Part shown: positions 1 to 64,000 of the stretch, piece by piece
Position numbering within the stretch: position 1 is the stretch's first letter
How the letters are laid out: every line of letters begins with the position of its first letter
Origin: Euglena gracilis
Lineage: Eukaryota
Reading direction: 5' to 3'
NCBI GenBank assembly: GCA_039621445.1
Contig: CP154954.1
Location: forward strand, 25,122,954 to 25,186,953
DNA: 64,000 nt
Notes under the pieces: model-generated
What the model saw: only the letters and a program-made list of their open reading frames with translations
Database searches by the model: none
Told to the model about the DNA's origin: nothing
Translations under genes and position numbers: made by a program

Positions 1-3000
1 CCACTCACAGTGAGTCCAGTGCCGATACCGCGGCCCTCATTTAATATATGTGGATGCACCGTGCTCAGCACAGGTCGAGCCTTTAGCTTTTGACCTGGCA
101 CACAATATCAGTCCCATCCACCCCGCCCCCCCTCCCCCTCCAATCGATGCCTCCACCACTACTCTGCCACGGCCCCATTCCAGTCCATTTCCATTTCAGA
201 AGCATCAGATTCCAAAGATTTTTTTCACATTCAAAAACCTCCAGTCAGGAACATCACAGAATCAAACAAGCAAAAGATGCAATACATCGACATGGATTGA
301 ACGTGTCATTACGGTGCAAAAAAATAAAGTTTCGCTTTTTAAAGCTTTTCGGCATTGGATAGTCACTCAATCTCGCTCTTAATCTCTTTCTTGTTCCTTT
401 GTGCATTTGTGGAAAGGAACGTCGAGTTTTATTTTGGGTAGGTTAGGGTCCAAATCCTGGCCGGGTGACAGGCCCCTCCTTTTGGTTGCTTTTGGATTTG
501 CCGTAGATGAGCACCAATCACAATCCTCGCCATGCGTAACAGAGAAGGGGATCAAACACATCATATATTTTCTTTCAAGAAACGGAAGCATGTAAAAACA
601 AACAAAAAAGAAACTCCCGGAGAAGAACTTGAGGTCTCCACCGCGGATGCGAGGTAATCCTTGCATCTTCCCACCCAAACCCAAACCTTTACGAAGGTCC
701 CTCTGATGTCTCCCATACCCCCCCCCCCCCAAGTTCTTGGACAGGGAAGAGCAGGCTGCTATTTGGCACAAATATTGCATCTGTTTCTTATTGCAAATCC
801 TTTGCGTTAGTGACTGTTTTTGCATCAGTTTTTTTCTTCTTCCTCGGAAAAGGTAGCCTCTGCACTGGTGCATTGAGAGGGTACAGAATGGGCGTGTGCC
901 TGTGTGGGTCAGTTGGGATGTTCATTTCTGGCACCAAGGAAGGGAAATTTGAGTTATTTATATTTGGTTCCTCCGTGGAACTCTGCTTGTTGGTCTACAC
1001 TTTCCCATCCTTGTTTCATCACTGTCATGGCATCACCTGCCACCTGCAGGTATTTGATCCTTTCCTCACCCTCTTTTTTTTGCTTTATTCTCTATTTAAA
1101 TTGTGTAAATCTTGGTGTAAAAGAAGAAAAGAATCAAGAGTAACCCCCCCCAAATAACCTGGCGGGGTGCCAGGTTATTGGAACCAACTTTTGGCCCTGC
1201 CCCCGCTAGTTTATTTGGGCCCTTTTTTTCAGCACCATAAAGGAATTTTGCCTCTTAAGGGGTGCCAAGTTACTGGATCCATCTTTTTTGACCCTCCCCC
1301 CGCCACGAGCAAGGACCCCGCCAGGTTATTTGGGGGGGTTTTTAGTGCCTTTTTATTGCTGAAATCCATTTTCATACACACTGGATTATTCCTGTATAGT
1401 TCTTTCGGCTTTTATTTGTGCCTGCCGAGCTTTGGTTTGACTCCCAACTTAAAATTTTTTTGCCAATCTACTCAGAGGGAACAGTGTAATGGTGAATGGT
1501 CGCTTTTTCCGCGGTTGAACTTTTTAGTCCGTATTGAAGTAACCCCCCCCCCCCCAAATGTAAAGCCCCCCCCCCGCCGCTTTATATTTGGGTGTAATTT
1601 CAAGACCCTCAGGGGGGCTTCATCTTTGGGAGGGGGGGGGCTTTACATATTTCTGGGGGGATAATTCAAAGTTTCTGGGTGAATTCCACAAACTGCCATT
1701 GCTTACTAATATTGTCGAATGCCAATTTTATACAAATTTCTGTCTTCTCCAAAAATGAAGATTTTATTAACCCGAAAATTTTGGTCATTTCCGGTGGAAA
1801 GTTGCTGTGTGCACCCAAAATTTTTCTGCTTTTGCCTCAAACCTGTGAATTGCTTCCTTGCTCTCCTTTTTTTCCGGCAGCAAAATCAAACCCATGGGGG
1901 TAAGGCTTTATATTTTCATATATAAAGACAGGTTTTTTCATTTGGGGGTTTATGTTGGCAGTTCGGAGGTGATACCTTGCTGGGACATGGAACAAGGATG
2001 TGGCAATGGCCTCACTTCAGCGCAGACACTTCTTGTACAGTACATCTGCACCCGGTCTCAGATAACTTCGATGAGTCTCGCTGGCTTGGGTGCACGCTTC
2101 CGTTTTTGATCCCCCTTTTTTTGTGCTTCCGGGGGGGGGGGGCTCTCTTCAGCAAGTTCCCCCTAGGAGTTTGGCTGAATGTTGTGTTCATGTGCCACCC
2201 CCATTTGGTTGGATGCCCTCCCAGCCTCCCGACAGGGCACACTGGGTGTTCATGGGGTTCTTGCATTGTTACGACATACGGGAGCATTTCTGTGTGATTG
2301 TAAGACAGCCTGTGCCCTGTCCCCCTCCCCCCCAGGCCTTGTACAGACTGAGAGGGTAAATTGTGTGCCACTGGGGTGAGCCATGGCCTCGGTCTGTGTT
2401 GGAGCTTTATAAATTGGTGCACATCCCTCTTGCCCCCCCCCCCTCTGTTTAAGCCCCACCCCCCTGGTTCTTCTTCTTTTTACGGAAGTGCGCACCCTGC
2501 TGGGTGCCTTGGGCAGGCAGGGGGGAGGGGTTCGACGGGGGGGGGGGGGTCGGATTCTGGGGTGGGTAGTGCTATAGCATCCCCCCCGCCTCCGTGCCGA
2601 AGGTGCTGGGGCCCGAAAATGGACATTTTCAAAGGAAAATTGGCTGGGTCGGCGGCAGCCACCGGGGTCCAGATCGACGTGCCTGCTATGGGCACCCCAT
2701 AGGACAAGGACCCCCCCAGGCTTGGTGAAAGAAGCCTGGTTGTTACCAAAGGTCCAATGGTCATCTTCTTGGTAAACGCCTTTCTCGTGTATTTTCTTGA
2801 CCAAATTTCTCGAAACTGCGATAACGCAGAAGCTTCTGAAGCTTGACATGGTGAGTTATTGTTGATTTTCACCTCTTCCTTCATTTTGAACAAGGTCCCC
2901 AAAAACAAGGGTTTTTTTCGGAGCTAAAAACGGATTTTTTTTTCAGTCAGATTGCTCTCCCCCCTGAGTAAGCATCCCTAGGTTCTTACCCATGCTGCCA

Positions 3001-6000
3001 TAAAGTCTTTCACTGGTCACTCGTTGTTGGCATCTTTTTGTCTGCATCAATTTTTTTGAGGTCAGTGCAAGAGTCACAAGAATGACGGAAGCAGCCCAAT
3101 TTCCTCACATCCCACCTGTCCAACGCCTTTTGGCTTCGAAACGTGGCCAAATTTTTGACACCAATGCACACAGCACCGAGTTAGCACGCTGTCTGGTCCA
3201 ATGCTGCTTTGGGAGTTCATTTTCCATTCAAGGGTATAACCACTTGGCTCCCCCCCAATGAAGGTAAATTTTCATTTCCCACTTCATTTCATAGCTTGTC
3301 CTCCGCAAATCACCCGGTATTGTTTTTCCTTCCTGTCTTTTCTGTCTGAACTTGTCGGGCTACCAAATGCCTCACCTCTCTTCGGTGCCTCCCGTCGGTG
3401 AGCCCGCTGGGCCACCAACATGTATATTTGTGCCCGGTGGAAAGTGGTCTCAAAACCTGCAGCTGAGAGTTTGTTTTATATATTGTCCATCTGCATCTCC
3501 ACAATACTCTGCATGGTGACGCTTGGTGCGTTTGTACTTTTTTGTTCAGCAATCGGGCAGTGCATTTCACGAATATTTGCAAGCATCTGGGCCTCACAGC
3601 CACGATTTGTCCCTGGGCAAATCGTACCCCTGCCCTGGGAAGCTGTCCTCCAACCTCCGTTGTCGCCATCCAGTTGTCTTGGGGTCCTTCTCTGTGCTTG
3701 CCAACCTGTTATCTGCAGTGCAGACAAAAAACATGGGAGACCAAAATTAAGGAAAAGTATTGCAGGAAAAACTTTCATGGGAAAGTTTTGATTTTACAAA
3801 CAAATAATTATGGGAAAATTCAAAATTTGAAGAAAAACGGTGGTGATTTTTGCCAGGTACAATGAAGATTTTTTTTGGCAAAAAAGCAAACCAGAATGAA
3901 TGGCAGAGATGGACGTCTGCTGGAGGTTTTTATGATTTTGAGTTCTCAAATACCCCCCAAAATTGACAATATCACATTACCCCATTTTTCGTGTTTGAAC
4001 TTCGAACAAACTTGGCCCTGGGCGATAATTTGCGTTCTTCGCCCCCCATTTTTAAGGGCTTTGGTCTACCCCCCCCCCCCCAATGAAAAGCCCCCCCCCC
4101 CCCAGGGGGTTTGGTTTTGCCGCCAAAATGTAAACCCCCCCCTGATGTGGAGCCGGACGATGGTGCCATTCAGGAAAAAATAGAAAAAATTTTGGTGGAT
4201 ACGACCACCAAAATTTGGATAAAAAATTGCCCCATTTTTGGATAAAAAATGCACCTTTTTGGGAAAATAGGAGGTACACAACGAAACATTTGGCATAGAA
4301 TTGGTATTTGGCCACAATTGAGGCCGCCGAAGATCACAGAGCCACCCAAAAAAGTTTCATCCCCCCCAAATCTAAAGCCCCCCCCCCCCCCCCAAATATA
4401 AAGCCCCCTGAGGGCCTTGAAATCCCGTCCAAATATAAAGCCGGGGGGGCTTTATATTTGGGGGGGTTTATTTTGCGCACGGCCCGCCGAAATTCTTTAC
4501 ATGCAAACTTGACCCCTAAGGTTACCCCCCCCCCCCCCGGGCCTTTTCCTTCAATTGTGGCCCGGGTGATGCGCCCGGGGGGGGGGGGGCGGAGGTTCGC
4601 AAATCTGCAAACCTGCGAACAAATATGTTGCTTATTAAAACGTCCTTGAAGGGTATGCACCGGGTGCCTTTATTCATAGGGGGTGAGCCACTACATTGAG
4701 ATAAGCACACAAGTTCGCCAGACAGAACCCATCACACCTTCTCACAGGAAGGGCCCTTCTGCCCCTCTCCCCAGTGCCACAGCACGCAGCCTCTGTCCGA
4801 TGACTCTTTTTTTGTGTGCTTTTTTCTTGGGTATCATGTCTTGTGATCTTTTGAAGTGAACGTTTGCAACAGCCTGTCCTCATTCCATACTGTTGGTTCA
4901 ATTGGCCGTTTCCTGTGAGTTCTGCCATTTCAGGTTCATTTGCTTTAGCTTGATTTGCTTTAAGTTAGGAATATATATCTAAGACACGAGTCTCCCTTGT
5001 TAGGCAGCATTACACTCTGGCTTGCTCCTGCCCTCTTCCAAGTCCTCAAGGTCCTGTGGATGATTTTTTCTGCCGTTCACGGATATTTTGTGTGTCTGGG
5101 CAGGAGTCGGTGTTTGGTTAGGTGGGAATTTCTGAGTTTCTCTGTGAGTTAAATCTGTGTTAGGTGGGAGTTTCCCCCACATTGTCCGAACCGACCCCAG
5201 GTAAGATGAATTTTTCCTTCTGCCACAAGGAGCCGGACTCTTTGGCGTTTTCATCCAAAAATTGCCCCAAATTGTATTTATTTTTTTCGCAATTTTTGCG
5301 CGGCAAAAATTTCGGCACTGCCCAAAATTTTGGTCTGCCCCCCCACCACCACGGTCGAGGGGGTGGGGCACCGCCTCCCTTAACAGTGGTGTTCCTATGC
5401 CTCTCCTTATATCAAACTCTGCCACAAGGCTATTTTCTGGGACCATTTCTGCCAACCATCCGCAAAATGGGCAAGTAAAACTGCCAATTGAGTAGTGACA
5501 ATCCGTTGAGATTATTTGATGCAAAAGAAAAAATGGGAAGAAAACCATTGAGATGACTGAAATCAAAAGAAGTACATCATTTCCTGGGGGGGGAACCATG
5601 TTGCACTTCCACAAAGTAGCTGTATTCCGTTTTTCCAGTTTGACCTTCTTCACACTTTTTTGGGGTGGGGCTCTTTCACCTCTGAACTGATATCAAGCCG
5701 AGAGCATCACCCATGGGATCTTTGCTGTCTCACTTCCTGTGTCTCCCCTGGCCCGGTCTCCCCAGTCCTGTGAATGGGTTGCGCGTCGTCTTGCGCGACC
5801 ATCCTCTCCTGCCCCCATGCCCCCTGGCGCCGGGGTTGCCCCATCGACCCCCGAGCGGTATACAGCCGGAGCCTCTCTGTGGGTGGCTCACAGAGAGGCC
5901 AAGGAATCGCATCCAACAGGTGGCTCCACTCTCCTGCATGCATTTTTGTCGCTTCTGATCCACTTTGGGTGCATTTCGTGCCGCTGGTTGCCCCAGGAGG

Positions 6001-6420
6001 TGCATGAGTGGACCAGAAGCATCCCTGGGAATGTGGGAACCAAATTTTTGCAGCACACCGGCAACTTTTTCTGTCACGGTGGTTGTGGTAGAGAATTTTT
6101 TGTCCTGCTGCAGTGCTGAATAAAATATTCAATGCAACGAACGGGAATGAGCGGGCACAGATTTTTCAAATTTGCCGCGACAATGCAGTGCACAAGGAAA
6201 TTTCTACCGCGGCGCAGCTGGCTCCAAAAAGAATTCTTTCGCTGTGACAGGCGCCAAGCAAAATTATCCTCGGCAAAATGCAGTGGAAAATGCAGTGGAA
6301 ATGACTGATTGTGTTCCAAAAAAAAATGACACATCGGTTTTTCGAACTCCACATGGTGGATGCAGCTGAGCCGGCAGCGTTTGTGGCGTTGAGCTGGCTC
6401 ATTTTTGGGTTCATGGGGGG

Positions 6421-7218
6421 CAGGCACCTACGGCCGACCAGGGCCGACCAGGGCCGACCAGGGCCGACTATGATTTTCAGGACCCCTGTAGGTGGGGGTT
6501 CCGACCAGGGCCGACCAGGGCCGACCAGGGCCGACTTGCATGTGGTTGGCCGACCGAAGGGGAATGTATGAAGGAATTCGGCAGCTTTCCCTCTGGAACG
6601 AGCACCTCCGATGATGCTGGGCGATGCTAGGCGATGCTGGGTGATGCTGTATTTTTGGAGACCAGAGGTGGGGTTTCGATGCTGGGCGATGCTGGGAGAT
6701 GCTGGCATTTTTTTGTATATATTGAAGAACTAAACCCATTTTTGGATAATTTTCTCACAAATCTCCAGTTTTACACCCATTTTGGCCGTTATGGATCAGT
6801 TTTTGCTAATTTGGGGCTATTTGTCACTGATTTGGCAAATATTGGGCTAATTTGGGTCAATATGAGCATTTTTTATGGCATTTTGGCCGTTTTGCGCCCT
6901 TTTGGTAATTTTGGGTCATTTTTCACAACCTTTTGTGGATTTTGTTGGCATTTTTGGGTAATCTTTGGTTATTTCAAGCCATTTTAGGTCATTTTGGTTG
7001 CTTTTGGGGAGCCAATGGAGGCCTTATGGGGCACTTCCTTTTGATCTTGGCGAGACAATTCAGACAATCATTGCATCCCTTCACATTTTTTCTGTGACGG
7101 ATACCCCCACCTACGGCCGACTATTTGCCGATCAGGGCCGACCAGGGCCGACCAGGGCCGACCAGGGCCGACCAGGGCCGACCAGAGCACCAAAATGGGA
7201 AGTGACCATAGGTGCCTG
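6421..7218. mobile_element. Non-autonomous hAT-type element with subterminal 10-mer repeats
   Basis: TIR CAGGCACCTA(C/T)GG at 6421 and CCATAGGTGCCTG ending 7218. Perfect 8-bp TSD ATGGGGGG (6413-6420, 7219-7226). CCGACCAGGG arrays near both ends (6434-6535, 7128-7184). Confidence 0.9.
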
Positions 7219-7294
7219 ATGGGGGGGTCCTTCAGGTCCGCTGCCCTTTCTTTATGACGTCCAAATCTACTCGCTTGTGGCCGGGCCGGGCAGA

Positions 7295-7437
7295 GGGGCC
7301 CCGCGGCCTCCACCTCCGGGGAGGACGTGTCTGCAATTAGCGACGAGGAGGGCAGCAGCAGCGGCGGCAGTGGCGACGAGGGCGGCCGGCTGCTCCGCGG
7401 CGGGCTGACCGCCAGCCAAGTGTTCACCCAGGCGTAG
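7295..7437 (+). CDS. Probable exon fragment, unknown protein (AASTSGEDVSAISDEEGSSSGGSGDEGGRLLRGGLTASQVFTQA*)
   Basis: GC3-rich codon run ending at TAG. Boundaries not resolved. Confidence 0.45.
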
Positions 7438-7896
7438 GCCCCAGCCCTGCCCGGCGCTGGAGTTCCTGGCGACTTCAGCTTGTGAATTGAACACCCACCC
7501 CACCCTACCTACTCGCACCAGGGATTAAAAAGAGGTTGGGCACCAGGGATTGAAAGAGGTTGGGGGGGGCAGCCAGGGGGGGGGGGGTGCTAGACCCCAC
7601 CGCACCCAGAGAGTGGGGGGGGGGTTGGTCCAAGTGGGTCCGTCCTGGAGGGCGTTTTTTATTATCTGTTTTCGACACGAAGTACCAATTTTTTTTGACC
7701 TCAAAGTTGACACCCAAAAAAAGTTGGGATGGGTCGGTGGATATACCCCTGGGGGGGGGGGTGGTGGGGACTCCTCTCCCCCAGTCTTAAAAAAAACATT
7801 CCTGACCCACAAACACACACACACACGCTCGCGCGCGTTAGGGTTAGGAGTTAGGCCTAACTTTGGGCCTAACTTATAGATTACTGTCAGTTGTAC

Positions 7897-8347
7897 AAGT
7901 CAGGCCGAACTCCTGACACTGACCCTATTTCATCAATGACACAAATAATTTTTTGGACCCCCCTGATCCAACTATATGCTTCCCCCGGGGGTTCCATGTA
8001 ATTGGGTCCTGCCACACTGCCAGGTATACATATATATATATATATACATATATACACATGTGTACCAATCTAATCAAGCGTTTGTATATTTGCAAAATGG
8101 CACCGAAATTTTTCACCCACCTGGGAGGCCAAAAGTAACAGGTGCAGAGAAGGAAGCCAATCCACTGTGCAGCCAGGTTTGCAATCACATGCTTGGAGGC
8201 TGACTTCTAGGGGGGGTTCACAAAAGTTGAAGGTCCCAGCTATATGGAACCCCCCGGGGGGCATATTGGATCAGGGGGGTCCAATTTTTTTTTTGCGTTA
8301 TTGATGGTGAGTAATATAGGGTCAGGGTTAGGAGTTCGGCCTAACTT
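7897..8347. mobile_element. Fold-back element with ~110-bp imperfect inverted arms
   Basis: 7897-~8008 (AAGTCAGGCCGAACTCCTGACACTGACCCTAT...GGGTTCCAT) is complementary to ~8231-8347 (ATGGAACCC...ATAGGGTCAGGGTTAGGAGTTCGGCCTAACTT). Confidence 0.8.
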
Positions 8348-9017
8348 AACGCCTAACTTTTAAAACTAACACGGGCAAATCCGGCGTATGACCACCAGAG
8401 GATTTTTTTTAAAGCTTTTTAAAAAAGAGGATTTTTTTAAAAGCTTGGTGGCCGGGGGGGGGTCCTTGCCCGACCCCAGGGTCGGGTCGGGTGGTGACCG
8501 GCTTTCCTCCTTTGCTGCACGAAGCGCTGAAAAATTTCTGCCCCCCCCCCCAAAATCGTGGAGGGATTGGGGGCCCCTCCTCAAGGGCCATTGCTCATCC
8601 CCCTCCCTGGGTTCTTAGAAGAGCCAATGGGCACTGAAAACCCCTCCGTACACCAACCGAGCAGCCTGGGCCGCCTCGGTGCCCCCTGCGCCGGTCGTCC
8701 GGGGCTCCTTCCGTGGGCGGGAGGGGCCGCGCCTGACGCCGCCCGCCCGCCAACCTTTGGGGACACGGTGCCCTCGCCGCGGCCCGCGGAGGGGGGCGGT
8801 GGGGCAGCCAAATTTTCGGCCAATGTTTGCCCGTGTTTGCCCCATTTGTGCCCCCCCCCCCCCTCGAAAGCCAAGGATCCCTAACTGTCCAGCCGCTCAA
8901 AGGGCGGCTGGAAACAAACAACTCGTCGATGGCAGGGATGGCGGCCCCTCAGATGGGAAAGGCTCCTGGTTGGCCAGGGCGGTCCGTAAGGGACGGGATT
9001 TATATATATGTATATAT

Positions 9018-9744
9018 ACATATACATATACATACATACATACATACATACATACATACATACATACATACATACATACATACATACATACATACATACA
9101 TACATACATACATACATACATACATACATACATACATACATACATACATACATACATACATACATACATACATACATACATACATACATACATACATACA
9201 TACATACATACATACATACATACATACATACATACATACATACATACATACATACATACATACATACATACATACATACATACATACATACATACATACA
9301 TACATACATACATACATACATACATACATACATACATACACATACATATACATACATACATATACATACATACATATACATACATACATATATACATACA
9401 ACACACACACGCGCGCGCGTGTGTGTGTTGCGTTGTGTTGTGTTGTGTTGTGTGTATGTGTGTGTTGTGTGTGTGTTGTGTGTGTGTGTGTGTGCGTGCG
9501 TGTGCGCGCGTGTGTGTGTGTGTTGTGAGTGTGTGTGTGTGTGGTTGTGTGTGTGTTGTGTTGTGTTGTGTTGTGTTGTGTTGTGTGTGTGTGTTGTGTT
9601 GTGTGTTGTGTGTGTGTGTGTTGTGTGTGTTGTGTTGTGTTGTGTGTGCGTGTGCGTGTGTGTGTGCGTGTGCGTGTGTGTGTGTGTGTGTGCGTGCGTG
9701 CGTGCGTGTGTGTGTGTGTGTGCGTGTGTGTGTGCGTGTGTGTG

Positions 9745-9776
<32 letters not shown>

Positions 9777-9784
9777 TGTGTGTG

Positions 9785-9832
<48 letters not shown>

Positions 9833-9857
9833 TGTGTGTGTGTGTGTGCGTGCGTGC

Positions 9858-9895
<38 letters not shown>

Positions 9896-9900
9896 GTGTG
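9018..9900. repeat. Compound microsatellite: (TACA)n followed by (TG)n/(TGTTG)n/(TGCG)n
   Basis: Directly visible tandem repeats. Source of the long IHTY/VC pseudo-ORFs. Confidence 0.98.
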
Positions 9901-9989
9901 GTTGCGCAGGGACGCCACCAGGGTCTGGGCGGAGGAAGGGGGATGGGTCTGCTGGTGCACAGGAGGGGCGGCGGTGGGGCAGGGACCCT

Positions 9990-11006
9990 CAAGGGCCCGG
10001 CCGACGCCCAACGGCAGGCGCAGCGCGGCACGACGCTGACGTTCCGGGTGCGGGGCCCCCGGGCCGACCGGGCACGGCCCCAGCCGCTCGTGTACCGCCT
10101 CGTCGCCCTGGGCCTGGCCGGCGGGGCCAGGGAGGGGTACGTACACCGACAAAAAACACACGGAGGTGAATAACAGCGCCAGGCCAGAAGAATGGATAAA
10201 AGTCACCAAACAAAGAGCCACAGCGCAAACAGGGGGGGGGCAGCGGCCAGGGGCCGGCCCACACACCGGGCTGGGAACCATTTGGCGGAAGCCGTTCGGC
10301 TGGTGGGGATTGATTCCCCCGAGCTGAGATGGTGGGAACGTCGGACAGCAGGTTCATATCACAACGGCGCAGGATACATTGAGAAAGCGCAGCAAGGGGG
10401 GGATGGGGGAACTGATTCCAGCAATTTTTCTGCAATTCCCCCCAATGTACGTAATTTTCGCAATTTTTCCAATATGAATCCCCCCTTCATGAGCGCAGAG
10501 TCTTTCTCTGCACTTTTTCAAGGAGCTTGGACTCAGGGACCTGGACAGGAGGAGAGGCAAAAGATGTGAATATTGGGGGTCAGACCGAAATACGAAGAGA
10601 ATATAAAGGATCAAATAATGAGTCAAGGATTATTGGGGCGTTTCCGGGGAGGATTGGCGTTCCTCGTACATACTGAGATTGTTTCATTTGTTGATGCCGC
10701 TCTGAGCTGAACAAGAGAAACCTGAGCGGTTTCCCCAAAAATTCACCGACCGACCATGAACCCCGGCAAACTCTAGCCCAGCACCCCAAATTAATTGTGC
10801 TTCAGGTACTTGCGCGTGGGGCCAGGGACAGGCCCAGGCCTCCCAACCCCACCACCGTGTCGGAGCCGTTCAGTCAAGCCCAACGCCCCATCCGGACCTC
10901 CAGCCGCCAGCACCTCCCCCCTCTTGCCCCCAAGCCCACCCCCGGTGCCCCGCGGCCTCAAGTCCTACCCCTTTACCAGCGATGGGTCCTGGTCATTGTA
11001 TTTGAG
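9990..11006 (+). CDS. Two exons of an unknown protein (~9990-10136 and 10806-~11006) joined by GT-AG intron 10137-10805
   Basis: GAG GG|gtacgt...ttcag|G TAC joins ...[36 protein letters not shown] to YLRVGPG...[16 protein letters not shown] in frame. GC3-rich. Confidence 0.6.
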
Positions 11007-12290
11007 GTGTATCTGCTCTGTTTGTCTTCACCACATCAGTCGTGATTTGTAACAGGTTGCCATTTCTGTGATTTGCATTCCTCTTCCAACGGCAAACCGC
11101 TCAGTTTGGAGCACGTTGTTGATATGCCGTACGGCGCGCAGTGATACCGACGCTAATGCTGGCACGACGGCATTGGCGCACATTGGCAGCGCCGAAAACT
11201 GTCAGTGGGAGTTCCGGTGCTGAAGGCAGTGCTGCGACTCAATTGCACGCCCCTCCCATCTCCGGGTGGCTGACCCCCCCCCCCCCCGGCCCCGCCATCC
11301 CTGCCCTCAACGGAAACAGCCCCTCCAACCAGCGAGGGTGCGGGCCTGAGTCCCCGCCTGCTGTCGACCGGCCTCTCCCTTCACCCGGGCTGGCCCGGCC
11401 CCTGGGATCGTAAAAGGGCACAATAGGGAAAACATTGAACGGAGGGAAGAAATCGCATCTCCTGGAAGTGTCACCGAACCAAGAGTTTGAGTTACGCATT
11501 TGGGGCTGCAACAATGAGGGGCAAAATCACATGATTTTTTTTTTGAGAAAAGCAGAAGTGAACCGATGCATGATGGGAGACATACAACAGGGGTCTTGGG
11601 TGTCCATTTTACGTCCCAAACCATTGCTCAGGAATGGTCAGAGATATCGCATCTCATGATTCCAAAGGTATTTTTTCCCTGTTGTCTGAGGTGAGTATTT
11701 ATTCATAGTGTTTCCAAATAAGAAGCCCAAGCCTTTTCGGAGCTTCTGAGGAGCCCGGTTTGGCGGGGGGCTGCCCCAGGTGACCAATTTTGTCGCCACC
11801 CCCGAACTTTTTCGGGCGATGGTCACCAAATGGAGATAGTTTGTGGTTGTTTGCCAGAGCAGTTCAACCTGTAGGAGTAGTTGAACCTGTCTCGCATCGT
11901 CCTCATATTTACCTCTGCAGAGTGTTCAGCAAACCCAAATAGTCGCCCAATCAGGGTCAAAAACATGGGGAAGCCCGAGTGAGGCGCCGAAGGTGCCATA
12001 TGTAGTAACCCCTGTTAGATGAGGGCAGCTGGCTTCTTAAGGGGGCAACGGATCACGAAAGAAACTTTTTTTTGAGAAAATCCGGGCCTACAAACCTGGT
12101 TATTTGGGCTCTGCAGAGCCTCCACGCAGCCCTTGTCTGAGCCACCTTAGATCCTCCTTCAGGTTACCAGAAATGCAAGCTTCCATTTTTTTTTGTGGTG
12201 GAACCCCAACGTGAAGTTTTGTATTAAACGGCGGCACAGTTTTGTCAAAAACTGATGGTATTTGGTTCCATGCTTTCACTCAAAGATCCC

Positions 12291-12489
12291 CAGCCAGCAG
12301 CTCTTGGGGGACCAGTGGCTGAGGTTTGACTCCGCCGAAGCCATGTGTAACGGGGAGGGAGCACATCACTGCGACACCGGCCAATGCCAACAGGATGGGA
12401 GGGGGGTGGCCGCTGCCAGCCGGACCCCACGGTGCCTGCAGACATGGCTGCTGCCTCAGCAGGTGGTCGCCGAGCCTCTCCCCACGTAG
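12291..12489 (+). CDS. Possible terminal exon(s) of the upstream gene (QQLLGDQWLRFDSAEAM...WLLPQQVVAEPLPT*)
   Basis: Codon-like run ending at TAG, followed by a T-rich UTR-like stretch at ~12550-12660. Confidence 0.4.
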
Positions 12490-13793
12490 CCGCCTCGCCC
12501 GCCCTGTCTTGATGAACGCTGATGGCTTGATCGCATCGAGGTCCATCACAGTATTTTTCTACAATTGGCTTCAGTTTACGTTTGCCAAAGTGGGACGGGC
12601 TTTTGTTTTGTGTGTATTGTTATTATGTTGAATTATTGTTATTATGTTTGTGTTGAATTATAAGGGGTTGTCACCTACCTGGCCAGACACTCCAAGGCAC
12701 TCAACACTCAGCTTCTACCCTACAGTGCACTCAGCCAAGTCGCCATTTTTCAGGGCACAGTTCTGCACAAGACCTGGCAGGCAGACACCCAGCCGGAAAA
12801 ATGTGCGCTGGCTGAAAAAAAAATGTGCTGGCTGGACTCCCTGACCCACGGCTGTGCTTGGATGGCCTTCCTTCCTTCCAACCTTCAGCCAGCCAGCAAC
12901 CTGGCCTGACCTGCAGCCCAGGATGCTGGCTGGCTGGACCCCCCCCCCCCAAGGTTGGGGTTTGTGGTGGGTAGTGCTGTGGCAGAGCCTGTCATGAGCA
13001 CCCGGGGGGTGGGGTACCCTTTGGCTAAACAATATCCCTGACACCGCCAGCTCATCATGCGGGGTACCATCCAGAGGTGAACCCCCACCCAAAAACGGTA
13101 ATTCCATTGTTGGGGGGTTGGGGGCTGCCTACACTGCCATGATCGGTAATAAGAAGCCTGCCTACAGTCCAGAACGGTTGCGAAAACTCTTTCTCTAGCA
13201 TTAGACATTTTTTTAGCATTAGATTTTCACATTTGCCAGGGTCCACAAGCACCAAACCAGGTTTTGAATAGTGGTGAACTCTTAAAGTGACTTGCACGCA
13301 ATGGACAGTCAAAAAGACCAGCATTGCAAATTTCGCACAAATTGCACACCTGCAATTTATGGTAATTTTTGAAATATTAAGCGCTCATACCCCACATACC
13401 CCCTTTCGTATATTTCTTCGAATTTTCTGACCTGGAAATGACCCAAACTGCATGGGTTTCGGGCCAAAAAAGCGGTGCGCCGGGGGTGTCGAAGATGCTC
13501 ATTTTTGGTTCAAAAGAAAACAGTTTTTCCGGGCCCGGGAGGCCCAAAAACATGGTGCAGAATGAGTCTTTTCCCAACAGAAGATTGGGCACATTGATTG
13601 AAGGTGAGGTGCCTTCTGCCTATTGCATGCACTTGGGGTTGATTTTGAACAGTGGTTCCTTTGTGGTGCATCTCTTGCTGGAGTTTTACCTCTGCTTGCC
13701 CATAGAACACCCGCACACCCATTCAGGAGGATCATGCTGATTTTGGCCAACGCTGGGCTGTGTACTGCCTGGTCAGGTAGAGGCCTCAGGGCA

Positions 13794-14011
13794 CAGGGCA
13801 GTACGGGAATCGGCCAAACAGCCAGGGTCATGGGTGGGGGGGTCGACCCCCCAAACACCTCCTCCCCTATTTCCGGGAGCACCAATTTTCGACCGCAATT
13901 TTTTTTCCCGGCGCGGAAGGCACTGGGGAAAATTTGTTAAAAAAATATGTGAGAATGCTGTGGTGGGTGGGGGGGTCAACCCCCCCAACCAGGCCTTCCC
14001 GTACAGCCCTG
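13794..14011. mobile_element. hAT-type MITE, family CAGGGCAGTACGGGAA
   Basis: TIR CAGGGCAGTACGGGAA / TTCCCGTACAGCCCTG. TSD TCAGGGCA/CCAGGGCC (6/8). Homologous to 36330 and 38787. Confidence 0.85.
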
Positions 14012-14029
14012 CCAGGGCCCCCCGGGTCC

Positions 14030-17000
14030 TTTAGGCAACCCCTGGTCAGCGTTCATCTCTATTGACCCGCTTTTGTATGCCGCGAGTGGGAGCCTTGGCC
14101 AATGCAGTTGGCCACAGGCGACCTCCTGAAAAGCTTGTGCCTGTCGCCGAACATTTCCCCCAAATCTACCCTCAAAAGTGGGGACTGTCTGGGGGCCCCA
14201 CCCCAGCGTCAAAAGTGGCCCAACCCAGCGTGGATGCCGACTCCTCCAAGAGAACGTGGCACTGGCCGTTGCTGTTGGGCCACAGTTTCGAATGAGATGG
14301 TTTACATCATAAAAACGAACCAACACGAGTGTGCAACATAGCGCTGCATCAGTTCATATTGTCAATGCTGCCATTGTTTAATGGTGCTTTTGGATGGTCT
14401 TTTCGCAATTTCGTCAACTTTGAATTACAGATTTCCCCCCTTTTTGAAATCCCAACGAAATGACGGCTGACAACACACACAGGTCTGGCCACTGCCCCCC
14501 AGCGACCTCCAGATAGATTCACCAGAAATAGATCCCATGGGTTTGGGATAGAGGTCTCCTGTGCATCATTCCGGCTCAACTGCTGGAAATCCTCACCTGC
14601 TCTGTCCCAACCTGTGGGTCCATCTGGGCTGCAATGTACTCTGTACTTTACTACACGCTGCTGTGCTCTGGAGACGGTCGACACAGCCTAAACGATGGCG
14701 ATCACAATGAGGCTCTAACTTATCACCTAGTGCATGGTGTCACAGTGTTGTTTTTTTTCAAAAGACGACGACCCACACATTTAGCATACAACAATGGTTC
14801 ACATTTGGCGAGTTGGAGGTGGTGCAAAACCAATCCTCTTGGGTTACAAACAAGGAAATTCATTTCCCCAGGTTGCTACCTCCTTCTTCTCATCTCGTAT
14901 TCAACCCGCCAACCAAACCACATCCTTTTTACCCCGAGGTTGATACTTCTTTTGGACGTTGACCTGCTGGCCCAAACTTGCCAAACTGATCTTTGAGGAG
15001 GTTCGCATCTTCCTACGGACCACTAACTTGGCCTAGCGAACAGTTTTGGGACAAGGTTGCGTATACGCTTTGGGTCGCAGAAATCTGATTTTCCCACCCA
15101 AATATGACCACCCCAAATATATGAGGGTCTTGGAATTTCCACCCAAACGTAAAACCGAGGAGTTTTGTGTTGGTGGGGGTTATTTGACAACCAAATCCCA
15201 CAGGGACCGGGAGTAGGTAAGTAATGAAGCTCATCGGGTGGTGTTTTGCAGCTTTGGCCGAGGGGCCCCTGACCATACAACTCTTTAAGGTTTTGTTGAC
15301 CCCCCCCCTGGACACCTGCCGGCCAGCCCCCTTGGAGGGTCCAGCCTACAATTCTCGGCACAAAACGCCGAAGATTTTTGAAAAAGATGGTCAAAAATGG
15401 CGTTTTGGGGGTTTGTGGCGTTTTTTTGGGGGTTGTCAGATGCTCATTGTTTTCAAATCTGTGTTTTGCAGGTCATTTTTTAGGCAATTGTCCGATTTCG
15501 GCCTAGCCCGGCCCAGCTCAGGTCCAGCTCGGGTCCAGCCCCTTCCCCCCCCCCCCGGCGGGCGCGCGGGCCCAAACTTCTAGCCCCAGCCCATCAACCC
15601 CCCCCCCCGGGTCCTTAAAGAGATGCATGCCCCTGACAACCTGCCCTGGCCCCGCCTCCTTCCTGCTAACCTTTCTGCCCCCCCTTTTTTAGCTGGGCTA
15701 CGGGATTTTCTTTTGAAGGCTTTCCCCCTATCGCCTTCCCGTCTGCGTTGTGGAGGGGTGACCCTGTCGGTTGCCCCCACCTCTTCACCAGCAAACTGGG
15801 ACCCCAAAGTGGCTTCCCATTTAATAATAATTCTTTTTAAACTCGAAAGTGTCTATAAAACTTATTAGTTCCTAGGTCCTTTTTTGCGATTTTCGGGGAC
15901 GCATTTTCATAGATTTCGTATTTTTTTTGGAGGTGTCGTTTTTGCTTCCAGGCCTTCACTGGGATGTGTCAGGGGGATATTATGTGGTATTTAGAAATCG
16001 AGAGTTTCGTTCTTCTCACCAGCGCTGCAGAAGCAACCCGTATCATTTCGACCCCCCCCCCCGAAATCATTTGTTTCTTTCGTTTTCATTTCCCTGCACC
16101 AGTGCAGTCTTTCTTCAGGGACAAGTCGGATATAAATAAAATTGATTTGGACAAAAGTTGCCCAGTTATTTCTGGATCATTTTTTTGGAACACCACCAGG
16201 GTCCAGGTGATTGAACTGCCTTGTGTATTGATGTGGTGCTGGACCCCATCCTCACGAACATTGCTGGTGTTGCTGCTGGTGCGGCTGCCCATCCCATGTT
16301 GATGAGGCAGCCTTTGAAAGGTTCCAAACACGCATGCTAGGCGTTATGTACCCCGTATGCTGTGGTTACACCTGCTGTCAGGGACCCCTGCAACCATCTC
16401 CACGTCCTGGGGCACCAGATCACATTCTGATTACACTATTTGGGCTTCGGGGGTCAGGTGTAGTCACCTCTATAAAAAAATGTCGGCGTGGGCATTTGCG
16501 CACACCACGGGTGAATCACGGGTTAGGTCAGGATTCAGGTTGCAATTCGGGATTTAACTTTCAATTTGCAATTTAGGGAGGCTGACTTCTGACGCAGATT
16601 TCGGCCTAAATTGAACCCGATTCTTAACCCTAATCCTAATCCTGGCCCTAAGCCCATTCCTAAAGTTAATCCACACCAAACCCTGTGGTGCAAAAAGTTA
16701 CTCGCCGTTGCTCGACGGTCCAAAGGAAAAATTGGGAGGGGCACCCAATTGTGCAAGGCGAAGGTGGCTGTGGACCCCAAGTCATTTCACTGCTGGGCCC
16801 TCCCCCTGGAGGGGGGTCAGCAGGGCAGTACGGGAATTCCTGTAGCCCAATTGGTGGTGGGGGTGGGTGGGTCGACCCCCCCCCCACCTCCCGGGTCGAC
16901 CCCCCCAGCAGGGCTTCCCATACAGCCCTGGGGGAGGGGTCACAGACGAGGGCTGCTCAACTTTATGTCCGCCCCATTTCTCCTCCACGACCCCTTCTGC

Positions 17001-20000
17001 CGCAAAAAAAAAAGGGGATCCCGTCTCACCGGCACTGGCGCCTCGCCCCTTCCCTTCCTGGGCCTCGGCACGACACCTCCCCTCCGCTGCATCTCCACAG
17101 TGCGGGCGGCAGGCCCCAGCCACATGGCGGGCAAGCCTCCCCTTCATTGTGGGGCAGACCCCCTCGTTGCGTAACCCCTCCCACATATCATCCAGGAACC
17201 CCAGCCAGAACCCAGTGGGCTGCCACGGGGTGATGGCATATGCGAAGCACACAACACCCGGCTCAGCTCTCGCGGAGCTCTCATCGTCTTTTTGTATTCT
17301 TCCCCCTCCCCTCCCCTGGAAGTTGTCGCCCCCAGCATCTGATCTATTTTCTGGCACAGGTTCATTGCCCCACCCACCCACCCCCAAGGGGACACACCGG
17401 GAGGTGGCGCTGGGGGGGCATTTTGGGGGTCAATTTCGGTCAAATTAGGGAAAGCCCTGCCTTCAGCGGGGTAGCCACCAGGCCCGATACCCATCGGGGG
17501 GGGGGGGGCTCGGCCCAAACCCCCCCCACCCATCCCTAGTCACCCCAAAAAGTTTAAAAAAACCACCATACAATTCTTGCTGGCCTCAAGGGGGGAGGGT
17601 CATTTCCACTGTTCCAAAAAAAATAGTCCGTCGATTTTTTTTTGAAAACCATTCAGTCACTACCCCCATCCATGGGGAAAACTGGCCCAAAATCGACCGA
17701 AAATCCTTGAAAAAATATTCCAGCCACTGGTGCACCTTGGAGGGGGGGGGGGGCGTCCAGCGACACCAACCCACCCATTCCTGAAACCCCTACTCCGGGA
17801 GGGAGAGAGGTCATGCAGGTGTTAAGTGAATCTATGCCAGAAACAAACGGACTCCCCCCTTGGTCCAAAACGAACTCTGGTGAGGAAGCAGTTTGGAGTC
17901 AGGGGTTTTTTTTAGTCGAGGCAGGGTGGGTGGGTCCGGCCGAGCCCCCCCCCCCCCCGGGGGAGGGTTCCCCTAGAGGGGGGGTGTGGGATATACTTTT
18001 TTTTTGTTGTTTTTTTTTTGTTTCTTTTTTTTTTTTTTTTTTGCTTTTTCTTTTTTTGCTAGTTTTGGTTTTTTTTTGTGTGTTTGTTGGTTTGTTTTTT
18101 CTTTTTTTTGGTGTGTTCTTTGTTGATTTTTTTTGTTGTTTTTTTGTGTTTTTGTTTTTTTGGGTGGTTTGTTTTTGTTCTTTTTTTTGGTTTTTTTTTT
18201 GTTGTTTTTTTTGTTTTTTTTTTTTGTTTTTTTTCGGCGCCGAAGGCGCCGAAAAGTGCTATTTTTTAGCACTTTTCGCGATTTTTGGCCATTTTTTTGT
18301 GGGTCCCCCGGGACCCCCCCCCCCAGCGGCCCAGGGGGTGGGTGGGTGGGGTAGACTCCCCCGGTCTTAAAAAAAACCCCTGTTTGGAGAAAAAAGGAGT
18401 GAATTTACGTCAATTGAAAATGCTCCTTGGACGAACTTTAACCCCCACACAAACCTTTTGACTGGGACTACAATCTGTACCCACTGTATTTTTTTGAGGT
18501 AATCACTTTTTGTCTCCCCTGTGGCATTTTTCCACACTTATTACCCCAGACCATTCTTCCAGGCAGATGCCCTGCTCGAAAAAAGAACCAGAAACTATTT
18601 TCAGTCAACGTTGTTTTGTTCACCTGATAATTGTTGTTCTCATTGACATACCTCGGAGGCCGTTGCTCTGCTCTGATGAATTCCAGTTGCTCCTTTTAAC
18701 GACAGCTTTTTTCCCGATTGCAGTGCAACCTTGACCCCCCCATTGCTGCAGGGTTTGGCTCCGTTTCCTGCTGTTGCTCTCCAACCCCTCCTCCTCCCAC
18801 CTCCACTTTCTTTCCCTTTCCCTCTGCCCCTGCCCCTGCTCCATGTTCGATTTTTTTTGCATTTTTCACCTTCTCACCTTGCACTTATTTCGGTTTAACA
18901 CTCATTTTCCATCTTTTTTTTGGTCAATGTAGTCCCCCCCCCCCCCCGCACATATCCAAAGACCCCATATCGAAGTGGTCTCATCTGATCGATATCGATG
19001 TGGTCTCGCGAAGCGAGTAGATAGGTCCATGGCATGCAATAATTGCTGGTCCATTGCCTGCTGTGTTGGGCTAAACCTGTTGAAAAGTCGAGAGCTGCTT
19101 AAATCTAAACTGCTTGCCATTGCCATTGCCTCGAAACATGTGATTTCATATTCTTTGTGTGAATTGCTGCTATGGGAATTTCTCATAAAAAATATTTTTA
19201 TATATAATTAATTATAATAATTTTTAATAATTAATTTATATAATTTTTCTGAGGCCAAAACGGGCCATGCGACACCTCAGCCTGACAACGATTACTCACA
19301 CACAACGCCCAAAGCCTCTTTTGCCTGTCTATAATACCTTTGGGCTTAAGGGCTGTGGGCCTTGGTTTTGCATCCAACGTTGCTGCAAAAGGCAGGGGTG
19401 GAGTCAGGTGTGACAGGTGATTCCGCCGGCACCTCCCACGTTGCCCCCCTGCAATCTGCCTGTGAAAGCCATTCTTCCTTCGCCCCTCTCTTTGACACAT
19501 TTGGCTGCCTTCACACCTTTTTTTGTTGGTTCCCTCTCTGTCGTTTCACTTCCTACCACTCCCCTTCGGGTTCAATAGCAAGAGGCCTGGGTCCCAGCTC
19601 CTGTGTACAATTGTCTGCGTGTGTGTGTGTATGGTGTGTGTGTGTGTGTGTGCGTGTGTGTGTGTGTGTGTGTGCGTGTGTGCGGGTGTGTGTGTGTGTG
19701 TGTGTGTGCGTGTGTGCGGGTGTGTGTGTGTGTGTTTTGCTTTGATGATTTTCATCTGGCACATTTTTTTTTCCAGTTTCAATCAATTCAATCAGTTCAT
19801 GTGACTGAGATGGATGAGATATTGAACCCATTGCCAGCTGCACCTTGGTTATCGCCAGAGAGGAAAGGTTAACTCTCACAGTTGCTAAGGTTTGATCCCC
19901 TCCAGGTTCCTAGGCTGTCCGACTTACCCTTGCATTCATGGTTCCCAAGCGCACCCAGGCTCGCCAAAATGCACCAAGGTGAGATTTCACATTTTTCACT

Positions 20001-21951
20001 CAACTTAAGGTTCTGGGCGGTCAGCAAACAAAGTATGAATGGGTGGAATGGAGAGCTCTCCCGGATCAGGCTGTATTTTAGTCGGGTGCCGACCCCACCG
20101 GGGGGGGGGGGGGGTGCCTGCCTGGGCAGGCACCCCAAGGCACTCCAAATCCGAACCCCCGGGGGGGGGGTAGGGCACACGACCAAAAGTGCCCTAGCAC
20201 AACCTCGGCGCCAAAGGCGCCGGGGAGCCAAAAATGGCCTATTTTCAAAGGAATGTGCCCGGGCACAGGCCGAAATCCGACCCCCCCCCCCCGGAGGGGG
20301 GGGTAGTGCCTGCCTGGGCAGGCACTCACAGGCACTCACAGGCACTCCGGACCCCCCCCTCCCCCCCGGGGTTGGTAAAAAACAGCCCTTGCAGCCGTTG
20401 CATTGGAGCCCTTGCAGCTTCCCGCAGGCGCGGAGGTCCAAAAATAGGTCCAAAAACAATTTTGGGCAATGAAGAAAAATTGTCTCAAAAATACTAATTT
20501 TAACACATGCAAAATGGGCAAAAATTAAAAACGTCCAAAAAACACCCATTTTGGGGATTTTTCACAGTTCTAGGGAGTCTATCTTTTGTATTATTCCCAA
20601 AAATCCCGGTTGGTCTTGTTTTGGGGGGGGGGTTAGTTTTAGTTGTTTTTTTTTGCTGAAAACTGGCATGAGGGGTCTCATTTGGGGGGGTTCTTTTGGG
20701 GGGGTTTTTCTTTTCCGTTAGATTTTTTCAAAAAAGTCCCAAAGTGAAGCCCCCCAAAATGAGACCCCCCCCTTGGGATTTTCAGCAACAAACTCCAAAA
20801 AAAAAGACCCAGGGTTTTATTTTTGGTGGGGTTCACATGCACCAGGGCGGCCCTTGAGGGACGGGAAAGGTTTTTTTTTAAATTTATCTTCTTAAGGACC
20901 AGCCCTCCCAAAGGGCCGCCGAGGACCAGACTGGGAATTCAAATGGGTTCAAAATTAAAAGGAAGTGAAAAAAAATACCTCCCCCCCCCTTGTCTAAGCA
21001 CCACCCTTGTCTAAGCACCACCCCCCCGGTTCTTACCCATCTTTTTAAAGGTCATCTTCACGGGGAGGTTTATTTTGTGTGCCTTTTTAAGGGAAATTTC
21101 TCAAAATTTTCGAAATTTCTGCAACTTCTGAGAGCTGATTTGGTGAGGTATTGTTGATTTCTGCATCCAAATATATGTAAGTTCAACAGTGGACCTCCAA
21201 AATAAGGGGAATTTTTCCTTTTCGGCGCGAAGCGCCGGATTTTTTTTGATGTCAAAATTTTCTCCCTTGTCTAAGCACCACCCCCCTGGTTCTTACCCAT
21301 ATTTTGGCAAAATAAGCACCACCCCCCCGGTTCTTACCCATCTTTTCCGGTGCTTAGACAAGGGGGGGGGGGAGGTACAATCAAAAAAGCCAAATCATCA
21401 AAAAAAACATTTTTTTGATGATTTGGGTGGATGGGCGATCATCAAAGGATGCAAGGAATCAATCCCCCTCCCCCCCGATTTCGACCTGTTCTCGCCAACA
21501 AACGCCAAGTTTGTTGCCCATGCACCTGTGCATTTTTCATGGAATGTGCTGGGACAGTGAAGTTTTTTTCCCTTTCATTTCCTGAAGGACCACGTGACAC
21601 AGGCACAGGAAAGGATACCCTCAAAAATTTGCCTTCAGGCTCCTGCTCTCCCACTTGCCTTGATGAAGCCAACTTCTTGGGAAGGGGGTTGGCAACCCCC
21701 AGTGTTTTCAAGGGAAGCTTGGGGGATTTCAACCAACTCAGGCATCTCGCACTCTTCTCTTCAACAAAAAGAAAGCGTTTGGCGCTTCAAGCCGAACACA
21801 GGGGAAACCTTGCCTTCTGTTTATGTGTGAAATGTGGTGGCCTGGCAACCTGATTTTGGATTTTTTTTTGACCCGAGACATGTTTGTCTTTTTTTTTGGC
21901 ACCAGCCTGTAACCATTCTAAGGAACTGTTCGCCAAGAACATGTGTGAACC

Positions 21952-21984
<33 letters not shown>

Positions 21985-23825
21985 AAACCCACACACATAC
22001 CCACCCACACGAATGGAAATCCGCTACAAGGGTCGCAGGCCTTCCTCGGGGTAGCCTCCGAAATGCCCACCCCGGTTGGTGGGGCAGCGCTGCCCCCCTT
22101 GGGCCCAAGGAGAAGGTCTGGGCTGCGGTCCATCGAAACCTCCGGAGGCGGTCACCGTTTGTTCCTATGTTATTTGACGCACACCGTGTGTCATCGGCAC
22201 GTCCGATTACTGCATCTGGACAAGTGGGGAAGTATTTCAGGATGCCCGCGCCAAGTTGGTCGTCTCTGGTCAGAAAAATCATTTTGGAGGAGAATACCGC
22301 TGTCTATGTTATGTCCAGGTTAACACCTCCAACGTGCCATTGCCATAGTTCTTATTCGTGTGTTTCATGTGCCGTACTTTTTGACGGCAGAGTCTTGAAA
22401 TTCATAGGTAAGGTGACAGGCTACCTGGTTTGGAAAGGTTGGCTTTCAAATTTCTCCATAGGAAGTCCCTCTGCCCCCGCCTGGATGTGCATGCAACCCG
22501 ACCGCACCCCCACTGGCTTCTTTCACCAAGTTGCAGCCATCCCTCAATCTTTCTCGTTCCTTTTCCGCACCTTTCGTCCCAGGCACCCTTTCGTCCAACC
22601 TTGAAGGCCCTTTGTCGAGGGGTCCCTCATCAGCCCCCCTCCTTTTGGCCACCGCAGCCCCGCCATAGATCGTATTCCGCAACGCCTGTATTTGCCTCAG
22701 TCATCCCTCCCCCTAGCGCTTCGCTCTGATACGCGACGGCCCTCGCACCCCTGTTCCTCAGGCACCGTTTGAAGTTGAACTCCCCTCGGTCTGTTTCAGT
22801 TCCAGTTTTGATTACCTTTGTTTCACTCTGGCCCCAGTTGGGCGAAAAATTCAGGGGGGGGCTTAGGCAGCGCATCTCGCACCTAAGCTTTTTTTTTGGT
22901 CGGTGTGCGCATTTTCACACACGTCCAAATTTTTGACTTTGGCGCTGGCGTCACAAGGGTCGAGTGTGAGAGGGAGGAGGATTGGGCAAAAAAGAAATAA
23001 TTTTTGGCCCTGGCTGTCCTGGGAGTTACATGTTTTTTTTGTTTTTTTTTGTGGTCGGAATGACACAAACACCCCCAGACCTATCCCTCCAAAGTGAGAA
23101 AACACCGACAAAAACAGCAAAACCCCAGTACCGCCACCCCCCATTTCCTGTTTGACAACCGCCAGCGCCAGGTGGTGCTCTGGAGGGGGTGGCAGGTCCA
23201 CCCCTTGGCTTGCTTTTTTTTTTTGTAGTTTAGCAGCACGTTGTGGAGTTTTTGGAAGTTGGCTGCGAAAGGAGTGGAAGTGCACATGCCACATAAACAA
23301 TGGACTGTTCGAGAATTCTGCCACGGGGGGTTGATGACAGGGTTTGATATAAGGAGGGCGTACATGGTTTAGGTGGGGGGTGTCCCCCACCCCCCCCCCC
23401 CTCCTGGCCAGCAGGGGGGGGTCCGGACCACCCCCCCCCCCCCCCCGCCAGGGCCTGCCAGGGGGGTCCGGACCGACCCTGGGGGGTATCCCCCCCAAAA
23501 AGGGTCAATTTTATCCTCCAGCGCTTCGCGCCGATTTTTTTTTGTTGCATTTTTGGCACATTTTTGCCCAAAAAGTGCCCAAAATGGCACTTTTGGTCGT
23601 TTTGGGGGGTCAAAAATTTTCGGCCCGGCGCTTTGCGCCGGGCCGAAATTCAGTCACCCAGACCGCGCACCTGTTTAGGTAGGGCGGGGTGTCCCCCCAC
23701 CCTCCCCCTCCTGGCCCGCAGGGGGGGGGAGGGTGGGGACCGGACCACCCCCCCCCACCTGTCCTTATATCGAACCCTGGTTGATGAGGGGCATCCAGAA
23801 CACAGAAGGACTGCCACCAGTTTAC
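14030..23825 (-). CDS. Possible multi-exon minus-strand gene (fragments near 23150-23825, 22440-22810, 21580-21790, 18730-18850, 17790-17880, 16190-16320, 14510-14630, 14030-14150)
   Basis: Several protein-like open stretches on the - strand, e.g. PKTPQRAAKLQKKKASQGVDLPPPPEHHLALAVVKQE and EDFQQLSRNDAQETSIPNPWDLFLVNL. No recognisable domain and junctions not assembled. Confidence 0.3.
16821..16930. mobile_element. Minimal 110-bp MITE, CAGGGCAGTACGGGAA family
   Basis: CAGGGCAGTACGGGAA ... TTCCCATACAGCCCTG with the family GGGTCGACCCC motif. TSD degenerate. Confidence 0.7.
17900..18382. mobile_element. hAT-type MITE, family CAGGGGTTTTTTT, with internal T-rich expansion
   Basis: TIR CAGGGGTTTTTTTT / [33 protein letters not shown] (7/8). 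Homologous to 39370, 40756 and 42330. Confidence 0.9.
19617..19735. repeat. (TG)n microsatellite
   Basis: Direct observation. Confidence 0.95.
20978..21375. mobile_element. Tc1/mariner-type MITE (TA TSD)
   Basis: TA|CCTCCCCCCCCCTTGTCTAAGCACC ... GGTGCTTAGACAAGGGG...GGAGG|TA. Three internal copies of AAGCACCACCCCCCxGGTTCTTACCCAT. Confidence 0.88.
23338..23779. mobile_element. hAT-type MITE, family CAGGGTTCGATATAAGGA
   Basis: TIR CAGGGTTTGATATAAGGA / TCCTTATATCGAACCCTG. Perfect TSD GTTGATGA (23330-23337, 23780-23787). Close relative of 32285-32713. Confidence 0.93.
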
Positions 23826-26800
23826 CTGTTGAATTCGGTGGCAAATTGTCCATGAATGCCGTGCTGATGTTTAAGGCTCCATGACACCCACCCAACAGCA
23901 GAAATGATGTTGGTGTGCGCAAATGTGCACATGGACGCATCTGCACACTAAAACTATTTTAGAACCAACCAAGAGTCTCCTATGTCAGTGTGTTTGGAGC
24001 TGGAAAATGAATGTGATGAAATTGTGATATTTCCTCCCTTGTATTCCTTCGGTCCTGGACCCTCTCTTTTGAATGCTGCTGGGACTTTTTGGGCAGTCGA
24101 TGTGCGCGATTGTGGACACCAACCAAAATTCGTTTTCATTTTGAAACCTTGGCAACAGGAACTTCTGAGGCGAGGGAAGAGCCGAAACAAGTAGGAGAGC
24201 AGCGTGTGGAGGTGTTGTACTCAAAGTGGTGGTATTGTAACGTATGAAACGACGCATGTCAGTGTATTGCATTATATGGCTCCCTGAACACAGGAAGTCA
24301 GAAGACACATCCATTTTCAGCCTGAACTGTTCCTCTTTTTCGGACTAAATACTGGGAGTGAAAGGCAGCTTTAAACTCAGTTTTTTTTCCAGATAAAACC
24401 TGGAAATATTGTTTATTTTGATGTTTCAGGGGCTTAGAAATCGTTTTTCACATGCTTAGTTGCCGGTCCCCACAGGCTGGTCCTTTAGCTGTATTTAAAT
24501 TCCTCCAAATATCTCGCACTCAAGGATTTCCAAACAGCAGTACTACCACATCCTCTAAATGGTACGTGTGTTCAGTTGCAGAAGTGGTTTGTTTGCGCAG
24601 ATGCGCAAACCGACCAAAAAGTCTGTTTTCGCGTTTTTCGCGTTTGCACAAACCAACTACTTGCACAATTTCACAAACTGGTCAATTGCAGCTGGCACAC
24701 ATGTCCTTTCACAGTCATGTGAATGGTTGGTGTGCGCATTTCGCACACGTTTTATTTGCGCATTTGCCCTTTCCATATGCTGGGTGTTGCACCATCTCCG
24801 CGTCCTGTGGCACCCCATCACATCCTGCTTACATTTTTTTGGGTTTGGGGGTCAGGTCTTGGGGCTTTCGACAAAGAAAGAATCCCAAAGTGGGAGATGC
24901 GCCGCCTAATGGGGGCTTCCATTCGGGGGGGGGGGGTTAAAGCCGGTAGCCGGCGGGCGGGGGGATTGGGCTATTTTCGCAAGAAAGGCCCAAAAGTGCA
25001 CATTTGCACAGACTTTCTAAAGTGTGTGCTGGTTTAACCTTGTGTTGGCACTGCCCCGAATTCTTTTGCGAAAGTCATTTTTACAAAAAATATTTTTTTG
25101 GAAGCCTGATAATTTTCTAGCTTGCTTGATTTTGTTCTCAGGGCTGTGGCAGGAGGGGGGATATATTATTTGGGCAGCCGATGTCCCCGCAAGGAGGGGG
25201 TTTATTATTAGGGGTGTATTATTCAAGGGGGTTAGTTAGTTCCAAGCACTTGGTATTTTGGTGGTGTTGTCCGGAATTGTCACTGGAGGTTGCTCGGCTG
25301 GGGGGCTTCTATTTGGGGAGGGGTGTCAAATGCCCAAATGATACTCCCCCGGGATATGTTATTTGGGGGTGTCAATTCCGGAAGCCATCGGCAAGCCCCG
25401 CAGCGAGCTGTGTGCCCCGACAGGGATGTTCTGGACGAGAAAGGCCCCATCAGGCCCCGGAGGTAGCCCATCCTTTTTCCTCTCTTTCAAACCGTGCCTC
25501 AAAAGGGCTCTGCCAACTTATACGCCGTCCCGTACACACCAAGGCTGGATGGACATCCCCCCAGCTGTCGGGCAGGGTGGGGAGGAGTGGGGTGGGCAGG
25601 CACGGGAGGTTCGTCCGGGGGGGGGGGATGTTGGGCTGTGGCCGGCTTCAGCCGGCTGGCCTTTCCAAAACGGGCATTTTGGTCAGGCATCATCCACGGA
25701 CCCCCCCCCCCCCCTGGGAGGATTGGACATATCAGCCCCATCCTGCCCTGCAGCTGACCGACCGCCTCTCCCCCCCCTAGCTCCCTCGCCGTTGCCAACC
25801 CTCCGGAGGGCGGCGGGGTCGGTGGCAGCGCAAGCCAGCCGGGGAGGGGTTGGGATGGGCGATGCGACAGGTGGTGTGCTACTGACCTGTTATTCGTCCC
25901 ACCTTTGTTGTGCAGGGTCCATGCCTCCCTTTGTTTCATTTTCATTTTTTTTGTTCAATTTCTTGATTTATTGTGATTTTCCTGTGCAGTTTCGCATTTG
26001 CAGTTTTATTTGTTTCTTTTTCAAGCCTTTTTTTTGCCCAAACGTGCTCTGGGAAATCATTCATTGTGCATTCTGTTGCCAAAAAACTTGCACCACTACC
26101 TTTTTCCAGAATTTGCCCCGCAATTTCCTGTTATTTTTTTGAAAATGATTGCGGCAGATGCGGGGCGAATATGTAAGTGCTTGTTTCCTTTCCAGGGCAG
26201 CAGCCAGGTATTGACCTCATGAGAATGGCCCTGATTGTTGACAAGGCACAGCTGGGTGAAAAACGAAGAAGGAGCAATGAGAACGCTCAATACAGGTTCG
26301 CCCCCGCCGCCCTCCCATGTGCCAGATCGCTCCGCATCCTTGGCTGGAACGGCTGACAGCCGCAACTCAAAACCCAACTGCCTTTTTCCCCCTCGGCCCG
26401 AGTGTCTCGTGTGGTGTGAGTGCGCTTTGTCCTGACCTGGGATTTTTTTTAAATTTGGTTGAGTGGATGAGTGGTGTCGAGCCAGACGAAGGAATTGGGC
26501 TCAATAGACCGACAGCTGCTATCGGAAAAATGAAAAATGACCTGAGAGGTGAGATGAAAATTTTTTGGGGATTGGTCCAACCCCAGGGTTTCGATTAGGG
26601 AGGGTGTCTGGGATGGGAGACGCCCCCCACCTCGTTTATTTGAGGGGCATCTGGATTGCCTGACCTCAAACCGCCTTACCCCCAGCGGTGCAGGGCTGGC
26701 GGGTCGGTGCCTGGGGTTGATGTGGGGGGGGTAGTGGGATGCAATTGTCCACAGGGAAATTTGCAAACTGAACAAAAACGAGAAAAGAACCCCCCCCCCC

Positions 26801-28538
26801 CAAGTGACACCTCCGTTGGCTGGGGTTCAAGGCGGCACCAAACCCAGCTGGTACACGACACCCAGCAGTAACAGGAGTCCACAAACCCAGCCAAGTTGGC
26901 TTTTTTTCAGTCGGGGGAGCGAGCAAGCACCGTTTTTTCCTGCCAGCAGCTGGCGGCCAGCTTGGCTGCTGAGGGTAAATGGGTCCTTTTTCCAACACAC
27001 ACGGTCTTATAAAACAAATCCCTGGCCTTCCCTCCTGCCCTGTGGGTGGGCTGTGGTTTACCTCTCCTCGTGCTCTGCAGCGCTTGCGCTCTCGCGCTGA
27101 GCCGGACCGGCAGTCAGGTACCCAGGCCAGTGGTGCCCTCCCATTGCCGTAGGGACACACCGCACGGGTCTGTCCCAACCGGCGAGAGCACACCTGCCGT
27201 CCTCCTATTTCCACACCATTTGCTGCCTGTCAGAAGGCAACCGATGTGGGAGGATTGGGGGGGGATTGAATTTCGATCGCAGCAATCGCAAGCAACGCCA
27301 TTTCCTCGCCATCAGCGCTCAAACTGTCTGTTTCATTTCGGAAGTCGTCCGAGCGTGGGAATGGATTGCGGCAAAAAAAGCAGCAACGTTTGGAACTGGG
27401 ACAGTTCCAGGCACTGGGCCTTTTTTGTTTGTGCATAAAGGCCATTCATGTTGGTCTCCAGAGTTGTTGGGGTACTCCATTCTCGGATGGGGACACCAGG
27501 TTGGTGCGCACATGTTTTGTTTACAGCAAGGCAGCATAAGTTTATGCAGCATGGCCAAAAAGACAGCCCACAAACCATTGTCCATTTCATGAAGGCAGTT
27601 ATCCACTCTAACTTGGACAATCCATCATTTTTGGTGTGCCAAGTTCGGCAAACCTTTCCAACATGGATTGTTTTCTGGTGTGGTTGTTCAGCAAACGTGT
27701 TGCTGAACCCACACACGGCCCACACAATCAACGACCAGAAATACCTTTTCAACCATCTTTTGCTACCCTTCCATCCCCAAGGTCCAGCAAGCTTCTTGGG
27801 AGTGTTTCCCCAACAAGTGAACCATCTTTCCTAGAAAGAAACCCAAAACCCTGAACTTTTCCACAATGTGCTATACTACCGCAATGTACTGTAATGTACT
27901 GTAATGTACTGTACTGTGCAATATACTATTAGAAAGTAGGTTTTGTTTTGGAAAGTTCATTGTACAAATTTTGATTAGTTAGTGAAGGCTTACGCAGACA
28001 CCTCCCCCGGACATGGGAATTTGACCTTTGTCAACGAGGAAAAAGAGTTATTGCTCGCAAAAGAATGCAGATCAATCAATTCCTCCAAAAAACTCTACGC
28101 AATATGCAACTAACTCTGACGTGCACGCACTCATCAGCACAAAATTTCAGCTCTCAGAATTGCCCTGTGACGCTCCTGTCCTCTGGCCTTTGCTGGAAAA
28201 ATTTCTAATTTCAGTGTACAATGTACTGCTGACGGGTCACAAGTAACAGCCTTGCGAGCGTGCCTTCGCTTTCCATAACCCCCCCCCCCCCCACATTCAA
28301 GTGCGCGGTGCCCGAATCAGCGCCACACCCCCGAGGGCATGAAAGTGAAGTCCAAACAAAGTGTGCAACCCCCGCTTTCCACTGATCCGCTTTCGGGTAG
28401 TGCCCAGATTAGTGTACGGTCCAAAACCACGTGCACTGAAATGGGGGGTTTTCCTCCAAGTTGGAGGTTCTGACACCAGCTCGGCTGTTGGCACGCCCCC
28501 CCCCCCTCTGCCCGGCTGTCCCGGCCGCAGGCTGCGCG

Positions 28539-29591
28539 ATGGCCAAGCTCCGGCTGTGCAGCGGCTGCGGCAAGGGGCGGCCCAAGTTCCAGTGCCCGAC
28601 CTGCAAGGCCGCCGGGGGCGACGAGGGCTTCTTCTGCACGCAGCGCGCGCCTGCGTCCGGCCGGCCCGGGCCGGGGCAACTGCGTTAGGGGTGGCCAAGG
28701 GCCCTCCTTTCTTCTGCGCTTTTCAGCGGCTCGAAATGGGATGGCGTTGCCTCATCCCTGAGCTCTTGATCTTCAACTTCAGTCACGTTTTCAATGTCAG
28801 TCACGGCTGGTTGGGCGACCTCCCCCCCCCACTCTCCCCTGGGAGGGGCCAGCAGGGGGTATTTTGCCAGTTGCACTATGCATTTTTTTTGCATAATTTG
28901 CTTTTTTTTGCACAATGTGAAACTTGCTAAAGTCGCATTTTTTGCATTTCTTTTTGCGTATTTTGCCTTTTCTATTTGGGGGCAATCGCACAGGCAAATT
29001 GCTCTACCACCAGACAACTAAAATTTGCATACTACACATTTTTGGGCCAATTTTTCACTAACAGCGTGTTGAGTATAAGTGCATCTCAGGAAACCAACCA
29101 TGTTATTTTTCAAGTTTGCACTACACTTTATTTTGGTGTCCTATGGATATACTATGCTACAATATGCATGCTATATGCTTGCATATGCTATGCAGCAAAT
29201 GCAAATTATAGATGCATATGCTGTGCACCCTGTTGCATAGCAAATAATGTTGGAAAAAATTGCCGGGAGGAGATGAAAATTCTAAGTCCTTTCCAGGAAA
29301 GTGTACAGCAGCTCCTAAGGAACGACTGCGTGCAACTTGCATTTTTCTTTTGCATTTGTTGCATTGCATATTTTGGGGTGCTTTTTTTGTTGCATGTTTT
29401 CCCCTGGCGGCCATGATACCCCGAAGCAGGGGTCCCAGGTTTGTTTTGTTTTCCCGGAGGGAACCCAAACCTGAATCTCGCCTCCCCCCCCCCGGGCTCC
29501 CCATCTACGCTTAGCCTCCACAGTCCACAGGGACGCAGGCGTGGAGGCGGCCTGCTTCAAGGAGCACTGGCCCGGCCACCGTGCCCTGCAC
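28539..29591 (+). CDS. Exons 1-2 encoding a C6H2 zinc finger: [49 protein letters not shown]
   Basis: C-x2-C...QCPTC...FFCxxxCF...W..H...H pattern matches the zf-C6H2 N-terminal finger of methionine aminopeptidase 1. Confidence 0.88.
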
Positions 29592-32500
29592 ACCTCAGCT
29601 GGGGGGCGGCCTTTGTCCGAGGGACGCGCCGGCCAGTCCGCCTTCTTCCACGTGGGAGCCGGCGGGGCCCCCGCTGATGTCCAAGCGACGCCGGCACAAA
29701 CGTTGCTCAGTGTTGCCCGTTCCCCGGGGTCAGCCTGGGCAGCCCCCCACGCCGGCGGCCGCTGCCCCTGCGGACGCCGCCGCGGACGCCACACAGCGTG
29801 CGGCGGCGGCGGCGGCAGCGGCGGCGGCGAAGGAGGCGCAGCGGGCAGCGCTGCGGCAGGCGGCGGAGGCGAAGGCGCGCCAGGCGAAGCGCGCGGCGGA
29901 CGCGGCGCAGCTCACCGCGGACATTACTGCGGCGCTGGCAGGTGTGTGCCATCTTTCCCCCCCCCCCCCCCCCCGGCGCGGAACCAACTTCAATATTTGC
30001 GGTGAACGATGGCCAGACTGAAGGCCAATCTTGTGATTGGGCGGGGGAGTACTGGTTGTTACGTTGTGAGAAGTGCCGGTCCTGGGCAACGGCCCTCACC
30101 AAGCCTTGGGCACCAGATCACTGGGGCCGCACCCAAGGTGAACAGGCAAGGCCGGTGAAAACGGTCAAAGTCCGAATGCACCTGGCGGGGGGTTGCGGAT
30201 TAGACTGTCGGTTCCTCCTCGGGTGGCCCAGTGGGGGGCTACCTTCGGAGATGCCCTGGAGGATCAAGAGAGGGATATTCAGGAACGACGGAGAAGAAAG
30301 AAGAATGGTCCACCAAGCCGACACCACCAGTCCAAGCATCCACTGCCCGGGGTCTAAAAGCTGTTATGCAAAGGATAAGGATGTTTGGAGGCATGGAACG
30401 ATGGTTTTCCTGTTTGTTCGTGGGGACACTTCGTTTTTCTTTTGGAAATAGACCCCTCCTTCTCACCCCCCCATCCCCTGCCCACTGCCCACGTTGGACC
30501 ATTGTATTTTCATTTGGCGGGTTTGGCGGTACTTCTTGTGCAACTGCAGGGTCAGATCCCCGAGCAGGGGGGGGGGGATTGTGCTTTTGGCTCACTGAAG
30601 GAAACGAAATGAAAAGGGTGCAAATGTTTGTAACAGCGGGGGGGGGGGTGGCAAAATGCCCCAGAATCAAAAATAAAAATATCTCTTGAATTGCCCCATC
30701 TCCCCACCTCCATATCCCCCTCACCCCATGCCACTCCCCACAACCCCAAAGCAAATTGTCAATCCAATGTGGCACAAAACGACGGAAGAGGTAAATAATT
30801 TAAAATAATGGCACAATTTGGAGTGAAAAGAGAATTCCTGTGCTTGAATCCGACAAAGAAATCTGACAGGTCAGGCACTCCTCCAGAAAAAGGTTATTGA
30901 ACATTTTGAAGCTTTGGAACATTTATGCACGGCCAAGGCTGCATAGAGGTGGAGGTGGAAGTAGCAGTTTTTCAACTTCCTCCATCTCTATGCCACCTCG
31001 ATGTCAAAATGCCAACGAAAATGTCTCACAAAGTATAATTTATGACAAGAAAAGGCCCCCGGGCGCTTGGCCCAGATTGAAGGAAAGGCCAGGGGGCACC
31101 CTTGTGGGGACCAGGTTGCATGGTAAAAAAATGTGGCGGGCATGTGCAAGAAGCCGAAGGCCAGCTTGAGGGAGGCCAAGTTTGCATGTAAGGAGGAGGG
31201 GGGCCAAGCGCCGTGGGGGGGGGGGCGGAGGGGAGGTACGTAATGTGTGCCGTGCCAAGGCTGCGGAGAGGCAGAGGGAGAGGTCAAAGTCCTCTACCTC
31301 TATGTTAGCCAGCTCGACCTCTACCTCCACCTCCATGTCACCGCTATTTCCATAAAACATCAAAAGCGCTTGTAAGAGGCACCAGATGCGTCATTTTTAG
31401 CAAGTTTCCATCAAAATACATCATTAACAGTTTGGGAATGAGCAAAAATACCTGGTTTGGTGGTTTCAAAAGGTTTCACAGAGATATGCGACAAAAATGA
31501 CCAAATCATGAAAATTGTCATGTGGTTTGGGGCGGGTATGAGCCCCCATGAGCACGTGAGCATGCCGCATATGAGCGCCTGGGCACACCTCACGCCTACC
31601 ACCAATGCCTGTCCCTAATACGCATTGCGGGCGAAGGTTACGCACGTGGTCCGCCCCCTCCCTCGCCCCGCCGGACCCCAACGCAGGGCAGAGCCACGTC
31701 CTCGTCGCCGGCCCCGCGGAGCCGTCCCCCGCCTCCCTCGCCGCCGCCGCCCAGCTCGCCCACCAAACCCTGCAGGCCGGGGCGGCGGTGCTGATCCTCT
31801 GTGCGGCCCCTCAGCCAGGGGGGACGGCGGGGGCACCCGGCGCGGGGCCCCGGCCGAGAATGCCCCCGGCGGTGGTCTGTCCGCAGCGGGCCTCAAGCAG
31901 TGCGGGCGCAGTGGTGGCTCTGGTGCGGGGCGGGACGGACCGAACGGACAACCCGAGGGACCCTGCGATGGGGCCTTCCATGGGGCCAATACCCCCCTCC
32001 TTGTCATGTTGTGGTGGTTTCCCTTGGTTTTGTTTGTGACGCCTCGGTGGCCCCCAGCCCACACCCCTCCGGCAACCCTGCCCTCCTGTGGTTGGGTCAC
32101 CAGCCCCCCTCAGAATAGAGCTCAGGTGGTGCGGGCCCATCCCCCCCTCCTGTTTGTCTCGAGGCTTCGATTCCTTCGTTAAACACGTCCTTTGCGCCGC
32201 CAAAACTCGACCTCAGCAGGTGCTGCAGTGGGTGGGGGGTCCGACCACAACGCTCCTTCCCGTCGGGCCCCCAACCCCTGGGCCCAGGGTTCGATATAAG
32301 GAGGGCGTACATGGTTTAGGTGGGGGGGTGTCCCCCCCCCCCCCCCCCCTCCTGGCCCGCAGGGGGGGGTCCGGACCACCCCCCACCCCCACCTGCAAGG
32401 GGGGTCCGGACCGACCCTCGGGGGGTACCCGGGACCCCCCCCAAAAAGGGTAAATTTTTTCCTCCGGCGCTTTGCGCCGATTTTTTTTGCATTTTTGGCC

Positions 32501-35500
32501 AATTTTTGCCCAAAAAGTGCCCAAAATGGCACTTTTGGTCGTTTTGGGGGGTCAAAATTTTTCGGCCCGGCGCTTTGCGCCGGGCCGAAAATCGGTCACC
32601 CTGACCGCGCGACTGTTTAGTGGGGGGGGGGTGTCCCCCCGCCCCCCCCCCCTCCTGGCCCGCAGGGGGGGGGGTCCGGACCCCCCCCCCTCCTCTCCTT
32701 ATATCGAACCCTGCCTGGGCCCCCCCGTGTACACTGCGGCTGTTTTTTTCGGTGCCGTTATCCTTTCTTCGGGCCTGGCTGTTTTCGTCTCTGGCCCTTT
32801 TTGCCTGTGTGCGTTGGGGTGCCCCCCCCTTCTTGTCTGTTTGTGGCCGACACTGACTTCGCCTCTGGCCCAGTTCGTGTGGTGAGTGGCCAGGGACCCC
32901 TGACCCCAGTGCCCGGGTGTTGCTCCCCCTGGCCAGGCGTGCAACTCTGCCCCCCCCCCCCCCCCCCCTTGCGGCCGCCCCTCTGCGGCCACCTCGCCGT
33001 GGCGGCGTACGCGGCGGTGCGGCGGCGGGCGGCGCCGGGGCTGCAGCCGTTCCGGGCGGGGCACGTGTTCGTCGGGGCGAACCCCTCCCTGCCCCTGCGC
33101 AAGGTTCGCCCCCCCCCGCCCCCCCTTGATGCTGGCCCCGCCCCCTCGCTTCAGCGGTGTGGTGTAGTGTGGGGCGGTGTCTGTTGGCACACGAGCCAGG
33201 CCCCTGGTGGGGGAGGGAACCCCTGCAGAGCTCCTGGCCACGCCAGTTGTTTTGTAAACAAATCCATGGCAGCACAGCTGCCATCCAGCCCTGACATCTT
33301 CTTTTCGACGTCGTTTGGCGGCTGGCCACCAGATGTTCTGAGGGCTGAAGTTGGGTCAACAATACCCCAACATGGTCCACGAATCGACGACTGGACAATT
33401 TCTGTTTGAAATGTGTGCCTTTTCATTTTTGAAACCCCCAAGGGCTTCTACGGCACTCCGGAACTGCCGAGCTGACCTTTCTTTGTTGGTGGGCAAGCAC
33501 AGGGGTTGTGGTTCCTGTGCGATGGTGTGCCTCCCACCTCCGGCTGTCCCTCAGGTCGCTGCGGAGTGCCAGCTGCTGGTGGCGGTCCCCGCTGCCTTCC
33601 AAGCCCACGCACCAACTTGCTCCCGGAGCAATGCAATGCGTGCAAGGCAGTCGTTTATGTTTTGGGGGGGGGGAGGAATCTGTGGGTTCTTCAAAGTTTC
33701 GGCCCACCGTATTCTTGGAGAACTGCAGCGGATGGAAACAAAGCTCATTTTTAAATTTAAAATTGGACATCTGTTCAATTTTTTTGTTGGACACTTTTTT
33801 CACCCTCCAGCAAAGAGCGCAAAGATCCATCTGGGGTGAAGAATGACAACGGTGCTTTCAGTAATATCCTTCAAACCGTTTTGCACATTGTGTTTTTTTC
33901 ATGGAAATTGGGAGAGGTCGAATGGGATAATTTTGCTCTTTGAACCAAATTTTCTTGCTTCTAAGGTGTTTCGAATTTTTGTATGTCTTAATTTGGTTCT
34001 TTCGCCTTAGATTGTGTACTTTTTAAAAAAAAGAACGGTTGAACTCAAATTGGCGAATGCATCACCCGAAACCGCTGAAAGAGGCTCTGACCTCAATCAC
34101 CCCCAAGTTTTTGAAATTGGTCACCCAGAGGGGTGGGGTTACCATCTGTATAAAACACGTAAATGGCCGAAGTCCACATCATCACTTCTTCCAGGCTTTT
34201 TTAATACATTTGAAGGATGGCCACACTGTGGATACTCTTTTTTTCCACCCGGCCTTCCGCACACCGTTTCGGCGGAGGCCCTGGCGTCTCAGGCCGACCC
34301 CTCCCCTGTTGGTGGGTGCCCGCCGCCCTCTCCCCCAAGCCCCGGCAGCCCTACGCGGCGGTCATCCTCCTCGGGGCGGGGCTGCAGCCCCACGAGTACA
34401 GCAAGGCTGCCCTGCCCGACAGCCAGGCCCCCGCCGCCCCCACCAGGCGAGGCTCAATATGAAATTTTGCATTCAACGGTGAGAACTTCTGGCGACCGAA
34501 AACTGGAGGTAGGAGGGGGTCCCCCCCAGTTTTGGACGGGTCCCCCCACCCCCCCTCCGAGACTCCCACGCAAGCCTGGGGGCCAAGGCGGGAAGCAGGT
34601 GCCTCAATGTCGAGCCCCTGGCGCGTCCAGGGCGGGCTCTCACTGAAGTCATTGGGACTGGACCACATCATGGGATGTCCTGTCCGGGGCTGCTCGGGGT
34701 TGGGGGGGGGGCAGATGTTTCAGTGGCCCAGGCTTGCCCTGGGGCCCTGCCGCCGCCCGGTACATGGTCGCCACCGCCGCCCCCGAGGGCGTGCCCATGC
34801 TGCAGCCCTGCCAGGCCCTGAAGGGTCTCCAGCAGGTGGCCCCACCCTGGAATGCTACACCCGCCCCCAATTGGACGGATAGCCCCCCCCCTCCAAGACA
34901 GGGAGTTTCTCAAGCTGGAGGGACCTAGCCCAGAGGTGCCAACCAACACCTTTTTTCCTGCCGGCAGTTCCCAGCCAGCCTGCGGAACCCCCCACCCCAG
35001 GGTCTGCTGCAATCAAGTTGTGGCCGGCCTGGAACCCCCCCCCCGGTCACCCCTTCAAAAAAACTACTGAGGTACAACAGCACTGTCAGAGATCAGTAAG
35101 ATATGCTCTCCTTTGACCACACGCAACTACCCTCTTTCCAGAGCAGTCTGCCTTGGTGCTGGTTGGGCAGTTATCAACATGTGATCATGAAACCATTTGA
35201 ACCTCTTCACGGTTCATTTTAACGTCAAAATTGACTGGAAAACTTTTTTATATTTGAGTATATTTTTTGCATTAATTGCATTTGTCTAATTTCACGTGTA
35301 TTTTTATTATCATTATAATTGAAGCTGATTTTCATCTGATACATCTGAAATGGCGTATCTTGAAATGGAAATCGTTGACCAAGACTTATCGAGTCCGTTT
35401 TGATGGTAGGTTTGTAAGTGTGGAGTGTGTCAGACAATTGCTGAAGGGTTTGAGTACCCCCCCCCCCCGGGGGGGCTGAAGCTAGTCCAAATTGGCCAGT

Positions 35501-37041
35501 GGAAATCCTAGTGGACCCCCTGGGTGTTCCGGTAGCAGGCTGGCCAGTGGCAGTGACTGGCGTGAAGCGCCGAATTTTTTTCCTGGAACCCCAAGACTTG
35601 TCCCCAAAAATGCCCGTTTTGACCATTTTGGGATTTTTATTTTTGCCAAAAATACATCGACCTCCTTTCCACCTCGTCGCGCAGCGCTGGAGGTTTTTTT
35701 TTTTCCAGTTGTGGGACCAGGCTTCTTTTTACAAGTGTGGCTAAAAGTTACGGAAGACAAACATTACGGCAAAAAAAATTCCGAAAGTCAGAAGATCCCC
35801 CTCCCCCTCCTGGGTGGAGGGGGATGGGTAGTTGGGTCTGCGGCCGGCCCCCCGGGGGAGTCCCGGCTGGAGGCCCGGGTATGGGTTTCAGCACAAAGCC
35901 GAAAGTTTTCTGGGAAATGCCCTCAGACGGCCTGATTTTGGGGGGGTCCCGCACCGGGCTGGATGGAGGGGACCACCCCTCCCCCTGGGGGGTCTTACAA
36001 AGAAGCCTGGGGAACCCCTGGACCCATGGTCCAGCTAGTGACTTTTTTCCAGTGTCCAGCAAAATGGCTGGCCAGTCCCCCCCCCCCCCGGGTCCTTGAG
36101 CAATGGCACGATGTACGTGTCACAAGAAGAGGTGTGTAAAAAGGCGAAAAGGGTCCTTTTTGCTGGAACAGTTTGATGAGCATGAGCAGGCTATTTCATT
36201 TTTTTTTGAAGAAAAAACCGGTGAATTTACAATGCCCGCCAATTTTTCGGTGCACGTGCGTTCTTGTCCTTCTGTTTTATCACCTTTTCATCTGGGGCAG
36301 GGAATTTCTTCAGGACCCTGGGGAAGGTGCAGGGCAGGACGGGAATCGGCCAAACAGCCAGGGTGGTGGGTGGGGGGGTCGACCCCCAAGAAATTTCCCG
36401 CCGCCTTCGGTGCCCGGAAAAATTGTGAAACAAATCTGCGAAAATGCTGTGGGTGGGTGGGGGGGGTCGACCACCCCAGCAGGCTTTTCCTGTACAGCCC
36501 TGGGCAGGGGGTATCCAGCCGGTCGGAAAAAGGGCTGGAAGGGGATGCAGTCCAGCTTCCGGGCTGCACCCAGCGGGTATCCAAAAATTGGCAGAACAGC
36601 CCAAATTCAGTTGGGTTGAGATATTTGAGCCATTGTTTTCAGGCAAACTCCAAATCCTCAAACACCCCCCCTTTTCACCACTTTTGACACCCTTTTTGAA
36701 TAGTTTTGGCACTTTGGGCAGAAAATCATTTCCCTCACCTCTGGGTCAAAAACCTCATTGGTGATGGGCTGTGGGGGCAGTCTCAGGGAGATTGGGGGGT
36801 AGTTTTGGGTAGGGGGAATGTGTGATTGGTGGTGCAATTTCTTCCTAAATAAATACAATTTTTGGATGAGCGCTGGGATGAGCGTTGGGATGAGTTTTGG
36901 ATGATCCCTCCCCACCCCGCAGGAACCGGCCGAGGACGACCCCAGTTCCCCAGCGCCGCTGTACGACCAGTGCGATGACTACCTGACCCACCTGCTGCTG
37001 CAGACCTTGCACCCCGGCCGGGCAGCAGAGCATATCCTGAA

Positions 37042-37072
<31 letters not shown>

Positions 37073-40000
37073 GCGTGTCTGTGTGTGTGTACATGTGTGT
37101 GTATGTGTGCGTGTGTGTGTGCGTGTCTGTGTGTACGTGTGTGTACGTGTTTGTGTGTGTGCATGTGTGTGTACGTGTGTGTACGTGTCTGTGTGTTTAC
37201 GTGTGTGTACGTGTGTATGTACATGTGTGTGTATGTGTGTGTATGTGTGTGTGCGTGTGTGTACGTGTGTGTGTGTGTGTGTACGTGTGTGTACGTGTCT
37301 GTGTGTGTACATGTGTGTACATGTTTGTCTGTGTGTAAGTGCGCCTGTGTATGTGTGCGCCTGCTTCATGTTTGCGTGTGTGTAGGGCCACGTTTCAGAT
37401 CCCAGAAAATTTGGAACCCTGACTTTTTGGTTGTCTGAGGCTCCGCGGAGCCTCCATATCTGGTTGGTCACCTGAGGTTCCACAGAGGTTCCGCAGAGCC
37501 TCCTCCTGGTAACCAATTTTTTTTTTGACAACCACCGTTTGTTTTTTTGGAATTAATCAGAAAATGAAGATATTTTGAAGGAGTAGGGCTGGGGTTGAGA
37601 TTCCACACAGTTGAACCTTTCCCGCTGATATATTCGGTCGTCATATTTGCCTTTCCGCGGTGCTCAGCAAACACAAATAGTCGTCCTCTTAAAACAGGGA
37701 TGCCGAGCGAGGGTTCCTGCCTGTGTCTTATCCAAGTTGGGGTCGGTGGTACCCTGTATGAGCAATTCCCAAATTCCCAAATTGTCACGAGAGAAGAACG
37801 ACAATTTTATCGAAAAAAGCTGAGCTTTAGGAGTCCGCCGCGGAGCCTGATTACCTGGAGGCTCCCCAGCGCCTCCGCAGAGGCTTCCAAATTATTCGCA
37901 AGGCACAATTCCACTCTGCAGGAGACCCCCCCCCCCGGATTGCTGCGGTGCGGCTGTCTTCCGGCCTTTCCGTTCACGATGGGCGGAGGAGCTGGTCGCC
38001 CCCCCCCTCCCCAGGCCATCCCGCCGCTCAGCCAGCCGCAGGTGCGGCAGTCCGTGCGGTGCGTCGTGGAGGCGATGGATCCCGATGGCCGGGGCCCCCT
38101 CCCCTCCCCATCAGTCCACCCCCCCCCACGGGGGCCGGGGTTCGGAGTTGTGCTGCCCCGAGGCCGGGCCTTGCCGCGGGCCCTTCCGTGTGGCCAAGGC
38201 TGGGAGATGGCTCTGTTCCGACGTGGAGAACGGGGCCCATGCGTTGGCACTGCGCAGCGGTCGACCTTTTCCGCACACTTCTGTCTTAGGGCAAAAAGCA
38301 ACGATGTTTGAAGCGGTGTAAGCCTTGTGAGGGGAGACCACCCAAAGGGGGCGGGAAGGGCCGGTGAACATTCCCCTGGTGTCCATTGCTAGAAATAGAA
38401 ACATTTAGGGGAGGTACCTTTGGACTTGACCCAGGCCCCAAATACCATTGTTTTAGTTGCTGAAAGGGCAAAGTATTTCATCTGATGCAGTGAACTGCAG
38501 AACTGCGCAGATTTTGATTTATATTAATATTTCACGTGTCAAAATCAGAAGCCTGTCTTTCCCTTTTTTGGCTTCGGCAATCCGGAAATTTATGAATTGA
38601 CGTTGAATGACACTGGGTGTTGCCATGTTGTTTTTTTTGGTCTTAATTCTGCATGTTTTTTTTTTCTAGATCGGCCCTGGGGGAGAAAACTCTTGTCGGG
38701 GGGTTCGTGGGGCAGGCCCCGGATGATCGAGCAGTTTCCGTTGGTGCCACCGCCCAGTCCCAGGGCAGCCCCCCTTCCCCGAGGGGCAGGGCAGAATGGG
38801 AATCGGCCAAACAGCCAGGGTGGTGGGTGGGGGGTCTCTGGGTCGACCCCTCCCCCCACCACCTCTTCCCATATTTATGGGAGCACCAATCTTTGGACCC
38901 CAAAACTTTTTCCCGGCGCTTTCGGCACCAGGTGCATTTTGGACCCATTTTGGCACCAAAATTTGGTCCAGTTTCTTTGACCTTCGTTTTTTTTACCCCC
39001 CTCCTAAAACTGCCAATTTTTGAACCTGAAACCTGAGTTTTTTTTGTGCAAAAGAATGTGGTTCTCCATCAAAAACCATGTATTTTATGTTCATTTTTCA
39101 AAAAAATCAAAAATTTACCCCGGCCAAAACCCTCGTTTCCCCAAAATTGGTGAAAATGCTGTGGTGGGTGGGCGGGGTCGACCCCCCACCTCCCAGGTGA
39201 GGGGGGGGGGTCGCCCCCCCCCCCCCCAGGCCTTCCTGTGCTGCCCTGCCGAGGGGCCACTGCCCAGCCGGCGGGTCGGGCGCTGCCGCCGTCGCTGCTG
39301 GTCAGCCTCTGCAGCGCGGCGCCGAAGCCCAAGTTCGGGAAGTGCTCCGCCGTCGTGATGGGTGTCGCCCAGAGGTTTTTTTTTAGTCGTGGACCCCCGG
39401 GGGGGGGGGGCGGGGGGGGGAGGGGGGGGTGCGGTGGGTGCGCCCGGCCGAGCCCCCCCCCCCCCCCGGGGGCCACCCCCCAGGGGGGAGTGGGATTTGC
39501 TTTTCGACGCCGAAGGCGCCGAACATTTTTATTGAAAAGGTGCTATTTTTGGAATTTTTCGCAATTTTTGAGTGGGTCCCCCGGGACCCCCCCCCCCAGG
39601 GGGTGGGTGGGGGACCCCCCCTCCCCCCGGGTCTTTAAAAAAAAAACCCCTGGCGTTGCCACGGCGCTGCGGTCGGCGCTGCAGGCGCACCCCGTGCTGC
39701 CCGGGCGGCCCCCCCGCAAGGTGTGGGCCGTGGAGGGGGGGCGGTGGTGGTGCTCAACGTGTGGTCCACCCCTCGCCGTTGGCTCTTGTTTGAGCCTGGC
39801 TTGACTGTCCACTATTTATTTATATGTATTTTTAATTTGTTTTACAAATGCCTTGACTCGAATATCTTGAATACCTTTCACAATCTAAATTTTGATTTTG
39901 TTTTTTATTATTTTATTGTTTTGTTTTTGTATCGAAAAGCCTTTTATTTAATATTAAGTCCCCAAATACAGAATCGAATAGCATTCCATTGCTGTCAGTT

Positions 40001-43000
40001 CCTCATTTTGAGGTACAGTGGCCTGACACATTAAATGGGCGGCGAATTAATGCCACTGACAAGCACACCGGATTCGTGCTGGTGGCAGGGTAAACGGTAA
40101 GTGGCCGTCTGTCTCCCACCACTGTCACACCGAACCCCGAACCCCCCCCCCCCACCCAAGGAGAGGGCTTTCCCCTCGCACCCCACAGGAGAGGGGACCT
40201 TTCTTGAAAAGAATTCCCGCTACCATCGTCTTTAAATGAAGCAACAAAGAAAAAATACTAAAATAAACAATAAAAACAATTTAATGAATTGATTAAATAA
40301 ATTAATCATCGATAAAGAAATTACACTCATATATTATTATAATAATAAATAATAACTTAATAGCAATAAAAGGGGAGCACTCTCAAGATCGTACCCCCAC
40401 TTCAACATCCGCTCTGAATTCCAAGCAACGGGGTTCAGCGTGTGTCAACCCCCCCCCTCGCAGGGGCGGTGGTACTTCCACGCCGCGGTGGCCCATGCCC
40501 ACCCCCACGTGGAGCCGGAGGTGATGGACGACATCGCCCAGGCCCTGGACGTCCGGTGGCTCGTGAAGCCGCCGGTGCGGGAGCCCATCCTGGTCAAGTG
40601 TGCTCCCTCCCCCCCGCACACACCCGGATTTGCTTTTTTTTTGAATTCCCCATTTCTCCCCTTTTTTGGCAACTCCTTCTTTTCCCGTCTTTTCCGTTCT
40701 TTATATCTTCCCCCTCCACCCCCCTCCGGCACAGCGTCGTACTCAGCGTCGGCACCAGGGGTTTTTTTTTAGTCTCGCACCCCCGGGGAGGGGGGGGGGC
40801 AGGGTGGGTGGGTCTGGCCGAGCCCCCCTGGGGGGTCCCCTCAGGGGAGTGGGATATACTTTTTTGAAATTTTTTGAAAAAGTCCCTTTTTTAGCACTTT
40901 TCGCGATACTTTGGCCATTTTTGGGGAAAGGTGAGTGGGTCCCCCGCCCCCCCTGGGGTGGCCCCCAGGGGGTGGGTGGGTGGGTGGGTGGGTGGGGGGG
41001 ACCCCCCTCCCCCTCGGTCTAAAAAAACCCCTGGTCGGCCCAGTGTCGTTGAATGCACAGCATTTTTTGTTGCACGCACCCCATGCCAGTGTGCCAATGC
41101 CACTTTTCCGGACGTCACCCATTTCCCATTCAAGCACCACCAACGGCACCCTCCTGCACCCGTCCCTGCCGTTTTGGACCGGGGCGGGCGTGTCACGCTT
41201 CTCGCGCCCCGTTTCTTTCCCACCCCGGCCACGCTGCCTCCGCCTCGCCTTCCGTTGCCTCACCGCCCCACACAGGTACGGGCACCACGCGGACCTGTAC
41301 GAGTGCGTCCACGCAGTGCTGCAGCACGCCCTGCGCTACCTCAGCGTCGGGGGCCACCCCAAGGACCGGGACGCGGGGGCCCGGGACCCGCTCGGCGGGC
41401 GGTCCCGCGGGGCGGGCGGTCGTCGGGTCCGCCGCTGCCTGTTGGGCGTGATGGGTGGGCTCCCACCACACATCTGCTGTTGGACATCCTCTCACCAAAC
41501 GCCACACTCACCAAATGCCAGGAAGGCTGGTGGGTATGGCATGCGGTCAGCAGGAGAGGGGCGGGGCACAAACACTATTTGCGTTTCTGTATTTGTTTTT
41601 TGTGTGTTTTTTTTGCCAATTTACAATTTTTTGTGAATTTTTCAAATTTGCAAATTTTTTGAGTCTTTTTTTTTTTGAGGGTCCCCCCTGTGGAGCAGGA
41701 GGGGGATGTTGGACTGAGCTTCTAACCAACACGGCTGCTGGTGTGCACTGTGTCTGGAGGGGGAGGGGGACGAGGGGCTCCCGCCAGAGACCTGCACAAT
41801 GGACAGACCAGCGCACTGCTGGAGCAGCTGTGCTGGCCGGAGCTGCTGGCCCCGCTGCTGGGGCCGCACAAGAACCTGCTGAAGCAAGAGGCGAGGTGTG
41901 GCCGCTCGCCCCCCCCCCCCCAGAGCCCCCCCCCCACCCCCAACGGCCTATGACTTGGAAACACGAGCTTGAAGTGGAGCCCCACCCCGGAGATGCTTCT
42001 CTTCACTGCTGCAAGTAACACTCGGAGTGAGGTGCATTCCATTGCTTTAATTTTTTTTGAAAGTGGGAAGTTATTCCCTCACCCCTGGGGTCAGAATGCA
42101 ATGGTGTGGTCAGGGGTGTACACCAATCTGCTTGTTTTGGGCATTGTTTGCACTTGCAAAAAAGTGCGCATATTGATGTGCTTGATATTTGTTTGACTTC
42201 TTCTGCTTGTGTAAATGTGTGAAATACGTTTTTCGACATGTGTGCCGCTGGTCCTGAGTTTGAGCTGAGGGTTGAGGCTTGTTTCCCACCGAACGGCCAC
42301 CATGCTTTTCTGTTGGTATGGGTTGGCTTCAGGGGTTTTTTTAGTCGTGGACCCCCCGGGGGGGAGGGGGGGGTTGGGTGGGTGGGTCCGGCCGAGCCCC
42401 CCCCCCCCCCCAGGGGAGTCCCCCCGGAGGGGGGTGGGATATACTTTTCGGCGCCGAAGGCGCCGAAAAAGTGCTAGTTTTAGCACTTTTCGCGATTTTT
42501 GGCCATTTTTTTGTGGGCTTCCTGGGTGGCTTCGTCCTGCAGTCCATTTTGTGGATATCTCTCTTTACTCCCGCAGCGTGTACTACCCGCAGTGCTCGCG
42601 GACTGGGGACAAATTCAACGATGGCACACTGCGTGTCTTCGCCTCGTACTGGCGAGTGCGACAAATCCCCAACCGCCTGTGCATGTTTCCGCTCTGTTCT
42701 GAGTCCGAAATGGTCACAGGGGGAACCTTTCTTGCTCTCAGTTTCACCCCACATTGAAACGGGAAGGCACCATGGATTTCCACCCAGGAGCTCTCCTGGC
42801 GGTCCCTTCAGACTCGCGACTGAAAACCTTCCATCTGGAGTGCGCATGCATGTTAACTGGAGCCCTTTGTGTGTCTCCCTGTGCTAATTGGCTGCCATTC
42901 CTCCTGGCAGAGGCTTTCACCGTTGCTTTTCTTCCCTGGGGAATGGTCTTTTGGGTTACTGGTCCCTCTTCCCAGCCCTCTCACCAGCTCAACCTCACAA

Positions 43001-46000
43001 GGGACAGAAAGGCGCCAGGCTCGGGCTCGTCAGGCTCAGACCAAGTTCCCTGACAGCACCACCTTCCCGGTGTGCACGCAGAAGGCCGAGCAGCGGAAAG
43101 TGCTGCCCATGCTTTCGCCCTCTGCCATATGGCCACCACTGGTTACTTGGCCGAAGTGGATTGAGGCGTCAAATCCAAGTCTTCTCACGGATTAACAATC
43201 GGTCGTCGTTTTCAGTTTCCTCTCCTCAGGGCTGTATGGGACTCCCCGAAACCGTATGGGCAGTGGATGGGGGAGTGTCGACCCTCCACCTCCATCCTGG
43301 TGGGTTGGGGGGGTTGGGGGGTTTTGACCCCCTCCAGAACTTCCAGGGAGTCGAGTCAAAAGTTTCTGTGCGCTATGGTGGATCCCACCAGGCCTTCATG
43401 TGCAGCCCTGTTCTCCCTTTGTACGGTAGGGAAACTAAATAGTGGGACGGTCCAGGGAAACTAAATAGTGGGACACCCCAAAAAAATGCTGATCCCCCGG
43501 AGACCGTCAGCGAGTTGCAAAAGGGTTTTCAAATTGTTGCAATATCAGGAGGCTTCAATGTGTGGCATGTATAAGGTGTAGCCTAGGGCCGTGGGGGGCC
43601 TGTCAGTAACGGGTGGGACCAACATCAGCGTCGAGCACAGCAGCAAGGCAGCTGGGCATCGACGCGTGTATACCTCGAATTTGTTCGGGAGAAATGTCAG
43701 CAAAAGCACGCTGCAGAGCTGCCCAAAGTTTGTTTCGGTTAGGGAAAACACATCCTTCCAGCTTTGTGAGCAAGAAGCACGACGTCCTGGCTGCAATGCT
43801 GTGAAGATGCTGGATGACGGGTCCTGCACAGGCTTCTGCTTGGAGATAGCGGATCTCCTCGGTTTGCCAGGCGTAGGAGTGGGGAGGTCTCAGCGGTCCA
43901 TTGCGAATGATGCATTTTCCAAGCTCCCATTGAAAACCGTTCCCCCTGTGAACTGTGAGGCACAGGCTTAGCAAATGAGAGGAAACGATGGGCTGGGGCA
44001 GATGCAGCTCTCCTAGATAAGAGGTGGATTGAACACCCTGCCCCCCTCCCCCCATGCAAGGCGAAGAAACGAGGCCTGTTTGCGGCCCGCAATGAGCCCG
44101 GATCTCAACCCGATCGAGCACCTGTGGGTGCTTGTGCTCGCAAAGCTCGAAGGATGTGTTTTCCCTAACCGAAACAAACTTTGGGCAGCTCTGCAGCGTG
44201 CTTTTGCTGACATTTCTCCCGAACAAATTCGAGGTATACACGCGTCGATGCCCAGCTGCCTTGCTGCTGTGCTCGACGCCGATGTTGGTCCCACCCGTTA
44301 CTGACAGGCCCCCCACGGCCCTAGGCCATCCATTGGATGGTACTGGGTACACCTTACACATGCCACACATTGAAGCCTCCTGGTATTGCAACAATTTGAA
44401 AACCCTTTGCAACTCGCTGACGGTCTCCGGGGATCAGCATTTTTTTGGGGTGTCCCACTATTTAGTTTCCCTGCTGTAACTGTTTAGTTCAGATGAGTAA
44501 ATTGCATGGGACGCAACCACATAGAATGTTGCAGTTCAAAAGCCTGGCCAAACGCCGTTAAGGGTGACCCAGGTTTCATTGCAGCTCAACCTCACATTGA
44601 GCTGCAGAGCTTTCGGTCACAAAAAACCTGCAAATCTACCCCTTATTCTGCATCCTGCTGTGGTTCCCCCTTTTGGGGGGGCTTGGGGGCCCATTGGGGG
44701 TCAATTTGGAGTTACCCTGAAACTTGGAGCTTCTCCAGGAATGGGTACCTGCTCGGGGGGGGGGTAGGCACCTATTTGGCCCGACCCCCCCTCGGGGTCA
44801 CCAACAAAATCATCAATGGGCCGCCCTCCCAAGGTCCTCATAAGACTCTCCGTGGGCCGGGCGTGGCGGGGATCGACCAGGCCATCCAGGAGGTGCTGCT
44901 CATGATGCCCGCCGGGGACGGCCTCATGATGGCGGGGCAGCTGGGGGCCCAGCTGGGCGGCTGGCAGGCGTTCTGCAAGTGTGGCTGCGGGGGGCATGGG
45001 GGCGTGCTGGCGGCCATGCAACTCGGGGCCATGGCGACAACCGAGTGTTCGCTTTGCGTGCGCAAGGGGGGGAGAGTCTGGGGGAACTCCTTTCTGGCCG
45101 TAGGGAGGGGATGTGGATCAAAAGTTATTTCCTCCTCAGCCAGCCGGTTGGGCCATTGCCAATTTGCCAAAAGTGTCTGAAAACAGGATTTTGCGTTTTT
45201 TTGAAATCCCCTTTTTTGTGCTGGTTTTGCTATTACGGGATTGACCCACCAACACTTTCCCCTCCCCTCACTAAATACCCTCCTCGGAGATTCGGTTTGC
45301 CTGAATGGCAGAATTCGCGTAGCCCGTGAACTTTGGGAGAGACATTGGGCAACCATTGTCTTCCACGTTATTGTCTGACTGTCAGTGTTAGTCAGGGTCC
45401 CAAGTTAAAGTTAGCACGTGCCTGTTGGCAAGTGATGAGACAATGCCACAGGGCTACATACAATGTGTGCGCATGCAAACGGCCCACTTGAGGGTGGCGG
45501 CGGCACAAATTCGACTGCATGCAAGGACCGCCCTGTGGAAATAATGAGTCCACCCACAGATGCTGAAACGGTATAACGGTATCTGTTTTTGCGGTTATGG
45601 CAAGGCTGGGGAGAAGGTTTGCAGACTTTTGGATCTCTGGCCTAGGCCGTCAGGGAGACCAGGTAGCACCAACTGGCAGTGGCTGCGCTGAAGGCGTTGC
45701 TTTCGAGGCTCCCAGCATTTCGAAACGGCGCTGCAATTCACCTGAGCGGCAGGCAAATTGGCCACTTTGGGGGGACGTTGTGTCTGTCTGCTCTCATCTT
45801 GCGCAGCAAGTACGCTGTGGATTTGGCACCGTCGTTGAGAATGTTCTTCCAGAAGTTCCCCGAGCACTTCACACTGTGTGACCCGGGGACGGCGGTGGTG
45901 GATCAGTTTTGTCTGAGACGGCCACAGTGGGTCGTGTTCCCCGTCCTCACCGACACCCACACCCACCCACCCACCCAAACTCACCCACTGCTTGTTGCAT

Positions 46001-46876
46001 GAGACCTCTGTTTTCACCTTTTTTTTGGAAACATATGCTCCGGCCCTCGATCCAGCTTCTCTCGCCATCAACAACCTGAACCAAATGGGCAAGGTTAGGG
46101 TTGGGGCCAGGGCTATACTCATCCTATTAAAGGCGTTGGCTGATCCTAACCCTAATCCTAGCCACCGGAAAGGGTGGCTCAGATCGCGCAGCGGCCACCA
46201 CCCGGCGAGGGGGTCCCGCGGTCTGGCCGTCCCCGGCTGGGGAGGATGAGCGGCTCGTGAAGCGGACGGTGGCAGCGCCGGGCCACGTGCAGGTCGTGAT
46301 GCCGACCGGTCGGGCGGTGTCCGGGCTGGACGGCGACGACGAGGACGGGCAGAAGAAGAAGAAGCCTGCCGAGGCTGGAGGCTGCGGGGGTAGGGTGTCG
46401 ACAAGCGTTTGGCCGAGGCTGAACAGGAAGGCGTGGCCGACGGAGTTCTTGGCTTCTGGCGCGGCCCAGGCACATTTTACCACGTGCCCCCCGGATCAGA
46501 CGTTGGTGTCTGGGTGCCTTGGAGTGGCTGCCCATTGGACAGCCACCCCAGTGGACTCTAGACACATCCAGCCTACTTTGGGCTCAAGCACAGCACTGCA
46601 CAAGTGTACCACACAATCCGCATTTTTTGCCATTGGCGGCCGCCGTGGGGTGGGGGGGGGCAACGCCCCTTTGGCCGCCGTGGCCCCGGCCTCCCAGCGT
46701 GCCGACCCGGCGGGGGCGGATGGCGAAGGTGAAGCAGGTCCGCATGGAGGTGCTCGCCCGCCGCGTGGCCCGCAAGACGAAGATCTCCAAGCTGAAGAAG
46801 AAAAAAACCGCCCCGCCCCGGCCGTGGCTTGCCATGGTCTATGGCTCAAACCAGAAATTCATTTAACCCCTGTCTG

Positions 46877-46909
<33 letters not shown>

Positions 46910-46968
46910 GGTGGGTGGGTGTGTGTGGGTGTGTGGGTGTGTGGGTGTGGGGGTGTGGGTGTGGGTGT

Positions 46969-47041
<73 letters not shown>

Positions 47042-47860
47042 TGTGAGTGGGTGGGTGGGTGGGTGGGTGTGTGGGTGTGTCAGTGTGTGCAGTTTGTGGG
47101 TGGTTTTCATGGGCTGGAACACCCCTCCCCCCAAAGGGACTGGGGCATCTGGTGTCGGTCCGACTTGGCTGAAGGCCGGCCTGAAAACCTTCTCCCAGTG
47201 TGCTTTGACCAATTCTCGAGAGCCTTTGGTTTGGTAGGTAGGTCGTCTCCCCTTCTTCCGGGTAAATGTGTGGGTTTCAGAGAAAATAAATGCCCAGGGG
47301 TTGCTTTTTTTCACGTTTAAACAAAAGTTGTTGGCTTTTCTCCTGTCTTTCCTCCCCGCCCCGCCTTGCGTAATTTGGAATTGGAATTATTTTGATTAAC
47401 TTCCGTTTTTTTTCCTTCCGCCTTTCCTGTTCACTTTTTCTATAAAGGTTCGATTTTTTCGCCAATAACCAACCCATGCGTTTTTAAAAAATGCGGACAG
47501 CGCACACCCGGGCATTCATTCATTTGGATGCCGGGGTGTGACACACGATGGAGTCGAGTGGAAACCGCATTCTTTACGGAGGGTGCCCCACCCCCGTCAC
47601 TCTCCAAGTCAGGTCTGTCTCGCCCGCCAAGCCGAGGCCGGGGCCCAACCCGCAAGAGGGGCCGCGGGCTCATGCCCCGCCGCAAGGTGTTCTGACCGGC
47701 GCCCGTGCACCCGCGGTAGCCTGTGCCACCCCATCCGTCCCCCTTGCCCACCCCCTGAGCCGTGCTGGGGCCCACACTGGCCGCTGCAGGGAACTCACGC
47801 TGCGTGGTGTTGGCTGGGGCGTAGCATAAGAAAATTTGACCCCACCCCCCGGGGTCCAGC
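28539..47860 (+). CDS. Multi-exon gene: zf-C6H2 (MetAP1/MYND-like zinc finger) protein with possible LOTUS/OST-HTH-like domain and basic C-terminus. 3' end unresolved (may reach ~49110).
   Basis: Exons: 28539-28642, 29549-29598, 29753-29941, 31687-31800, 31887-31922, 32164-32231, ~32970-33103, ~34340-34430, ~34745-34830, 36923-37042, 38015-38058, 38716-38743, 39268-39366, 39658-39720, 40464-40597, 40735-~40752, 41276-41401, 41788-41895, 42577-42655, ~43057-43099, ~44855-44978, 45807-45879, 46242-46361, 46720-~46810, ~47827-. Many GT-AG junctions are phase-compatible. ATG is preceded by a pyrimidine tract and AG (28529-28530). Confidence 0.8.
28643..29548 (+). other. Nonconventional (non-GT-AG) stem-loop intron
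   Basis: 5' gcg-CGCGCCTGCGTCC pairs with 3' GGACGCAGGCGTG-gaggc|G. Removal rebuilds the zinc-finger CTQAC spacing. Confidence 0.82.
28853..29406. mobile_element. Degenerate hAT-type element nested in intron 1
   Basis: CAGGGG...CCCCTG ends. TSD GGGGCCAG/GCGGCCAT (6/8). Internal TTGCAT-rich short repeats. Confidence 0.6.
32285..32713. mobile_element. hAT-type MITE, family CAGGGTTCGATATAAGGA (intronic)
   Basis: 19-bp perfect TIR CAGGGTTCGATATAAGGAG. Perfect TSD CCTGGGCC (32277-32284, 32714-32721). Confidence 0.95.
35435..36105. mobile_element. Degenerate MITE (family of 56106-56545) with a second MITE nested at 35718-36009
   Basis: Shares GCTAGTCCAAAT...GAAGCGCCGAATTTTT...TTTTCCAGTGTC with 56106-56545. 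Inner element ends are CAGGCTTCTTT / AAAGAAGCCTG. Confidence 0.75.
36330..36502. mobile_element. hAT-type MITE, family CAGGGCAGTACGGGAA
   Basis: CAGGGCAGGACGGGAA ... TTCCTGTACAGCCCTG. TSD GGAAGGTG/GGCAGGGG (6/8). Confidence 0.85.
37043..37383. repeat. Degenerate (TG)n / GTGTGTAC microsatellite starting at a GT splice donor
   Basis: AAG|gtgtgtgt directly follows exon 36923-37042. Confidence 0.92.
38787..39248. mobile_element. hAT-type MITE, family CAGGGCAGTACGGGAA (long form)
   Basis: CAGGGCAG...CTGCCCTG. Perfect TSD CCGAGGGG (38779-38786, 39249-39256). Confidence 0.93.
39370..39652 (+). mobile_element. hAT-type MITE inserted in a coding exon; predicted nonconventional intron 39367-39657
   Basis: CAGAGGTTTTTTTTT ... 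[35 protein letters not shown]. Removal gives ...[20 protein letters not shown]. Confidence 0.88.
40756..41033. mobile_element. hAT-type MITE, family CAGGGGTTTTTTT, at an exon boundary
   Basis: TIR CAGGGGTTTTTTT / AAAAAAACCCCTG. TSD GTCGGCAC/GTCGGCCC (7/8). Confidence 0.92.
42330..42524. mobile_element. Internally deleted MITE, family CAGGGGTTTTTTT (inside GT-AG intron 41896-42576)
   Basis: Intact left end, right end reduced to CCTG. TSD GTTGGCTT/GGTGGCTT (7/8). Confidence 0.82.
43227..43410. mobile_element. Degenerate MITE related to the CAGGGCAGTACGGGAA family
   Basis: CAGGGCTGTATG ... CATGTGCAGCCCTG ends. GTCGACCC motif. TSD poor. Confidence 0.6.
43424..44476. mobile_element. Tc1-derived fold-back element with ~320-bp inverted arms
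   Basis: TA on both sides (43422-43423, 44477-44478). Arms 43453-43772 and 44135-44473 are near-perfect reverse complements. Confidence 0.93.
44083..44304 (+). pseudogene. Tc1 transposase C-terminal fragment
   Basis: [14 protein letters not shown]...[19 protein letters not shown] matches the Tc1 SPDLNPIE motif and SMPxR...GxTxY tail. Confidence 0.92.
45880..46241 (+). other. Nonconventional stem-loop intron
   Basis: gac-CCGGGGACGGC ... GCCGTCCCCGG-ctggg|G, a perfect 11-bp stem. Joins FPEHFTLC to EDERLVKR in frame. Confidence 0.8.
46362..46719 (+). other. Nonconventional stem-loop intron
   Basis: aag-CCTGCCG ... CGGCGGG-ggcgg|A plus inner stem GCTGGAGGCTGCGGGG / CCCCGGCCTCCCAGC. Joins DGQKKK to MAKVKQVR in frame. 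Confidence 0.72.
46876..47088. repeat. (TG)n/(GGGT)n microsatellite
   Basis: Direct observation. Confidence 0.95.
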
Positions 47861-49200
47861 CAGCCAGCAACCTTTTTCCAGCCCCGGACCCCCTCCGCCC
47901 CTCAACGAGTTTATTTTTTTCCAGCCGCCCGCAGGGCGGCTTGAGTAACAAATTTTTCGCTTTCGGGGTGCAAAAATGGGCCAAAATGGGTCAAAAATGG
48001 GCGAAAGTGGGTCGGGGGTCGGAAAAGGGCTGGTCAGGGCGAATTTCGGGTAAATTTTTTTTACCCCCATGCATAATTGCATGTTTTGCATAATTGGCAG
48101 TTTTTTTGGACAATTTTGCCGTTTCGATTTTTTTTGGTACCCGGTTCGACCCTGGTTTGGGCCCAGCTCCAGGGACGGGGGTCAGGCAGCAACCTTTTTC
48201 AGCCAGCCCAAATTTTCCAGCTCTAGCTGGAACCCGGGGGGGGGGGTTAAAAATGTCCTGGTGTTGGGCATGGCCTATTGCCCTGGGACAACATCGGTTG
48301 CGGTGCAAATCTTCTGCCTGCCCCGTTGCTGGCTCCCCGAACGCAGTGCTTCCAAAGGTCGCAGAGACCCGCTGTGCCTCTGTGGCACCTTTTTATCCCT
48401 TTGACCCGTCCCCAGCACCACAGTAGTGTGCAGCGTTGTGCCGCAGGTTGGTGGGTGCCATGAGTAGACAGGGGGGTAGGGCATTTTCGACCCCCCCCCC
48501 CGGAGGATCGGGTTTTGGGGTGGATAGTGCTAGAGCATGCCCTCCGGTGCCTGAAGGTGTCGGGGCCCGAAAATTGCCATTTTTTATGGGAAAATTGGCT
48601 TCGTTGGCAGGCGCAGGGGCCCAAACCGACCCCCCCCCCCCCGGGTGTGTGCCTGCTGTGGGCCGGCCCCCGGGGCTGGTGAAAAGAAGCCGGATTGTGC
48701 GACCGCCCCTCCCACCTCCATCCATGTGGCCCCAGCCCCCGTTTCCCTCCCCCGCTGCCTCCCCTGCCCCGAGCCCTCCCAACCCTCTCCCTCTCCCACC
48801 CTACACTGTTGCCCCCGTCAGCAGTTCTGAAGGCCTCACTGGCCACACTCTGCCCTTCCCCCAGCAACGTTCCGGCCTGCGCTATGTGTGCGCGCCATGG
48901 GCGTCTTGTGCACGAGATGCTGGTCGGTGGGCCCCAAAGGTCCAAGGGCAGATTTCTGGTGAATGTACGGTGCGCAACAACCGCTCGACACTGCACTGAC
49001 TTTTTGATTTATGATTTTTTCCCTCGGCGATGTCTGCACCACCTCGCTCCCTGCGTTGTCGCGCGTCAAGCGGCTCGGCAGAGGTTCACTCCGGTCACAT
49101 GGGCTGCCTGTGGCAACGTTTTCCAGCCCCGTCCCCCCCGGGCGACGCAGGCTGCCGGCCACCCCCCTCCCACACCCCTGCCCTCCCCCCAGGCCTCCAC

Positions 49201-51153
49201 ATGGGCTGTGCCTCCTCATGCGTCCCCCACGCCGCCATAGGGGCCAACCCCCTCGCTGGGGCCGGGCGGGGGCTGGCGGACCCCCAGCCACTCCTGCTGG
49301 TCCGGAGGGGCGAGGGGGGCAGCGGGAAGGGACTGGATCATGGCCGGAGCCGGATGTACTGGTGGTGGTGTGCTGGCAGGCTGCCCCCCCCCAGAGCATA
49401 TCTGTATGTTCCGTCCTGGCTCCCTGTGAAAAAGGAGGCCCCCACCCCCGTTTTTATATCTGGATTAGAGTTTATTTTGGATGTTGGTGGTAATTTGGGG
49501 ATGTGCCCTGTCTCCCCCACCCCCAGGGGGATCGGTCCAAGTGTGCAACCCTTGGAGGGGGGTTTCCTCTATTTTTACGATTATTATTTTTTTTAATTTT
49601 TGACCCCCAAGGTGACCCCAGTGTCCAGCGTGTGTTTGAGGTTGGTGGTGGCTGGAAAATAGAAAACCCCTCTACGTCCGTTTCCCAGTGTGGCCCAGGT
49701 CCCTTGCGACAACACTGTAGAAACGTACCCCCAGGCTCGGTTCGGTTTAGTGATGAAGCAGTCTGTGATGAAGCTCCGCCTTGCTACGTTTGACCGGCTC
49801 GAGGAGGTGGAAGAGCCCTCCCCAAGCCAGGCATCTGCGGCTGTGATGCAAGTTCGTTCAGTGTCGTGTTCCCGAACAGGCATGTACTGTTCCCATGTGC
49901 ATGTTGGCGTTTTTGTTGTGTGTTTTTTCTTCTGTTGAGTGTGTATGTGCAAATTTGCGTGCATATACATGTGTACGTACACATATGTGCATATATGTGT
50001 ACTTACACACTGTGCGCGTGTCTGTGTCTGTGTGTGCGTGTGTGCGCGCGCGCACCCACCCACCCACCCACCCACACACAGGCACACATGCGCGCGTTGT
50101 GTGCGTTGTGGTTGGTGCAGGGTGTGGCCACCTGTTGTCTGCCTCTATCAACCTCCGCACGCTGTTCATTGAGGCAGAAGCTGCCAGCCCCGCTGGGCTA
50201 CGAGCTCCCAGCCCCCACCCACAGGTGCAGACACTCATGTTCTGCATCCCGGCGCCGGGTGCTCCCCACATTAATGGTCCCGCTTCTCAGCCCCCCGGTG
50301 TCCTCAAGGTTGTTGCCTTGAGCTCTGCTGCTCCAGAACGCGCTCTGGGCCAATGTCTTAGCCTGTGTTTGCCATGGACAAATGTGATTGAAAAATGAAG
50401 GAAATGGGTGAAAACAGATCAGCCAGGTTTACACCGCGGGGGATGTTACCCAAATCTTCTCAATGTGTTCAGGCAGAATTTTGAAAGCATGCCCTCAGGA
50501 ATAGTTTGAATGAATGCACAGTGACCGAAACATATTAAATAATTTTCAACAGAGAGTTCGTTCAGTAAAAGAATTTTTTTCTGCCGGGAGATTGCTGAGA
50601 CCCAATTGAGTATCGATATTTTGCCCTGCAATATTCTTCGTTACACTGAAATGCAATGCTCAAATTTAATTCCACCATGGTTTTGACGACTAGAAACAAT
50701 TGATCATGAAAAAAATTTTGTGATATGGCAGAGGATTTAATTTTCTTGGTTTTTTTTGTGGGCTTCATGCTTATTTCTTGAACATCGTTTTTGGTCGTCC
50801 CTTCTTTTTGCAGTCAAATTGATGCCAATGAGGCCACATCCGGGGTCTTTCGGGCGTGGCAAGCCCAACAGCCGTCGGTCTGCAAGAGTTGCATGAACAG
50901 CCTTTCAAGGGCGCTGAAGGCTGGGCCCCTCCCTGCCGCAGCTCTGACAGCTTGTGGACGGCTGTTTTTTTTGCGCCCATTTCATGGGATGAGGGTTCCC
51001 CCCCCCCATTTCCTCAGAGCAGAGCCCACTCCCCCCGCCGCGCCGCGCCTGCCTGACAGGTGGGCGGAGCCCCGGCCCCCCCACCGCCTCAGCCGCGTCG
51101 CCCGCGTCCTCCCCCCGGAGGGAGCCGCCTCGCCGCGGCTGTACGGCATCTGA
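49201..51153 (+). CDS. Probable multi-exon gene, unknown protein with N-terminal MGCASS acylation motif (exons ~49201-49400, 49721-~49806, ~50135-50225, 51060-51153)
   Basis: C-rich tract + AG (49191-49192) 8 nt before ATG GGC TGT GCC TCC TCA. Internal exon ETYPQARFGLVMKQSVMKLRLATFDRLEE follows tgtag|. Terminal exon WAEPRPPHRLSRVARVLPPEGAASPRLYGI* follows gacag|. Confidence 0.55.
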
Positions 51154-53539
51154 CGATTGTGGTGTTGGTGGCCCGCCGACCCAAATGGCTCTTTTCTCCC
51201 CTCGCTCAGTATTTTTTTGGCCCCCCGGTTTCCAAGCTTCCACTGTGAGGGTGTTTCCCGGAAAGCTTTTGGCCTTTGCTCTTCGAGAGTCACTTGGCAG
51301 AGGGCCATATGGACCGCACACCCCCACGCCCCCCCCCCCCCGGCTCTTGTGACACTCTTGTGACACACTTTGGGTGGAGAGAGACACAGTCCTCCCATCG
51401 CCCTGACCGCCGACCGACAAACCTTCCCCCCCTCTGTTACCTCCAACCCCTGGGTCCCCGACAACTCTGCCGACACCCCCATCGCAAATCCGTCTGTCGT
51501 GGTGTGACATTATCTGCGAGGGTTGGATGGATTCAGGAGCTCCCACCCTACACCAAGCTCCCAGCAGGCTTTGAACTCCAACGTTTTGGTCTTTTGGTCC
51601 CGCCCCCCCCCCCTTTGGGACGTGCGCCATTTTCTGACATTGAGACCCAAGAGCAGACCCAATTTCGATGTTTTCAGCTGCACCGTTTTCCAAAAAGTTG
51701 AAATTCATGGGTTTCAACACCAAGAGATGCAAAGGTTCCAAAGAATAAGCTAAAATGTCTGCGGACAGTCCCACGTTTTTGCAATGATCGCTGTGGCCGG
51801 ATGGTGCTCTTCATGCCAATTGAAGCCTTTGCCTTCTTGTTGATTTGACATGCTCCGTGGCATAAGTACGTGAAGAATTGTGCACTGAGTCATACTACAC
51901 TCAGTCAGTCACTCAGTCATTGTACACTCAGTCAGGGAACATCCGGCACTGGAAGCTGGCCTCTGCTCAAGGATTGCAAGAACCCCACCTGGGGGCAGGC
52001 TGGGCGGCAACTGGTCCACAATCCCCAGGGGGTCTCCCAGCAGCCTGGTGGACGGGGAAGTCCACCAGCTTCCCAGTGAACGGCGTGAAGTGCTGGAAAG
52101 TTTTCTGACACTGACCCCGAAAACCTGACAACAATCCATTTGTTTGGCACTGGTGAAGGACCCCTCGAGGGGGGTCAGCTTGTGGCTTTCCGGCTGCAGC
52201 CAGTTGTGTTTGCTAAGCAACAGCCTGAATGGAATGTGCAAGGCTTCGGGGGGGGGGGTTGAACGTGCTCCCCGCTGCAAACCTTGAAAAGAAACCGGGG
52301 GGACACCCCTGCCCCAGCTCCATGTTTACACCCCAGAGTCCAGTATTAAAAGCCTAATTCTTGAATAAAGCATCCATATCTACCCACCCCCAGGAACCAA
52401 CCATTCCAGGGATGTTCTCTCTCTGCCACAGTGAAAAATGTTCAAAATAGGCACCATCCCCAATGTCAAAGCCAAAAAAAATTTGTTTCCGGGGGGCAAA
52501 TGCACAACAGAAATGCAGCTTCAGCACAATCCTGCCACTTCCCCATCCTTGGACACAGAAACGAAGACAACGAAAAGAGTTTTTGAAGGCTAATTGTTTT
52601 TTTTTAAATTTTGTTTTCCTTAAATGCAGTGCTGGTTCTTTTCATCCTTTTTTTGAATTTTCTGTGGCTTTTCACGTCATTCCATTTGTCTGAAATGATC
52701 TCTGGATCATAACCCTTTTCCCCCAACTGAAAACCCCCTTTGTACCGGTGCCTCATACAAGTGGTGTGCCATATTGCGGGATATGTTATGTTAGGGTTTC
52801 ATCTTCCCTCCTGTTTCTTTTTGTTGGCAAATGACCTTGTGTTGCTGTCACATTTTTCAGAAATATTCCACGCAATAACGTGACCAAACTTGAGGTCCTT
52901 GAAGGTGATTGCTCTGTTAATTTAAGAATTTGGGGCTATCTTATTGTGATTGATCTGTCCCTGGGAATGTGATGTGATTTTTCCATGGTCCTTGGGGTAT
53001 GTTTTGTATTGCAGAGTGTCTCAGATGGTGGTAGGGTTCTGCATCTGTTTGTCCAACCACTGTACCGCAGGCCACCCCATGCAGACCTACACCCCCTCCC
53101 CCGATATGAGTCATGCGTCCCCCAGCGCCTTGCAGCGACGCTTGCTGCCCCCCCACATGACCGATGGTCTGTGATTGGTGGGCAGGGGCCCTGCACCTGC
53201 ACCAGGGCGTCGCGAAAGCTGAGTCCCCGATGGCTGGACCCCATCTCCCCAAGGGGCTCCAGCCATCCAGCAGCCTTTTCCATCTGTGGACGCTCTCCTC
53301 CCCCATGGACGATTTTTAATTGCCTGTTCAGCCGCCCCAAGCAGGCTTCTTTTTGGCAAGTGCTAATCCCCTCCCCCCACTTATACACAGGTTTTGTGTA
53401 GTGCTGAGTTCCTTACGTGTGTGATGGTGCCATGCTGCAGCAGATGTTTGAGGCGTGTGGCAGTCAAGGCGGCCCGGCCCGGCCCGGCCCTGCCCAGTCG
53501 GGAGCCTGGCGGTCCAGCCCGGCCCGACACGACCCGGCC

Positions 53540-54600
53540 AGCAGCCCAGGGGGGTTGAAAAACGCTCATTTCCGGCTCAAAAACAGTTTTTTTTCCGGCC
53601 CGGGAGGCCAAAAAAAACATGGTTTGGGGCAAAATTTTTTTCGATTCTTTTCGAGTTGTTTTGCCCCAGAAATGACCCAAAATCCCGGGTTTTGGGCCAA
53701 AAAGGGGGTTCGAAAAGCTCATTTTCGGCTCGAAATCAGTTTTTCCGAGTCCGGGAGACCAAAAAAACATGGTTTGGGGCGAAAGAATCTTTTTTTCAAT
53801 TTTTTAGACTGTTTTGACCCGATTTTTTTGATTTTTTTTGAAATGGCCTGAAAACAGAGTCAGCAGGCTAAAACAGTACAGATTTGGAGCGAAATGGGTT
53901 TGAAATGACCATGACTCGGGCTAGCCGTGGAGTTATGGGGAAAACAAAATATTGTTAGGTAGCTTCAATTTAGTTCTCTGGACATTTCCCTTGATTTCCA
54001 AGATATTTTGGAAACATCGATTTTTTTTGGCGCCGAAAAAGCCGAAAACAGCAGAGTCGGAAGCCTGCAGCGCTATTTTTGGGCCGTAAACGGTCATAAC
54101 TCGGGCCAGCTGTGGAGTTATGAGGAGATTACAATGCCATCAGATAGGCAGGGCGTTCCAAGGGCTTCAATTTAGGTCTCCAGACATTTCCTTTGATTTT
54201 GCTTCATTTGTTGAAATATTTTGGAAAAATTGTTTTTTTTACCGAAATTTTTTTTTACCCCAAAGCACCCAAAATGGGCATTTTAGGCTTCAAAAGCGCG
54301 CCGGAACATGGGCCAGGTGTGTCGGCAGCCAAAACGTCGTATGGGGGGTGATAGAGGGCCTCCAGGGGTGCATTTTGTCAGACTGCCATTTCCGGAATTT
54401 ACGTGCGTTTTCTCGAGATATTTTCGAAAAATCAATTTTTTTGACCGAAGATCTCACCCCAGCGAAATGGCAGAGTCGGAAAGGGGGGCCAATCCTGTCC
54501 AGTTTCGACCCCTTCGCGGGTGAATAACTCGGGCCTGGCGGGGAATTGAGGTGATTCGGAAAACCTTAAATCCAGTCGCTCGCAACTGAAAAAACATTCT
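53540..54600. repeat. Interspersed repeat with internal tandem duplications; related fragment at 13430-13560
   Basis: GCTCATTT..GGCTC.AAA.CAGTTTTT.CCG..CCGGGAG.CCAAAAA.CATGGT occurs at 53565, 53718 and 13497. CATxACTCGGGC..GC.GTGGAGTTATG occurs at 53910 and 54095. Confidence 0.7.
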
Positions 54601-56105
54601 GGGAATGGGGCCTGGGGCATGGTGATAATCTGCCGGCTTTCCCACCTACCCATGGGGGGGAGGGCTAGGGGGGGGGGTCTACCCCCCCCCTTTTCCCCAG
54701 GGGTTGGCTTTGCTCTAACCCATAAAGGGATACGAGCTCAGCGACCCCACCACCAACTACCCCCCTTCCCCTTGGGCTGGCCAACCGAAGAATGACCTAC
54801 TAACCCCTCGGCGCAGAAAATAGAATGCGTCTGGGGAAGTTTGGTGGCTGCAACCCCCCAAACTGGTTTGGGAAATTTTTGGTTCCCATCCCAAGCATCA
54901 TTGAAATCGAAGTCGTCTTGTCAGGGTATTTTTGGGTAATTTTTGGGTATTTTTTGGGGGGTCGGATGTTCACCAACAATCAACAATTCCTTGACCTATT
55001 AACCTCCCTCTTCGGCCGAGCAAACCAGATCCAACCAGGGGTTTATAAGTGGTGGGGTTTATAGCAGCCCCCCCCCCCCGCCGCCAAAGGGATGCCCTGA
55101 CCTGCACCTGGTGATGCGCCCATCCCTCTCATGCCCATGGTGTGAAAGATGCTCAATCACAGACCCGGTTGGCCCTTCGAAATCATGAAAGAGGATTCAA
55201 ACGTGTTCTCCCCAAACATCAAATATTCTGCCTTGATCAAGCACCGCCTGTACGAGCACCCTGCAAAAAAAGGGATTGGGGTATCAGAGTTCGGAATAGG
55301 GATTCTCTACCTCAACCTTGGCTGAGTTTCCCCCCCCCCATTAACCTCCCCACTACCTGGGCAGGCCCACGGTATTTGGCTGCAACACATTCGTATGTCT
55401 GCGTGGGGAATATACATATACATATACATACACACCTGCATTTTTTCACAGAACATGTACATATATAATATGGCAAGGATATGTATGTGTACACATATGG
55501 CAGCATCACTCGACTTGGCCCCCCCAGGGTGGGGCAAGAGGAGTGATGCTGCTGTAGAGTAATGTGCTAATGTACATGAGCATTCTCAGGCTCCTTGAAC
55601 ACTGCAACATTTTGGAAGGGCTGAAATGTCACCTGATTACTTTGATTTTGATTTTGTTTGAGAACATATTTGAAGAACAACTCAAGACAAACATCGTATG
55701 ATACATGACAAGCCTTCTGGTCTGATGTGTTTTCTTTCCCGCTGAGGCGAAAGTTACAAGGTTTTTCCAACCAGTTTTCTTACCACTCTGCGAGGCTTTT
55801 GCACACTTTCCTTGCTTTTTTTTGCAAGTACTTCTTCTTCTCCCCCCCTGGCCGAAGCTTTGCATGGCTTTTCCAGCTTGACTTGCATGAATGGAGACTT
55901 AAATTGATTTTAGCTTAACTTGCATGATTTTTTTTGAGATCGCGTGATGGCTGCACAGTTGACACAGCATGTGATCCCTAATTGCAGTGCCTTTTGTCTT
56001 GTTCGATGTCTCCTTCTTTCGCAGCGGATGTGCGCCCAGGTCTCTCCTTTCCAGGTTGTCAGATGATTACAGATGGACTTTCAAGTGAAACGAGAGCCCC
56101 CCTCC

Positions 56106-56545
56106 CAGGCTTTTGCTTAAGGGATTGCAGTACCCCCCCCGGGGGGGGCTGGACTGCAGCTAGTCCAAATTTGGCTAGTGGGTTTTCTAGCAGACCCCCC
56201 CCCGGGGGGGTCTGCTTGCAGGGCTAGCTAGTGGAATTTTTTTTTCCAGTGACCGGCGCGAAGCGCCGAATTTTTTTTTGGACCCCCAAAAATGGCCAAA
56301 AATGCCCGGTTTTGGCCATTTTTGGGAATTTTTGGAACAAAATCAGCCAAAAACCTGTTAAAAACCTCATTTTTCCTCCGGCGCACAGCGCCGGAGGAAA
56401 TTTTTTTTTCCAGTCCGGGGGACCCCCGGCCCCCCCCCCCCCCCCCGGGGGGGAGGGGGGGTCTAGCTAGTCCACTTTTTCCAGTGTCTAGCCGATTGGC
56501 TAGCCAGTACCCCCCCCCCCCGGGGGGTCCTTAAGCAAAAGCCTG
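56106..56545. mobile_element. hAT-type MITE, family CAGGCTTTTGCTTAAGG
   Basis: 17-bp perfect TIR. Perfect TSD CCCCCTCC (56098-56105, 56546-56553). Multiple GCTAG motifs. Confidence 0.94.
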
Positions 56546-59500
56546 CCCCCTCCTGAATCACGTCGAGGAGCCTGTGACAGGTTTAGCCACCAGGGCAAGA
56601 TGCAAGGCACGTTGTGCCTTGCTTCTTCTCTGGGGTCTGTCTCCCTCCGCCTGAGCTGCATGTGGCTGCTGCCATCCTTCACCCCTGGGCACCCTGGCAT
56701 CTCTGATCTTTAACCAATGTACACCGACACACATACAGCAAGCCATATTTATTACCCACAGCCCCAAGCCACAGAATTATATTTATCCCATCTGGAATAT
56801 TTATGGCGAATAGAGGAAGAACAACGGGTGGATAACAAGGCGGCACAGAAACCACAGAAACTGCAATAATCACTCAAAAACTGCCAATCATGCAAAAAAA
56901 ATATTATTTGTCCCCCGAATTGGCCCTGAACAGCCCATTTCGACCCATTTTTGCCCACTTTGGCTCTATTTCACACAAAAAGCAACAAATCCATCAGCGT
57001 CCAGCTGCCCTGTGGGCGGCTGGCACAACTCAAACTCGTCGATGGGGGGGGGGCAGTTGTGCAGGAAGGGCAGCAGAGGGTGGAGATCACCTCCGCTTGG
57101 ACCAAGGCCTGAAGTTGGCATGGCACCTGTGCCATATGTCGTGGCACCCCCCCTAAAGATTTTTTTTGGTTTTTTTTTGGCCCCGGGTCGGTTCTAGTTC
57201 CGGCCAGCCTCTTCCCTCCCCCACATCAACAAACTCATATCTTGTGCATCCACGAAGGCCGACCTTGCGCTTTCTCATCGGACACAGCAAGTATGGTTCC
57301 CCTGACCCTCCCATTGGCTCATAGCCCACAGAAACCTGAGCCAGGGTGCCCCACTTCCTTCACGCAAAGCTGGTCTTGCGTGTGAATTGTGCTTTTCGCG
57401 TGCCCCTCTGCGGCTTTGTACCGGGAGGGAGGGGCCCTTGTCCATGCCTCGCCGCTGTCATTGCCGCGGAGGGCGCTGCCTTCTCTCTCCCCGCCTCTCT
57501 CCCCCGTCTGCGGCAAAAACTGCGGCTCCTGCACCAGAGGCGGCGGCAGGGGCTGGAAGAGCCTCCTTTGTCCTGACAGCGCTCTGTCTCCTCATCCGTG
57601 GTCCATGTTAAAGAACTTAGACGGCCGTTTGGGCACTTAAGGTTTTTTTGCCAATTTGGGCGCAACTGCGCGCGAGGACACAACGCTTCCGCTTGCTGTC
57701 GTTTACCGGGGTTGAAACCCCTGTCGCCGGTGACCCCTTGCTTTTGGTTGTCCTGTCGGCAGCGGTCTCTCACGGTTGGCACCCCGGTAGACCGCGGCCG
57801 AGGGACACTTTTTTTACCATGTCCGCGGCTTGTCCCTCTCGGGTTTGCAACACTGGCCGGCGACTTGAAAAATAAGAAAACGATGCCCTGCCGTGCTTGA
57901 AAGCCCGGCAGCCCGCCGCCGGAGGACGGCTGAAAAAGGTCTCTCACCTCCTCGGGCACGGCACTCCTTTGGGGAGGGAAAGCGTGAGAGGGAAGCGCAC
58001 AGCCACGAGAGGGGGCTTATGGCACGATTGGGACGGGGACGGGGTAAAACGATGTTGAGTGAGTGTCCCACCCGACAGGGGGTTGCATGTGTCTGATGAG
58101 GGGAGGGGTGTGTCAAGTGCTAGGAGAGCGACAGGGGGGGGTGAGGCGCTGCCGCCTGTGCCGCCGAATGCCGACTGCTCTCTGGGGCTGTCCTTGCCCT
58201 CGCTGGGCACAGCAAAAGAGGAACAGGCGAGCGCACTGGACCAGCTTCCTTGTGTGTGTCCCACCCCAACCAGCCACCTTTGGGCCCTGAGTCAACCCTG
58301 TGTGGTGGACGGTGTGTGTGCGCACATGCGTGCCATTGTGTGGTGAGCTGGGGCAAGTTTTCCCTGGGAAGGGAGGTGGTTGACCCAACGCAAGAGGTGT
58401 TGACGCGCGCAAGTGCGCCTGCCGGACTGAGTTGAAGAAGGCTTTGCAGGCCCCGGTGAGTGGACCTCGGGGCCCGTGACCACCCCTTCCGATGCTGGGG
58501 CATTGGCGGAAGGGTCAGCCGTCACGACAAGAGCACCAGCCACTGCTGGTGTGTCCGCGCGCGCAGCTGCGCCCGCTTCCACTCCAGGTACTCCCGTCAG
58601 AGTCGTCGCAAGCGTCGCCATCACGGGCTGCCGATCAGTAAGTTAGGCCTTCCAACTCCGGTGACAGGGGAGGGCGGAGAGGGGGCAATCGCAGGGGAGT
58701 GAGGCGGTGGGATGACGCGCAAGGCGGAAGGTGGAACGCGCGCATGTGCGCACGCACCAGCCACACAAGTGCACCCAGGGGGGAAATCAGACCTGGGACT
58801 GGGGAGGGCAAGTTCGGGCGCATGTGCGCGCCAATGCAATACCCTCTACCCCCGAAAGAAACACACCCGGCGTCTCGGTCACCCACACCACCACCTCCAG
58901 CGCCCCGTCCGGGGAGTTTACAGGCTCCATTCGCTTCTCATGCCCGTCCGAAGCACCCAAGTCGGTGACTGCGGCCATGGCTTTAGGTCCTCATGGATGA
59001 GTTATGGGCCGTGCTAAGCTAGCACAGACAATGTCACACACGTGCCGGGGGACACACTCCGCCCTGCTAGCCGCCAACCCAAGACCGCTGGAATCCGACT
59101 CCTCCTGCCGAGTGGAGAGGGGGCTAGGGGTTGTCCCTGTTGGACATTTTTTCCTGAGAATCAAAAAATCAAAAAATTTCAAATTTGCCATCTCATCGAT
59201 GGCAGATGTGAAATCATGCGAAGATGCAAAATCGAAGATTGAGGGCCTCTCATCTTTATTGGGTCAAAATGGACCGGAATCGAAATTTGGCGGACAAAAA
59301 CACCAAAAGTCATTTTTTTGCACTGTGAGGAGGCTGTTTCCAAGTAGCAATGCCAGTTGGATCTCGGTCAATTTAACCCCGCAGAAAGAGAGGTGCGGAC
59401 AGGGGAAACGAGATGCAAAATTTTGAGGAGGTGTCACTGCTTGTCCTTTGCAAAAAACCCCAAATACCATGTGGTTTCACAAAGGTCCTCAAAGGCTTTT

Positions 59501-62346
59501 TCGTGACTCGGAAATTCCTACTGGGACTCTCTGAGACCGAACTCATTTGGCAAGCACCCCTGGGGTATTCCGTCTGTGCCGAGATGTTCTGCCAATCAGT
59601 GTCTATTCATCGCATCTCTCGGTTTCCAAAACCATGCTTGTTTTCAAATGCCGGAAGTTGCATCATTCTCAAGGAACAAACAATGGGTGCTGTTCACCTG
59701 CCGCCCTGGAGACAGCCGCAGGCATCTTCAGGGACCCTCCAGGTCAGGCGGAACGTCCGGGATCCTCATGGACGCGCCCCCCATGGATTCCGAGGGTGTT
59801 GGGGAGCGCATGCGGCCGTCCAGGTTATCAGGGCACTGCTCACAAACAGCAGCGGAGGGCGACCGCACTCTCTCACCAGCTGCCATTGGGGCCTCAGCTT
59901 ACTTTGCTTCGCCGATGTGCGACCGTGGCAAAGGTTTGTTGGAGCCGTTTAGGAGCCTCCTCGTGCGCATCTGCGCGCGAGAACACCGCTTCTTCGGCCG
60001 TGCAGGTAACGTTCAAAGTCAGTTTTCGGGGTCCGTGAAGGCGACGTGTAGCGTCGCCCACACTCCGGGAGCACTTCCTGAGCGCCCGACTGCATTGAAG
60101 GTGTGTCGGCTGTTGGACGTGGACACATCCGCAGCGTTGTGCCCGCACACTGAGTGTGCACACATGTCTCACTCATGCCGCCGTCCGAGGGTCGGGACAC
60201 CTTGCTTGCCAAACGTTGTGATGTGTGTGCGTTGGCAGGGGTCTCAAATAGGGCCAGCCCTGATGAAGCGGCCTGCAGGACGTATCACCGCTCTGTCTCG
60301 GCTTTCGGCCCAGGTCACAGGGTCCTGAAACAAGCCCACACTCGCGCGCAAGTGCGCACGAAGTGCTCACGTCCACGGGCGCAACACAGCATATGATAAA
60401 GACACAAGTTCTGAGCTGCTAGTGTTGGAGACCTTGAGTAAGGAGAGACACACACCCAGCACCAAACCGCGCGCACTGTTCCGCAGTTTTTCAGCGGCCG
60501 ATGTGTAATACTGCAGAAGCTGGGGGTAGAATTTTGAGTTGCCTGCATGACAATGTTGCTCCTCTCAGTTGTTGCTGCTTATTCTGGGGACTCCACTGAG
60601 GCGTGTACCTACGCTTGAACAGTAGGATCGCGTGCTGCGCCCAATCTTACTGGCCAAGCGTGCGCAAATGCGCCTGATTTTGAGGTCAGATGGGGCGCCC
60701 TTGCGCGCGAGGGACTGTGTCCCATCGTGCGCAAGTGCGCAGGATCGTGTCTTGTGCTCTGTGCAGGCTGTTCCTGCCGCTGGTGTGAAACACTGCCAGT
60801 TCCGGAACCGCGGACAACTTCGGATTTTCGGCAAAAACCCCTTAAGTGCCTATACGGCCGTCTAAGAAGAAAGGCCTGGCCCGCGTTGTCTGCCCACCTT
60901 TTTTCGACGTTTTTTCATGGAAAAAGTCACGGGTTCACTTGAACTTTTGCTCCAAAGTTTCCCGGGAAAATTTCTGGGTTGGTTTCCGCCTCGATTAAAA
61001 CGGCCCCGTTGACCCCTATTTGTGCACTTTAGGCGTTTTGCTGGATCAGGGATTATTGGCCCTTTTGTGTCGATTCCGCTGTTGTCCAAATTTTCCCCCG
61101 AGAGTTTTCTTATTTTTGGTGCCAGCCGAAATCGACTGCTACCCCCAGCAGAGACTGTTTCCGAAACTTTGTGTTTGTCCCCGAAAAGGCCCGATATTTC
61201 CCGAACAGCGGTTGCCTGGCTAAATGCCTGCAAAACCCGTAAACAACGTTTTTCTGAGTTGGTTTTTTGAGCCCCTTTCGCAACAGTGAGACCCCTTGCT
61301 TCTACTGGGCAGGGTGTGAGTGTATAACTTGCGAAAAGAAGTTTCACGGGAAACCGCGAAGTCAATGATGTTCATGGTTTCACGTAAACGTTGTTTGAAG
61401 TTTGAAAATGTTCCCGGTTAATAAGGGGGTGGACGCTCTCATTCTTGGTTCACCCGACAGCTGCCAAGCAGCTGGACACCCCCCGGTGTTCTCCCCTTGC
61501 CTCCTGGACTGGTAGGGCATTACACAGGAGCGGTACAGTTCCCACAGCTGAAGGGGTGGATATCATTGCTGTGAGAGTACCCAGGAGGAGTCTGTGTCAT
61601 TTCCACAGCTCAGCTCCTGGGAGGAGAGTCAACAGCAGACGCCAGAATGCCCCGCATTTTTCTGACAAGGCCCCAAACTGTTTTGAAACCCACTTTCCGA
61701 GTCCACCTGAAATGCCAGATAGGGGGTCTCCAAGAAGGGGGGAAGGGCACATTCAGTCAGGAACATGTTTTAGGTGAGAGGGTTCCAACTTACTACCCAC
61801 TCGCTGCCACTGTTTGGCACCACCATGCCAATCCATTTGATGCAACTCATTTTGGGCTCTCCTGATAAGAACCAAAACGTCTGCTGCGTTCAGGGCCTGT
61901 GGAGTGGGAGGGGGCATCTCATCGGATCTCACCCCACCAGCCTGCTTTACCAGGAGAGCAACGGTTCCCCTCCTTCACGGTTAACTGCAAACAACTCCCA
62001 AAGTGAGTTTTACGTGAAACCGTAAACAATGTTCGGTTGAAGAAAGTTGCTCTGTGTGTTGTTTTCTCTGATGATTTCCAGTTTTTTTTGGCAATTTTCC
62101 CCCCTGATTGCAGCAAACAACAGCAAATGGATTTTTTATAACGTTTGATGTGCTGCACCGTTTCAGGTTCAGCGTAATTCAGCTTTTTCTCCACAGCTTT
62201 TCAACTTCATTTCTGCGAGATGTGTTTCTCAGGGCAGTTCTCTGCACCATTGAAATGGTGTACACAAATGTACACTCGATACCCTGGCCAAGATGTGCTG
62301 TGGTGACTTGAGCCAGTCTGTGGCAACTGGGCACACCAACAGTAAC

Positions 62347-63740
62347 CAGGCACGAATAATCACGAATAATCACGAATCACCACAAATTTCGGATTTTTCA
62401 AAAATCACAAATAATCACGAATATCACGCATAATCACGAATGAGATTTTTTCTTGCGAATTTTTTTTCTTCACCACTGTTGCCCGCCCCAAAAGGCGGCG
62501 AGACAATCGCGGGCATTTTCGGAAAACTGAGCAAACCACAAAAATCCACAATTTCCACAGCCAAAGAGTGGGTTTTTAGCTCTTTTGTTTGTGGCAAACA
62601 GGCTTCTTTTTAAGACCCCCGGGGTGGGGAGAGGAGGTCCCCCCACCCACCTAGCTCGGCACGGGACCCCACATTCAGCATTCGGAACTTTATTTTACTT
62701 GTTCTTTAGAAAATTTCTTCTTCGGATTCTGATGGCAAATCACAATCTACTGCTGCTGCTGCAGCCATGGAAGTGAAGAAGAAGGAATGGAAACGTGTGG
62801 GTAAAGATAAGATGTGCTTGACCCACAAAAGGTTCTGAACGCGCGGCCCAGTTGGGAGAATTACAAGGTATTTTTTCCAATGAGAATGCGACGATTGTTT
62901 CTATTTCCACACTAGGATCTCTTTGATCCTGAAGGGGAATTGGAAGCTGATGATGCCGATGATTCTAGTGAAATGAGGAAGCAAAGGACTTTGTCTCTCA
63001 AGGCCGATTGGGCAAGATATACAGCTATGAGCTCTCACACCGTGCAGTCCTTGGCAGACATTGCCCCATTTTGGAATGCGAGGTGTCCATATATGTCAAT
63101 AAATTGGAATTCCACCCCTTTTTCTTCAGGGGTGGTCCGCTGGCAGAGGCTATTGCGCCATATCTCTAGTATCCCGTGATTTCAGCCGCCGTGGAAAGAT
63201 CTTTCAGCCAGTCAGAACTGGATTTATTTTTTTGTCTTGTTGTTTGGATGCATTGAAGGTTGCTTATTTTTGTGTATGCACATGGGGTGTGGAACAAAGG
63301 GAAGCCCACCCTTGGCTCGTGGACGCCAAGAACCGCCAGAAAGCTGGTAAGGCATTGCGGCAGGCCGCTATCGTTCTGGTTTGTAACGGTGACACTGAGC
63401 GCCGCTTCACTGTTGCGTAACTAGACTGGCCGCAGGCGGCTTCACTTTCTGCTTTTGTGATGCCTCATGTTTCCAGCCGGGGTTTGTGTAGGCAATGGAA
63501 CCCTCACACAAGGATGTTGCACAGGTGCAAGGTTTTTTTTTTATGTCAAAAAGTATTGTTCTTCCTGCCGCCATCCCAGCACTCCGTCATTTAGCTGAAA
63601 ACCGGGCAAATTTTTGGCACCACAAATAATCACGAATAATCACGAATAATCACGAATAATCACGAATAATCACGAATAATCACGAATAATCACGAATGAG
63701 AAAGATGGCGGTCCCAACCACGAATGGGAGGGAAACCCTG
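62347..63740 (+). mobile_element. Internally deleted hAT transposon with transposase remnant
   Basis: CAGG...GGGAAACCCTG flanked by CAGTAAC direct repeats (62340-62346, 63741-63747). Subterminal CACGAATAAT arrays at both ends. Confidence 0.82.
62940..63420 (+). pseudogene. hAT transposase C-terminal (dimerisation domain) remnant
   Basis: DIAPFWNAR, then PLAEAIAPYL*YPVISAAVERSFS (63137-63208), then LVDAKNRQKAGKALRQAAIVLVCNGD. This follows the hAT W...P.(T/S)SA..ER.FS...R pattern. In-frame TAG present. Confidence 0.8.
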
Positions 63741-64000
63741 CAGTAACAAGGTTTCTGTGCCCAGAGTTGATTCCATTCTCCAATCTGTGGAACTTTCAGT
63801 TTACGGGAACCCGTGAAGATGTTTTCAAGTCACCCCAGCCAGTGTTTTTGGGGAACACTGCCACAGCTTGGCACCAGCACCATACCGACATGGGCAACAT
63901 GGGTTATGTTCTGTTCCAACAGAACATAGGGACCATGGCAAGAAGGGATACACTGCCCACACCAAATAATTTTGAAAAGCAATTTTACGGAAAACCGTGA

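Follow-up and report, generated by a model that had tools for sequence, protein, structure and literature searches.

The closest described systems are the nonconventional (NC) introns of euglenids. Nomura 2025 (PMC12501133) gives a code for them, 5'-N3-CDG-/-CH'G-N5-6 followed by a purine (R), in full C at +4, any base except C at +5 and G at +6, with C at -8, the complementary base at -7 and G at -6, and this code fits 61.2% of NC introns. In the published surveys the off-code share is 38.8% of the NC introns of E. agilis, and 22 of 55 introns are without CAG/CTG. The triplets CAG/CTG are reported in 33 of 55 NC introns, and the pairing of +4 to +6 with -8 to -6 is kept though the sequence varies (PMC3935182, PMC4770533); a purine starts the intron in 51 of 55 cases and follows it in all 55 (PMC4770533). 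Pairing that is kept while CAG/CTG acts as a decaying fingerprint was already described in Milanowski 2016 (PMC4770533), and the ideas of a MITE-like origin and of a fingerprint plus compensatory change are also in print (PMC3935182, PMC4770533). In knock-in experiments with EgGSL2, single CAG or CTG substitutions abolished splicing, and among the second-position variants that preserved pairing CTG-CAG alone worked; a synthetic intron without pairing did not restore the phenotype (PMC12501133).

We conclude, with a probability of about 85%, that introns 1, 20 and 21 of one 23-exon gene in the window (the whole stretch of 64 kb analyzed here) are ordinary euglenid NC introns that belong to the off-consensus class already known. 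Like the NC introns of Nomura 2025, they have non-GT-AG borders, spacers of 3 nt and 5 nt, a downstream purine and a helix continuing past the triplet. Unlike those, their triplets (CGC/GTG, CCG/CGG and GAG/CTC, respectively) lie outside CDG/CH'G, the closing pair of intron 21 is reversed (G:C for C:G), and the helices are long (13, 11 and 8 bp). With the introns lacking CAG/CTG in Milanowski 2014/2016 they share the kept pairing and the purines at the starts of intron and exon, whereas there homologous introns were compared across strains and here new examples come from another gene. Introner elements (PMC11282704) are also TIR/TSD elements inserted into exons and cleanly removed from RNA, but they are handled by the spliceosome at GT-AG-like sites, whereas here the helix would be the signal. 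The present introns add natural examples to a known class, introns 20 and 21 being verified by RNA, and bear on the question whether a sequence motif guides the NC splicing machinery or whether a helix and distances suffice.

The gene (28539-47695, + strand; 22 introns) was reconstructed from an exon-by-exon map of the eukprot protein EG_transcript_4041, from Pfam and from RNA joints for introns 10-21. The match suggests E. gracilis or a near relative as the source. All 23 exons fall on this single protein, in agreement with an earlier note on this DNA, which had placed its three introns in the same gene. The product is a protein of 705 aa with an N-terminal zf-C6H2/MYND-like finger (PF15801, zf-C6H2, E = 1.5e-12; residues 8-50 aligned with profile positions 4-46 of 47). 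Eight introns are GT-AG and 14 are NC. Comparison of EG_transcript_4041 with the genomic exons gave 0 mismatches near 21 of the 22 junctions and 1 mismatch at intron 7. The RNA joints of introns 10-21 were obtained from contigs of two runs, presumed to be RNA, and from raw reads of two RNA runs (4 studies in all), the raw reads being a sample of ~5%. Mapping was confined to 37400-46870 to avoid GT-rich repeats on either side (37043-37357 and 46877-47089). For introns 1-9 the junctions were taken from the transcript-derived protein alone, read-level joints starting at intron 10. Two further open reading frames were searched against Pfam: a 276-aa frame on the - strand (43603-44433) had zero matches, and the frame at 44017-44304 had a DDE_3 match below the Pfam threshold (E = 0.0017; 18.7 bits against a cut-off of 28.6).

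Intron 1 (28643-29548, + strand, 906 nt) carries the off-code triplets CGC/GTG and deviates from the code at +6 and -8. Joining 28642 to 29549, as had been proposed, gives the ...FFCTQ/ACFKEHW... of EG_transcript_4041 (slash at the joint) and leaves the zf-C6H2 match unbroken across it. The intron slides by 1 nt, and the two registers that fit the protein yield the same mRNA, with borders GC..GC or CG..CG and never GT/GC-AG. Its terminal helix runs from +4/-6 over 13 bp with one G:U. The 5' arm (28646-28658) contains a Watson-Crick core (28648-28658) that was also found independently, and the 3' arm (29531-29543) is separated from the G of the next exon by 5 unpaired nt. In both the MFE and the centroid fold of the whole intron, 3 and 5 nt were unpaired at the ends (z = -3.28).

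Intron 20 (45880-46241, + strand, 362 nt, sliding by 2 nt) has the off-code triplets CCG/CGG, with C at +5. The proposed junction of 45879 with 46242 was recovered as joint 45879>46242 in all four runs (two contig sets, and 27 and 3 raw reads in the others), and removal was efficient, with a depth of ~0.6 inside the intron against ~10-16 in the flanking exon bins (run X21). The helix is a perfect 11 bp in the 3/5 register (5' arm 45883-45893, 3' arm 46226-46236), the next exon begins with G, and this terminal helix closes the fold, outside which 3 and 5 nt stay single-stranded (z = -2.65). Over the allowed registers the borders are GA..GG, AC..GG or CC..GA, never GT/GC-AG. A GT-AG alternative with a GT donor near 45876 was also considered and was absent among the 15 of 24 RNA joints listed. 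Since D in the published code excludes C, introns 20 and 22, both CCG/CGG, could not be spliced by the NC pathway if the rule were absolute; intron 20 is efficiently spliced despite this exclusion.

The third intron had been placed at 46362-46719 (+ strand), which joins 46361 to 46720. These boundaries are unused in the listed RNA joints and in EG_transcript_4041, and both give 46367 joined to 46699 instead. Joint 46367>46699 was present in all four runs (with 36 and 4 raw reads), while joint 46361>46720 was absent among the 15 of 24 RNA joints listed, and a rare isoform may still exist. The 7-bp stem at the misplaced junction is one of 11 pairs of at least 7 bp among 4941 local donor/acceptor pairs scanned, and the junction is a false positive produced by seeking a short stem in GC-rich sequence.

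The intron given by the RNA joint and by EG_transcript_4041 is intron 21 (46368-46698, + strand, 331 nt, sliding by 1 nt). Because its triplets are GAG/CTC, with deviations from the code at +4 and -6, the rule that C at +4 pairs with G at -6 fails: here G stands at +4 and C at -6. The helix has 8 bp at 3/5 with one G:U (5' arm 46371-46378, 3' arm 46686-46693), the next exon starts with G, and in the MFE as in the centroid fold 3 nt at the start and 5 nt at the end stay unpaired (z = -1.33). The RNA joints record the use of an intron whose G:C closing pair is reversed. The registers giving the observed mRNA are GC..GC and CC..CG. A TG..AG register was rejected, since it fits the protein only and would give C, not T, at the junction. 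GT/GC-AG ends were absent from every allowed register of the three junctions studied. The gene has a further NC intron, intron 22 (46815-47646, + strand, CCG/CGG), which the earlier note had overlooked; it is placed by the protein map and by an RNA loose end at 46814 that runs on into the exon at 47647, and it has a 6-bp helix at 3/5 which can be extended outward to 9 bp.

The claimed geometry of 3 unpaired nt, stem, 5 unpaired nt and purine thus stands for introns 1, 20 and the true intron 21 (helices of 13, 11 and 8 bp) and falls at the misplaced third junction. In the MFE and centroid folds of the whole introns, all three began with 3 and finished with 5 unpaired nt, each was followed by G, and their stems were, as had been noted, unrelated in sequence and without CAG/CTG. 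The pattern extends over the gene. A purine begins both the intron and the next exon in 14 of 14 NC introns, and the best stems at 3/5 or 3/6 within the registers allowed by the mRNA measured 13, 7, 8, 3, 4, 6, 5, 3, 5, 9, 7, 11, 8 and 6 bp in the 14 NC introns, against 3, 1, 3, 1, 3, 2, 1 and 3 bp in the eight GT-AG introns (one-sided Mann-Whitney, p = 0.00019). Stems of at least 4 bp were present in 12/14 NC and 0/8 GT-AG introns (Fisher, p = 0.00014), and the end-to-end duplex energies of the two classes also differed (p = 0.00028). Sliding by 1-4 nt is possible in each of the 14 NC introns, and therefore 3/5 is a register picked among the allowed ones and not one fixed by RNA. Random pairs reached at least 8 bp in 0.64%, at least 11 bp in 0.12% and at least 13 bp in 0.065% of cases. 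In DNA this rich in GC, even mismatched intron ends form stable duplexes (mean -16.3 kcal/mol), and by duplex energy alone introns 1, 20 and 21 lie in the 4%, 1.7% and 0.2% tails, respectively. The CDG/CH'G code describes 6 of the 14 NC introns and misses 8; between off-code (n = 8) and on-code (n = 6) introns neither stem length (p = 0.13) nor duplex energy (p = 0.28) differed significantly. Euglenid NC introns are expected to leave as full-length circular RNAs, after the conventional introns and independently of U1/U2-type recognition; of the 15 joints listed out of 24, none was a back-splice joint of a circular intron, in libraries and a ~5% read sample not designed for circles.

hAT-type MITEs such as Ac/Ds have 8-bp TSDs and CAGGG-type termini. 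Three MITE families in the 64-kb window, A, B and C, end in CAGGG...CCCTG with 8-nt flanking duplications in the same way, and by these TSD and terminus features they are putatively hAT-like; introns 1, 20 and 21, in contrast, have neither such termini nor a TSD. In all 9 complete copies, 5-8 of the 8 flanking positions agree (family A 7/8, 6/8 and 7/8; B 8/8 and 8/8; C 6/8, 5/8, 6/8 and 8/8), against a null mean of ~2.1/8 with P(at least 5/8) of ~3.7%, and for family A flank lengths of 6, 7, 9 and 10 match poorly compared with 8. Intron 12 (39367-39657, + strand, joint 39366>39658), which is on-code with CAG/CTG, consists of 3 nt, a family A copy (39370-39652) and 5 nt. A MITE anchor for the proposed series does lie in the gene, as intron 12 is one member of a CAGGGG...CCCCTG family with 8-nt flanking repeats, and the gene holds this MITE copy as an NC intron beside sister copies within ordinary introns. 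The 3 + 5 nt removed with an NC intron make 8 nt, the length of one TSD copy. The statement that the studied introns have no TSD also held, with flank matches of 2/8 (intron 1), 3/8 (intron 20) and 1/8 (intron 21) beside the null mean of ~2.1. Beyond low-complexity runs, nothing in these three introns resembled a repeat of the 64-kb window. No paper found in our literature search connects Euglena NC introns with hAT elements or an 8-bp TSD.

Introns 1, 20 and 21 are each closed by a terminal helix (13, 11 and 8 bp, respectively) from +4 to -6, and from the literature the NC pathway may use such a helix as a ruler, cutting 3 nt ahead of its 5' strand and 5-6 nt past its 3' strand, before a purine. 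Tentatively, and with more doubt than confidence, we suggest that the machinery measures from the helix end, that its 3 + 5 measure corresponds to the 8-bp TSD of the CAGGG...CCCTG MITEs, that CAG/CTG is mainly a fingerprint of transposon ends and that helix strength can replace the motif. If 3 + 5 equals the 8-bp TSD, a new exonic insertion would leave with exactly one TSD copy and the original mRNA would be restored. In this reading, natural introns with long GC-rich helices (CCG/CGG with 11 bp, GAG/CTC with 8 bp and a reversed closing pair, CGC/GTG with 13 bp) would be spliced efficiently without CAG/CTG, so that helix strength may stand in for the motif needed by the short-stem reporter intron. 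The stronger statement of the earlier note, that geometry rather than sequence is read, is at odds with the EgGSL2 knock-in data as published (PMC12501133).

How the off-code introns arose can be read in two ways. They may form an age series, in which MITE insertions with CAG...CTG ends lost their TSDs and had CAG/CTG altered by compensatory substitutions while the helix and the 3 + 5 spacing were selected. This hypothesis, already in print (PMC4770533, PMC3935182), we consider possible and rather doubtful. The three CAGGG...CCCTG families have flanks above the null, a family A copy plus 3 + 5 flanking nt is exactly intron 12, and CCGGGG...CCCCGG of intron 20 and CAGGGG...CCCCTG of family A are one compensatory pair apart (+5/-7), whereas introns 1 and 21 need two or three such pair changes. 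The on-code NC introns retain a TSD-like signal (25/48 positions, where the null is 26%; p = 0.00013) and introns 1, 20 and 21 do not (6/24, p = 0.63), but a missing TSD is equally expected if none was ever present. The relative ages are assumed, the three introns are unlike any repeat within the 64-kb window, and even the "fresh" anchor, intron 12, is just 68-81% identical to its sister copies.

Alternatively, the off-code introns may derive independently from other sources and have been adopted by the NC pathway for a chance helix in the right register, which we also regard as somewhat unlikely. Possible sources are TIR elements with CAC/CGC...GTG ends (introns 1, 6 and 18) or CCGG ends (introns 20 and 22), or fill-in at double-strand-break repair, the explanation published for an NC intron of recent gain that has direct repeats of 8 nt (PMC4770533). 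The arms of different introns are not related to one another, but all form good inverted repeats, 11-14 nt long; introns 1 and 18 have CACGCC (reverse complement) in common in their 3' arms, and the TSD-like matches are at chance. Against such an origin, a second copy of the arms or intron bodies is absent in the window, where no family was seen, and the exact 3/5 register would need to have arisen or been selected separately three times.

That the stems are chance products of GC-rich DNA, and that a spliceosome tolerant of odd splice sites removes the introns, is very improbable: the false third junction had its 7-bp stem, pairs of at least 7 bp occur locally (11/4941) and mismatched ends average the stable energy given above, but the helix is in register in 14 of 14 NC introns with a maximum of 3 bp in GT-AG introns (n = 8), 13 and 11 bp are as rare among random pairs as stated, no allowed register of introns 1, 20 and 21 has GT/GC-AG ends, and the synthetic intron without pairing was reported to fail (PMC12501133). 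Caution is required with short stems, since one of 7 bp in the "right" geometry arose at a junction unsupported by the listed RNA joints and by the transcript-derived protein. In the offset grid, introns 2, 6 and 10 fitted 3/6 and not 3/5, and the helix could be extended outward by 1-3 pairs in introns 2, 10, 11, 18 and 22.

Mapping of the protein P0001 (eukprot:EG_transcript_4041, 705 aa) onto the window gave a + strand gene spanning 28539-47692, with 23 exons in collinear order and 22 introns, 14 of them nonconventional (NC, non-GT-AG) and 8 GT-AG. Since all exons were placed collinearly, the earlier note was right in assigning its three junctions to one gene. The protein carries a zf-C6H2 domain at residues 8-50 (Pfam; profile 4-46 of 47, E 1.5e-12) and differs from the window in a few residues, e.g. 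at the intron 7 junction, so its transcript stems from a different allele, paralogue or strain, within the same organism or one very close to it. Four studies supplied RNA joints over 37400-46870, as two sets of contigs and two runs of raw RNA-seq reads. Among the 15 of 24 joints listed, every one of introns 10-21 was reproduced as predicted from P0001, and loose RNA ends placed the intron 9 acceptor and the intron 22 donor (46814), the latter end running on into the exon at 47647. The basis for introns 1-8 is the transcript-derived protein.

For the junction 28642|29549 (intron 1, 28643-29548), only two registers fit P0001, both giving the identical mRNA, and the zinc-finger domain is unbroken across it at residue 35|36 (Pfam). 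The junction 45879|46242 (intron 20, 45880-46241) was found in 4/4 runs (two contigs, raw reads 11+16 and 3), and both proposals were thus confirmed. The exon proposed to follow, 46242-46361, is 100% identical to P0001. The third junction, placed at 46361|46720, was not borne out: P0001 and 4/4 runs join 46367 to 46699 (raw reads 22+14 and 4), and the real third intron is 46368-46698 (intron 21), or the same shifted one nt rightward. The proposed joint is absent from the 15 of 24 joints listed and may be a rare isoform. Of 4941 local donor/acceptor pairs, 11 reach at least 7 bp, and the 7-bp stem of the proposed joint belongs to these; it illustrates the risk that GC-rich ends pair promiscuously; mismatched intron ends reach a mean duplex energy of -16.3 kcal/mol. 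Intron 22 (46815-47646) and a small intron directly after exon 2 had been missed. The feature is real, with one of its three junctions wrong. The 153-aa Logan contig protein P0002 (46250-46730) translates through intron 21, from a retained intron or genomic DNA; within the intron it departs slightly from the window, but its residues over both helix arms are identical.

Terminal stems leaving 3 and 5 unpaired nt at the intron 5' and 3' ends (3/5, helix starting at +4/-6) had been described for all three introns; those of introns 1 and 20 stood, and that of the third fell with its junction, the real intron 21 having other boundaries. At 3/5 offsets, introns 1, 20 and 21 form helices of 13 bp (one G:U), 11 bp (perfect) and 8 bp (one G:U), respectively, and an independent repeat finder also returned the Watson-Crick core of intron 1 and that of intron 20. 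Because outward extension is impossible in all three, exactly 3 and 5 nt are single-stranded. The whole-intron MFE and centroid folds left the first 3 and last 5 nt unpaired (fold z -3.28, -2.65 and -1.33), and each downstream exon begins with G. Random position pairs from the same gene, with three registers and two geometries allowed, gave stems of at least 8, 11 and 13 bp in 0.64%, 0.12% and 0.065%. A stronger control is provided by the gene's own GT-AG introns: by the same statistic, the best stems were 3, 1, 3, 1, 3, 2, 1 and 3 bp in these 8 introns vs 13, 7, 8, 3, 4, 6, 5, 3, 5, 9, 7, 11, 8 and 6 bp in the 14 NC introns (Mann-Whitney p = 0.00019; at least 4 bp, Fisher p = 0.00014). NC introns 6 and 12, with 3 bp only, have helices of 7 bp and 11 bp past one mismatch. 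Since each of the 14 NC introns has a sliding range of 1-4 nt, 3/5 is a register permitted, not proven, by RNA; the 3/6 variant fits introns 2, 6 and 10, and the helices of introns 2, 10, 11, 18 and 22 are extendable outward by 1-3 more pairs.

Milanowski et al. 2016 (PMC4770533) reported +4..+6 as paired with -8..-6 in virtually every one of 55 NC introns, 33 of which carry CAG/CTG, and already viewed CAG/CTG as a fingerprint that decays under maintained pairing; a MITE origin was first proposed in Milanowski et al. 2014 (PMC3935182) and restated in a 2024 review and a 2025 discussion (PMC12501133). Geometry, pairing and MITE origin all being in print, the earlier observation and inference are therefore published ideas with new examples: introns 1, 20 and 21 add members to a class already known, and their interpretation is a hypothesis that had been put forward in print. 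The published code, 5'-N3CDG-/-CH'GN5-6|R, was derived by knock-in mutagenesis and accounts for 61.2% of the NC introns of E. agilis (PMC12501133). In this gene it fits 6/14 NC introns (4, 7, 11 and 12, CAG/CTG; 15, CGG/CCG; 17, CTG/CAG), and 8/14 lie outside. The triplets of introns 1, 20 and 21 are CGC/GTG, CCG/CGG (common to introns 20 and 22) and GAG/CTC; the stated pairing of +4 C with -6 G holds in introns 1 and 20, and the pair is reversed in the true third.

Published data speak against the suggestion that geometry alone is read. In the published reporter, splicing was abolished by single changes in CAG or CTG, and CTG-CAG alone was functional among pairing-preserving second-position variants (PMC12501133), whereas off-code intron 20 (CCG/CGG, 11 bp) is efficiently removed, with a depth in RNA run X21 of ~0.6 inside vs ~10-16 in flanking exon bins. 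It is possible that long GC-rich helices compensate for the absent motif, reconciling the reporter with intron 20; the helix trend between the 8 off-code and 6 on-code introns missed significance for both stems (p = 0.13) and energies (p = 0.28). Such introns are natural cases in which to test if a strong helix can stand in for the CAG/CTG motif. A purine stands at the intron start and after the intron in 14/14 NC introns. The first three, unpaired nt are GCC in 7/14 (6, 10, 12, 15, 18, 21 and 22), which could be a target-site preference or a weak signal. After intron 11 (38251-39292) the first exon base is A, not G, in some reads (8 in X21); both are purines, and the difference appears to be allelic.

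The MITE end of the proposed age series is real: intron 12 (39367-39657) consists of 3 nt, a family A copy (39370-39652) and 5 nt. Family A (39370-39652, 40756-41033, 17900-18382 and a partial copy from 42330; 278-483 bp) starts CAGGGGTTTTTTTT and has 14-nt TIRs, CAGGGGTTTTTTTT/AAAAAAAACCCCTG. Besides intron 12, two copies lie in GT-AG introns 14 and 16, and 17900-18382 lies upstream of the gene; the 8-nt flanks match 7/8, 6/8 and 7/8 across three copies. The two family B copies (32285-32713, nested within NC intron 4, and 23338-23779), 86% identical, start CAGGGTTCGATATAAGGAG, with a 19-bp perfect TIR beginning CAGGGTT and perfect 8-bp duplications (8/8, 8/8), CCTGGGCC and GTTGATGA. Family C (13794-14011, 16821-16930, 36330-36502 and 38787-39248) starts CAGGGCAGTACGGGAA, has termini CAGGGCAG...GCCCTG and flanks matching 6/8, 5/8, 6/8 and 8/8. 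CAGGG...CCCTG termini are common to the three families, which may be hAT-like. Given these 8-nt duplications, 3+5 equals one TSD copy, among the most useful residues of this case. For one NC intron of recent gain, a published 8-nt direct repeat was interpreted as double-strand-break repair (PMC4770533), and no paper found by our literature search names hAT or an 8-bp TSD for NC introns. In intron 11 the family C copy is interrupted by 315 nt (38835-39149) absent from the other copies; one contig of set X2 has the joint 38834>39150 and probably derives from a different genomic copy. Over 39360-39658, the intron 12 region, two joints occur, 39366>39658 (3/5 register) and 39360>39652, synonymous with different codons (GGT GTC vs GGC GTT), both in raw reads and one per contig set. 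The latter might reflect either a further splice register or a different allele or paralogue, perhaps an empty site that lacks the MITE.

At the old end, descent of introns 1, 20 and 21 from fresh MITEs, by decay with helix and 3+5 spacing kept, is no more than a possibility. These introns have no TSD, as claimed: their 8-nt flanks (5 exon + 3 intron nt vs 5 intron + 3 exon nt) match 2/8, 3/8 and 1/8, where the mean under the null is ~2.1. This absence fits never having had one equally with decay, and none of the three resembles any repeat within the 64-kb window. Two hints support decay: on-code NC introns keep a TSD-like signal (25/48 positions, p = 0.00013; 6/24 in introns 1, 20 and 21), and the termini of intron 20 are one compensatory pair away from those of family A.

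The intron 1 core (28870-29400) is AT-rich, with many TTGCAT-like words and internal inverted repeats (e.g. 29183-29216 with 29338-29371), is flanked by GC-rich intron ends and may be a nested insertion. Intron 18 contains an inverted duplication of ~340 nt (43453-43780/44128-44473, 91%) and an ORF (44017-44304) whose weak DDE_3 match, below threshold (E 0.0017), suggests a putative transposase remnant. Long imperfect GT-rich microsatellites occur at 9410-9907, 19602-19735, 37043-37357, beginning exactly at the intron 9 GT donor, and 46877-47089, within intron 22.

What the first reader, a model, noticed from the sequence alone, without database searches (positions are those of the whole stretch)
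39362..39660. hAT MITE acting as an intron: the 3+5 nt nonconventional splice geometry equals one 8-bp TSD
Seen: a 283-bp member of a multi-copy MITE family (CAG...CTG termini, 8-bp TSD) interrupts GC3-rich coding sequence between ...GTC GTG ATG GGT GTC and GCC ACG GCG CTG CGG TCG GCG CTG CAG. The adjacent GT (39362) has no phase-compatible AG at the far end. Established: euglenid nonconventional introns have paired ends with CAG at +4..+6 and CTG at -8..-6, and hAT transposases make 8-bp TSDs. Inference: cutting 3 nt before CAG and 5 nt after CTG (39367-39657) removes element + exactly 8 nt, restoring the pre-insertion exon, and the next exon begins with a purine. Any such insertion would be silent at the RNA level, making these MITEs ready-made introners. 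A MITE origin for these introns has been proposed before. I do not know whether the TSD arithmetic and hAT assignment have been described.
Basis: partly seen in the sequence, partly recalled or inferred. Interest (0 to 1): 0.92.

Follow-up and report, generated by a model that had tools for sequence, protein, structure and literature searches.

The report
Transposon spliced out as Euglena intron
A small mobile DNA element sitting inside a protein-coding exon of a Euglena gene is cut out of the messenger RNA together with exactly the eight duplicated bases that its insertion created, a concrete example of how this alga's unusual introns can arise from transposons.

Summary
Bases 39370-39652 are a 283-bp element with CAG...CTG inverted ends (14 of 15) and an 8-bp flanking duplication (GTGTCGCC / GCGTTGCC, 6 of 8). 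It has three relatives in the window, each with a 7-of-8 duplication.

It lies in a coding exon of a + strand gene (28539 to beyond 46815). RNA shows a 291-nt skip, 39366 to 39658, which is the element plus 8 nt. Support is 5 and 4 reads in two raw RNA runs plus one transcript contig. A transcript-derived protein in a public set reads ...[11 protein letters not shown]... across the joint. The predicted junction is therefore confirmed, within a 4-position slide. The GT-AG alternative is not the main form.

The geometry (3 nt, CAG ... CTG, 5 nt, then a purine) matches the published nonconventional splicing code.

The rest is not shown. No transposase was found, so hAT rests on duplication length and end motif alone. 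Twelve other nonconventional introns of the same gene show no duplication signal above a cross-paired control. A second mRNA form carrying the right-hand copy's letters is unexplained and is probably a second allele.

MITE origin, duplication-like repeats and one 8-nt repeat are in print. I found neither the 3+5=8 link nor the hAT label.

The parts
28539..46815 (+). Host gene as far as mapped. It encodes a 705-aa protein with an N-terminal zf-C6H2 (MYND-like) finger. 21 introns were mapped in the window: 8 GT-AG and 13 nonconventional. The last residues lie beyond 46815.
   Evidence: Protein P0001 (source label eukprot:EG_transcript_4041) is 100% identical to exon 40464-40595. Exon mapping. 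RNA joints for 38013-46800. Pfam zf-C6H2, E 1.5e-12.
39291..39366 (+). Upstream half of the interrupted exon (…[25 protein letters not shown]).
   Evidence: Joints 38251>39291/39292 and 39366>39658. Frame and translation.
39362..39369 (.). Left copy of the 8-bp target-site duplication, GTGTCGCC. The first 5 nt are exon and the last 3 nt are intron.
39367..39657 (+). The 291-nt nonconventional intron as removed from the mRNA: 3 nt + element + 5 nt. The placement can slide by up to +3 without changing the mRNA.
   Evidence: joint 39366>39658 skips 291, both=3. Support: X21 5 reads, X24 4 reads, X15 1 contig. Slide analysis.
39370..39652 (.). 283-bp non-autonomous element (MITE) of the CAGGGG(T)n family.
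39370..39384 (.). Left terminal inverted repeat, CAGAGGTTTTTTTTT.
   Evidence: rows I17 and I21. It pairs with the right end in the RNA fold.
39638..39652 (.). Right terminal inverted repeat, AAAAAAAAACCCCTG.
39653..39660 (.). Right copy of the target-site duplication, GCGTTGCC. The first 5 nt are intron and the last 3 nt are exon.
39658..39720 (+). Downstream half of the interrupted exon ([21 protein letters not shown]). It is followed by a GT-AG intron at 39721-40463.
17900..18382 (.). Family copy of 483 bp with a T-rich internal expansion. Flanks TTTGGAGT / TTTGGAGA (7 of 8).
40756..41033 (.). Family copy of 278 bp inside the GT-AG intron 40598-41275. Flanks GTCGGCAC / GTCGGCCC (7 of 8).
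42330..42524 (.). Truncated family copy of 195 bp inside the GT-AG intron 41896-42576. Flanks GTTGGCTT / GGTGGCTT (7 of 8). Its right end is not the family's inverted repeat.

Best explanation
A non-autonomous cut-and-paste DNA transposon inserted into a coding exon of a euglenid gene. The element is a 283-bp MITE with CAGRGG(T)n inverted ends and an 8-bp target-site duplication. The gene's protein carries the source label EG_transcript_4041, which I read as Euglena gracilis.

In the pre-mRNA the two inverted ends can pair and bring the junctions together. The nonconventional (non-GT-AG) splicing system then removes 3 nt + element + 5 nt, 291 nt in all. Because 3 + 5 equals the 8 bp duplicated at insertion, the spliced mRNA carries one copy of the target site and the reading frame is restored.

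Shown here:
- the element, its inverted ends and the duplication;
- the family and its 8-bp register;
- the 291-nt skip in RNA;
- the open frame and the matching transcript-derived protein.

Inferred:
- that the ends pair in vivo;
- the exact cut within a 4-position slide, assigned from the published code;
- that the element arrived by transposition of a hAT-type element;
- that the match between spacer lengths and duplication length is causal rather than a coincidence.
For: - Anatomy. Inverted ends agree at 14 of 15 and the duplication at 6 of 8. The flank register peaks at 8 for 10 of 10 elements.
- Family: 9 end motifs against 1.02 expected. Four copies align. Other copies lie inside GT-AG introns or outside the mapped gene, each with a 7-of-8 duplication.
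- Removal: joint 39366>39658 skips 291 nt in X21 (5 reads), X24 (4 reads) and the X15 contig.
- Protein: P0001 reads [16 protein letters not shown].
- Frame: 0 stops over 1133 spliced nt, against 12 and 4 in the other frames.
- Homologue: a distant relative, P0023 (24% identity), aligns through the site without a gap.
- Geometry: CAG at +4 to +6, CTG at -8 to -6 and a downstream exon starting with G. This matches 5'-N3CDG...CH'GN5-6|R-3', defined by knock-ins in PMC12501133 (abstract and sections 8 and 11).
- Fold: the minimum-free-energy structure pairs the two ends.
- Print: a strain-specific new nonconventional intron in E. agilis gapC has 8-nt direct repeats at its junctions (PMC4770533, section 7).
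Against: - No transposase or autonomous partner was seen. Ten long ORFs gave no Pfam family except a weak DDE_3 (Tc1/mariner type) match, E 0.0017, below the cut-off.
- The 12 other nonconventional introns of this gene show no duplication signal: own pairs 3.08 of 8 against 2.94 for cross pairs.
- The copies are old, at 74-75% identity by gapped blastn. This is not a fresh insertion, so no empty site supports the insertion event.
- A second mRNA form exists. The joint is placed at 39360>39652 with the same 291-nt skip, in X21 (1 read), X24 (3 reads) and the X18 contig. It carries the right-hand copy's letters and does not fit a 3+5 cut of this allele.
- The fold z-score is modest, at -2.24, and 3 of 100 shuffles fold at least as well.
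- Retention of the element in a minor mRNA fraction cannot be excluded, because reads from other copies confound depth inside it.
Confidence: 0.85

Rival explanations
1. The element is a transposon removed as a nonconventional intron, but it is not hAT. It would belong to another superfamily that makes 8-bp duplications, or to one not yet described.
For: No hAT transposase domain or autonomous partner was found in the window, and no genome was held. From recall, an 8-bp duplication is not unique to hAT. In the 9 left-hand duplications, the recalled hAT target preference (T at position 2, A at position 7) appears as 6 of 9 T but only 1 of 9 A (my count).
Against: An 8-bp duplication in register for 10 of 10 elements, with all ends starting CAGG, CAGA or CAGC, fits the hAT end motif YARNG as I recall it. 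No feature that was tested contradicts hAT.
Confidence: 0.35
2. The equality 3 + 5 = 8 is a coincidence. The spacer lengths would be set by the geometry of the unknown splicing machinery. Most nonconventional introns would not have begun as 8-bp-duplication insertions, and this MITE would simply be spliceable.
For: Twelve of 13 nonconventional introns in this gene have no junction identity above cross-paired controls. Matches concentrate at positions 6 and 8, with 10 and 7 of 13. That pattern looks like a splice motif (purine at intron start and at exon start), not a duplication. The 3' spacer tolerates 5 or 6 nt (PMC12501133, section 8).
Against: - The one intron that is a recognisable family copy has 6 of 8. 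Only 2 of 156 cross pairs reach 6.
- The one published newly gained intron has 8-nt repeats (PMC4770533).
- 84.4% of E. agilis introns have short junction repeats (PMC12501133, section 5).
- Older duplications are expected to erode.
Confidence: 0.3
3. The repeat family spread from an intron rather than from a DNA transposon, for example by reinsertion of excised circular intron RNA. The exonic copy would then be the source type, not an insertion.
For: Nonconventional introns are reported to be excised as full-length circles. I saw this only as cited in PMC11282704 and PMC12501133 (passages). I did not read the original paper.
Against: Copies inside GT-AG introns and outside the mapped gene carry their own 8-bp duplications of unrelated sequence. 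That is the mark of staggered DNA cleavage. Five different CAG-ended families show the same 8-bp register.
Confidence: 0.07
4. The second mRNA form, which carries GGCGTT instead of GGTGTC, comes from the same pre-mRNA through an alternative cut that removes the left duplication copy plus the element. It would not come from a second allele.
For: It has the same 291-nt skip. It is seen in 1 of 6 joint reads in X21, 3 of 7 in X24, and the X18 contig.
Against: - It would need a 5' spacer of 7-9 nt and a 3' spacer of -1 to 1 nt. The published code does not tolerate a change of 1 nt in the 5' spacer (PMC12501133, section 8).
- The RNA shows about half-and-half letter differences at other exon sites: 41315, 41887, 42629, 43054 and 46256.
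- The X15 and X18 contigs differ at 41315. This fits two expressed alleles.
Confidence: 0.15

Closest known systems
Euglenid nonconventional introns (code 5'-N3CDG...CH'GN5-6|R-3'; PMC12501133, PMC3935182, PMC4770533)
   Same: No GT-AG ends. CAG at +4 to +6 and CTG at -8 to -6. The ends can pair. The downstream exon starts with a purine. The intron is removed from the mRNA. It shares its gene with GT-AG introns.
   Different: This intron is, end to end, a copy of a dispersed repeat family with its own 8-bp duplication. In the papers I read, the MITE origin is a hypothesis based on inverted ends. PMC3935182 states that no transposable element had then been identified in euglenids (passage). PMC12501133 says the origin remains unclear (passage).
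Newly gained gapC intron 4 of E. agilis strain ACOI 323 (PMC4770533, section 7)
   Same: [quoted passage not shown]
   Different: The authors read the repeats as a trace of double-strand-break repair, not as a transposon duplication. No repeat family is reported. The sequence is in a supplement that I could not open.
Introner elements of Micromonas and other algae, and noncanonical transposon-derived introns of Amoebophrya, Polarella and Fritillaria (as reviewed in PMC11282704)
   Same: Short DNA transposons with inverted ends and duplications that land in exons and are removed as introns. The duplication takes part in defining the junctions (passages).
   Different: Those elements are removed by a spliceosome, sometimes a modified one, and have 3-5 nt duplications. 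Here the junctions follow the euglenid code, the duplication is 8 bp, and the removal machinery is unknown.
hAT-superfamily MITEs, and Ds elements spliced from maize genes (recalled; Giroux et al. 1994 seen only in the reference list of PMC3935182)
   Same: 8-bp duplication, CAG-type ends, non-autonomous short copies, and removal from transcripts.
   Different: As I recall, Ds removal uses cryptic spliceosomal sites and is usually imprecise. Here the removal is exact by the arithmetic. hAT membership itself is not shown.

Membership tests
Euglenid nonconventional intron | Lacks GT/GC-AG borders at every placement compatible with the mRNA | tested here: met
   The four slides compatible with the main mRNA form have ends GC..TT, CC..TG, CC..GC and CA..CC.
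Euglenid nonconventional intron | CDG triplet 3 nt inside the 5' end, and a complementary CH'G triplet followed by 5-6 nt at the 3' end | tested here: met
   CAG at 39370-39372 after GCC, and CTG at 39650-39652 before GCGTT.
Euglenid nonconventional intron | Purine as the first base of the downstream exon | tested here: met
   G at 39658.
Euglenid nonconventional intron | Intron ends can base-pair and bring the junctions together | tested here: met
   Inverted ends agree at 14 of 15. The minimum-free-energy and centroid folds pair them. This is a prediction only; z is -2.24.
Euglenid nonconventional intron | Absent from the mature mRNA | tested here: met
   291-nt skip in 9 reads of two raw RNA runs and 1 contig. 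The alternative placement has 4 reads and 1 contig. Protein P0001 agrees.
Euglenid nonconventional intron | Spliceosome-independent removal, excised as a full-length circle | not testable with these tools
   The single read-laying run gave no back-joint evidence. It needs divergent RT-PCR or circle-aware mapping.
MITE (non-autonomous class II element) | Terminal inverted repeats | tested here: met
MITE (non-autonomous class II element) | Target-site duplication of fixed length | tested here: met
   6 of 8 here, and 7 of 8 in the three other copies. The register peaks at 8.
MITE (non-autonomous class II element) | Several dispersed copies, short, with no transposase gene | tested here: met
   4 copies of 195-483 bp in 64 kb. 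Genome-wide copy number was not measurable.
MITE (non-autonomous class II element) | Presence/absence polymorphism or an empty site showing mobility | not tested
hAT superfamily | 8-bp target-site duplication | tested here: met
   10 of 10 elements.
hAT superfamily | Terminal motif YARNG (recalled consensus) | tested here: met
   CAGAG and CAGGG at the two ends. The consensus is from memory, not from a call.
hAT superfamily | Autonomous partner with the same ends encoding a hAT transposase | tested here: inconclusive
   None in this window. Of 158 stop-to-stop ORFs of at least 130 aa listed, 9 plus one shorter ORF were scanned with Pfam, with no hAT domain. No genome was held.
hAT superfamily | Target preference nTnnnnAn (recalled) | tested here: inconclusive
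   T at position 2 in 6 of 9 left copies and A at position 7 in 1 of 9 (counted). Too few sites.
Spliceosomal introner element | GT/GC-AG splice sites supplied by the element and/or the duplication | tested here: not met
   No compatible placement has GT/GC-AG ends.

The most novel reading that the evidence does not exclude
Euglenid nonconventional splicing is, in effect, an RNA-level precise excision matched to one transposon superfamily. The fixed spacers (3 nt before the 5' triplet, 5 nt after the 3' triplet) would add up to the 8-bp duplication made by CAG-ended, hAT-like MITEs. An insertion into an exon in either orientation would then be erased from the mRNA, provided a purine follows the cut.

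On this reading, most nonconventional introns (71.8% of E. agilis introns in PMC12501133) descend from such insertions. The 'slidable' junction repeats that were set aside in genome-wide motif work would be eroded duplications.
Probability: 0.4. Interest if true: 0.85.

Novelty: new variant of a known kind. Interest (0 to 1): 0.68.

Why it matters
The origin of euglenid nonconventional introns has been open since the 1990s. The MITE idea rests on inverted ends alone, and a 2025 genome-wide study still calls the origin unclear (PMC12501133, passage).

This locus gives a concrete case: an intron that is also a copy of a dispersed MITE family. RNA evidence shows that what is removed is the element plus one duplication copy. 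That turns the hypothesis into three countable tests:

- a register test for an 8-nt peak at junctions;
- clustering of introns into transposon families;
- a search for the autonomous partner.

It also gives a mechanistic reason for the experimentally defined 3-nt and 5-nt spacers. And it suggests that excluding 'slidable' introns from motif analyses removes the very signal of origin.

If the link is general, Euglena would be a case where a genome tolerates exon insertions of one transposon class because its second splicing system undoes them exactly.

Tried and rejected
- Whole genome: none is held for this window. No genome-wide register test, copy count or search for an autonomous partner was possible.
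- Run index: no RNA holder listed. The RNA evidence comes from laying two raw RNA runs with the same species label and two small-share contig sets that are guessed to be RNA.
An empty site or a second haplotype was therefore not examined.
- Metagenome scans with two internal family motifs: 0 and 0 hits.
- Pfam on 10 ORFs of the window: nothing except a weak DDE_3 match.
- Pfam on 10 single exons: nothing at E below 0.1.
- Word-based homologue search with residues 290-520 of P0001: only the protein itself.
- Rfam on 37000-47000: 0 matches.
- GT-AG pair 39356/39684: not among the 15 joints listed, though 9 further joints were not shown. It is also incompatible with P0001. Rejected as the main form.
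- Open frame across the element (ORF 39154-39804): 291 is a multiple of 3 and the element is G+C-rich. I treat the open frame as chance, since the mRNA lacks the element.
- The truncated copy at 42330-42524 as a second MITE intron: rejected. It lies inside the GT-AG intron 41896-42576.
- Literature: searches found no paper that joins hAT with Euglena nonconventional introns, or that states that the spacers sum to the duplication length. The words 'duplication' and 'hAT' do not occur in PMC12501133 or PMC11170887. '8 bp', '8-bp', '8 nt' and '8-nt' do not occur in PMC11282704.
- Not seen: subscription papers (for example the 2021 J Mol Biol paper on intron circles) and all supplements. Table S3 of PMC4770533 and the SI figures on sliding distance of PMC12501133 could already show the 8-nt pattern.
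Full report
**What is in the sequence**

One search shows the exon letters ...GTC GTG ATG GGT GTC up to 39366. They are followed by GCC, then CAG at 39370, and 283 bp later CTG at 39650-39652. After that come GCGTT and then GCC ACG GCG CTG...

The element's ends are inverted repeats, CAGAGGTTTTTTTTT against CAGGGGTTTTTTTTT, 14 of 15 (rows I17 and I21). The 8 bases before the element (GTGTCGCC) and the 8 after it (GCGTTGCC) agree at 6 of 8. Random 8-mer pairs from this region have a mean of 2.06 matches, and 0.8% reach 6.

**It is a family, and the duplication is 8 bp**

- The end motif occurs 9 times in the window against 1.02 expected. 0 of 100 shuffles reach 9.
- Three further copies (17900-18382, 40756-41033, and a truncated one at 42330-42524) align with the exonic copy over the ends and several internal blocks. 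Each has its own flanking 8-mer repeated at 7 of 8.
- By gapped blastn the exonic copy is 74-75% identical to two other copies. The family is therefore old.
- A window-wide search found 193 CAG...CTG pairs with at least 10 of 12 inverted-repeat matches. Nine of them have flank identity of at least 6 of 8, against 2 in an offset control.
- Besides this family, those nine include elements at 6421-7218, 23338-23779, 32285-32713 and 56106-56545 with perfect 8-bp duplications, and 13794-14011 with 6 of 8.
- Flanks were compared at lengths 6 to 10. Identity peaks at exactly 8 for 10 of 10 elements.
- So at least five CAG-ended families with 8-bp duplications lie in 64 kb.

**It sits in a coding exon and is removed from the mRNA**

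No whole genome is held. The run index listed no RNA holder. I therefore laid two raw RNA runs with the same species label (X21, X24) and two small-share contig sets guessed to be RNA (X15, X18) on 37400-46800.

Fifteen joints were listed and 9 more were not shown. They define a + strand gene. One joint runs from 39366 to 39658 and skips 291 nt, with 3 letters fitting either side. It is seen in 5 reads of X21, 4 reads of X24 and a 1679-nt contig of X15. 291 = 283 + 8.

- Joining the exons at the listed joints gives 1133 nt with no stop in one frame, and 12 and 4 stops in the others.
- A search with exon 40464-40595 found one protein at 100% identity: P0001, 705 aa, source label eukprot:EG_transcript_4041. 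I read EG as Euglena gracilis.
- P0001 contains ...[25 protein letters not shown].... A separate public protein set derived from transcripts, going by its label, therefore has the same junction.
- P0001 has an N-terminal zf-C6H2 finger.
- A 24%-identical relative, P0023, aligns through the site without a gap.
- The alternative GT-AG pair 39356/39684 is not among the listed joints and would delete residues that P0001 has.

**Geometry**

The main mRNA form allows four placements of the intron, from 39367-39657 to 39370-39660. Only the first has 3 nt before CAG, 5 nt after CTG and a purine (G) opening the next exon.

That is the rule defined experimentally in PMC12501133. The 5' spacer must be 3 nt, the 3' spacer 5 nt (6 is tolerated), the triplets must be CDG/CH'G, and the exon must start with a purine (abstract and sections 8 and 11).

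The predicted RNA fold pairs the two ends: -187.3 kcal/mol, z -2.24, with 3 of 100 shuffles folding as well. What is removed is the element plus 8 nt, and one copy's worth of the duplicated site stays in the mRNA.

**The rest of the gene**

Mapping P0001 onto the window, together with the RNA joints, gives 21 introns between 28539 and 46815: 8 GT-AG and 13 nonconventional.

Introns 10-21 are supported by reads. Introns 1-9 are supported only by the protein, and there the window differs from P0001 at two residues.

| Paired triplets (3 nt in, 5 nt from the 3' end) | Introns |
|---|---|
| CAG/CTG | 31813-32990, 34421-34754, 38252-39290, 39367-39657 |
| CGG/CCG | 41379-41788 |
| CTG/CAG | 42646-43038 |
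| CCG/CGG | 45880-46241 |
| GAG/CTC | 46368-46698 |

Only the intron at 39367-39657 is end to end a copy of a repeat seen elsewhere in the window. The other MITEs are nested inside introns:

- 32285-32713 in the nonconventional intron 31813-32990;
- 40756-41033 and 42330-42524 in GT-AG introns.

**Evidence against generality**

I anchored all 13 nonconventional introns on their triplets and compared the 8 nt before the 5' triplet with the 8 nt after the 3' triplet.

- Own pairs have a mean of 3.31 matches, or 3.08 without the MITE intron.
- The 156 cross pairs have a mean of 2.94, and 2 of 156 reach 6.
- Matches concentrate at positions 6 (10 of 13) and 8 (7 of 13). That pattern looks like a splice motif.

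So in this gene only the MITE intron (6 of 8), and perhaps 34421-34754 (5 of 8), carries a duplication-like signal. Either older duplications have eroded, or most of these introns arose otherwise.

**An unexplained second form**

The same 291-nt skip also appears placed at 39360 to 39652, in 1 read of X21, 3 reads of X24 and the X18 contig. I read this as mRNA carrying GGCGTT, the right-hand copy's letters, instead of GGTGTC. Both encode Gly-Val.

Under the published code this cannot be a cut of the window's allele. The RNA shows roughly half-and-half differences at other exon sites, and X15 and X18 differ at 41315. A second allele is therefore the likelier source.

If so, its exon equals the window's right-hand duplication copy. 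That would make GCGTTGCC the original target, and the two mismatches would be synonymous changes in the window's exonic copy. Whether that allele holds the element or is an empty site was not examined.

**hAT**

No call tested the consensus.

No hAT domain was found. Of 158 ORFs of at least 130 aa, I scanned 9, plus one 95-aa ORF. Only a weak DDE_3 match came up, at 44017-44304 (E 0.0017, below the cut-off). That is a Tc1/mariner-type remnant inside intron 43105-44870. The hAT label is therefore plausible and untested.

**What is in print**

- PMC3935182 (passages) proposes MITE-like elements as the source of these introns. It says no transposable element had then been identified in euglenids.
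- PMC4770533 (passages and section 7) reports a strain-specific new intron with 8-nt direct repeats and reads them as break repair.
- PMC11282704 (passages) describes CAG/CTG as inverted repeats with 'TSD-like' repeats at the junctions. It gives no length.
- PMC12501133 defines the 3- and 5-nt spacers and finds junction repeats in 84.4% of introns. It excludes those introns from its motif work and calls the origin unclear.
- PMC11170887 and PMC12621601 (passages) add nothing on duplications.
- Seven searches found no paper naming hAT for these introns or equating 3+5 with the duplication length.
- I could not see supplements or subscription papers, which may hold it.

**Verdict**

The superfamily and the generality remain open.

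The thing itself is a known kind of intron. What I did not find in the papers I could read is that this intron is demonstrably a copy of a dispersed MITE family, and that the splice geometry removes exactly one duplication.

Noticed in passing
window 6421-7218, 13794-14011, 23338-23779, 32285-32713, 56106-56545 (also 36330.. and 38787..): At least four further families of CAG...CTG elements with 8-bp flanking duplications. Four of the duplications are perfect. End types are CAGGCACCTA, CAGGGCAGTACGG, CAGGGTTYGATATAAGG and CAGGCTTTTGCTTAAGG. Several are nested inside introns of the mapped gene.
   Followed up: partly
window 39360-39369 and 39652-39660: A second mRNA form with the same 291-nt skip but the right-hand copy's letters (GGCGTT). 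It is seen in 4 reads and one contig. It is probably a second allele, and it is unknown whether that allele carries the element.
   Followed up: partly
window 43603-44433: Inverted duplicate of a Tc1/mariner-like transposase tail (…DLNPIEHLW… type). The Pfam DDE_3 match has E 0.0017, below the cut-off. It lies inside the 1766-nt nonconventional intron 43105-44870.
   Followed up: partly
window 45880-46241, 46368-46698, 43105-44870, 38087-38219: Nonconventional introns supported by RNA joints whose paired triplets (CCG/CGG, GAG/CTC, CAT/GTG, CGG/TCT) fall outside the published CDG/CH'G code while keeping the 3-nt and 5-nt spacers.
   Followed up: partly
window 41315, 41887, 42629, 43054, 46256, 46310 (and 39291): Exonic letter differences seen in about half of the RNA reads. 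Two residues of P0001 also differ from the window, near 29574 and 34412. This suggests two expressed alleles or near-identical gene copies.
   Followed up: no
window 8900-10100, 19600-19750, 37043-37357, 46877-47089: Long arrays of short GT/CA-rich or 8-10-nt period repeats. The array at 37043 starts exactly at the GT of the conventional intron 37043-38014.
   Followed up: no
window 38656-39283 and 42424-42737: Very high summed contig depth in the RNA-type contig sets, and many contigs that run from MITE sequence into unrelated letters (tables 2, 5c and 7). Many other copies of these repeats are probably transcribed elsewhere in the genome.
   Followed up: no
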